Source: a virus (lineage: Duplodnaviria > Caudoviricetes). From it: DNA of 31,777 nucleotides. Position 1 is the stretch's first letter, and the number at the start of each line of letters is the position of its first letter. The stretch covers positions 1 through 31,777 of the IMG/VR virus record IMGVR_UViG_3300030376_004713, one strand, 5' to 3'. Both the position numbers and the translations under genes were made by a program. Shown here piece after piece: positions 1 to 31,777 of this stretch. The notes beneath the pieces are model-generated. The model saw only the letters and a list, made by a program, of their open reading frames with translations. It made no database searches and was not told the origin of the DNA.

Positions 1-52
1 GCTCGGTCCGGGAAAGTAAGCGAGCGAAGCGAGCAGAACAGTGACCGTTCTT

Positions 53-110
53 TACTCGTTTTTGCTATACATGCTATACATACCCAACTCAGTTTGCACC
101 GAGTCGAGTA
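53..110 (-). ncRNA. Structured repeat element copy 1 (candidate cis-regulatory RNA or ncRNA) downstream of the 127..684 gene
   Basis: Outer stem 53-58 TACTCG / 105-110 CGAGTA encloses TTTTTGCTATACATGCTATAC (59-79) and a hairpin at 87-104 that on the minus strand reads ACUCGGU-GCAA-ACUGAGU (G.U pair, GNRA loop). Same architecture at 756-839. Confidence 0.55.
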
Positions 111-126
111 CTGATTTAAAAATTAA

Positions 127-684
127 CTATGCTTTTATAGCTTTTACATATTTAGCTTTAGACCATCTGTATTTCTCAGGGACATTTATTCCACATCCCT
201 CAAGGTATTGCCAGTTGACTACAAAGCCATCCGTTTTCATATTTGTTTCTTCAGTGAATATCTTTATATATTCTTTTTGATAGTCTAAGGATATTCTAAG
301 CATATCTAATATTGATTTCTTATAACCTATTATATCGTAGTTAGATTTATTAAATCCTATTAGTACACCTTTCTTTTCGTCTTTAGCAAAGTTAGTTCTT
401 GACTTTACATTTTCAAGTATAATTTCAAGATTAGTATACCATTTCCAATCTGGATCCCACGTAGATTCTTTATCTACTGTATTAAATATATCTTCAATAC
501 TTTTACCATCATAGTTTGTGATTTGTAATTCACCTCCGTATGAATCATCCCAACAGTTACATATCTTTTTATTATCAAAGTATATATCCCATTCTTGTGA
601 TGGACCATCGTGCCCTCGCATTGTCTTTATATTTTTTGCAATGCTTCTTTTGTAAAACTCATTTAATGTTATTTTATTTTTCAT
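127..684 (-). CDS. Hypothetical phage protein (185 aa), probable early gene
   Basis: Long ORF, AT-rich codon usage, A/T-rich leader, promoter-like motif at 711-740; no domain recognised. Confidence 0.85.
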   Translation of the reverse strand: MKNKITLNEFYKRSIAKNIKTMRGHDGPSQEWDIYFDNKKICNCWDDSYGGELQITNYDGKSIEDIFNTVDKESTWDPDWKWYTNLEIILENVKSRTNFAKDEKKGVLIGFNKSNYDIIGYKKSILDMLRISLDYQKEYIKIFTEETNMKTDGFVVNWQYLEGCGINVPEKYRWSKAKYVKAIKA

Positions 685-710
685 ATTATTATTTTAGTTA
701 TTAATTTAAA

Positions 711-740
711 TTCACTTATAATATCAATTACTGTTCGTAT
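711..740 (-). promoter_or_regulatory. Putative phage early promoter, copy 1 (AYACG-N9-TGATATTATA-NN-TGAA)
   Basis: Minus strand ATACG-aacagtaat-TGATATTATA-ag-TGAA; identical spacing to the copy at 1195-1224; both lie about 30 nt upstream of a start codon. Confidence 0.6.
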
Positions 741-755
741 TAGGTCCAGATTACT

Positions 756-839
756 TCACTCATTTTTGCTATACATGCTATACGCACCTGCCCTTTTGCT
801 GGCCTAGCTACTTGGGTTATCAGGTGGATAGATGAGTGA
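756..839 (-). ncRNA. Structured repeat element copy 2 downstream of the 893..1162 gene
   Basis: Outer stem 756-763 TCACTCAT / 832-839 ATGAGTGA; core 758-783 is 25/26 identical to 54-79; inner stem CACCTG (785-790) / CAGGTG (821-826). Confidence 0.55.
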
Positions 840-842
840 GCT

Positions 843-878
843 TAGCTGAAGGCCTGCTATTAACAGACCCCCGAACTA
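843..878 (-). other. Minus-strand RNA hairpin (16 bp, 5 G.U pairs) in the 3' region of the 893..1162 gene
   Basis: Minus strand UAGUU-C-GGGGGUCUGUU-AAU-AGCAGGCCUUC-AGCUA pairs fully only with G.U, so on the minus strand; no U-tract follows. Confidence 0.5.
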
Positions 879-892
879 AACTAACAACTATA

Positions 893-1162
893 TTAGATAT
901 ATGATTTCATGTCTCTAACAAACCTTGGTAGGTTGAAGCTTTGAGTATATATCTTATACTTCTTGAAACATGCCATGCTATCGAATCTCTCTTGATTCTC
1001 TTTGTACACTTTATCGTGGTCGTAGTCACATACTTTGCCATCATAATTTGTGTACTTGATGATTAGGCCTTGACCAACTAACTTCTTTCTTATTACAAAT
1101 CTTTTAGATACTATACTTCTCTTAGATTCTTTTTTACTATTTACTTTTTTTACTTTAGTCAT
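893..1162 (-). CDS. Hypothetical basic phage protein (89 aa), probable early gene
   Basis: ORF with A/T-rich leader and upstream promoter-like motif at 1195-1224. Confidence 0.85.
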   Translation of the reverse strand: MTKVKKVNSKKESKRSIVSKRFVIRKKLVGQGLIIKYTNYDGKVCDYDHDKVYKENQERFDSMACFKKYKIYTQSFNLPRFVRDMKSYI

Positions 1163-1194
1163 TATATATTATTTAAGTTATTTTTAATTTAAAG

Positions 1195-1224
1195 TTCATA
1201 TATAATATCATAATAGTACCGTGT
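1195..1224 (-). promoter_or_regulatory. Putative phage early promoter, copy 2
   Basis: Minus strand ACACG-gtactatta-TGATATTATA-ta-TGAA, followed by a leader (TTTAAATT..AATAACT.AAATAATA) shared with copy 1. Confidence 0.6.
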
Positions 1225-1394
1225 CCGCCTAGTCCGGAGTTAAGCACACCTCGAGCACCGCAGGCAAACCGCGCACGCACACAGCCATCCGGGAAAAGCC
1301 AAACCGTTCTGCGCAAATACCAGGAAACAGGGCCCGGTGGGGGTAAAATATTCACTTTCCGTTACGCACCCGTGCTCGCCTAACATTGCGTAAC
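1221..1394. other. GC-rich non-coding island at the divergent strand switch (candidate genome terminus, pac site or origin)
   Basis: 35/60 G+C at 1261-1320 against about 30% elsewhere; GGTGGGGG tract; 8-bp inverted repeat GTTACGCA (1361-1368) / TGCGTAAC (1387-1394); genes diverge on either side. Confidence 0.45.
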
Positions 1395-1440
1395 CCATTA
1401 CCTCTACTCATCTAATAAGATTTTTTTAGTATATTGAGGT

Positions 1441-1647
1441 ATGAAAAGAATTAGGTATGTGAAGTCTAAACAACAATACCTGACAGAGGAAGAGATCTTT
1501 ACCTGGGTGGGAGAAAGACAGCAGGAGCTGTTGGATTTATCGCCGAAGTATAGGATGTACTTTCAGGATTGTCTTGGTCAGTTTGTTGTGATAGATGAAA
1601 AACATTATAAGGTGACATTAGGTACTAAAGAAATATTTAATAAGTAG
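1441..1647 (+). CDS. Hypothetical protein (68 aa)
   Basis: First plus-strand ORF after the island; GAGGT directly before ATG; protein-like composition. Confidence 0.55.
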   Translation: MKRIRYVKSKQQYLTEEEIFTWVGERQQELLDLSPKYRMYFQDCLGQFVVIDEKHYKVTLGTKEIFNK

Positions 1648-1654
1648 CTATTGT

Positions 1655-1668
1655 CGCGTAATATATAA
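1655..1668 (+). promoter_or_regulatory. Candidate plus-strand (late) promoter motif CGCGTAAT + A/T run, copy 1
   Basis: CGCGTAATATATAA, intergenic; CGCG is rare in this AT-rich genome and recurs in the same context at 1979-1991. Confidence 0.4.
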
Positions 1669-1741
1669 AGTATGAGTTATAAACAGTATAAACACCTTAT
1701 GAGCGTAAACTTCATGGGTATAAGAGATAAAGTAAAAACCT

Positions 1742-1975
1742 ATGGGAAAACAAAAATTAAGTCCACTGGCAGCAAAAAGAAAAGCAGTTAGAGATAAAGC
1801 CTATGCGATGTCAACGGATCGTAAGAAGAAAAAAGCGGAAAATCAAAGAAAGAGAAGAGCGGCAAAGAAAAAAGGTATAAATTTGAAAGGCAAAGATTAT
1901 GACCACACAAGAGGTAGATTTGTATCTGTAAAAGTAAACAGAGGAAACGGTGGGCGTGGTACTAAAAAAGCATAA
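1742..1975 (+). CDS. Small Lys/Arg-rich protein (77 aa) with a degenerate HNH-like tail
   Basis: Very basic; KGKDYDH...VSVKVNRG resembles the GKDVDH...NR end of small phage HNH-like proteins (from memory, weak). Confidence 0.75.
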   Translation: MGKQKLSPLAAKRKAVRDKAYAMSTDRKKKKAENQRKRRAAKKKGINLKGKDYDHTRGRFVSVKVNRGNGGRGTKKA

Positions 1976-1978
1976 AAG

Positions 1979-1991
1979 CGCGTAATTATAA
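1979..1991 (+). promoter_or_regulatory. Candidate plus-strand promoter motif, copy 2
   Basis: CGCGTAATTATAA, 33 nt upstream of the 2025 start, which leads into groEL-groES. Confidence 0.4.
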
Positions 1992-2024
1992 CAATATAGG
2001 AATTAAACCTAAATACCAAAAACG

Positions 2025-2309
2025 ATGACGTTTTATTATAAAACCTATTCCTTCTCACAAGGTGGGCAGGGAATACCCGAAGAAACCAGGAAGCTTTGGG
2101 AGCTTATAGCTGACAAAAAGAACTGGAGAATAGTCCAATTACCAAATGGATATTACCAAGCAGAATACAACAAAGACCCTGATTGGATAGATGTAACCAG
2201 ACGCGAAACATTAAAAGCGTGTGAAACCGCAATAGACAAGAGCATTGAACATTATAAGAAGAAGCTTGAGTTTGCCGACGGACCAAAAGTAATAAAGACA
2301 TTCAAATAA
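2025..2309 (+). CDS. Hypothetical phage protein (94 aa)
   Basis: Clean ORF directly upstream of groEL; WRIVQLPNGYYQAEY...WIDVTRRET segment looks like a folded conserved domain. Confidence 0.85.
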   Translation: MTFYYKTYSFSQGGQGIPEETRKLWELIADKKNWRIVQLPNGYYQAEYNKDPDWIDVTRRETLKACETAIDKSIEHYKKKLEFADGPKVIKTFK

Positions 2310-2337
2310 TCACTTCTTATCAATCAAATTAAATTAA

Positions 2338-3903
2338 ATGGAATATAATAACCCAAGTGAGATAGTAAAGGATTTGACCTTTGGTGAACACGCCAGAGAT
2401 AGAATCATGCAAGGTGTAGAAAAACTGTCATCCGCAGTAGCTTCTACGCTAGGTGCTTCAGGAAAATGTGTAATATATGAAGATGCAATGGGTAATCCCA
2501 TCATAACTAAAGATGGTGTTACAGTTGCAGAATCTGTAGTGTTAATCAACCCGGTGGAAAATATAGGGGCTACACTAATAAAAGAAGCAGCTAAAAAAAC
2601 AGTGAGAGAAGCAGGTGACGGTACCACCACCGCAACCGTCCTTGCTCATTCTCTCCTCCAGGAAATGAACGAAGCAGCTGAAGATTACTCAATAAGAGAA
2701 ATTAAAACAGCAGTAGCGAAAGGCCTGGAAAAAGTATTAGAGTACTTAGATGAAAAAAGTATAAAGATAAAGGATGAAATGCTAGAAGATGTCGCTTCTA
2801 TATCATGTAACAACGACGTTGCGCTCGGATCGATTATAGCTGACGCTTATAAATCTGTCGGGGCTAACGGTGTTGTGTTAATGGAAGAATCTGACACAGA
2901 AGAAACATTCAGCGAAATAGTAGATGGGGTTCAATTCGACTGTGGTATAAAATCTCAGCATCTGGTAACAGATAAAGAAAAGAATAAAGCTATACTTGAA
3001 AGCCCCTACGTCCTTATCGTAGCATCTCAAATACCTAGTATTAGAAAAATACAAAGTGTGCTTGAGCATGTTATTAAAGAAAAACGCAGTCTTTTAATTG
3101 TAGCGGGTATGGATCAACAACCTATGGCTGCACTTTTAATGAACAAGGTAAAAGGCAACATCAAAGTAAACATCATTGATACACCCGGGTTTGGGGCGAC
3201 TAAGATGGACACTATGCAAGATTTAGCCACAATAACCGGAGCGCAAGTTATCAATGAAGAATTAGGAGATGATTTAGATTTAATCAATCCTGATGTTTTA
3301 GGTCAAGCTGAAAAAGCAGTAACAGATGCAACATCTACGGTTATTACTATAGATAAAATGCCAGATGAAGCAAAAGAAAGAATAGACCTAGTAAATAAAA
3401 AAATTAAAACGGAGAAGAATCCGTTTATAAAGTCTAAACTCGAACAAAGACTTGCAATGCTTTCAGGAGCTGTAGCAATATTAAAAGTTGGTGCAAACTC
3501 AAAAATAGAATTAAAAGAAAAGAAAGATAGAGTTGAAGACGCTATATATGCTGTTAAAGCAGCAATTAAAGAAGGTATAGTTTCAGGTGGAGGTGTTGCA
3601 TTACATAATGCTTCAGATAAATTAAAAGATAAGCATTCTGCTGAAAAAATCTTATGCAATGCTTTAAAAGCTCCATATAAAAAAATTTTAGAAAACGCAG
3701 GTATATCATATGGCCCTAATATGAATGAGGGCAATGGTATAGATGTTGTAACAGGAAAAGGTGTTAATATGATTAAACACGGAATTATTGACCCTGTACT
3801 TGTAACTAAAAAAGCATTAATAAATGCTGTTAGTGTAGCTACTACAATTATATCAGCTGATTGTATAATTTCAAATATTAGAGATTATGAAAGCAATCAA
3901 TAA
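2338..3903 (+). CDS. groEL: Phage-encoded group I chaperonin GroEL (521 aa)
   Basis: ITKDGVTVA, AGDGTTTATVLA, KKDRVEDA (catalytic Asp), GGGVAL and GIIDP motifs; lacks the C-terminal GGM tail. Confidence 0.98.
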   Translation: MEYNNPSEIVKDLTFGEHARDRIMQGVEKLSSAVASTLGASGKCVIYEDAMGNPIITKDGVTVAESVVLINPVENIGATLIKEAAKKTVREAGDGTTTATVLAHSLLQEMNEAAEDYSIREIKTAVAKGLEKVLEYLDEKSIKIKDEMLEDVASISCNNDVALGSIIADAYKSVGANGVVLMEESDTEETFSEIVDGVQFDCGIKSQHLVTDKEKNKAILESPYVLIVASQIPSIRKIQSVLEHVIKEKRSLLIVAGMDQQPMAALLMNKVKGNIKVNIIDTPGFGATKMDTMQDLATITGAQVINEELGDDLDLINPDVLGQAEKAVTDATSTVITIDKMPDEAKERIDLVNKKIKTEKNPFIKSKLEQRLAMLSGAVAILKVGANSKIELKEKKDRVEDAIYAVKAAIKEGIVSGGGVALHNASDKLKDKHSAEKILCNALKAPYKKILENAGISYGPNMNEGNGIDVVTGKGVNMIKHGIIDPVLVTKKALINAVSVATTIISADCIISNIRDYESNQ

Positions 3904-4144
3904 CTTTATTATAATTGAGCCTATTAAAGAAGAGCCGAAGAAAGAAGAAGGCTTGCTTATAATGGATCAACATGTAGATGACGTTAGGTACTTAAAGGCT
4001 AAAATTATATCAACTGGCAATATGACAGAAGGAATCAAAGTAAATGACATAATTTACTATGATAGAAGGGCTGGGCACGGAATAGAATACGACAACAACT
4101 TATATCAAGTTATAAGACAACAAGACGTTGTGTTAGTCGGTTAA
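3887..4144 (+). CDS. groES: Co-chaperonin GroES (85 aa)
   Basis: MKAINNFIIIEP, mobile-loop-like GLLI, GIKVNDIIYY, YQVIRQQDVV follow the Cpn10 pattern; overlaps groEL by 17 nt. Confidence 0.9.
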   Translation: MKAINNFIIIEPIKEEPKKEEGLLIMDQHVDDVRYLKAKIISTGNMTEGIKVNDIIYYDRRAGHGIEYDNNLYQVIRQQDVVLVG

Positions 4145-4235
4145 TACCAAAAGCCATATACCAAATACTAAAAACTTAAAACGGTTACTGAAAAACTAAC
4201 CAAACACTTTTTGTTTAACTTTTAAATTAAGAATC

Positions 4236-4586
4236 ATGGCTTTAAATAACAATGACCACTTTTTAATTTTTATTGACGCAGCTGATGATGCAGCATGTTT
4301 TTCATTAAACACATTTCTTGGAATGACTGTAGCAGCTGATGCAACGTTAATAATGAACTTTACAAACTCTTTAGGTCCAAACGCAACTGAAGACAAAAGA
4401 AGTTTTGTAACGATTACTACAACAGCGGACAAAGAAAAAGACGTTATGATCGGAATTGCAGATGCAATTAACAATGCAACTAACTATCCGAAAAACACAA
4501 AGAACTATACTGTAATTTGTGACGACGTTAACTCAATCTTTGCTCACGCAAACATCTTAAGCTGTACTATTACATTAGACGCTTAA
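4236..4586 (+). CDS. Hypothetical acidic protein (116 aa), possibly virion-associated
   Basis: Clean ORF followed by a terminator; codon style resembles the capsid gene (GAC/AAC use). Confidence 0.85.
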   Translation: MALNNNDHFLIFIDAADDAACFSLNTFLGMTVAADATLIMNFTNSLGPNATEDKRSFVTITTTADKEKDVMIGIADAINNATNYPKNTKNYTVICDDVNSIFAHANILSCTITLDA

Positions 4587-4594
4587 TAATTACT

Positions 4595-4639
4595 AAGACC
4601 ATAAACGGGCTCACGGGTTGGGCCTGTAGGTCTTTTTTT
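4595..4639 (+). terminator. Intrinsic terminator
   Basis: ACGGGCTCA-cgggt-TGGGCCTGT stem (with G.U), outer AAGACC/GGTCTT, then a T7 tract. Confidence 0.75.
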
Positions 4640-4641
4640 AT

Positions 4642-5082
4642 ATGAAGCTAACACCTAACGATTTACGAGAATTAAATATATTAAAATACTATAGGTTAGT
4701 TAGAAAATGGGCGTGTAAAACATATGATTTAAATGACGCTGATTTAGAATTATTAATATATTTAGATTGCAAAGTACGATTTACACGTAATGATTTTATT
4801 AATGGTGTTTACACAATGTCTTGGGATAAAGATAGGTGGGAACGATTAAGAAGAGACGGGTGGATTGATGTATGGAGACAAAGAGCTGGTTCTCAGCAAA
4901 AATACGCTATATACACTACTTCATTTAAATGTAAACAATTGATTACCAGAATGTATAAAGTATTGCTAGGAGAAGATGATCTACCTACAGGAAGTAAAAG
5001 TATATTCTACAAAAACAAATCATATCGGGACAAAGTATATAATAAGTCCATAGACGATATGATAAAAGATAATAACAGATAA
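4642..5082 (+). CDS. Putative winged-helix (MarR-like) DNA-binding protein (146 aa)
   Basis: LNDADLELLIYL...FTRNDF...LRRDGWI...YTTSFKCKQLI pattern resembles a wHTH; family not confirmed. Confidence 0.6.
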   Translation: MKLTPNDLRELNILKYYRLVRKWACKTYDLNDADLELLIYLDCKVRFTRNDFINGVYTMSWDKDRWERLRRDGWIDVWRQRAGSQQKYAIYTTSFKCKQLITRMYKVLLGEDDLPTGSKSIFYKNKSYRDKVYNKSIDDMIKDNNR

Positions 5083-5093
5083 ATTTTAAAATT

Positions 5094-5195
5094 ATGCCTT
5101 ACGGAAAAGGAACTTACGGTTCAAAGGTTGGAAGACCTAAAGCAAAAAAAGCTAAATCTTCAATGAAGAAAAAAGCTATGAAGAAAAAAAGATAA
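5094..5195 (+). CDS. 33-aa very basic peptide MPYGKGTYGSKVGRPKAKKAKSSMKKKAMKKKR (not in ORF track)
   Basis: Translated by hand; fills the gap between 5082 and 5198 with an A/T-rich leader; AT-hook-like GRPK. Confidence 0.7.
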   Translation: MPYGKGTYGSKVGRPKAKKAKSSMKKKAMKKKR

Positions 5196-5197
5196 TT

Positions 5198-5482
5198 ATG
5201 GCTTCTAAAAACGCACCATCAAGAAAAAAATCACTTGGATATTACAATAAAGCAAACAAAACCGGCACCGGTGCTAAAGCGGGTGGAGGTATGACAAAAA
5301 AAGGTGTTGCTAAATATAGACGTGATAATCCAGGTAGTAAATTAAAGACAGCGGTAACTACGCCTCCGTCAAAATTAAAAAAAGGTAGCAAAGCTGCTAA
5401 AAGAAGAAAAGCATTTTGTGCAAGATCAAAAAGTTGGAAATCTGAAAGGGGTAGAGCTGCAAGGCGTAGATGGAATTGTTAA
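5198..5482 (+). CDS. Small basic protein (94 aa)
   Basis: GGMTKKGVAKYRRDNPGSKLKTAVT...RRKAFCARS...RRRWNC; recalled as a widespread marine phage module. Confidence 0.85.
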   Translation: MASKNAPSRKKSLGYYNKANKTGTGAKAGGGMTKKGVAKYRRDNPGSKLKTAVTTPPSKLKKGSKAAKRRKAFCARSKSWKSERGRAARRRWNC

Positions 5483-5492
5483 TATAAAAATC

Positions 5493-5627
5493 ATGAATAA
5501 AAATAAAAACAAAGATTTAGACGGATCACAAATGTTATCTCCTAAACAAAAAAGAATAGCTGGTATGGCCCCTCCATTTAATAAAATAACTGGCGCAGAC
5601 TTTAAAAAACTTAAAAAAAATAAATAA
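5493..5627 (+). CDS. 44-aa basic peptide (true start probably 5493, not 5418)
   Basis: ATG at 5493 with A-rich leader and no overlap with the upstream gene; LSPKQKRIAGMAPPFNKITGADFKKL. Confidence 0.7.
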   Translation: MNKNKNKDLDGSQMLSPKQKRIAGMAPPFNKITGADFKKLKKNK

Positions 5628-5630
5628 GAA

Positions 5631-5921
5631 ATGGCAGAACTTGACCTAGACGAAATTAAAAAGAAAAAATTCAATATTAGTGTAGAAAACCTAATTACTA
5701 TTGGTGCTGTAGTGGTTACAGTTGTAGGTATGTGGTACTCATTGCAAGCTGATATAGAACTGGCAAAAGAATTACCTGAACCACCAGTTTCAAGAACGGA
5801 ATACGATTTAAAAGATCAATTAATTAGAGAGACTATTATATCTACTGAAGAAAAAGTAGATGCTAATTCAGAAAAGCTTGATAAAATTGATGAAAAATTA
5901 TATGAAATAATTAAAAAATAA
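5631..5921 (+). CDS. Single-TM, C-terminal coiled-coil membrane protein (96 aa); possible lysis-associated protein
   Basis: Hydrophobic LITIGAVVVTVVGMWYSL, then heptad-like EKVDANSEKLDKIDEKLYEII. Confidence 0.75.
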   Translation: MAELDLDEIKKKKFNISVENLITIGAVVVTVVGMWYSLQADIELAKELPEPPVSRTEYDLKDQLIRETIISTEEKVDANSEKLDKIDEKLYEIIKK

Positions 5922-5926
5922 GTAAT

Positions 5927-6244
5927 ATGAAAAATATCATTTTAATTTTATCTTTATTTATATCTTCTTTTGCTTTTAGTCAAGATGTAACTGTTGTTCA
6001 TTTCAACTACCAATGGAATTCTCATAATGGTTTTAAAAAATTAGATAATTTAAAATCAGCAAAAGTCCAATACGCTTATGTTGAAAATCAAGGCAAAAAA
6101 TTAAGAGAGTCTATAAAATCTGTTCCAACAATAATTATATATAAGGGGGACAGACCAGTTGCAAGATTTGAAGCTGGGCTAAGTATGAAAATAGAAATAG
6201 AGTTTGACAAACTGCAAGAGATAGTTAATAAATATAAAAATTAG
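5927..6244 (+). CDS. Exported thioredoxin-fold protein lacking CxxC (105 aa)
   Basis: Sec signal MKNIILILSLFISSFAFS-Q; VVHFNYQW-NSHN where WCxxC would be; IKSVPTIIIYKGD cis-Pro motif; no Cys at all. Confidence 0.75.
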   Translation: MKNIILILSLFISSFAFSQDVTVVHFNYQWNSHNGFKKLDNLKSAKVQYAYVENQGKKLRESIKSVPTIIIYKGDRPVARFEAGLSMKIEIEFDKLQEIVNKYKN

Positions 6245-6248
6245 AGCT

Positions 6249-6383
6249 ATGCCAAAAGATGCATGTTATAAAAAAGTAAAAGCAAAATATAGAGTATTCC
6301 CGTCTGCTTATGCAAGCGGAGCAATAGCAAAATGCCGTAAAGTGGGCGCTGCTAATTGGGGTAATAAATCAAAGAAAAAATGA
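6249..6383 (+). CDS. 44-aa basic peptide MPKDACYKKVKAKYRVFPSAYASGAIAKCRKVGAANWGNKSKKK (not in ORF track)
   Basis: Translated by hand; ATGA overlap with the next ORF. Confidence 0.8.
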   Translation: MPKDACYKKVKAKYRVFPSAYASGAIAKCRKVGAANWGNKSKKK

Positions 6384-6505
6384 AAAACAAGTTTGAACCT
6401 CATATGATGTATTGCAAAAATGGTAAAGAGTATAAAGCAAATACATATAAACAACATTTAGCGTTAAAGAAAAAAGGATGTGGTCACACAAAATCTAAAA
6501 AATAA
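6380..6505 (+). CDS. 41-aa His/Cys-containing basic peptide MKNKFEPHMMYCKNGKEYKANTYKQHLALKKKGCGHTKSKK (not in ORF track)
   Basis: Translated by hand; ATGA coupling upstream and TAATG coupling downstream. Confidence 0.75.
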   Translation: MKNKFEPHMMYCKNGKEYKANTYKQHLALKKKGCGHTKSKK

Positions 6506-6780
6506 TGGCTGTTCGTAAAACAAAATCCGGTGCAAATCTTAAACGTTGGTTTAAAGAAAAGTGGATTGATGTTCGCACTGGTAAACCTTGTGGTAGACGT
6601 AAAGGTGAAAAAAGAGGTACCCCTTATTGTAGACCGAGCAAAAGAGTTTCAAGTAAAACAGTTAAAACTGCTTCAGAAATGAGTTCTTCAGAAAAATCAA
6701 AGAAGATAGCTGAGAAAAAAAGATTAGGCCAACCAGCAGGTAAGCCAAGAAGAGTGTCGAATACAAAACGAAAAAAATGA
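6505..6780 (+). CDS. Small basic protein (91 aa)
   Basis: LKRWFKEKWIDVRTGKPCGR...PYCRPSKRVS; translationally coupled on both sides. Confidence 0.85.
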   Translation: MAVRKTKSGANLKRWFKEKWIDVRTGKPCGRRKGEKRGTPYCRPSKRVSSKTVKTASEMSSSEKSKKIAEKKRLGQPAGKPRRVSNTKRKK

Positions 6781-6935
6781 AAAAGTCAAGAGGATTAGGT
6801 GACTCAATTGAAAAAATCACAAAAAAAACAGGTGTTAAAACAATGGTAGATGTAATCTCAAAAGGATTAAATGTACCTTGCGGTTGCGAGGGAAGACGTG
6901 ACGCCTTAAATACAATATTCCCTTATAAAAAATAA
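6777..6935 (+). CDS. 52-aa protein with GLGD...CGC..RR..LN..FPY motif (not in ORF track)
   Basis: Translated by hand: MKKSRGLGDSIEKITKKTGVKTMVDVISKGLNVPCGCEGRRDALNTIFPYKK; ATGA overlap with the upstream gene. Confidence 0.8.
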   Translation: MKKSRGLGDSIEKITKKTGVKTMVDVISKGLNVPCGCEGRRDALNTIFPYKK

Positions 6936-6939
6936 ATTT

Positions 6940-7134
6940 ATGAATTTTACATTAATAATAATAGCAGCTGTAGTTGTTATAATAGGTCTTATTGTTTTTT
7001 CTATTTGGTTAAATAAAAAAGGAATCACTAAAGACGATAACGATAATTACATACCAGATGTTCTTGAAGATAAAGTAAAGAATGTTAAAACTAAGGTTAA
7101 GGACATTAAGAATATAGTTAAAAAGAAAAAGTAA
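6940..7134 (+). CDS. Small N-terminally anchored membrane protein (64 aa)
   Basis: Long hydrophobic N-terminus, DDNDNYIPD acidic loop, basic tail; TAATG-coupled to the holin. Confidence 0.8.
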   Translation: MNFTLIIIAAVVVIIGLIVFSIWLNKKGITKDDNDNYIPDVLEDKVKNVKTKVKDIKNIVKKKK

Positions 7135-7592
7135 TGTCTAAAGACAAGAAAAAGCTTAAAGATACCGCTGTTGGCCGATTTTTGGCTGGAGCGGGATCAA
7201 ATATTATAGGTAGCTTAGGCGAAGTCTTGCCTGATAAAGGTGTATTAGGTTTAGTAAAAAATTTAATTAAAAAAGACCCAGAGTTACCAGCTGAGGATAA
7301 AGAAAAAGCATTAGCTCTGCTACATCAAGATACTGTAGAAATGCAAGAAGTATCAAAAAGATGGCAAGCAGACATGAAGTCAGATTCCTGGCTTTCAAAA
7401 AACACAAGGCCATTGACATTAGTTTTTTTAACTGTTGCAATGGTTTTATTAATATTTATAGACTCAACAGGATTGGATTTTGATGTAGATAGCGGTTGGG
7501 TTGATCTTTTAAAATCACTTCTCATAACGGTATATGTAGCATATTTTGGTTCACGTGGAGCTGAGAAGTTTAAAACAATACAAAACAAATAA
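7134..7592 (+). CDS. Holin, 3TM/GTA-holin-like family (152 aa)
   Basis: RWQADMKSDSWLSKNTRPL, two C-terminal hydrophobic helices, YFGSRGAEK end, typical of this holin family. Confidence 0.75.
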   Translation: MSKDKKKLKDTAVGRFLAGAGSNIIGSLGEVLPDKGVLGLVKNLIKKDPELPAEDKEKALALLHQDTVEMQEVSKRWQADMKSDSWLSKNTRPLTLVFLTVAMVLLIFIDSTGLDFDVDSGWVDLLKSLLITVYVAYFGSRGAEKFKTIQNK

Positions 7593-7595
7593 GAA

Positions 7596-10500
7596 ATGGC
7601 AAAAATAGATTCGTATTCATTAGACACCAGTATAACAGATAACGATAGCGTACTAGGAATAGATTCAGCAAGCGGGGCAACAAAAAGATTTACGATGTCT
7701 AGCATGAAAACATACATCGCTTCCGAAGCTGATATAACTGCTGTAATTGCTGGAACAGGATTATCGGGAGGTGCAACATCTGGGGATGCGACTTTAAATA
7801 TTGATAGCTCAGTTGTAACACTAACGGGTACACAAACGTTAACTAATAAAACTCTTACAACGCCTGTAATATCTTCAATATCAAATACAGGTACTTTAAC
7901 TTTACCAACATCTACGGATACTTTAGTTGGTAGAGCAACAACAGATACACTTACAAATAAAACACTAACGTCACCATCTTTAGGTGATCCAACATTCAAT
8001 ATCACTGAAACAAATATTGCAGACGGAGATAAAATTCTTTTTTTGGATGCAACTGGTTCTTCAGTTACTAAAAAAGAGGGAGTAGATGATTTAGCAGTGT
8101 TATTTGCAGGGGCTGGTTTAACAGCAGCAAACGCAGCATTAGCAGTAGGTGCAGGAACAGGTATAACTGTAAACGCAAATGATATAGCAGCTGCAGCAGC
8201 GCAAACGAGCATAACAAGTATTTATAATTCAAATTTAGCTTTAGGGCATGGCTCTTCGCATGCTAATATAGATTTTAGTACAGATAACAGTATTATATTT
8301 GATATTGACGGAACTTCGCAAGTTCAATTAGATGACGGAGTATTTAAGCCAACAACAGACTCCGACGTTGATTTAGGAACGTCTAGTTTGTATTTTAAGA
8401 ACGCTTATATAGATTCTATCACAACAACAGGTAATGTGAGTATAGGTGGAACCTTAAGCGTTTCTGGTAATAACTTTTCAAATGTAGCAGATATAGGACT
8501 AGATAGTATATCAGCGGCAACTAATGATATAAATATTGCTTTAACAGATAATAGAGCAAATGCATTAACTATAAAGCAAGGAAGTGATGCGTATATGATA
8601 TTTGATACCGCTAATTCAAGTGAATCAATATCAATTGGTACTGGATTAAGCGGAACAGCAATTACTATAGGACATGGAACATCTGAAACAACAATTGGAG
8701 ATAACTTAGTTGTAACAGGTAATTTAACTGTACAAGGTGATACTACAACAGTTAATACTGCAACATTAAGTGTAGAAGATCCATTAGTAATTGTAGGTAG
8801 TGGAAATAATTCTTCAGATAGTGTTGATTTAGGATTATATGGATTATATGATACATCTGGCTCACAAGATTTATATTCAGGATTATTTAGAGATGCAAGT
8901 GATAGCGGAAAATGGAAATTATTTAAAGATTTACAAACTGAACCAACAACAACAGTAAATACAAGTGGTACAGGATATGCAGTAGGAACACTAGTTGCAA
9001 ACTTAGAAGGAACAGTTACAGGTAATGCAAGTGGATTATCATCTACGTTAGCAGTAGCATCGGGTGGTACTAATGCAACATCATTTGCTGATAAAGCAGT
9101 TATTATATCACAAGATAGTGGTACAGACACATTAACTGGTGTGGCAATGAGTACAAATGGTCAATTATTAATTGGTGGTACGAGCGGACCTGCGGCAGCA
9201 ACTTTAACAGCGGGTAGTAATGTTACTATTACGAATGCAGATAATTCAATTACTTTAGATGTTAGCGCAGCAGGTGATGCTTTCAAAACAATATCTGTAT
9301 CAGGGCAGTCAGATGTGGTAGCAGATGGAACAGCAGATACATTAACATTTGCAGCAGGTACCGGAACAACAATAACAACAAATGCAAGTACTGATACTAT
9401 AACTATAAGTGCGGGAACAAATACAATAGAAGTAGATGAGTTTACAGGAAACGGTAGTACAGCAGCTTATACACTAAGCACAGCGGCTGTTACTGAAAAC
9501 AATTTACTTGTATACATGGATGGTGTTTATCAACATCATAATACATATGCAGTATCAGGAACTACATTAACTTTTGATACAAACGTGCCAAACGGGTCAA
9601 AGGTAGAAGCATTCCACATGAGAACGATTAGTAATACTAATTTAGTACAATCAGCAGTAGCTGGCACATTAATGGATGTTAGTGGGGCAACAGGTGATGT
9701 AACATTTAATGTAGATTTATCTGAAGCAGCAGAAGCAGCAATTGCAGATGGCGATTATATGTTATTTTTAGATGGTGGTGCAACAGGTACAGCTAAGAAA
9801 GAAGCATTAGGGGATATAGCTACGCTTTTTGCAGGTACAGGGCTTACAGCATCTAGCTCAGTTATAAATATGGATGCTGCTCAAACAGGCATTACATCAG
9901 TACTTAATACATCTTTAGTGTTAGGTAGAGATGCAGATAATCAAATTAAATTTGGAACAGACAACCAAATAATATTTGAGGTTAGCGGAGGAGACAATGT
10001 GATATTTAAAGCATCCGGTGAAATTGAAGCTACTACAGTAAATACAACTGGAGCTGCAACAATAGGTGGTAATGGATCATCTGGCGGTGTAACTATAAAC
10101 GATGGATCAATACAAATTAGAACAGGTACAGGTAATGTAGCTGAAATGAGATTTTATTGTGAAACTAGTAATGCACATTATCAAACATTAAAAGCAGCAC
10201 CTCATAGCGCAGGTAGTTCAGCGGCATTAGTTTTACCTACAGCCTCAGGTAATTTAATTGGAACTGGAGATACAGGAACAGTTGCAAGTGGAATGATAGC
10301 AGCAGATGCAATAACCAGTGCTAAGATAGCAGATGATGCGATTGACTCAGAACACTATACTGACGGTAGTGTTGACACGGCACATATAGCTGATTTAAAT
10401 GTAACAACCGCTAAAATAGCAGCAGATGCAATAACTGGCGCGAAAATCGCAGATGATGCAATAGATTCTGAGCATTATGTAGACGGTTCGATTGATACCG

Positions 10501-10895
10501 CACATATTGGGGATAGCCAAGTAACTACAGCTAAAATAGCGGATAATAATATTACACATGATAAATTAGAAAACAGATATACTGTTTTAAGCGCATTAGG
10601 AACTGGCACAAATCAAACATTAGATTTTTCAGCGGCAACTACATTTACAGCTACAATGAATGGTAATGCAACTTTTACTATAACTAATCCAAAACAAGGA
10701 CAAGTCGTAGATTTAATATTAGCAGGAAATCACACACCAACTTTAGCGATGAGTGGCGCTACATTTAATAAAGTGGGGAGTGTAGATTACGATGGTTCTA
10801 CAACAAACCTTATACAAATACTAGTAGCAGATGACGCTTCGAGTGAAATATTTTATTACTCAGTAGCTCCAATAGCATCTGATACAACACCATAA
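7596..10895 (+). CDS. Long tail fibre / stalk protein A (1099 aa)
   Basis: Gly/Thr/Ala/Ser/Asp-rich; TLTNKTLT repeats, an internal duplicated block, 10-aa AITxAKIADD repeats, C-terminal domain shared with 11953..13092. Confidence 0.85.
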   Translation: MAKIDSYSLDTSITDNDSVLGIDSASGATKRFTMSSMKTYIASEADITAVIAGTGLSGGATSGDATLNIDSSVVTLTGTQTLTNKTLTTPVISSISNTGTLTLPTSTDTLVGRATTDTLTNKTLTSPSLGDPTFNITETNIADGDKILFLDATGSSVTKKEGVDDLAVLFAGAGLTAANAALAVGAGTGITVNANDIAAAAAQTSITSIYNSNLALGHGSSHANIDFSTDNSIIFDIDGTSQVQLDDGVFKPTTDSDVDLGTSSLYFKNAYIDSITTTGNVSIGGTLSVSGNNFSNVADIGLDSISAATNDINIALTDNRANALTIKQGSDAYMIFDTANSSESISIGTGLSGTAITIGHGTSETTIGDNLVVTGNLTVQGDTTTVNTATLSVEDPLVIVGSGNNSSDSVDLGLYGLYDTSGSQDLYSGLFRDASDSGKWKLFKDLQTEPTTTVNTSGTGYAVGTLVANLEGTVTGNASGLSSTLAVASGGTNATSFADKAVIISQDSGTDTLTGVAMSTNGQLLIGGTSGPAAATLTAGSNVTITNADNSITLDVSAAGDAFKTISVSGQSDVVADGTADTLTFAAGTGTTITTNASTDTITISAGTNTIEVDEFTGNGSTAAYTLSTAAVTENNLLVYMDGVYQHHNTYAVSGTTLTFDTNVPNGSKVEAFHMRTISNTNLVQSAVAGTLMDVSGATGDVTFNVDLSEAAEAAIADGDYMLFLDGGATGTAKKEALGDIATLFAGTGLTASSSVINMDAAQTGITSVLNTSLVLGRDADNQIKFGTDNQIIFEVSGGDNVIFKASGEIEATTVNTTGAATIGGNGSSGGVTINDGSIQIRTGTGNVAEMRFYCETSNAHYQTLKAAPHSAGSSAALVLPTASGNLIGTGDTGTVASGMIAADAITSAKIADDAIDSEHYTDGSVDTAHIADLNVTTAKIAADAITGAKIADDAIDSEHYVDGSIDTAHIGDSQVTTAKIADNNITHDKLENRYTVLSALGTGTNQTLDFSAATTFTATMNGNATFTITNPKQGQVVDLILAGNHTPTLAMSGATFNKVGSVDYDGSTTNLIQILVADDASSEIFYYSVAPIASDTTP

Positions 10896-10899
10896 TAAT

Positions 10900-11358
10900 A
10901 TGAAAGCAATAGAAATTAACGGAACAATAAAAGTATATAAGAAATTACCTAACTCTTGGAAAGGAGTAATGGGCAACTTTAATAAGCTGTCAGATGAAGA
11001 AATAAAAGAATACGGCTTTTATAATGTTGTAACTCCTGATTATAATTCTAAAGCACAAAAATTATCTGATATATTTTGGGATGAAAATAATGAGATATTT
11101 ACTTATACTGTTAACGATATAGAATTTTCGGAAACAGTAGAAGAGTTAAAAGAAATGCAAATCAATGATTTAAAAAAGAAATTAAATTTAAAGCTTCAAG
11201 AAACAGATTGGTATATTTTAAGAAAAGCAGAAAGAAATATAGATATACCCTTGGAAATAACAGCGGAAAGAAATAATTTATTTGCAGAGCTTGAAACAAA
11301 AGAAAACGAAATAAATGCATTAACAACCAAAGCGGATATTGTAACTTATGAGTTTTAA
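10900..11358 (+). CDS. Tail fibre assembly/adaptor-like protein A (152 aa)
   Basis: Follows the fibre; LQETDWYILRKAE...IP..I...R..L motif typical of phage tail-assembly-chaperone-like domains; paralogue of 13103..13582. Confidence 0.7.
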   Translation: MKAIEINGTIKVYKKLPNSWKGVMGNFNKLSDEEIKEYGFYNVVTPDYNSKAQKLSDIFWDENNEIFTYTVNDIEFSETVEELKEMQINDLKKKLNLKLQETDWYILRKAERNIDIPLEITAERNNLFAELETKENEINALTTKADIVTYEF

Positions 11359-11929
11359 TAAAAGATTAATTAGCACAGGGGCGGCTTCAGGCACAAAAGT
11401 TGTTATGACACAAGGCTCTAGTAATTATTTTGCAATTAATGAAACATCAGCAAGTGGTAAATATTATTGGGAAGTATTATTTCTTAGTTTACAAGGGCAA
11501 GCTTCTAATTATAGTACAATGATGTGTGGTTTATATACATCTGGTTATGTAGGTAACTGGTCATTAACAAGAAGTAGAAGTTATTATTCATCACAAGGAC
11601 AAAGGTATAAGGGAACAACATCATATAATTATGGTGCAAGTTATGGGGAAGGAGATATAGTAGGGGTGGCTTTTAATGGTGATGATGATGAAATAACATT
11701 TTACAAAAATGGATCAAGTCAAGGTTTAGCTTTTAGTGGTACTGAAGGGGATAGTAATTTTGGTATTCAACTATCTACTGGATTGTATGGTTATGATGCA
11801 AGAATATTATTAGGTTCTGATGAGTGGACTTATTCAGCACCTTCGGGATTTGGTCAATGGGACGACGCAAAAACTGCATACGAAAATGATGATATAACAA
11901 CAAGTGGAAGCTCTAAACAAGTAGGGTAA
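11348..11929 (+). CDS. SPRY/B30.2-like (concanavalin fold) putative receptor-binding tip protein (193 aa)
   Basis: SGKYYWEV, GDIVGVAF, ITFYKNGSSQGLAF, YSAPSGF motifs; N-terminus MSFNKRLI shared with 13587. Confidence 0.75.
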   Translation: MSFNKRLISTGAASGTKVVMTQGSSNYFAINETSASGKYYWEVLFLSLQGQASNYSTMMCGLYTSGYVGNWSLTRSRSYYSSQGQRYKGTTSYNYGASYGEGDIVGVAFNGDDDEITFYKNGSSQGLAFSGTEGDSNFGIQLSTGLYGYDARILLGSDEWTYSAPSGFGQWDDAKTAYENDDITTSGSSKQVG

Positions 11930-11952
11930 AAAAAAAAATAAACAATTAATAA

Positions 11953-13092
11953 ATGGCAACAACAAAAGTAACAGCTAACGTATTAGCGGACAATTCAGTA
12001 ACACAAGCAAAGCTTGCAGACGACGCAGTAGGTGCAGATGAGTTAGCAGCTAGTGCGGTTGTAACAGCTTCAATAGTAGATGATGCGGTAACAGCGGCAA
12101 AACTAGCGGCAAATGCTGTAGTAAATGCATCGATAGCGTCAGGAGCAGCTATAGATATGGATAAGCTTGATGGTGATTCACTTGCAAGCGCTATAACTGA
12201 CTTTGCACAAGATGATCTTGTAATACTATCAGACACCTCAGATTCAGGTAATCTTGTTAAAATAACAACTTCAAATTTTGAAGACGCAATATTTGGTAAT
12301 ATATCAGGAGATGCTACAGTTGCAGCGGGAGGAGCTTTAACTATAGCAAATAATGCAATTGAAACTGCTATGATAAATGCGGACGCAATAACAGGAGCAA
12401 AAATTGCAGACGATGCTATAGACTCAGAACATTATACGGATGGGAGTGTTGATACAGCTCATTTAGCAGATGGAGCAATTACAGCCGCTAAGATTGCAGA
12501 TGGCGCTATAGTCGCAGCAGAAATAGCTGATAACGCAGTAACTACAGCAAAAATAAATGCTGATGCGGTTACAGGCGCTAAAATAGCTGATGATGCAATA
12601 AACTCTGAACATTACACTGATGGATCTATTGATACGGCTCATATTGCCGATGACCAAGTAACACAAGCTAAAATAGCGGATGATGCTGTGGGAGCCGATC
12701 AATTAGCGGCTAATGCCGTAGTAACAGCGTCTATAACAGATGATAATGTTACGCATGCTAAATTAGAGCCAAGGTACACAACATTAGTAGCTAAAGGTAC
12801 AGGAACAGACCAAACATTAGATTTTGCAACAGCTACAACGTTTACAGCGACTATGAATGGAAATGCTACCTTTACAATAACAAACCCTAAACAAGGACAG
12901 GTAGTTGATCTTATAGTTTCAGGTAATTATACATTAACACTTGCAATGTCAGGTGCTACATTTAATAAAGTAGGTTCAGTTGATTATGATGGTTCTACAA
13001 CTAATTTAATACAGATTGTTGTTGCTGACGACGCATCAAGTGAAATATTTTATTATTCAGTCGCGCCTATAGCATCAGATACAACACCATAA
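11953..13092 (+). CDS. Tail fibre / stalk protein B (379 aa)
   Basis: Mostly 10-aa (A/S)(V/I)TxAK(I/L)ADD repeats; last 112 aa are 99/112 identical to fibre A. Confidence 0.85.
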   Translation: MATTKVTANVLADNSVTQAKLADDAVGADELAASAVVTASIVDDAVTAAKLAANAVVNASIASGAAIDMDKLDGDSLASAITDFAQDDLVILSDTSDSGNLVKITTSNFEDAIFGNISGDATVAAGGALTIANNAIETAMINADAITGAKIADDAIDSEHYTDGSVDTAHLADGAITAAKIADGAIVAAEIADNAVTTAKINADAVTGAKIADDAINSEHYTDGSIDTAHIADDQVTQAKIADDAVGADQLAANAVVTASITDDNVTHAKLEPRYTTLVAKGTGTDQTLDFATATTFTATMNGNATFTITNPKQGQVVDLIVSGNYTLTLAMSGATFNKVGSVDYDGSTTNLIQIVVADDASSEIFYYSVAPIASDTTP

Positions 13093-13102
13093 TAAATAAT
13101 AT

Positions 13103-13582
13103 ATGAAAGCAGTAAATAATAACGGAAAAATAAAAGTATACGCTTCTGTTCCTAATTCTTTTCAATCGCCTACAGGGGTGCATATGAATGCGCTTAAAAT
13201 GTCGCAAATAGAATTAGAAAACGCGGGAATGTTTGATGTAGTAATCGAAGGTGAGTACGACGAAAGAATCCATAATCTTGGAGAAATATATTTTGATTCA
13301 CAGCAAAGAGTTTATAAAAAAGACTTAGTAGATAAAACATGGGCAGAATCTTTACAAGAATTAAAAAAACAAAAAATAAAACATTTTAAATCATTAGTTA
13401 ATATTAAATTAACTGAAACAGACTGGTACGTTGTTAGAAAAGCTGATAATAATACTGCTGTTCCAAGTGATATAGAAACAACAAGATCAAATTTAAGAAC
13501 ACAATCAACAACTGTTGAAGATGAAATAAATGCTTTAACTGAAAAAAAAGAAGTAGTATTATACGATTTTCCTAATATTTAA
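13103..13582 (+). CDS. Tail fibre assembly/adaptor-like protein B (159 aa)
   Basis: MKAVNNNGKIKVY...LTETDWYVVRKAD...EINALT, paralogue of 10900..11358. Confidence 0.7.
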   Translation: MKAVNNNGKIKVYASVPNSFQSPTGVHMNALKMSQIELENAGMFDVVIEGEYDERIHNLGEIYFDSQQRVYKKDLVDKTWAESLQELKKQKIKHFKSLVNIKLTETDWYVVRKADNNTAVPSDIETTRSNLRTQSTTVEDEINALTEKKEVVLYDFPNI

Positions 13583-13586
13583 TTAA

Positions 13587-16500
13587 ATGAGTTTAAATAA
13601 AAGATTAATTGCTTCAGGTCCCGCTCCATTTGTAGCGAGTGAAAATTTTACTACTGTAACTTGGGAAGGAGATGAGCAGGACGATAGGGAAATTACAGTT
13701 GGATTTAAGCCTGACTTTGTTTGGTTCAAAACAAGAAACCAAAGCAATGACCATAATTTATCTGATTCTACAAGAGGTGCTGCAAAACAAATTCGTCCTA
13801 ATAGAGATATTGCAGAAGTAAGTGCGTCGGATCAAATAAAATCTTTTACCTCAACAGGGTTTACAGTAGGTACATCAGGAGATTCAAATCGCGCAGGAAA
13901 CACTTATGTAGCTTGGTGCTGGAAAGTTGGAGGAGGAACTACAAGTAGTAATACTGATGGAAGTGGTATAACTTCAACAGTTCAATCTAATGCAGATACA
14001 GGAATTTCAATAGTTAAATGGACAGGAACAGCAAATGCTTCACATACCGTTGGGCATGGACTTGGAACGACTCCTGATGTAATAATGTTAAAAGATTATT
14101 CTAATACAAGAAACTGGATGGTTCACGTTTCTGCTGCACCTACTGTAAATCAACCATTTGGTGGAAACCTTGATTTAAATACTACCTTTAATACAAACGC
14201 AGGTACTAATGGAGGGTTTGGAACACCTACTTCTTCAGTTATAACTTTTACAAATGGGAGTGGTTCTGTAAATAACATGAACGCAAGCAGTGCAAATATA
14301 ATTGCTTATTGTTTTTCTGCTGTTTCTGGATTTTCGCATTTTGGATCATATCCTGGTAATGGGAGTAATGATGGTCCTTTTATAGAAACCGGTTTTGAAC
14401 CTGCTTTTTTAATGATAAAAAGAACGGACTCAACAGGAAGTTGGTTTATTTATGATAGTCATAGAAATACAAGTGATCCAAGAACAAAATATGTTCAGGC
14501 AAATACCTCAAATGTTGAAGCTTCTGATTTAATAGGAGTTGACTTTTTATCAAATGGGTTTAAATTATTAGATGATTATTCTCATTTAAATGCCGATGGA
14601 GGTGAATATGTTTATATGGCTTTTGCAGCAGACCCTGATACAACTACTCCAACATTAACAAATAGTTTTAATGCAATAAGATATAGAGGGAATGGTTCAA
14701 CTTTGCCTGTAAGTGGCTTAGGTTTTAAACCTGATTTTATTTGGGCCAAAGCAAGAACTGCAACCAACTCTCATTCTATGTTTGATAATCTTCGAGGTAT
14801 AAATAAAGAATTAAATGCAAATTCAGATGATGCACAAGGTTCATTAGACGATGGTGTTTTATCGTTTGATTCTGATGGTTGGACTATGGGGGATAGAGCA
14901 AATTTAAATCAGAATGATCATGATTTTATTGGCTGGGCATGGAAAGCTGGTGATCAACAAACAATTTTTGGAGGGCCTGCAAGAGCAATATATAAATTTG
15001 AAGATAATACCAATGATGTTACAGGAAATCATAATGCTGTTGGATCAAGCCTTACAGGGTATACTTCAAGCGGAAAATTTAATAAAGCGGCGCAGTTTAA
15101 TGGAAGTGATACATATATAAATCTACCTAATGGCTCTTTCAGATACCCTGAATTAACAGTTTCTGTTTGGGTAAAACCTGCAGGGTCAGGACATAGAAGT
15201 ATTATAGAAAATTATGATTACCAAAGTAGCGCTAGTAAAGGTTTTATTCTTAGAATTGATAATAGTACTGATAAAGCAAGATTTGTAATTTATAATGGTG
15301 ACTGTGATAATCCTTATCCTGACGACACAAGTTGTTCAAATGTTACAGCAGCAGTTTCTTCAAGTGCCATACCTACTAATGCTTATACTCATATTGCTGT
15401 TACAATGAAGCTTGGAGAACTTAAAATGTATATTAATGGAGAATTAGATGTTTCAACAGAAACACAAGGTATAGGCTACCATGCGTCTGCTTCTACAAAT
15501 ATAGGCCGAACAGTACATGCTTTTTCCACAGGGGGTGAAGCTTTTTATAATGGAGAAATTGATCAATTAAGAGTTTATAGCGGATGTGCATCAGACATAG
15601 ATATTACTGCTTTATATGCAGAAACTACGTCTGATAATGATGATTTAACCTTAGGAGAACCCGCTTCTGTTTTAATTAGTGCGAATGCTGCGGCTGGGTT
15701 TTCTATTGTCAAATATAAAGGAGACGGTATTGCAGGTTTACAAGTTCCTCATGGACTATCCGTTGCACCTGATATGATGCTTATAAAAAGTTTAGATACA
15801 GCTTTATATTGGGCTGTGTATCATAAATATAATACTGGAGGGAGTGGTAATGGTCATACTGAAAGATTAAAAATGAATGTTTCTCATTCGACAGCTACTA
15901 CATCTATTTATTGGAATAGCACAGCACCAACCGCAACATATTTTACTGTTGGAACAGATACAGACACAAATACAGCAGGAGAAGAATATATAGCCTACTG
16001 TTTTCACGATGTTTCTTCATACCAAAAATTTGGAAGTTATACCGGTAATGGGAGCAGTACAGGTCCTTCTATAACAACAGGGTTTAAACCGGATTTTATT
16101 TTTATTAAAAGAGCTGATGCAACAGAAGATTATAAAATAATTGATGCTTTAAGAAGTTTTGACAATACAATAGAACCAAACGAAAATATTGCAGAAGAAA
16201 GTGCTAACAATTCAAATTTTACACTTACAAGTACAGGTTTTCAAATAGGAGATACACATGGTGATTTTAATGCAAATAATGGAAAATATGTATATTGGGC
16301 AATAGCTCAAAACGTTCCAGCTAATACAACATTAGCAGATAGTTTTGGTATTGTTGAGTATAGAGGGCTTGGTAATCCTAGGAAAATACAAGGGTTTTCT
16401 TTTAGACCTGATTTTGTGTGGATTAAAAATAGAGATACTGATTTTTCACATTCTATGTTTGACACCGTAAGAGGGGCTGGAGAATATGTGAGGCCTAATA

Positions 16501-18290
16501 CTACAGCAGCAGAACAATCAGATTCAACAACTATACAATCATTTAATAGTGACGGTTTTAGTGTAGGTAATGCAGGAGGAGGAATTGGTAATAGTGGAGA
16601 TGATTATATAGTCTGGGGGTGGAAAGCTGGGAATTCTTGGGAATCAAATGTTGATGGAAGTATTCAAACTTTAGTTAATGCAAATACCGCAAGTGGGTTT
16701 TCTATTATAAAGTATAATATGAACCTTACAAGTGGAACGTTTACTTTAGGGCATGGGTTATCATCCGCTCCTCAGTTAATATTTTTCTTTGCATTAGAAC
16801 AATCGGGAAGTACTTCAAATATAGTTTACCCAAATATTAAAGAAAAAGAAATGGTATTAGATAATACTGGGGCTGCTTCAGATAGTAACCCTAACTATTG
16901 GAACGACACAGCTCCTACTAGTACACTAATAACTATGGGTTCTGCATGGACACAATATCATTCATATTATGGCGGAGAAACTATTGCTTATGCTTTTCAT
17001 TCAGTATCTGGGTTTTGTGATATTGATACATATTCAGGTAATGGAAGTACACAAAGTATTACAGGGGTAGGATTTAGACCAGATTTTGTTATAATAAAAG
17101 AAACATCAGCTGCAGAGTCTTGGAGAATGTTTGATAGCTGGAGAGGTGCAACTAAAAGATTATTTCCAAACACTGATGGCGTTGAGTCTACTGCAAGTGA
17201 CTCTTTAACATCTTTTGATAGTGATGGGTTTAGTTTAGGTTCAAGCGCGGGTGTAAATGAAAGTGGCCAAACGTATTTATACATGGCATATAGAATGAAT
17301 ACAACTTTAAATACTACACTTGCTAATAGTTTTAAAAATATGCATTATACTGGAACTGGCGCAGAATTAGCTGTAACAGGTGCAGGATTTAAACCAGATT
17401 TGGTTTGGATTACGAATAGAGATGGTACAACTTGGAATAATATTTTTGATTCTGTAAGAGGGTCAAATGCATATTTAGCTACAAATGCTAATTCAGCTGT
17501 AGAGCATACCGCTAATACAATGGATTCATTTGATTCAGACGGTTTTACTATAGACTCATCAAACGGATTTGGAAATAATAATACTAACTTTGCAGCGTGG
17601 GCATGGAAAGCGGGTAATGGGCATGTAAGTAATTTTGAAGGAACTATACCTAGCATAGTAAATGCAAATACTGCAAATGGATTTAGTATTGTCAAATGGG
17701 AAGGAACGGGAGCACAAGGGACTATTGGTCATGGATTAAATTCCGCTCCTGAAATAATTATTTCAAAAAGAATAGATTCTACTAATAACTGGAATGTATA
17801 TCATAAAGATTTAGGTTTAAGTCATACTTCATATCCTAATTGGTTGTATTTAAATTTAACTAGTTCAGAACAAAATAGTGGCTCAAATGCAAATCACGCT
17901 TATTATCAAGTTCCTTCATCTACACTTATATACCAGCACACAGGTTCAAGTGAAAGTACAAATGTTGATGGAGGTGATTATATATCTTATTGTTGGCATT
18001 CAGTGTCTGGTTATTCAAAAATAGATGAATATACTGGCTCAGGAACAGGTGCTAATCAATTAATAAATACAGGATTTCAGCCAGACTGGGTGATGTTTAA
18101 AGATTATTCAGCTGGAGGTTCTTGGTTTATAGTAGATTCATCTAGAGGAGGAGCTAAAAGTATGAAAGCAAATGATTATGCTACAGAAGGAACAACTAAT
18201 TTTGTAACATTTGAATCAAATGGTTTTAGAGTAACAGGAGACGCTAATGCAACATCAGATTGGGTATATATGGCTTTTAAAATGAATTAA
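13587..18290 (+). CDS. Large repeat adhesin / receptor-binding protein with inserted LamG (concanavalin A-like) domain (1567 aa)
   Basis: Twelve G(F/L)xPDx(V/I)x(I/F)K-type repeats; LamG-like segment about 14979-15623 (YKFE..GKFNKAAQFNG..TVSVWVK..HIAVT..MYING..GEIDQLRVY). Confidence 0.85.
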   Translation: MSLNKRLIASGPAPFVASENFTTVTWEGDEQDDREITVGFKPDFVWFKTRNQSNDHNLSDSTRGAAKQIRPNRDIAEVSASDQIKSFTSTGFTVGTSGDSNRAGNTYVAWCWKVGGGTTSSNTDGSGITSTVQSNADTGISIVKWTGTANASHTVGHGLGTTPDVIMLKDYSNTRNWMVHVSAAPTVNQPFGGNLDLNTTFNTNAGTNGGFGTPTSSVITFTNGSGSVNNMNASSANIIAYCFSAVSGFSHFGSYPGNGSNDGPFIETGFEPAFLMIKRTDSTGSWFIYDSHRNTSDPRTKYVQANTSNVEASDLIGVDFLSNGFKLLDDYSHLNADGGEYVYMAFAADPDTTTPTLTNSFNAIRYRGNGSTLPVSGLGFKPDFIWAKARTATNSHSMFDNLRGINKELNANSDDAQGSLDDGVLSFDSDGWTMGDRANLNQNDHDFIGWAWKAGDQQTIFGGPARAIYKFEDNTNDVTGNHNAVGSSLTGYTSSGKFNKAAQFNGSDTYINLPNGSFRYPELTVSVWVKPAGSGHRSIIENYDYQSSASKGFILRIDNSTDKARFVIYNGDCDNPYPDDTSCSNVTAAVSSSAIPTNAYTHIAVTMKLGELKMYINGELDVSTETQGIGYHASASTNIGRTVHAFSTGGEAFYNGEIDQLRVYSGCASDIDITALYAETTSDNDDLTLGEPASVLISANAAAGFSIVKYKGDGIAGLQVPHGLSVAPDMMLIKSLDTALYWAVYHKYNTGGSGNGHTERLKMNVSHSTATTSIYWNSTAPTATYFTVGTDTDTNTAGEEYIAYCFHDVSSYQKFGSYTGNGSSTGPSITTGFKPDFIFIKRADATEDYKIIDALRSFDNTIEPNENIAEESANNSNFTLTSTGFQIGDTHGDFNANNGKYVYWAIAQNVPANTTLADSFGIVEYRGLGNPRKIQGFSFRPDFVWIKNRDTDFSHSMFDTVRGAGEYVRPNTTAAEQSDSTTIQSFNSDGFSVGNAGGGIGNSGDDYIVWGWKAGNSWESNVDGSIQTLVNANTASGFSIIKYNMNLTSGTFTLGHGLSSAPQLIFFFALEQSGSTSNIVYPNIKEKEMVLDNTGAASDSNPNYWNDTAPTSTLITMGSAWTQYHSYYGGETIAYAFHSVSGFCDIDTYSGNGSTQSITGVGFRPDFVIIKETSAAESWRMFDSWRGATKRLFPNTDGVESTASDSLTSFDSDGFSLGSSAGVNESGQTYLYMAYRMNTTLNTTLANSFKNMHYTGTGAELAVTGAGFKPDLVWITNRDGTTWNNIFDSVRGSNAYLATNANSAVEHTANTMDSFDSDGFTIDSSNGFGNNNTNFAAWAWKAGNGHVSNFEGTIPSIVNANTANGFSIVKWEGTGAQGTIGHGLNSAPEIIISKRIDSTNNWNVYHKDLGLSHTSYPNWLYLNLTSSEQNSGSNANHAYYQVPSSTLIYQHTGSSESTNVDGGDYISYCWHSVSGYSKIDEYTGSGTGANQLINTGFQPDWVMFKDYSAGGSWFIVDSSRGGAKSMKANDYATEGTTNFVTFESNGFRVTGDANATSDWVYMAFKMN

Positions 18291-18291
18291 A

Positions 18292-18507
18292 ATGATAGCA
18301 TATATATTACTTGGAATATTTACGTTACTTTTAATAATAGGTCAAATTAAAAATGCTGATATAATTATAGCGCCTATAATGGGATTTATGGTAGGAGCAT
18401 TATATAATAAAGAATACTTTGAAGATGGAACATGCGATACAACCTTGCAATGTGCTGTCGGTTTTATAACTTTGAGTGTAGTATGGACTCGTAACATAAA
18501 AGAATAA
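18292..18507 (+). CDS. Small hydrophobic hypothetical protein (71 aa)
   Basis: Starts 2 nt after the adhesin stop; hydrophobic N-terminus. Confidence 0.7.
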   Translation: MIAYILLGIFTLLLIIGQIKNADIIIAPIMGFMVGALYNKEYFEDGTCDTTLQCAVGFITLSVVWTRNIKE

Positions 18508-18511
18508 ATAC

Positions 18512-18519
18512 TATATTTG
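18512..18519 (+). promoter_or_regulatory. Bacteroidota-type -7 promoter element TAnnTTTG
   Basis: TATATTTG in the intergenic gap ahead of the packaging/head operon; no well-spaced -33 TTTG seen. Confidence 0.4.
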
Positions 18520-18550
18520 TATATAGTGTAATTAAATTAAATTAAATAAA

Positions 18551-18811
18551 ATGTCAAAAAAGAAAATAACAAAAGAGGAGCTTGAAGAATTACAAGCTAA
18601 AATATCAGTTTTAAATAATCTACAATATAAGCTAGGTGCTTTAGCTGTAGATCAAAATAAAGTTTTAAAAGCATTTGACACGGTTCGTGAAGAACTTAGA
18701 ACAATGCAAATGGGATTAAAAGAAACATACGGTAATGTTAGTATTAGCGTAGAAGATGGTAGCCTCACTGAAACAGAAGAAACAGATGAGCAAGCTGATA
18801 AGAAAGATTAG
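18551..18811 (+). CDS. Small coiled-coil protein (86 aa)
   Basis: Two heptad-rich helices, then YGNVSISVEDGSL beta-hairpin-like segment. Confidence 0.85.
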   Translation: MSKKKITKEELEELQAKISVLNNLQYKLGALAVDQNKVLKAFDTVREELRTMQMGLKETYGNVSISVEDGSLTETEETDEQADKKD

Positions 18812-19007
18812 TATTGGAAAAAACTATAAAACAGACGCAATGCACTATGCTGTGGGGCAAGAGGTTTATGGAGGTCATACAATATGTGATATAATAGATG
18901 AAAAAGATAATTATTCTATTTACATAAAGAAAGGTGCGGATGTATTACCATGGAAAAGTTTTAATAAAAACATGGCTATATCTGTTGAGTATAATTTACA
19001 ATATTAA
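18786..19007 (+). CDS. Hypothetical protein (73 aa; start probably MSKLIRKISIG at 18786)
   Basis: Second Met shortens the overlap; TAATG-coupled to 19007. Confidence 0.8.
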   Translation: MSKLIRKISIGKNYKTDAMHYAVGQEVYGGHTICDIIDEKDNYSIYIKKGADVLPWKSFNKNMAISVEYNLQY

Positions 19008-19594
19008 TGAAACCAATTTATTCCTTTTTAATAAAACCTAAAAAAGAAAGATACGACAATACAAAAACGGTTGGAGATAAAGAGTTAATATTAAACACTG
19101 ATATATCCGATCATAAATTTGTAAGTCGTCAAGCAATAGTTTGCAAAACACCTATAGCACGTGATACACATATTAACAGAGGTGATGAGCTTTATGTTCA
19201 TCATAATATATTTCGTCGTTGGCATGATGTTAGAGGTATTGAACGCAATAGTAAAAGCTATTTCAAAGATAATTTATACTTCTGCGAACTTGAGCAAATA
19301 TTTCTTTACAAGCGTGATGGCATTTGGAAAGCGAATCAAGGATTTAGTTTTGTAAAACCTTTATCAAACAACGATGCGTTTTCAATAAACAAAGAAATGT
19401 CATTAACAGGTATTGTTAAGTACGTAGATAATACGAACAACTTTAAGGTTAATGAAAAAATAGGGTTTACTCCAGATAGTGAATATGAGTTTGTAATTGA
19501 AGGTGAAAGACTATACAGAGTAATAAATAATGAAATATCTATACGTTATGGATTTAAAGAAACAGAAAGAGAGTATAATCCAAGCTGGTTATAA
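19007..19594 (+). CDS. Tandem GroES-like (Cpn10-fold) protein (195 aa)
   Basis: Two GroES-like halves: MKPIYSFLIKP...INRGDELYV and FSFVKP...GIVKY...FKVNEKIGF...EFVIEGERLYRVINNEI (compare GroES VKVGDKVLF...EVKIDGEEYLILRESDI). Confidence 0.6.
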   Translation: MKPIYSFLIKPKKERYDNTKTVGDKELILNTDISDHKFVSRQAIVCKTPIARDTHINRGDELYVHHNIFRRWHDVRGIERNSKSYFKDNLYFCELEQIFLYKRDGIWKANQGFSFVKPLSNNDAFSINKEMSLTGIVKYVDNTNNFKVNEKIGFTPDSEYEFVIEGERLYRVINNEISIRYGFKETEREYNPSWL

Positions 19595-19820
19595 AGCGGT
19601 TGACGAATTAGTTAAAGTAGCAAAAGAAGCTATAGTTGAAACTGATGACGACGTTTCTGCTGATAGATTAAAGAATGCAGCAGCTACAAAGAAGCTTGCA
19701 ATATTCGATGCGTTCGAAATATTAAATAGAATAGAAGTTGAAAAAAACTTACTTGAAAACAAACCAACGCAAATAAAAGAAAATACATTTTCAGGGTTTG
19801 CAGAAAAAAAATCTAAATAA
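19548..19820 (+). CDS. Probable terminase small subunit (about 90 aa; start probably 19548)
   Basis: Helical protein TAATG-coupled to terL; function inferred from position only. Confidence 0.55.
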   Translation: MDLKKQKESIIQAGYKAVDELVKVAKEAIVETDDDVSADRLKNAAATKKLAIFDAFEILNRIEVEKNLLENKPTQIKENTFSGFAEKKSK

Positions 19821-22036
19821 TGTCATATCAACAAACATTATATAAGATTATTGAGCCAATTAAAAAAACTACTATTAGTAGATTGAATAAAGGCAAGAAA
19901 TGGAAGTACGGGTATAACGAAGAGCACGATGTTGTTGTTATTAGCAAGACAGGTAAAATAGGTGAAGTATATGAAATACAGAATCTACGAATAGCTTTGC
20001 CTGCTGAAAAAGATGTGTATAGCAAAAACAATAAATGGGTTCCGCATGAATATCCGCAAGAGCTTAAAAGATTAAAAACAATATTTGATTGGAGAGATTA
20101 TCCAGAAGAATTAAAAGAAAAGTGGTATGCGTACATTGATAAAGAGTTTACTCGTAGAGAAGAAGGCTATTGGTTCCTTAACAAAGGCAATAGCACTTAT
20201 ATCACTGGCACTCATTATATGTACTTGCAGTGGTCCAAGATTGATGTTGGGAAGCCAGACTTTCGAGAAGCAAACAGATTATTCTTCATATTCTGGGAAG
20301 CTTGCAAGGCAGACGCAAGATGTTATGGGATTTGCTACCTTAAGAATAGACGGTCTGGATTTAGCTTCATGTCAAGCAGCGAGACAGTTAATCAAGCTAC
20401 AATCTCATCAGATTCTAGATTCGGAATCTTATCGAAGACTGGTGCAGATGCAAAGAAAATGTTTACCGACAAGGTCGTACCAATTTCATCGCACTATCCA
20501 TTCTTCTTCAAACCAATACAAGACGGAATGGACCGTCCCAAAACAGAGTTGGCCTACCGTGTCCCAGCATCCAAACTCACAAGAAAGTCCATCACCAGTG
20601 CAACCAAATCCAAGCCCCAAGAACTCGAAGGGCTCGATACAACAATAGATTGGAAGAACACCGGGGATAACTCATATGATGGTGAGAAGTTAAAATTATT
20701 AGTTCACGATGAATCTGGTAAATGGGAAAGACCAGATAATATATTAAATAATTGGAGAGTAACAAAAACAACCCTTAGACTAGGTAGCAGGATAATAGGA
20801 AAGTGTATGATGGGATCAACATCAAACGCATTAGATAAGGGTGGTGATAACTTTAAAAAATTATATCATGCTTCAGACGTTACAAAACGAAACAGAAATG
20901 GACAAACAAGCTCTGGATTATATAGCTTATTCATACCTATGGAATGGAACTACGAAGGATTTATCGACGATTGCGGAATGCCTGTCTTTGAATCTGGAGA
21001 TACTAGCGCTCGCGACAATTATGGAGAAACAATTGGAACAGGAGTTATTGAACACTGGCAAAACGAGGCAGACGGTCTTAAAAGCGATCAAGACGCGTTA
21101 AATGAATTTTATCGTCAATTCCCGCGTACAGAAGAGCACGCGTTTAGAGACGAAACAAAAAATAGTATATTTAATTTACAAAAGATATACGAACAAATAG
21201 ATTACAATGGAGATTTAAAAAACTCCGGGTTTGTATCAAAAGGAAATTTCCAATGGGAAAATGGTGTAAAAGATAGTAAAGTTATATTTATGCCAGATTT
21301 AAAAGGAAGATTTAATGTATCGTGGATTCCGCCGGTACATATGCAAAACATTGTAATAAATAATAGAGGTAGAAAAACCCCAGGAAATGAACACTTAGGG
21401 GCTTTTGGATGTGATAGTTACGATATATCCGGAACGACAGATGGTCAAGGATCGAAAGGAGCATTGCATGGATTAACTAAGTTTAGCTTAGATGAAGCCC
21501 CTTCTAATAGTTTTTTTCTTGAATATGTTTCAAGACCTCCAACGGCAGAAATGTTTTTTGAAGATGTATTAATGGCATTAGTATTTTATGGAATGCCATT
21601 ACTTGCAGAGAACAACAAACCAAGACTTTTATATTATTTAAAAAGAAGAGGGTATAGAGGGTATTCTATGAATAGACCAGATAAAAGTTATAATAAATTA
21701 TCTATAACAGAAAAAGAAGTAGGTGGAATTCCAAACTCTTCTGAAGATATTAGGCAAGCACATGCAGCAGCTATTGAATCATATATAGACAAACATGTAG
21801 GATTAAAAGAAGACAATAACTATGGAGATCTTTATTTTGACCGTACATTAAATGATTGGGCTTTGTTTGATATAAATAAAAGAACAAAATTTGATGCAGC
21901 AATAAGTTCAGGGCTTGCAATAATGGCATGTAATAAAAATATGTATGCTCCTGCTGTAGTTAAAACAACAAAAAAATTAGAATTTGAATTTAAAAAATAC
22001 AATAATCAAGGAAGTTTTTCAAAAATATTAAAATAA
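19820..22036 (+). CDS. terL: Terminase large subunit (738 aa)
   Basis: Walker A-like LKNRRSGFS, Walker B LLVHDESGKW, coupling motif MGST, RNase H-like FGCDSYD and FDAAISSG; directly upstream of portal. Confidence 0.95.
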   Translation: MSYQQTLYKIIEPIKKTTISRLNKGKKWKYGYNEEHDVVVISKTGKIGEVYEIQNLRIALPAEKDVYSKNNKWVPHEYPQELKRLKTIFDWRDYPEELKEKWYAYIDKEFTRREEGYWFLNKGNSTYITGTHYMYLQWSKIDVGKPDFREANRLFFIFWEACKADARCYGICYLKNRRSGFSFMSSSETVNQATISSDSRFGILSKTGADAKKMFTDKVVPISSHYPFFFKPIQDGMDRPKTELAYRVPASKLTRKSITSATKSKPQELEGLDTTIDWKNTGDNSYDGEKLKLLVHDESGKWERPDNILNNWRVTKTTLRLGSRIIGKCMMGSTSNALDKGGDNFKKLYHASDVTKRNRNGQTSSGLYSLFIPMEWNYEGFIDDCGMPVFESGDTSARDNYGETIGTGVIEHWQNEADGLKSDQDALNEFYRQFPRTEEHAFRDETKNSIFNLQKIYEQIDYNGDLKNSGFVSKGNFQWENGVKDSKVIFMPDLKGRFNVSWIPPVHMQNIVINNRGRKTPGNEHLGAFGCDSYDISGTTDGQGSKGALHGLTKFSLDEAPSNSFFLEYVSRPPTAEMFFEDVLMALVFYGMPLLAENNKPRLLYYLKRRGYRGYSMNRPDKSYNKLSITEKEVGGIPNSSEDIRQAHAAAIESYIDKHVGLKEDNNYGDLYFDRTLNDWALFDINKRTKFDAAISSGLAIMACNKNMYAPAVVKTTKKLEFEFKKYNNQGSFSKILK
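20127..20648 (+). CDS. Candidate overprinted gene in the +1 frame of terL: 173-aa lipoprotein-like/membrane-anchored protein
   Basis: 173 open codons; basic N-terminus, hydrophobic AIALISLALII then CTC; Pro/Ser/Gln-rich C-terminus; coincides with a strong rise in C/G-ending terL codons. Confidence 0.55.
   Translation: MRTLIKSLLVEKKAIGSLTKAIALISLALIICTCSGPRLMLGSQTFEKQTDYSSYSGKLARQTQDVMGFATLRIDGLDLASCQAARQLIKLQSHQILDSESYRRLVQMQRKCLPTRSYQFHRTIHSSSNQYKTEWTVPKQSWPTVSQHPNSQESPSPVQPNPSPKNSKGSIQQ
20841..21101 (+). CDS. Second candidate overprinted ORF in the +1 frame of terL (up to 86 aa)
   Basis: Same frame as 20127..20648; local GC rise at about 20950-21150; amphipathic-helix-like sequence with basic C-terminus. 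Confidence 0.35.
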   Translation: MVITLKNYIMLQTLQNETEMDKQALDYIAYSYLWNGTTKDLSTIAECLSLNLEILALATIMEKQLEQELLNTGKTRQTVLKAIKTR

Positions 22037-24460
22037 ATGGCAAAGTCACACCCAACAGGATTATTCCCAAGCATGTCAGTATCTGACGCAGAAAAAGCTA
22101 GCATAGAATATGGTAAGAAAATAGGAAGAGCTATTGAGTCGGAATGGTTTAAAAAAGATTCTGGTACTTCAAGGTATCAATCTAATCGTGAAAATTTTCA
22201 TAGATTAAGATTATACGCAAGAGGCGAACAATCAATACAAAAATATAAAGATGAGTTATCAATTAATGGTGACTTGTCTTATTTAAATTTAGATTGGAAG
22301 CCAGTGCCAATTATTCCAAAATTTGTAGATATAGTAGTAAATGGTATTAGCGAAAGAACATATGATTTAAATGCTTATTCGCAAGATCCAAGTTCTGTTA
22401 AAAATCGTTCTGACTATATGGATAGTATATTAGAAGATATGAGAACTCAAAATTATAAAAATCAAGTAGGTCGAACATTTGGTATTGATATATATAAAAC
22501 AAATCAAAAAAATCTTCCAATTGACGAGTCTGAGCTTAATGTACATATGCAATTAGATTATAAACAAGGAATTGAAATTGCACAAGAAGAAGCTATCAAT
22601 AATGTTTTTGATAAAAACGATTATGAATTAACTAAAAAAAGATTAGATTATGATATAACTGTACTTGGTATGGGTTGTGTAAAAAATAGTTTTAATAAAT
22701 CTGACGGTATTGTTATTAATTATGTAGACCCCGCAGATATAGTTTATTCATTTACAGAATCCCCATATTTTGATGATTTATATTATGTAGGTGAAATAAA
22801 AAAAATAAGCATAGTTGAATTAAAAAAACAATTTCCACATATAACGGATGAAGAAATAAAAAATATAGAAGATAATGGTTTAGGATCAGGTGCTTTATTA
22901 TATAATAAATCTTATGGAGCTTTAGACGGTGACGACGACGGGTATGTTTATATTTTATATTTTGAATATAAAACATATAGAAGCCAAACTTATAAAATTA
23001 AAGAAACGCCTTCTGGGGGTAAAAAAGCAATAAAAAAAGATGACACTTTTAATCCACCTGCAGATCAAAGATCCAGATTTGAAAAAGTAGATAGAGCTAT
23101 AGAAGTATTATATAGTGGAGCAAAAATTATTGGTAGTGAAAATGTAATAGAGTGGAAAATGTCTGAAAACATGACAAGGCCTAAATCTGATACTACTAAA
23201 GTGCATATGTCATATAATATTGTTGCACCAAGAATGTATAAAGGAAGATTAGAATCTTTAGTAAGCAGAATGACTACTTTTGCTGATATGATACAGCTTA
23301 CACATTTAAAGTTGCAACAAGTACTAGCAAGAATGGTTCCTGACGGTGTATTCTTAGATGCTGATGGAATAGCAGAAGTAGATTTAGGTAATGGAACAAA
23401 TTATAATCCTCAAGAAGCACTTAATATGTTTTTTCAAACAGGTTCTGTTATTGGAAGATCAATGACTCAGGATGGAGAATTTAATAACGGAAGAGTTCCT
23501 ATTCAAGAATTACAAAGCGGAAGCGGAGGTGGAAAAATTTCAGCGTTAATTACAGCATATAATTATTATTTGCAAAACATGAGAGATGTTACGGGATTAA
23601 ATGAAGCAAGGGACGGTTCGTTGCCTGATAAAAATTCTTTGGTAGGGTTGCAAAAAATCGCGGCAGCTAATTCTAATACTGCTACACGTCATATATTACA
23701 AGCAGGATTATTTCTTACTTTAAAAACAGCAGAGTGTATAAGCTTAAGAGTTTCAGATGTATTAGAATACGCAAATATGAATAATAGTTTTATAAATTCT
23801 TTAGGAAGATTTAATGTAGCTAACTTAAAAGAAGTAAAGGATTTATATTTACATGATTTTGGAATATACTTAGAGTTAGCCCCTGATGATGAAGAAAAAG
23901 CTATATTAGAAAATAATATTCAAATGACTTTAACTAAAGAACAAATATCTCTTGAAGACGCTATTGATATTAGAGAAGTTAAAAATTTAAAACTTGCAAA
24001 TCAATTATTAAAATTAAGAAGAAGAAAAAAAATTGAACAAGACCAAGCTATTTCTGCAAGAAATATTGAACTACAATCTGAAGCAAATGCAAAATCAGCG
24101 GAAGCAGCTGCAGCGGCAGATATTCAAAAAAATCAAGTTGTTACAGAAAGTAAGGTAAAAATGAGTCAAGCTCAAACACAATTTGATATTCAAAAGTTAG
24201 AAAGGGAAGCTGCTATTAAAAAAGAACTCATGTTGCATGAATTCCAATTAAACGTAAAGCTTAAAGAAATGGATTTACGAGTGATTAATGATAAAGATAA
24301 GTATCGTGAAGATAGAAAAGATGATAGAACAAAAATACAAGCTTCTCAGCAGTCTGAATTAATAGAACAAAGAAAAAATAATACACCGCCAAAAAACTTT
24401 GAATCCGCTGGATTTGATACTTTAGGTGGGTTTGGATTAGAACAATTTGATCCTAAATAA
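22037..24460 (+). CDS. Portal protein (807 aa)
   Basis: Between terL and scaffold/capsid genes; LDWKPVPIIPKFVDIVVNG, RDVTGLNEARDG, long C-terminal coiled coil as in crAss-like/P22-type portals. Confidence 0.9.
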   Translation: MAKSHPTGLFPSMSVSDAEKASIEYGKKIGRAIESEWFKKDSGTSRYQSNRENFHRLRLYARGEQSIQKYKDELSINGDLSYLNLDWKPVPIIPKFVDIVVNGISERTYDLNAYSQDPSSVKNRSDYMDSILEDMRTQNYKNQVGRTFGIDIYKTNQKNLPIDESELNVHMQLDYKQGIEIAQEEAINNVFDKNDYELTKKRLDYDITVLGMGCVKNSFNKSDGIVINYVDPADIVYSFTESPYFDDLYYVGEIKKISIVELKKQFPHITDEEIKNIEDNGLGSGALLYNKSYGALDGDDDGYVYILYFEYKTYRSQTYKIKETPSGGKKAIKKDDTFNPPADQRSRFEKVDRAIEVLYSGAKIIGSENVIEWKMSENMTRPKSDTTKVHMSYNIVAPRMYKGRLESLVSRMTTFADMIQLTHLKLQQVLARMVPDGVFLDADGIAEVDLGNGTNYNPQEALNMFFQTGSVIGRSMTQDGEFNNGRVPIQELQSGSGGGKISALITAYNYYLQNMRDVTGLNEARDGSLPDKNSLVGLQKIAAANSNTATRHILQAGLFLTLKTAECISLRVSDVLEYANMNNSFINSLGRFNVANLKEVKDLYLHDFGIYLELAPDDEEKAILENNIQMTLTKEQISLEDAIDIREVKNLKLANQLLKLRRRKKIEQDQAISARNIELQSEANAKSAEAAAAADIQKNQVVTESKVKMSQAQTQFDIQKLEREAAIKKELMLHEFQLNVKLKEMDLRVINDKDKYREDRKDDRTKIQASQQSELIEQRKNNTPPKNFESAGFDTLGGFGLEQFDPK

Positions 24461-24478
24461 TAATTAAATAATAAAAAA

Positions 24479-24796
24479 ATGGGTAAAGTAGTAAAAAACG
24501 ATTGGACCGGTAGTATAAACGGGTCAGCATACACAACAGCTAGTTCTGCTGCAATAACACCAACATCGGGAAATGTTTGGGTAGCAATAACAATGTTATC
24601 TGATACGGTTTTTGATAGCGCAAGCGGGTTGGTTGCAGAAAGTGCAACAACTTATGTTAACACAGAAGGCATTGGAGCAGGAGCTGCAGGCTTAGTCGTT
24701 GACAGTGTAACATTCCCAAAAGGAGTAACAATTTATGGTCGTTGGACTGAAATTGATGTAAACTCTGGAACTATTGTTGCATATCAAGGAGCATAA
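24479..24796 (+). CDS. Small beta-rich protein, probably virion-associated (105 aa)
   Basis: Thr/Ser/Gly/Ala-rich; VTFPKGVTIYGRWTEIDVNSGTIVAY; lies in the head module. Confidence 0.75.
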   Translation: MGKVVKNDWTGSINGSAYTTASSAAITPTSGNVWVAITMLSDTVFDSASGLVAESATTYVNTEGIGAGAAGLVVDSVTFPKGVTIYGRWTEIDVNSGTIVAYQGA

Positions 24797-24847
24797 GGTT
24801 AATTATTCTTACCTTTATAAAAAGAATAAAAACAATTATATTATATT

Positions 24848-26050
24848 ATGTCAGAAGAAATAAAAGCAAAGGTTGTAGAAGATGAAAATCCGTCTACAGC
24901 TGAAAAAGAAACTAAAGTTCTTAAAAAAATGGGGCTTGATACTGGAACCGAAACGGTTACCAAAGTAGATTTAAGAAAACCTAAAAAAGAAAAAGATGCC
25001 ATTCAAGAGCAAAGCACAGATGAGGTTCTTGTACGCGACGAATCCAGCGTTAGCGAAAAAGTTCAAGAAAAAAACGAAACGCAGCTTGAAAAGTCTACCG
25101 AACAAAGCGAAGAAGAAAAAGAAACGATAATTGAAGAAGTTTCGCAGGAAGAACAACCAAAGACTGAAATAAAAAAAGAAGAGCCTGTTGTACAAAAAAA
25201 AGAAGAGGCTCAACCGGAATTTAATATACCTGATGGAGTAACAGAGCTAGTTAATTTTATGAATGAAACTGGAGGCTCTATGGAAGATTATATTAAATTA
25301 AATAAAAATTATTCAGAATTAGACGAAAACAATTTACTTAAAGAGTATTATAACAATACAAAGCCTCATTTAAATACGGAGGAAGTAAATTTTTTAATTG
25401 ACGATAAATTTTCTTTTAATGAAGAATTAGATGACCCTATCGAAATAAAAAGAAAGCAATTAGCTTTTAAAGAAGAATTAGCAAATGCTAAAAATCATTT
25501 AGAAGGTCAAAAAGAAAAATACTATAAAGAAGTTAAAACTACAGGTGCTTTAAGCGCGGAGCAGCAAAAAGCTGTTAACTTTTTTAATAGATACAATACT
25601 GAGCAACAAGAAATTGCTCACCAACAAGAAAAAGCGACAAATACGTTTAACCAAAAAACAAATGAAGTTTTTAATCAAGAATTCAAAGGTTTTGATTTCA
25701 ACATTGAAGATAAAAAATATAGGTTTAAACTAAAAGATGTAAATAAAATTAAAAATACTCAAAGCAATGTAATGAACGTTTTAGGTAGTTACCTAGATGA
25801 TAAAAATACATTAAAAGATGGGTATGGTTATCATAAAGCATTATTTGCCGCAAAAAACGCTGATAGCATTGCAAATCATTTTTATCAGCTTGGTAAAACA
25901 GAAGCCGTAAAGGAAATCTCAGCAGAGTCCAAAAATATAAATATGGACCCAAGACAGACTAGTACCGGTTATGTTGAATCAGGAGGAATAAAAGTAAGAG
26001 CAATATCAGGAGACGATAGCTCAAAGCTACGTATTAAGTTAAAAAAATAA
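24848..26050 (+). CDS. Probable capsid scaffolding protein (400 aa)
   Basis: Glu-rich disordered N-terminus, helical core, basic C-terminal tip; directly upstream of the major capsid gene. Confidence 0.7.
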   Translation: MSEEIKAKVVEDENPSTAEKETKVLKKMGLDTGTETVTKVDLRKPKKEKDAIQEQSTDEVLVRDESSVSEKVQEKNETQLEKSTEQSEEEKETIIEEVSQEEQPKTEIKKEEPVVQKKEEAQPEFNIPDGVTELVNFMNETGGSMEDYIKLNKNYSELDENNLLKEYYNNTKPHLNTEEVNFLIDDKFSFNEELDDPIEIKRKQLAFKEELANAKNHLEGQKEKYYKEVKTTGALSAEQQKAVNFFNRYNTEQQEIAHQQEKATNTFNQKTNEVFNQEFKGFDFNIEDKKYRFKLKDVNKIKNTQSNVMNVLGSYLDDKNTLKDGYGYHKALFAAKNADSIANHFYQLGKTEAVKEISAESKNINMDPRQTSTGYVESGGIKVRAISGDDSSKLRIKLKK

Positions 26051-26074
26051 TAATAATTTAAATATAAATATAAA

Positions 26075-27523
26075 ATGGCAGCAATAACTCCATCAGCTGG
26101 AAGCTCGTTAAACTCAACGCCAGCACCAGCTAAACAGACATTATCGTCTAACTACCTATCATTTACAGGTGGTTCTAACGATTGGTCTCAGCAGTATTTA
26201 CCAGACTTATATGAGCAAGAAGTAGAAGTATTTGGAAACAGATCTATAGCTTCTTTCTTAAGAATGGTAAGCGCTGAAATGCCTATGACTTCTGACCAAG
26301 TAGTTTGGTCTGAGCAAGGTAGACTACACTTACACTACAAAGGTGCAGCAGTAGCTAACACCGGTGTAATTACAATTGCATCTTCAGGAACTCACGCAGT
26401 AAGAGTTGGACAAACTATCGTGCTTAGCGATAACCAAACTTCTCCTACAGTAATTAAAGCGTATGTTTCTGCAGTAGCAGCGGACAACACAACTCTAACG
26501 GCAATTCCTTATACAGGAGGTGCTACAGTAGGAGCTGTGTCTGGTTTCGTAACAACAGATGACGATGGTACAGCAACTTGTGATTTATTCGTGTATGGTT
26601 CTGAATTTAAAAAGGGAACATCAGGAATGACAAACGCGGTACAACCATCTTTTGCTTCTTTAACTAATAAGCCAATTATCATTAAAGATAAGTATGAAGT
26701 TTCAGGATCTGATTCTTCTCAAATTGGATGGGTTGAAGTAACAGGAGAACAAGGACAGTCAGGTTACTTATGGTACTTAAAAGCTGAAGGTGACACAAGA
26801 CAAAGATTCGAGGATAACCTTGAAATGGCAATGATTGAAGGTGAATTAGCAAAAGCAGCTGGTGGTGTTGACTCACAACTAGGTACTGCTGGATCTGATG
26901 ACACTGCAGGTACAGAAGGTCTTTTTGCAGCAGTAACTGCAAGAGGTCACATTACAACTGGTATCGCTGGAACATCGCCAACAGATGACTTAGGTTCGTT
27001 TGATAACATTCTTAAGAAATTTGATGCTCAAGGTGCAATCGAAGAAAACATGTTATTCATTAATAGAGACGTATCTCTAGCGATTGATGATATGTTAGCA
27101 ACACAAAATTCTTACGGTGCAGGTGGTACATCTTACGGTGTATTTTCTAACAGTGAGGATATGGCGCTTAACTTAGGTTTTTCTGGTTTTAGAAGAGGTT
27201 CTTATGACTTCTACAAAACTGACTGGAAATACTTAAACGATGGGTCAACAAGAGGTATTATTGAAAACGACGTAAGAGGTATAATTGTGCCAGCTGGTAC
27301 ATCTACTGTTTATGACCAAATTCTTGGTAAAAACATTAAAAGACCTTTCTTACACGTAAGATATAGAGCTTCACAATCAGATGATAGAAAAATGAAATCT
27401 TGGACAACTGGATCAGTTGGAGGAAACTTCACTTCAGATTTAGACGCAATGGAGGTTCACTACCTATCAGAAAGATGTTTAATTACTCAAGGCGCTAATA
27501 ACTTTATGTTATTAACTTCTTAA
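26075..27523 (+). CDS. Major capsid protein (482 aa)
   Basis: Position after portal and scaffold, strong terminator downstream, high-expression codon style, motifs WSEQGRLH, GYLWYLK, GTEGLF, LGFSGFRRGSYDFYK, HYLSERCL recognised from Bacteroidota phage capsids. Confidence 0.9.
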   Translation: MAAITPSAGSSLNSTPAPAKQTLSSNYLSFTGGSNDWSQQYLPDLYEQEVEVFGNRSIASFLRMVSAEMPMTSDQVVWSEQGRLHLHYKGAAVANTGVITIASSGTHAVRVGQTIVLSDNQTSPTVIKAYVSAVAADNTTLTAIPYTGGATVGAVSGFVTTDDDGTATCDLFVYGSEFKKGTSGMTNAVQPSFASLTNKPIIIKDKYEVSGSDSSQIGWVEVTGEQGQSGYLWYLKAEGDTRQRFEDNLEMAMIEGELAKAAGGVDSQLGTAGSDDTAGTEGLFAAVTARGHITTGIAGTSPTDDLGSFDNILKKFDAQGAIEENMLFINRDVSLAIDDMLATQNSYGAGGTSYGVFSNSEDMALNLGFSGFRRGSYDFYKTDWKYLNDGSTRGIIENDVRGIIVPAGTSTVYDQILGKNIKRPFLHVRYRASQSDDRKMKSWTTGSVGGNFTSDLDAMEVHYLSERCLITQGANNFMLLTS

Positions 27524-27532
27524 ATTTTTCTT

Positions 27533-27581
27533 AGTAGAGCAGGGTGTGATCAATTGGATTAGCACCCTAGCTTTACTTTTT
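27533..27581 (+). terminator. Intrinsic terminator after the capsid gene
   Basis: AGTAGAGC-AGGGTG...CACCCT-a-GCTTTACT stem followed by a T-tract. Confidence 0.8.
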
Positions 27582-27604
27582 ACTAACTTATATTATATTA
27601 TATC

Positions 27605-28423
27605 ATGAATAAAAAAACAAAAGCTCTAAAGAGCACAGAAACAGTAGTTGCAGAAGCACCTGTTAAAGAAATTATTAAACAAGAGCCAGTAGTAAAAAAG
27701 CCTACTTGGCAATTAAAAGACAGAATATATGTCTTAAAAGAGGGGTTATCTCCCCTTACTTATACAATAAAAAGCTCTAACATATACTATTTTGATGAAG
27801 AAAAAGGATATGAAAGAGAATTAAAATATACAACAAATCAAAAAACACCGTTTGTAGATGAATTTGTAGGAGATTCAAAATTAGAACATATAACTTTTGA
27901 AGATGGGCAGTTATCTGTACCAAAATCCAAACAAACATTACAAAAACTTTTATCATTGTATCATCCACAAAGAAATGGATTGTTTTTTGAATTTGATCCA
28001 GCAGCACGAGCAGAAGATGAATTAGATTTTATTGAAATGGAAGTTGATGCTTTAAACATAGCAATGGACATGGAAATTGACCAGATTGAGGCTATAGTGC
28101 GCACAGAAGTTGGAAATAAAGCATCTCAGATGTCTTCTAAGGAACTTAAACGTGATTTGATTAATCTAGCTAAGAAAGACCCAAGAATGTTCTTAGAATT
28201 AGCTTCTGATGAAAACATAAATATTAGAAATATGGGTATCAAAGCAGTTGAAGCAGGTATTATTAAACTTTCAGCTGATCAAAGAACATTTACCTGGGGC
28301 TCAACTAATAAAAAATTAGTTACTGTTCCTTATGAAGAAAATCCATATTCAGCTTTAACAGCATTCTTTAAAACCGATGAAGGTGTTGAAGTTTATACTG
28401 CTGTTGAAAAAAGATTAAAATAG
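27605..28423 (+). CDS. Conserved hypothetical protein of the head-tail module (272 aa)
   Basis: Clean ORF between capsid and tail genes; no function recognised. Confidence 0.85.
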   Translation: MNKKTKALKSTETVVAEAPVKEIIKQEPVVKKPTWQLKDRIYVLKEGLSPLTYTIKSSNIYYFDEEKGYERELKYTTNQKTPFVDEFVGDSKLEHITFEDGQLSVPKSKQTLQKLLSLYHPQRNGLFFEFDPAARAEDELDFIEMEVDALNIAMDMEIDQIEAIVRTEVGNKASQMSSKELKRDLINLAKKDPRMFLELASDENINIRNMGIKAVEAGIIKLSADQRTFTWGSTNKKLVTVPYEENPYSALTAFFKTDEGVEVYTAVEKRLK

Positions 28424-28429
28424 TCAATA

Positions 28430-28462
28430 ATAGTCACGGCCCTTAATTGGGCCAAAGGCTAT
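28430..28462 (+). other. Intergenic hairpin without U-tract
   Basis: GGCCC (28438-28442) ttaatt GGGCC (28449-28453) with outer ATAGTC/GGCTAT. Confidence 0.5.
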
Positions 28463-28475
28463 AATAAATAATAAT

Positions 28476-29177
28476 ATGGCCATAAATGTAAATACAGTAT
28501 ATAGAACCGTACTATCTCTTCTTAATAGAGAGCAACGAGGATTCATGACACCTGATCAATATAATAGGTTTGCCAGAATGGCGCAGTTAGATTTATTAGG
28601 GCAAGCTTTTTTTGATTATAATCGTTATTTAACAAGAAAAGAAACTGGGACTATAAATGACGAATATGCAAATTTAGCAAAATTAGCTAAAGAAAAAATT
28701 GACATATTTTCTACTTCAGCAACATTAAGCTTTACGAGCGGAGTTGCAGTAGCTCCTACTAATTTATATAAGTGCTTAATGATTAGTACAGATTCACGAG
28801 CAGTTGAAGTAATAGAAATACAAAAATCAAAGTTACCTCAAATTACATCTTCAAAGCTAACAGCCCCCAGCACTTCGTATCCAATATATTATAAGCAAGG
28901 TTCAAATGTTTATATATTGCCTTCAACAATTTCATCAGCAACGCTAGACTATATATATAAGCCAACAGATCCTGTTTGGGCTTTTACTACAGGAAGCACT
29001 TATGGGGATATGCAGTATTCAAGTACAAATTCAATTGATTTTTCTCTGCATGATTCCGACGAAGTAAGTTTAATAATAAAAATATTATTATTAGCAGGAG
29101 TTACTATTAAAGACCCTAATGTTGTGCAAATAGCAAAACAAGAAGAAGTGCAAAAAATTAATCAAGAAAACACATAA
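28476..29177 (+). CDS. Structural protein, probable head-tail adaptor / tail ring (233 aa)
   Basis: VNTVYRTVLSLLNREQRGFMTPDQYN N-terminus and YIYKPTDPVW motif; synteny with crAss-like ring proteins. Confidence 0.65.
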   Translation: MAINVNTVYRTVLSLLNREQRGFMTPDQYNRFARMAQLDLLGQAFFDYNRYLTRKETGTINDEYANLAKLAKEKIDIFSTSATLSFTSGVAVAPTNLYKCLMISTDSRAVEVIEIQKSKLPQITSSKLTAPSTSYPIYYKQGSNVYILPSTISSATLDYIYKPTDPVWAFTTGSTYGDMQYSSTNSIDFSLHDSDEVSLIIKILLLAGVTIKDPNVVQIAKQEEVQKINQENT

Positions 29178-29180
29178 TAA

Positions 29181-30284
29181 ATGGGACTAATCACACAATC
29201 AGCTAGAGAGTATTACGAAGGCTCGCAGTTATTTACAGGAGATGGATCTACTACAACTTTTACATTAACTTTTACACCATTACCAACAGCAGAGTCGGTA
29301 TTTAGAGTGTTTATAGCAGGCTTAGAAGTTGATGACGACTTACATAGTTACGCTAGCGACACAGGAGTTATAACTTTTACGTCAGCACCGGCAAATGGGG
29401 CTGTAATAAAAGTTTTACTAGAAAATCAAAACACAGGAAATTATAGATATATTTCGCTTACTGATATAGTAAATAACTTTTTAGTTGCATACGTGGGAGA
29501 TGGAAAAATAATAGACCATGTTTCAAAACAAGATATACTATTCCATTCTAAAAGAGCAATACAAGAATTTAGTTATGATGTTTCAAGAGTTGAAAAAATA
29601 TTAGAAGTTTCAATCCCTACAACGCTAGTTGTGCCTATGCCTCAAGACTATGTTAATTACGTAAAACTATCATGGATAGACGACAATGGTTTAGAAAGAC
29701 GTATATATCCTACAAGTCAAACTTCTAGGCCTTCGCAAACAGCATTACAAGACACCGACGGAGACTATTTATATGATAATGATAATTCATTATTACAAGC
29801 AGATAGTCAAACAATACCTTTATTTGAGGGGATTGAAACAAATGCGGCATTAGGTTCTTCAAGCGCAAATGATTATTTTACTCATAATTCAGATTATAGC
29901 GACAGTATAATAGGATTCGGTAAAAGATATGGTAGTCATCCAGAACATTTACAAGTTAATGGTGTATTTGTAAACGATGAAGCAAATGGCCAGTTTGGAT
30001 TTAGTAGTAATTTATCTGAAAAAACATTAACATTACACTATATATCTGATGGGTTAGGTACGGATGCAGAAATGCAAATTCACAAAATGGCGGAGGAAGC
30101 TTTATACAAACATGTAGCTTACGCTATTTTATCTTCAAAACAAAACGTTCCTGAATACATTATAAATAGATTTAAAAGGGAGCGAAGAGCGGCTATGAGA
30201 AATGCTAAGCTAAGACTTTCAAATGTTAAACTTGCTGAAATTGCAGCAACAATGAGAAACAAATCTAAACAGATTAAACACTAG
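29181..30284 (+). CDS. Structural protein, probable tail tubular/ring protein with an inserted beta-sandwich domain (367 aa)
   Basis: MPQDYVNYVKLSW and LHYISDGL motifs; insert FTGDGSTTTFTL...APANGAVIKV near the N-terminus. Confidence 0.65.
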   Translation: MGLITQSAREYYEGSQLFTGDGSTTTFTLTFTPLPTAESVFRVFIAGLEVDDDLHSYASDTGVITFTSAPANGAVIKVLLENQNTGNYRYISLTDIVNNFLVAYVGDGKIIDHVSKQDILFHSKRAIQEFSYDVSRVEKILEVSIPTTLVVPMPQDYVNYVKLSWIDDNGLERRIYPTSQTSRPSQTALQDTDGDYLYDNDNSLLQADSQTIPLFEGIETNAALGSSSANDYFTHNSDYSDSIIGFGKRYGSHPEHLQVNGVFVNDEANGQFGFSSNLSEKTLTLHYISDGLGTDAEMQIHKMAEEALYKHVAYAILSSKQNVPEYIINRFKRERRAAMRNAKLRLSNVKLAEIAATMRNKSKQIKH

Positions 30285-30288
30285 ATAA

Positions 30289-31777
30289 ATGCCAGAAATC
30301 AAAAATACTTTCCTTGGCGGGAAAATGAATAAAGACCTGGACGATAGGCTTCTACCAGAGGGAGAGTACAGAGATGCGCAAAATATTGAAGTATTAAAGC
30401 CCGATGGCTCAAATATGGGTGTTATACAAAATGCCGCTGGTAATACAATAGCTCATACAACGCTTAATTTATCCTCAGACGTAGACGTAATTGGAACGTA
30501 CTTTGATGAAAAAAACAAACGTATATATTGGTTTGTTACAGATAACAATGATTTATCGGCTACAGATTGGTATATAGATTCAGGATTAACTGACCCGCGA
30601 TTTCATGCTATTTACTATTACGATGCGAATCCCTCCAGTGCAACATTTAAAACAGCTAAAGCAATTGTAACTGGAAGATTCTTAAAGTTTAGTAAAAAAT
30701 ATAAAATTACTGGGGTTGCAATGATTGATGATTTATTGTTTTGGACAGATAACAAAAATCAACCAAGAAGAATTAATGTTGTAAAAGCAATTGGGGATAC
30801 AGATTTTTATAATAATGAATTAAAAATAAGTTTAGCTAAGTATGCTCCATATACACCTGTTGTGTTTATGACAGAAAATGATATTAATGGAACTTCTACA
30901 ATGAGTAATGACGCAACACTTGAAAATGATTATATAGAAGAAGAGTTTGTAAGATTTTCATATAGGTATAAATTTAATGATAATGAATATTCTGTATTAG
31001 CCCCATTTACTCAAATAGCATTTCAACATTCTTATAAGTCAAGCTCAGAATACGGCACATTTAATGAAGCCGCGGAAGCTAGAGCATATCAATCTACAGA
31101 GCTAGATGGGATGATAAACCATGTTAACACTGCTGTTTTAGGTATTGATTTGCCGAGCATTAACCCTAATGCTGATTTTGAAATAAAAGAAGTAGAAATT
31201 ATAATCAAAGAATCGGATAGTACTGTAGCAAGAATAGTTGAAACAAAAACATTAACTGATGCTGATATTTCTTCTACATTTTATACATATACTTATAAGT
31301 CTGACAATCCACAAGAAACTTTACCGGAAGATCAAATAACAAGAGTTTTTGATAATGTACCTACAAAAGCAAAAGCATTAGACATAGTAGGCAACAGATT
31401 GGTATTTGGTAACTACTCACAAAATATAACTGTTCCAACATTAGATTATACAGTATCTTTTGGCGCAAAAGGAACTCAAACTTTTACAGGTAATAATAGC
31501 ACTACGGCATTTACATTAACTTTAAAATCTCCTACTACTGGAGCTTCAAGCATTCCGCCAACAAATAAAAATCAATTTAACGTATATATAAATGATGTAC
31601 TAGTAACTTCTACAGATTATATATATAATACGACTACAGGTGTTATAACATTTACTACCGCTCCTGCAACTGGAGCGGCTATAACAGTGGTGTTAGCAAA
31701 CCCTGAATATCCTGATAGCTCTTTAAAACAAAGAAGAACATATCAAATAGGTGTTGTATTAGCTGATATATTTGGAA
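30289..31777 (+). CDS. Tail stabilisation / nozzle protein (P22 gp10-, T7 gp12-like), 3'-truncated by the window (not in ORF track)
   Basis: Translated by hand: MPEIKNTFLGGKMNKDLDDRLLPEGEYRDAQNIEV..., LLFWTDNKNQPRRINV, FVRFSYRYKF, GNRLVFGNY, SLKQRRTYQIGVVL; open to the end. Confidence 0.8.
   Translation, partial: MPEIKNTFLGGKMNKDLDDRLLPEGEYRDAQNIEVLKPDGSNMGVIQNAAGNTIAHTTLNLSSDVDVIGTYFDEKNKRIYWFVTDNNDLSATDWYIDSGLTDPRFHAIYYYDANPSSATFKTAKAIVTGRFLKFSKKYKITGVAMIDDLLFWTDNKNQPRRINVVKAIGDTDFYNNELKISLAKYAPYTPVVFMTENDINGTSTMSNDATLENDYIEEEFVRFSYRYKFNDNEYSVLAPFTQIAFQHSYKSSSEYGTFNEAAEARAYQSTELDGMINHVNTAVLGIDLPSINPNADFEIKEVEIIIKESDSTVARIVETKTLTDADISSTFYTYTYKSDNPQETLPEDQITRVFDNVPTKAKALDIVGNRLVFGNYSQNITVPTLDYTVSFGAKGTQTFTGNNSTTAFTLTLKSPTTGASSIPPTNKNQFNVYINDVLVTSTDYIYNTTTGVITFTTAPATGAAITVVLANPEYPDSSLKQRRTYQIGVVLADIFG

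Follow-up and report, generated by a model that had tools for sequence, protein, structure and literature searches.

Candidate peptide docking of exchangeable tip proteins on a conserved fibre-end knob in a marine podophage

Described docking systems and the two trios of the present locus

The docking of receptor-binding proteins by short peptides is already known from the K1-5/SP6 and KP32-type phages, and the locus described here would achieve it with different parts. According to the available portions of two reports, second receptor-binding proteins attach through an N-terminal peptide of 7-29 residues, and the docking of the KP32 peptide was tested by deletion and fusion (PMC6872550; PMC13352976); for the K1-5/SP6 adapter, peptides of 7 and 11 residues are given. 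As far as these portions describe the T4gp10-like branching domain systems (Klebsiella phages KP32, K11 and KP34; E. coli phages K1-5/SP6; G7C; CBA120), the present locus shares with them an exchangeable second protein, a short N-terminal peptide that is conserved, and a beta-domain from the T4 gp9/gp10 toolkit, and we infer that the peptide binds the domain at the fibre end, termed the knob. However, this domain is predicted to match XD1, whereas theirs are XD2/XD3; the knob ends a non-enzymatic stalk, whereas theirs branches from an enzyme-bearing spike; and the tips are lectin-like or repeat proteins rather than depolymerases. In addition, a third gene lies between the partners, and the register of the peptide relative to the predicted mature N-terminus is constant.

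In Salmonella phage S16 ((gp37)3-gp38, PDB 6F45), too, the fibre gene is followed by a distinct gene for an exchangeable tip, the gp38 adhesin, which, in the portion of the report available, caps the far end of the fibre trimer via its N-terminal part (PMC6851490). Yet gp38 attaches to a beta-helix end by a helical domain and three tryptophans, whereas the candidate plug here has 8 residues and no tryptophan, and the fibre end is predicted to be a beta-sandwich knob. The partial sources on Pam3 gp25, Mu Tfa and the PF16778 family (Phage_tail_APC) offer a parallel to the third gene, in that a gene right after the fibre gene encodes a protein of about 160 aa with a beta N-domain and a helical C-domain. 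Known Tfa proteins, however, vary with the fibre tip that they fold, while the protein here, termed the ETDWY protein, varies on a constant knob and is followed by the tip gene. Finally, the knob has a predicted fold in common with T4 gp9, CBA120 TSP4 XD1 and the C-terminal knob of the Pa223 capsid spike; in the portions of the sources available, neither these nor PF26209 are described as a peptide socket.

The window, that is, the whole stretch of 31,777 nucleotides that was analysed, derives from an uncultured marine podophage related to Flavobacteriia phages, its capsid protein being nearest to those of Maribacter, Flavobacterium and Cellulophaga phages. A 'crAss-like phage' label was rejected, as its sole support was a muzzle-family match and the capsid points to the phages just named. 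The window contains two gene trios, A and B, whose open reading frames lie at the positions given by the original prediction:

7596..10895, + strand: stalk A, 1099 aa, a long fibre that contains a DUF4183-like domain and, towards its end, 10-residue repeats (matched by PHROGs tail fibre families 892 and 28766), and that carries a terminal knob
9408..9584, + strand: DUF4183-like domain, stalk A residues 605-663 (E 2.5e-5, under the curated cut-off)
10557..10892 (to 10895 in the nucleotide comparison), + strand: knob A, presumed socket, 112 aa, predicted beta-sandwich of the T4 gp9/gp10 XD1 type (model built from knob B, 88% identical)
10900..11358, + strand: ETDWY protein A, 152 aa, beta N-domain and helical C-domain; possible assembly protein or adaptor
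11348..11371, + strand: start peptide of tip A, presumed plug, 8 residues, in an 11-nt overlap with the stop of the upstream gene
11348..11929, + strand: tip A, 193 aa, Pfam SPRY domain at residues 38-135 (E 4.9e-11)
11953..13092, + strand: stalk B, 379 aa, 10-residue repeats and a terminal knob
12754..13089 (to 13092 in the nucleotide comparison), + strand: knob B, presumed socket, 112 aa (model pLDDT 94.9)
13103..13582, + strand: ETDWY protein B, 159 aa (model pLDDT 94.4, pTM 0.70)
13587..13610, + strand: start peptide of tip B, presumed plug, 8 residues, beginning 4 nt past the upstream stop
13587..18290, + strand: tip B, 1567 aa, four DUF7483 units (five Pfam stretches), with a LamG domain (residues 505-673) inserted in the second

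Outside their common end the stalks differ strongly (1099 versus 379 aa). Copies related to the DUF4183-like domain of stalk A recur in two other genes, 29181 (ring-like) and 30289 (muzzle). The ETDWY proteins are indeed paralogous, at 40% identity. The tips align over residues 1-14 only (9/14 identical, E 0.013; all other segments E >= 0.85). The shared start stands as predicted. SPRY and LamG domains are both ConA-like beta-sandwiches, so that the description of the tips as otherwise unrelated is valid at the sequence level only. For the six trio genes, Pfam and PHROGs gave matches to SPRY, LamG, DUF7483 and fibre repeats; depolymerase families were absent. Sequence searches of solved structures matched tip B to a LamG-type arabinanase domain alone, and gave nothing meaningful for the knob profile, the ETDWY profile or either stalk.

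Conservation and predicted fold of the terminal knob

Knobs A and B are identical at 99/112 amino acids and 256/339 nucleotides; 49 codons are identical, 50 synonymous and 13 non-synonymous, in line with the many synonymous differences noted originally. By the NG86 method, dN is 0.11 and dS 2.0, the latter saturated. Recent duplication as the source of the 88% identity was rejected on account of this saturation, and because the B knobs form their own clade inside the A-type knobs. Purifying selection on the fibre end, which had been proposed, is supported by orthologous pairs with three relatives, in which dN/dS is 0.05-0.10 for the knob and 0.07-0.12 for the terminase, 0.27-0.32 for the ETDWY protein, 0.08-0.39 for the stalks and 0.45-0.47 for tip B.

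This pattern bears on an alternative that takes the knob to be the end of the fibre which binds the receptor, and the tips to be located elsewhere or to be loose accessories; their common start would then be a remnant left by recombination and by translational coupling where the ETDWY gene ends. A receptor-binding end would be expected to vary, whereas the knob is constrained like the terminase and it is the tip that varies most. Some knob proteins, moreover, are nearly stalkless (105-125 aa; L012, L060, L194), which fits a connector. The predicted fold speaks for the alternative, which we nonetheless regard as quite improbable.

The knob model is all beta, and its fold is predicted, with moderate strength, to resemble the XD1 knob of T4 gp9/gp10, and probably not the XD2/XD3 docking domains. 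In a VIA fold search, all of the top five rows came from phage spikes or baseplates (Z 7.6-9.3, rmsd 3.4-7.2, 88-101 residues aligned). The Pa223 spike knob gave Z 9.3 (rmsd 5.0, 99 aligned) and the TSP4 XD1 region Z 7.8 (rmsd 4.8, 98 aligned); lower rows included CpaA (5.6) and StcE (3.9), with unrelated rows at or below 3.9. The match on TSP4 spans residues 56-182, where XD1 occupies residues 80-178 in the available part of the source, and XD2/XD3 are absent among the matches listed, the Z values being middling. The phage neighbours belong to fibres and baseplates and are trimeric. Foldseek returned no PDB match at E <= 0.001, and its first four included Pa223, the KP1 baseplate and T4 gp9 (E 0.03-0.35). 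In the nearest ESM Atlas clusters, 11-21% of members carry PF26209 (Phage_phiTE_241_C); the available part of the phiTE paper yielded nothing on gene 241.

The portion of PMC8825819 available describes XD1 as a spacer whose function is unclear and to which trimeric partners do not bind, the docking domains being XD2/XD3, and reports that the XD1 fold binds glycans in CpaA and StcE; this tells against the knob as a socket. Glycan binding would suit a receptor-binding knob, and so would the spacer role of the XD1 domains in TSP4, gp9 and gp10 and the Pa223 spike, which ends in a similar knob with no partner described in the part of the source at hand.

Beyond the related modules described below, a tblastn search of 50,697 GenBank phage records found no match to the knob, and a 41-kb stretch of Maribacter phage Panino, a cultured capsid relative, contained neither a knob nor an ETDWY match. 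In pelagiphage HTVC202P, the fibre end stands ahead of an ETDWY homologue and a LamG gene; on visual inspection it resembled the knob, but profile comparison lent this no support (probability 1%). The L165 fibre end gave a weak profile match only (34%), and the family was extended to neither.

The start peptide and the ETDWY protein

On balance, we lean towards a reading in which the terminal knob is the socket, its plug is the free N-terminal 7-8 residues of an exchangeable tip that has a gene of its own, and the ETDWY protein is an assembly helper or clamp. Each trio would build one virion fibre, its stalk presumably a trimer. Removal of the first Met would leave a chain starting small/Met-hydrophobic-Asn/Gly-Lys-Arg-hydrophobic-hydrophobic, which may bind the knob on its far face, left free by the end of the chain. 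The ETDWY protein would probably assist assembly or clamp the joint rather than be its sole bridge, and the lectin-like tips (SPRY, LamG, DUF7483, propeller-like or glycine-rich) may bind host surface molecules.

The comparison set comprises 249 non-redundant related modules, 195 of which have an ETDWY gene between fibre end and tip. The start peptide is present on 189/195 tips behind an ETDWY gene, in loci that were retrieved by similarity to the same genes under study and whose linked genes have a common history. The predicted co-occurrence of peptide, fibre end and ETDWY gene thus holds among relatives; the lack of it that would speak against the prediction was not seen. In its strict form, the motif occurs in 114/120 unique post-ETDWY tip starts and in 2/1354 other gene starts of the same loci, and as it was drafted after the tips were seen, the independent test is the background count only. 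DUF7483 proteins behind a different upstream gene carry the peptide in 0/30 unique starts.

Across 148 tip starts, conservation stops at residue 8, no Trp is conserved in the first 8 positions, and a Gly/Ala/Pro linker follows. Residue 2 is Ser, Ala or Gly in 99 starts with a longer lead, and Ile, Leu or Val in 16 with a shorter one. Under the usual rule for Met removal, this pattern places 115/120 unique starts in one mature register, with the motif at a constant distance from the predicted mature N-terminus. Such a pattern lies at the protein level and argues against a mere relic of recombination. The peptide codons are admittedly A-rich and vary little (Lys5 is AAA in 92/100), and many tip starts overlap the upstream stop, as a relic would have it; yet the peptide survives at least 12 spacings to that stop (-14 to +12 nt) and is kept alongside ETDWY proteins down to about 30% identity.

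In the remaining 54/249 modules, no ETDWY gene lies between fibre end and tip. One of these, L060, has a K/R-type peptide directly behind the knob; the other 53 have a second peptide class, Met-hydrophobic-Gly-x-x-hydrophobic, which contains no basic residues and forms one nested clade (FastTree support 0.82), so that it counts as about one event, not 53. When an ETDWY gene was sought across three records with such modules, the result was 0/3, one record being complete and the search having no positive control. The second class keeps the register of the K/R class, which points to the knob, the sole part common to both. In L224, L227 and L228, a DUF7483 and LamG body like that of tip B bears the second peptide directly behind the knob; peptide class therefore tracks the upstream genes, not the body.

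Signal peptides start with a basic N-terminus followed by hydrophobic residues, and the K/R-type start resembles this. It is, however, very improbable that the peptide serves for targeting or processing, as a signal for export, membrane association or cleavage, on tips that are not virion parts: just two hydrophobic residues follow the basic pair before the linker, PHROGs classes DUF7483-type proteins as virion structural or tail fibre, and the second class occupies the equal position and register despite its want of basic residues.

The model of ETDWY protein B has strands at residues 2-77 and helices at 84-153. PF16778 is matched by 15/63 ETDWY members at E <= 0.1 (best 1.2e-4), neither window protein among them, and appears in 34% of members of the nearest named Atlas cluster (score 0.91). 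Foldseek gave nothing at E <= 0.001, which says nothing on fold novelty or difference from Tfa; VIA gave generic helical hairpins only (residues 79-158), with the N-domain barely covered and gp25/Tfa absent among the matches listed. The protein weakly resembles tail-fibre assembly proteins. For this reason, and because the gene is absent between fibre end and tip in the 54 modules and much less conserved than the fibre end by its dN/dS, the label 'adaptor' is uncertain.

A rather unlikely alternative would make the ETDWY protein a true bridging adaptor that caps the knob and holds the basic peptide, the ETDWY-less clade having evolved direct docking with an altered peptide. The K/R-type peptide occurs with an ETDWY gene in 195 modules and without one only in L060, the second class only without, and knobs near the ETDWY-less clade carry the K/R type where the gene is present (L184, L206, L324). 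This tracking favours the ETDWY protein as a contact. The protein is also acidic, with a mean net charge of about -6, an acidity that the knob shares; close relatives of it serve unrelated bodies (L112, L141, L188, L207), unlike a body-specific chaperone; and, in the available part of PMC9608196, Pam3 tail-fibre assembly proteins with the same two-domain plan remain on the fibre end. A bridge is nevertheless hard to reconcile with the single register of both peptide classes, with the L060 arrangement, and with the placement of a homologue after the tip gene, not before it, in phage C72C1. ETDWY proteins 62-67% identical to B, moreover, occur on knobs only 38-42% identical to knob B, and the protein is far more variable than knob or peptide: mean identity is 50% for its C-half, compared with 93% for the knob and 76% for the peptide.

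Exchange of tip bodies and its implications

The modules whose knobs are >= 90% identical to knob A number 30; of their 435 pairs, the 194 that differ in body class average 92% in the knob, 76% in the peptide and 20% in the body. Near-identical knobs carry at least five different tip bodies, and conversely, in L141, a 97% identical SPRY body sits on a knob at 67% and with an ETDWY protein at 42%. The survey of relatives thus bears out the prediction of different domains, and of their exchange, behind a constant start. Tips of the sister clade have the Pfam glycine-rich domain Gly_rich_2, which we take to be linked to gp38. A tip could be changed by recombination just behind the peptide, or by a swap of the whole knob-plus-tip unit; as the trees (FastTree) were midpoint-rooted, no direction of exchange is claimed. 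A literature search of partial coverage found no publication on DUF7483, PF16778, marine flavobacterial LamG/SPRY fibres or the present module.

A broader and tentative proposal, which we think rather doubtful, holds the XD1/gp9-like knob to be a widespread kind of socket. It would recognise a 7-residue tag by its free alpha-amino end, at a depth that does not vary; with an ETDWY lock or a second tag class, marine phages would use it to attach any protein to a fibre, and would chain plug-socket pairs, through stalk starts on DUF4183-like domains, into branched appendages. If true, the result would be a minimal connector, genetically encoded and orthogonal to the KP32-type system.

Should the knob serve as a socket for the tip peptide, as we favour, a very short protein connector would be on offer, and the terminal XD1/gp9-like domain would gain a function, its role being described as not understood. 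A new tip gene would need merely an 8-codon tag, and unannotated SPRY, LamG and DUF7483 genes of marine phages would become readable as candidate receptor-binding tips. One could then name the parts with which marine phages of Flavobacteriia-type hosts, abundant and uncultured, switch their adhesion target.

Two gene trios and their genomic setting

The window, an entire virus record of 31,777 bases, encodes GroEL/GroES, a holin, a terminase, a portal, a capsid-like protein, ring-like proteins and a muzzle-family protein, with two gene trios located between the holin and packaging genes. The capsid-like protein has matches in 85 phage records, of which the best are Maribacter phage Panino (51.6%) and then the Flavobacterium 'elemo' phages (43%), and 15 are from Cellulophaga; these matches therefore suggest a podovirus of marine Flavobacteriia. 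Further features of the window are as follows.

1742-1975, 5198-5482 and 6505-6935: small, strongly basic ORFs with Cys pairs, kept in relatives
2338-4144 and 19007-19594: phage-encoded GroEL and GroES, together with another gene, ahead of the terminase, that PHROGs matches to co-chaperonin GroES
24479-24796: a 105-aa gene between the portal and a scaffold-like gene, by eye like the small beta-rich genes preceding fibres in other loci, with no family match in Pfam or PHROGs

Each trio consists of a stalk (fibre), an ETDWY protein and a tip, and an ORF check located all six ORFs where the original prediction had placed them. The stalks end in the presumed sockets:

10557-10895: knob A, the 112-aa C-terminal domain of stalk A
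12754-13092: knob B, the corresponding domain of stalk B

The predicted identity of 99/112 between the knobs was confirmed, and their codons show 50 synonymous and 13 non-synonymous differences (dN 0.11, dS 2.0). The two ETDWY proteins are indeed paralogous, being 40% identical, and the tips, as had been claimed, are otherwise unlike in sequence, their likeness being confined to residues 1-14: tip A is a SPRY protein, while tip B comprises four DUF7483 units, a LamG domain lying within the second of them. Since dS between the knobs is saturated, both in the window and in the related locus L001, and since the B knobs group as a separate clade (support 1.0) inside the A-type knobs, the module duplication is, as judged from sequence divergence, old.

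A DUF4183-like domain of about 70 aa is also repeated in the window:

9408-9584: in stalk A
29181-30284: in a ring-like gene
30289-31776: in the muzzle gene

Where this domain is C-terminal in its protein, the next gene starts like stalk B in 4 of 4 relatives (L019, L148, L237 and L300); in 54 other cases it is internal. The domain and the stalk-B-type start may form a second plug-and-socket pair, in which stalk B would branch off stalk A or off the tail.

The start peptide in related modules

The queries of seven scans represented three knob subtypes, a single ETDWY protein and two tip domains, and together the scans yielded 392 loci; matches were limited to the best 80 in three of the scans, and because the module's own parts served as queries, the sample is biased to relatives. 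The 412 knob genes gave 288 non-redundant modules, and 249 were kept after leaving out 39 in which the contig ended before 14 tip residues were readable. The order knob, ETDWY gene, tip is found in 195 of the 249, and the strict start motif, the presumed plug, in 189 of these 195 tips (114 of 120 unique tip starts). As the motif was derived from the tips themselves, the real test is the background count, which is 2 in 1354 other gene starts; DUF7483 proteins with another upstream gene carry the motif in 0 of 30 cases. Conservation of the tip drops past residue 8, into a Gly/Ala/Pro linker.

In the other 54 modules the tip lies directly behind the knob, without an ETDWY gene. A second peptide (MFGQ type) starts 53 of these tips; in 48 of them the body is glycine-rich (Pfam Gly_rich_2), and a different gene of about 124 aa usually comes next. 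The remaining one, L060, keeps the K/R-type peptide although its tip is directly behind the knob. The ETDWY-less modules form a single nested clade (support 0.82), and the association of the peptide class with the ETDWY gene therefore amounts to roughly one change, with L060 in addition. In the second-ranked reading the ETDWY protein itself would be the direct peptide binder; we consider this possible, at roughly one chance in four.

All 99 starts with a one-residue-longer lead have Ser, Ala or Gly at residue 2, and the 16 shorter-lead starts have Ile, Leu or Val there; 5 of the 120 fit neither pattern. The first Met is usually removed depending on residue 2, and on that rule the motif stands equally far from the free amino end in both groups. 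The second peptide class is in the same register (Met-hydrophobic-Gly-x-x-hydrophobic). Furthermore, the start peptide is retained while its distance to the upstream stop takes at least 12 values, from -14 to +12 nt, although its codons show little variation. The peptide looks like a protein-level signal. That it is a targeting signal is very unlikely; that it is a relic of gene coupling, with the knob as the receptor-binding end, is improbable to a lesser degree.

Several variants of the module were also observed. In a sister module (L002:6841-8963, L003:3911-5244, L179-L236), another knob subtype occurs with an MFGQ-type peptide, a glycine-rich tip and the ~124-aa gene after the tip; in close relatives it occupies slot A, the place of module A. 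Eleven modules, among them L087:5515-5742, have an additional 75-aa gene after the knob gene and before the full ETDWY gene; it corresponds to the ETDWY protein's N-terminal beta domain alone. At L019:8563-11584 the same trio has neighbours that by eye resemble those of an HK97-type phage with a long tail (prohead protease, head-tail connectors, tape measure), so the module may pass from one virion type to another. ETDWY homologues also adjoin LamG/SPRY/DUF7483 genes, before or after the tip, in pelagiphage-like genomes (L177:3840-7820, HTVC202P gp47-gp51; L178:1-5228, C72C1; L157; L159-L171), where the tip starts differ from the module's start peptide. Of the cultured phages with an ETDWY-LamG pair, HTVC202P is the nearest candidate identified, although a profile comparison gave its fibre end no support as a knob.

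Exchange of tips and ends

The bodies found behind knobs 94-100% identical to knob A are of the SPRY, single DUF7483, propeller-like, unlabelled 276-aa and glycine-rich kinds; the propeller-like body (about 280 aa) was assigned by eye and has no Pfam match. Among 30 such modules, when pairs of different body class are compared, the knobs are on average 92% identical, the peptides 76% and the bodies 20%. Conversely, L141 has a SPRY body that is 97% identical, but a knob and ETDWY protein of only 67% and 42% identity, and the differences in its tip gene cluster in the first ~50 nt. In L224, L227 and L228 the second peptide stands on a DUF7483+LamG body without an ETDWY gene, and ETDWY proteins 62-67% identical to B occur on knobs just 38-42% identical to knob B. 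Slot A of L002 and L003 has the same stalk start, but another knob subtype, the second peptide and another small gene, so whole ends are also swapped. For orthologous pairs with three relatives, dN/dS is 0.05-0.10 in the knob, 0.07-0.12 in the terminase, 0.27-0.32 in the ETDWY protein and 0.45-0.47 in tip B.

At L004:882-3602, L008:4943-8866 and L094:13863-14310, DUF7483 bodies are also found fused to a short anchor of their own, or this anchor stands alone, as 59- and 86-aa genes.

Predicted folds, proposed docking and known systems

The knob is predicted to be an all-beta domain (pLDDT 94.9), and its residues Tyr78, Asp79 and Asn84 are conserved. Compared with 48,161 chains, its best match is the Pa223 capsid-spike knob (Z 9.3, rmsd 5.0, 99 aligned), and it matches residues 56-182 of TSP4, a tailspike of phage CBA120 (Z 7.8, rmsd 4.8, 98 aligned); a tailspike C-terminal domain and a T4-like baseplate protein (7.6) follow, then CpaA and StcE. 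Foldseek likewise ranked these proteins high, along with T4 gp9, but none at E <= 0.001. Among proteins predicted for uncultured phages the fold is common, with 56 BFVD matches at E <= 0.001, several of them named tail fibres. Residues 80-178 of TSP4 are defined as XD1, with homologues in gp9, gp10, CpaA and StcE; the sections of that study describing XD1 treat it as a spacer of unclear function, assign docking to XD2/XD3, and argue against partner binding by XD1 since linkers occupy both faces (PMC8825819). In both window stalks the knob is the last part of the chain, which would leave one of its faces free.

The ETDWY protein is modelled with a beta N-domain and a helical C-domain, the plan described for Pam3 gp25 and Mu Tfa (PMC9608196). 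The family has weak PF16778 matches, and the fold searches gave the model no specific match.

In the most likely reading, at slightly better than even odds, the tip's free N-terminal peptide would bind the knob trimer on its far face, with the ETDWY protein helping to assemble or lock the joint. The tips themselves may bind receptors, perhaps with two specificities. This reading and direct binding by the ETDWY protein both retain the plug-and-socket arrangement of the original prediction, which is together quite probable.

In its mode of working the module would resemble several known systems. A second receptor-binding protein docked by an N-terminal peptide of as few as 7 residues is described for K1-5/SP6, with the same docking modelled for Klebsiella phages (PMC6872550); peptide docking was tested genetically in KP32 (PMC13352976), and a separate adhesin sits on the fibre end in S16 gp37-gp38 (PMC6851490). 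However, the module is not filed as a member of these systems, because in contrast to T4gp10-type docking its knob's fold match is XD1, its tips are not depolymerases as in the Klebsiella-type systems, and it has no gp38-type attachment domain. A literature search of limited scope found no paper on the module. The trio module is a real feature, and the principle proposed for it, peptide docking, is already known.

Follow-up and report, generated by a model that had tools for sequence, protein, structure and literature searches.

The gene for the terminase large subunit (terL) of a virus of the Caudoviricetes carries, in its +1 frame, a second open reading frame (ORF) that is very probably a real protein-coding gene laid over the first. 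It was found in a stretch of 31,777 nucleotides (IMG/VR record IMGVR_UViG_3300030376_004713), the whole of which we call the window. An earlier note, made from the letters of this DNA, had proposed both an overprinted gene within terL and a lipoprotein-type leader for its product. The two proposals are strongly supported by comparison with related terminases, among which a hydrophobic core, a T-C-S motif and an ATG co-occur with the open frame. A role in lysis of the host cell is a more tentative proposal, suggested by the distribution of a second gene that encodes a beta-barrel-like protein.

The record is 53% complete, and its genes include GroEL/GroES, a holin, terL, a portal and crAss-muzzle-like virion genes, as judged by PHROG and Pfam matches (Table 1). 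Its terL is 46% identical to that of Elemovirus (Flavobacterium elemo phages) and about 37% identical to the terminases of Cellulophaga phages, which makes a flavobacterium the likely host. A PDB sequence search with terL yielded no relative. The public sequencing runs that match the window best are seawater and viral metagenomes, and by our estimate about 14,000 IMG/VR stretches match terL peptide patterns; the clade in which the nested gene occurs appears to be abundant among marine phages.

Table 1. Positions of the nested ORF, its predicted parts and other features of the window
Feature	Position	Strand	Basis
terL, terminase large subunit, 738 aa, ancestral frame	19820..22036	+	phrog_6681, E 2e-164
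Overprinted ORF, 173 aa, ATG start, at codons 103-276 of terL (ATPase part)	20127..20648	+	+1 frame
ATG and n-region, ending at conserved basic K20	20127..20186	+	Open-versus-closed counts
Hydrophobic core IALISLALII of predicted signal peptide	20190..20219	+	KD 2.78 in open, 0.87 in closed relatives
Lipobox-like C32-T33-C34, with C34 the predicted lipidated Cys	20220..20228	+	Conservation in relatives
Conserved segment after the Cys, SGPRLMLGSQTFEK	20229..20270	+	Conservation of P and G; synonymous dip at terL codons 121-150
Variable hydrophilic tail, predicted disordered	20271..20645	+	Composition; pLDDT mostly <50
terL KNRRSGFS, overlapped by nested ORF	20342..20365	+	Read from sequence
N-terminal TM and coiled-coil-like protein (TM-coil), 96 aa, i-spanin-like candidate partner	5631..5921	+	
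Cys-less, secreted thioredoxin-like protein (Sec/SPI type, Gln exposed by cleavage)	5927..6244	+	PF00085, E 0.17 (weak)
Holin	7134..7592	+	phrog_3427, E 2.5e-20

The open frame and its origin

The 173-codon open frame described in the earlier note was borne out by an ORF check. Measured from stop to stop it spans 177 codons; across 33 further genes of the window that were tested, +1 stop-free runs reach 70 codons at most. The G+C counts given for it and its surroundings (63/120, 19/60 and 18/60) are exact; GC3 is 0.45 within the nested ORF versus 0.22 outside, and it reverts as described, to 0.23 immediately after the +1 stop. AIALISLALII, C-T-C-S-G and a tail rich in S, Q and P are likewise all present in the translation. 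In the codon-permutation check that had been suggested, none of 20000 synonymous shuffles of terL reached the length of the ORF, and it was reached once in 20000 shuffles of codon order and once when codons were drawn 20000 times from the usage of the genome. At 13 junctions in the nested span a synonymous codon could create a +1 stop, and this is avoided at all 13, while in the rest of the window terL 38 of 62 such junctions are used. The nested ORF overlaps the terL sequence KNRRSGFS, which is likely the Walker A region, and is missed by gene callers. A contig from an RNA sequencing run covers positions 20105-20809; as an assembled contig, it carries no information on the frame used.

To what extent relatives share the open frame was examined in two sets. 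The first was built on the 80 best of 600 loci that matched (70-94% identity). Of its 81 sequences, 44 were free of +1 stops across terL codons 107-257, a span in which their own codon usage predicts 5-10 stops, and five further sequences kept the leader intact in a shorter nested ORF (117-137 aa). Addition of 33 loci gave 114, one of them without codon 103; after dereplication at 90%, 98 relatives remained. The +1 frame is open in 60 of these and closed in 38, where open is defined as having no +1 stop over terL codons 110-223, so that zero stops in that span hold by definition. Beyond it, at codons 224-257, stops occur at 11/148 possible junctions in open relatives versus 34/81 in closed ones, the proportion elsewhere being about 0.6. 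The +2 frame and the three reverse frames of open relatives contain the expected stops, and in shuffles with local codon usage the mean probability of an open frame was 0.006. This comparison indicates that the nested frame is open beyond chance and is kept open by selection.

Open and closed relatives also differ in the features of the predicted leader. An ATG at terL codons 100-109 is found in 54/60 open versus 12/38 closed relatives, K or R ahead of the core in 52/60 versus 14/38, a hydrophobic core with KD>2 in 58/60 versus 5/38, T-C-S in 50/60 versus 3/38, C34 in 57/60 versus 14/38, T33 in 59/60 versus 16/38, Pro in the segment after the Cys in 45/60 versus 0/38, Gly in that segment in 50/60 versus 3/38, and the GC3 shift in 54/60 versus 0/38, all of these counts being non-independent. 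In seven independent (starred) pairs the listed features were concordant and almost never opposite; among the rows listed for these pairs, the GC3 shift alone had p<0.05 (p 0.016). The start codon shows compensation: 16 of 40 relatives have ATG at codon 103 and no stop at 106, and 16 of 40 have a stop at 106 and ATG at 107 or 108. Five other relatives with a stop at 106 have TTG at 110, and most of them also have ATG at 122.

Synonymous variation, whose suppression had been put forward as a check, is reduced over terL codons 121-150 (ratio of open to closed relatives 0.63-0.68) and not beyond, the ratio being 0.89 at codons 151-165 and 1.05-1.34 at codons 166-330. Individual codons within the reduced stretch follow the nested frame. 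The codon of terL Thr129 is ACT in 60/60 open versus 12/38 closed relatives. That of Leu136 is TTG or CTG in 57/60 open relatives (TTG 37, CTG 20), both of which yield Cys in the +1 frame, and since the codon is restricted to these two while its first base varies, the constraint acts at the protein level. Furthermore, terL Met134 is substituted in 4/60 open and 0/38 closed relatives; in these four, C32 is lost and C34 retained, and the reverse is seen in three open relatives. The host protein has thus itself been recoded beneath the nested gene.

Outside this group the frame is closed. It is open in none of 82 sister-clade and more distant terminases (45-65% identity), which consist of 80 sister-clade loci (60-65% identity) and the Manatee Spring and elemo records and include sequences with GC3 of 0.5-0.7, and it is closed in all of 17 further terminases at 42-48% identity. 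An outgroup-rooted comparison restricts the nested ORF to a 96-row terL clade with support of 100, in which it occurs in all three deep branches, and trees from three parts of terL require 9, 10 and 11-12 changes between the open and closed states. Because the nested frame is confined to one terL clade, the simplest reading is a single birth by overprinting, presumably along the stem branch of a single marine clade, followed by repeated loss (some 9-12 losses). The nested frame therefore has the narrower phylogenetic range than its host frame, the openness beyond chance and the protein-level constraint, strong at terL codons 121-150 and compositional in the tail, by which overprinted genes are recognised. 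Together with their outgroup, these genomes make up an extensive natural series in which the birth, length change and repeated loss of a gene over a highly conserved enzyme domain can be followed.

The predicted product

The leader has the basic n-region, short hydrophobic core and conserved Cys of a Sec/SPII substrate. The earlier note had cautioned that T-ending codons automatically give hydrophobic +1 residues; this is answered by the closed relatives, whose terL residues are the same and whose KD is nonetheless the lower of the two values in Table 1. The lipobox consensus is [LVI][ASTVI][GAS]C, and deviant lipoboxes can function (PMC6139136). In the window the corresponding residues are I-C-T-C, with a T at -1 that falls outside the consensus. 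terL Tyr135 permits only T or I at this position, and open relatives take T, the smallest residue possible there; C-S-C, with the canonical S at -1, is found in 4/120 database proteins. On these grounds the nested product is probably lipidated. In Bacteroidetes, surface-exposed lipoproteins carry an export signal of the form K-(D/E)2 or SDDxx after the Cys (PMC5080379). D or E occurs at +2 to +7 in 0/60 open relatives, so that the product does not fit this surface-exposed type, and by the same rule the product would therefore face the periplasm.

The predicted mature part of the window product comprises 140 aa, with 15% S, 13% Q and 7% P. In open relatives the tail is 88-185 residues long and ends at terL codons 224-321. 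Compared with the same region in closed relatives, it has less LIVFM (28% vs 44%) and more PSTG (24% vs 11%) at equal charge, a pattern that points to selection on hydrophilicity and on a minimum length of 88 residues, and not on sequence or charge. A lytic cationic peptide was rejected as an identity for the basic tail, K+R being 13.7% in open and closed frames alike. An AF2 model of the nested protein had a pLDDT of 51, the leader helix being the sole confident part.

Searches with the nested protein retrieved no named family. PHROG and Pfam gave 0 families, no NCBIfam family was matched by more than 1/45 nested-protein members, the ESM Atlas contained nothing above 0.83, and tblastn against annotated phages gave no match. 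A profile search collected 249 proteins, and all 21 examined in full were nested-type proteins or fusions to terL.

Lysis cassette and possible roles

The TM-coil gene is present in 7/7 genomes that are at least 90% complete, with the thioredoxin-like gene as its fixed neighbour. No spanin family match was found for its product, and the gene was not found in the open genomes G002 (82% complete) and G018. Immediately upstream of the TM-coil gene, in 95/153 loci, lies a gene for an exported, barrel-like protein of 350-400 aa with a Gln-type or lipobox-like signal peptide and a C-terminal end resembling a beta-signal. The nearest named ESM clusters of this protein are outer-membrane barrels (0.93); an AF2 model from a single sequence was uninformative (pLDDT 32). 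In the window, itself a genome fragment, the TM-coil gene and the holin are present, and neither the barrel nor an endolysin was found.

We searched for the barrel-like gene in 80 genomes. Three outgroups, eight genomes with no cassette marker on the contig (G002, G003, G004, G018, G006, G008, G009 and G012) and G034, whose contig ends inside the cassette, were dropped, which left 68. The barrel-like gene stands beside the i-spanin-like gene in 43/43 closed versus 4/25 open genomes, so that 21 genomes have the open frame only and none has neither. A single clade accounts for 33 of these 43 closed genomes, and 31 of the 33 were picked via TM-coil genes neighbouring the barrel. Among genomes at least 90% complete, one has both, four the open frame only, 15 the barrel only and none neither. 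A subset of genomes with an unrelated small lipoprotein gave the same order of categories as 2, 9, 10 and 0. Corrected for the tree, six starred pairs were 4.2 concordant and 0 opposite, which is not significant (p 0.125). One of the four genomes with both genes, G033, has an internal stop in its barrel gene, and in G047, sister of another such genome, the nested frame is cut at codon 190. G009, which is closed, has another lysis cassette, with neither the barrel nor the TM-coil family on its 57% contig.

This complementary distribution lends indirect support to a spanin-like role of the nested product, which is plausible. The shared function would be never missing, late, located at the outer membrane and tied to an inner-membrane coiled coil, and a spanin-like function is therefore the simplest we can name: a periplasm-facing outer-membrane lipoprotein that replaces the barrel as lysis partner of the i-spanin-like protein, a proposal to which we give slightly less than an even chance. 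The nested gene would be translated from its own ATG on a late transcript, and its product would leave the cytoplasm through Sec, receive its lipid at C34, be processed by signal peptidase II and end up facing the periplasm. The conserved 15-20 residues after the Cys and the long hydrophilic tether might then reach the TM-coil protein, which is the weakest step. Lineages retained the nested gene or the barrel, seldom both by the counts above, perhaps because the nested product duplicated the job of the barrel. In a fuller and more doubtful form of the proposal, the terL-born lipoprotein displaced the barrel of an undescribed flavobacterial spanin system, made of an inner-membrane coiled coil and a barrel, and reciprocal loss is still going on. 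If replacement is true, the task of a folded barrel passed to a disordered protein of de novo origin, and the cassette hints at how flavobacterial podophages breach the outer membrane. The earlier note had further supposed that the gene couples envelope function to packaging, in favour of which we see nothing except shared late transcription.

Small free lipoproteins were also considered. One family of small lipoproteins is encoded next to the endolysin or the TM-coil gene; among genomes picked for it, 13/24 are open (12/23 without the weak match in G057), across several branches, and the nested gene is thus rejected as a replacement for this lipoprotein. The near-complete close relatives G062 and G065 encode an 81-aa lipoprotein right after an M15 endolysin. 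This is the classic o-spanin position, and it counts against a lysis role of the nested gene.

The main rival to a lysis partner is that the overprinted lipoprotein blocks or occupies a host receptor, sharing this job with the barrel, for superinfection exclusion or to protect progeny from receptor on debris, in the manner of T5 Llp and phi80 Cor. This would explain the complementarity without a TM-coil partner, and so fits G002 and G018 as well as the separate small lipoproteins beside the endolysin, and it is compatible with a periplasm-facing location. We nevertheless consider it unlikely, given that the complemented barrel belongs to a fixed cassette that includes the TM-coil gene and, in many cases, an endolysin, that exclusion is usually dispensable yet 0/68 genomes lack both genes, and that PHROG, Pfam and NCBIfam hold no family match for the nested protein. 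Exclusion genes are, moreover, often early. The product might instead be exported and not lipidated, either anchored uncleaved in the inner membrane, its C34 forming a disulfide, or set free in the periplasm as a Sec/SPI substrate, with some other envelope role such as lysis timing. The non-canonical T at -1, the long n-region (16-20 aa) and the absence of C34 in 3/60 open relatives speak for this, but about 11 hydrophobic residues are short for a TM helix. As for SPI, its Bacteroidetes substrates mostly expose Gln (PMC5837995), which occurs at codons 135-140 in only 4/60 open relatives, and joint selection on T, C and S would be left unexplained; we regard a non-lipidated product as distinctly unlikely.

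Two readings dispense with the link to the barrel. A lipoprotein with an unrelated accessory role, its complementarity with the barrel reflecting a shared history of genome modules, draws on the small number of independent events (7 and 9 changes, and the p value above), on biased sampling and on the mosaic nature of the genomes. It is made improbable by the distance between the nested and barrel genes (14-30 kb), by the recurrence of the pattern in separate branches with no opposite pair, and by the decay of one partner in G033 and G047. Finally, there could be no protein at all, the open frame being a by-product of a GC-rich recombinant segment, RNA structure, a DNA signal (pac site or promoter) or a frameshift from terL. 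Several database proteins are indeed terL/+1 fusions, but indels introduced by assembly or gene calling are the likelier source of these. The window lacks the T-run seen at the fusion junction, open relatives show no enrichment of it, and frameshift entry from terL was rejected for want of a conserved slippery site. A conserved RNA structure was rejected on a structure conservation index of at most 0.10 over the ORF, and a single recombinant block on the 9-12 changes that the three terL trees require. Scans for promoters did not exceed chance. The frame is closed in every high-GC3 outgroup, and bases silent in both frames vary freely, as at Leu136, so that a cause other than a protein seems very improbable to us.

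Comparison with known systems

The earlier note knew of no described case of a lipoprotein nested in terL. We found no description of the present gene in the literature searched, which lay outside subscription journals and supplements, and to that extent the statement stands; it needs qualifying as regards nesting in terL as such, because the annotation of T7 already places two ORFs, 19.2 and 19.3, within its terL in the +1 frame. These differ from the nested gene in being 85 and 57 aa long, hypothetical, with no evident signal peptide or lipobox, and in a terminase of an unrelated family. T5 Llp and phi80 Cor are exclusion lipoproteins with folded products, encoded by free-standing genes. They are, like the predicted nested product, small phage outer-membrane lipoproteins, but the latter is overprinted, and no match to either was found. 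De novo overprinted viral genes have a narrow range, atypical codon usage and a disorder-prone, fast-evolving product (PMC8227390), traits that the nested gene shares, although the cases in the accessible part of that source are mostly from eukaryotic viruses, and the word terminase is absent from it.

Among spanins, the o-spanin is a lipoprotein that needs little structure and is frequently encoded by an embedded, out-of-frame gene (PMC6139136), and the accessible part of PMC8776804 names spanins for other phage families only. A u-spanin of the T1 gp11 type was rejected, the nested product having no C-terminal TM helix and a hydrophilic tail with variable ends. The nested gene would act in the way of an embedded o-spanin, but the likeness to Rz1 that the earlier note had drawn does not hold for the setting of the gene, which lies neither in nor beside an i-spanin gene, the TM-coil gene being 14 kb away; with this location, and with no PHROG, Pfam or NCBIfam spanin match, membership of the Rz1 family was rejected. 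Lambda Rz1 in Rz and T7 gp18.7 in gp18.5 have an i-spanin gene as host, whereas the host here is terL; their sequences do not match the nested protein, whose mature part, at 88-185 aa, is 2-4 times longer than the 40 of Rz1-type proteins. The nested gene also complements a beta-barrel-like gene, a barrel not being among the spanin classes in the accessible part of PMC6139136. Nevertheless, lambda Rz1 and T7 gp18.7 likewise have a lipoprotein-type leader, out-of-frame nesting in the +1 frame, a Pro/Ser-enriched mature part of low structure and a late lysis context.

Other stop-free stretches within terL

Besides the nested lipoprotein-like ORF, the window's terL gene contains another +1 stretch, of 88 codons (20841-21101). 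Because the longest +1 stretch of many closed relatives (those in which the nested frame is interrupted) lies in this same terL region, and because GC3 over the region is equal in these and in the open relatives, whose nested frame is stop-free, the 88-codon stretch looks forced by the terL residues. The +2 frame also lacks stops for 83 codons within the overlap (window 20416-20668), and it is not conserved, with 562 stops versus 531 expected among the open relatives.

In three database proteins (P0083, P0087 and P0120), terL is fused to the +1 frame. All three junctions lie close to terL codons 116-117, in what is roughly a shared T-run, and could come from either an assembly indel or slippage.

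A cysteine enriched in the nested ORF of open relatives

At the nested-ORF site corresponding to terL codon 204 (window 20430-20432), Cys is found in 59% of open versus 9% of closed relatives; the window itself has Tyr, not Cys, at this site. The enriched Cys precedes a forced Cys by ten residues, which suggests a disulfide.

Neighbouring genes and candidate envelope proteins

The barrel-like gene, which was not found in the window, adjoins the TM-coil gene (encoding an i-spanin-like candidate) and a secreted thioredoxin-like gene, and more distant phages also carry the barrel-like protein. Together, the three genes are possibly an undescribed outer-membrane lysis module. The TM-coil/thioredoxin-like pair is duplicated, flanking the barrel gene, in one relative's genome (G013 23809-26315) and likewise doubled around it in another (G033); a third (G036) retains two TM-coil-like copies without a barrel gene.

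Features of the window, relatives and outgroup phages
Feature	Location	Strand	Remarks
GroEL, GroES	window 2338-4144		
Small, very basic lysine-rich ORFs, in a run (DUF6321, DUF5872, others)	window 5198-5627 and 6249-6935		flank cassette
64-aa protein	window 6940-7134		N-terminal TM; before holin; weak match to Rz-like spanin PHROG (E 0.028)
Second GroES-like gene, double-length	window 19007-19594		just 5′ of terS/terL
Barrel-like phage protein, unannotated, 350-400 aa	L183:2710-3756	-	signal peptide, barrel-like C-terminus
Barrel-like protein, second example	G001 49861-51057		signal peptide, barrel-like C-terminus
181-207-aa protein, outgroup phages (Manatee Spring, elemo)	L081:3491-4114 and L082:6189-6734		N-terminal hydrophobic segment, C-terminal beta-strand-like end

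The window's 64-aa TM protein is a second i-spanin candidate. A Pfam search with the 181-207-aa protein of the outgroup phages gave no match; in L081, the endolysin gene lies directly 3′ of its gene. This outgroup protein may bridge the envelope by itself.
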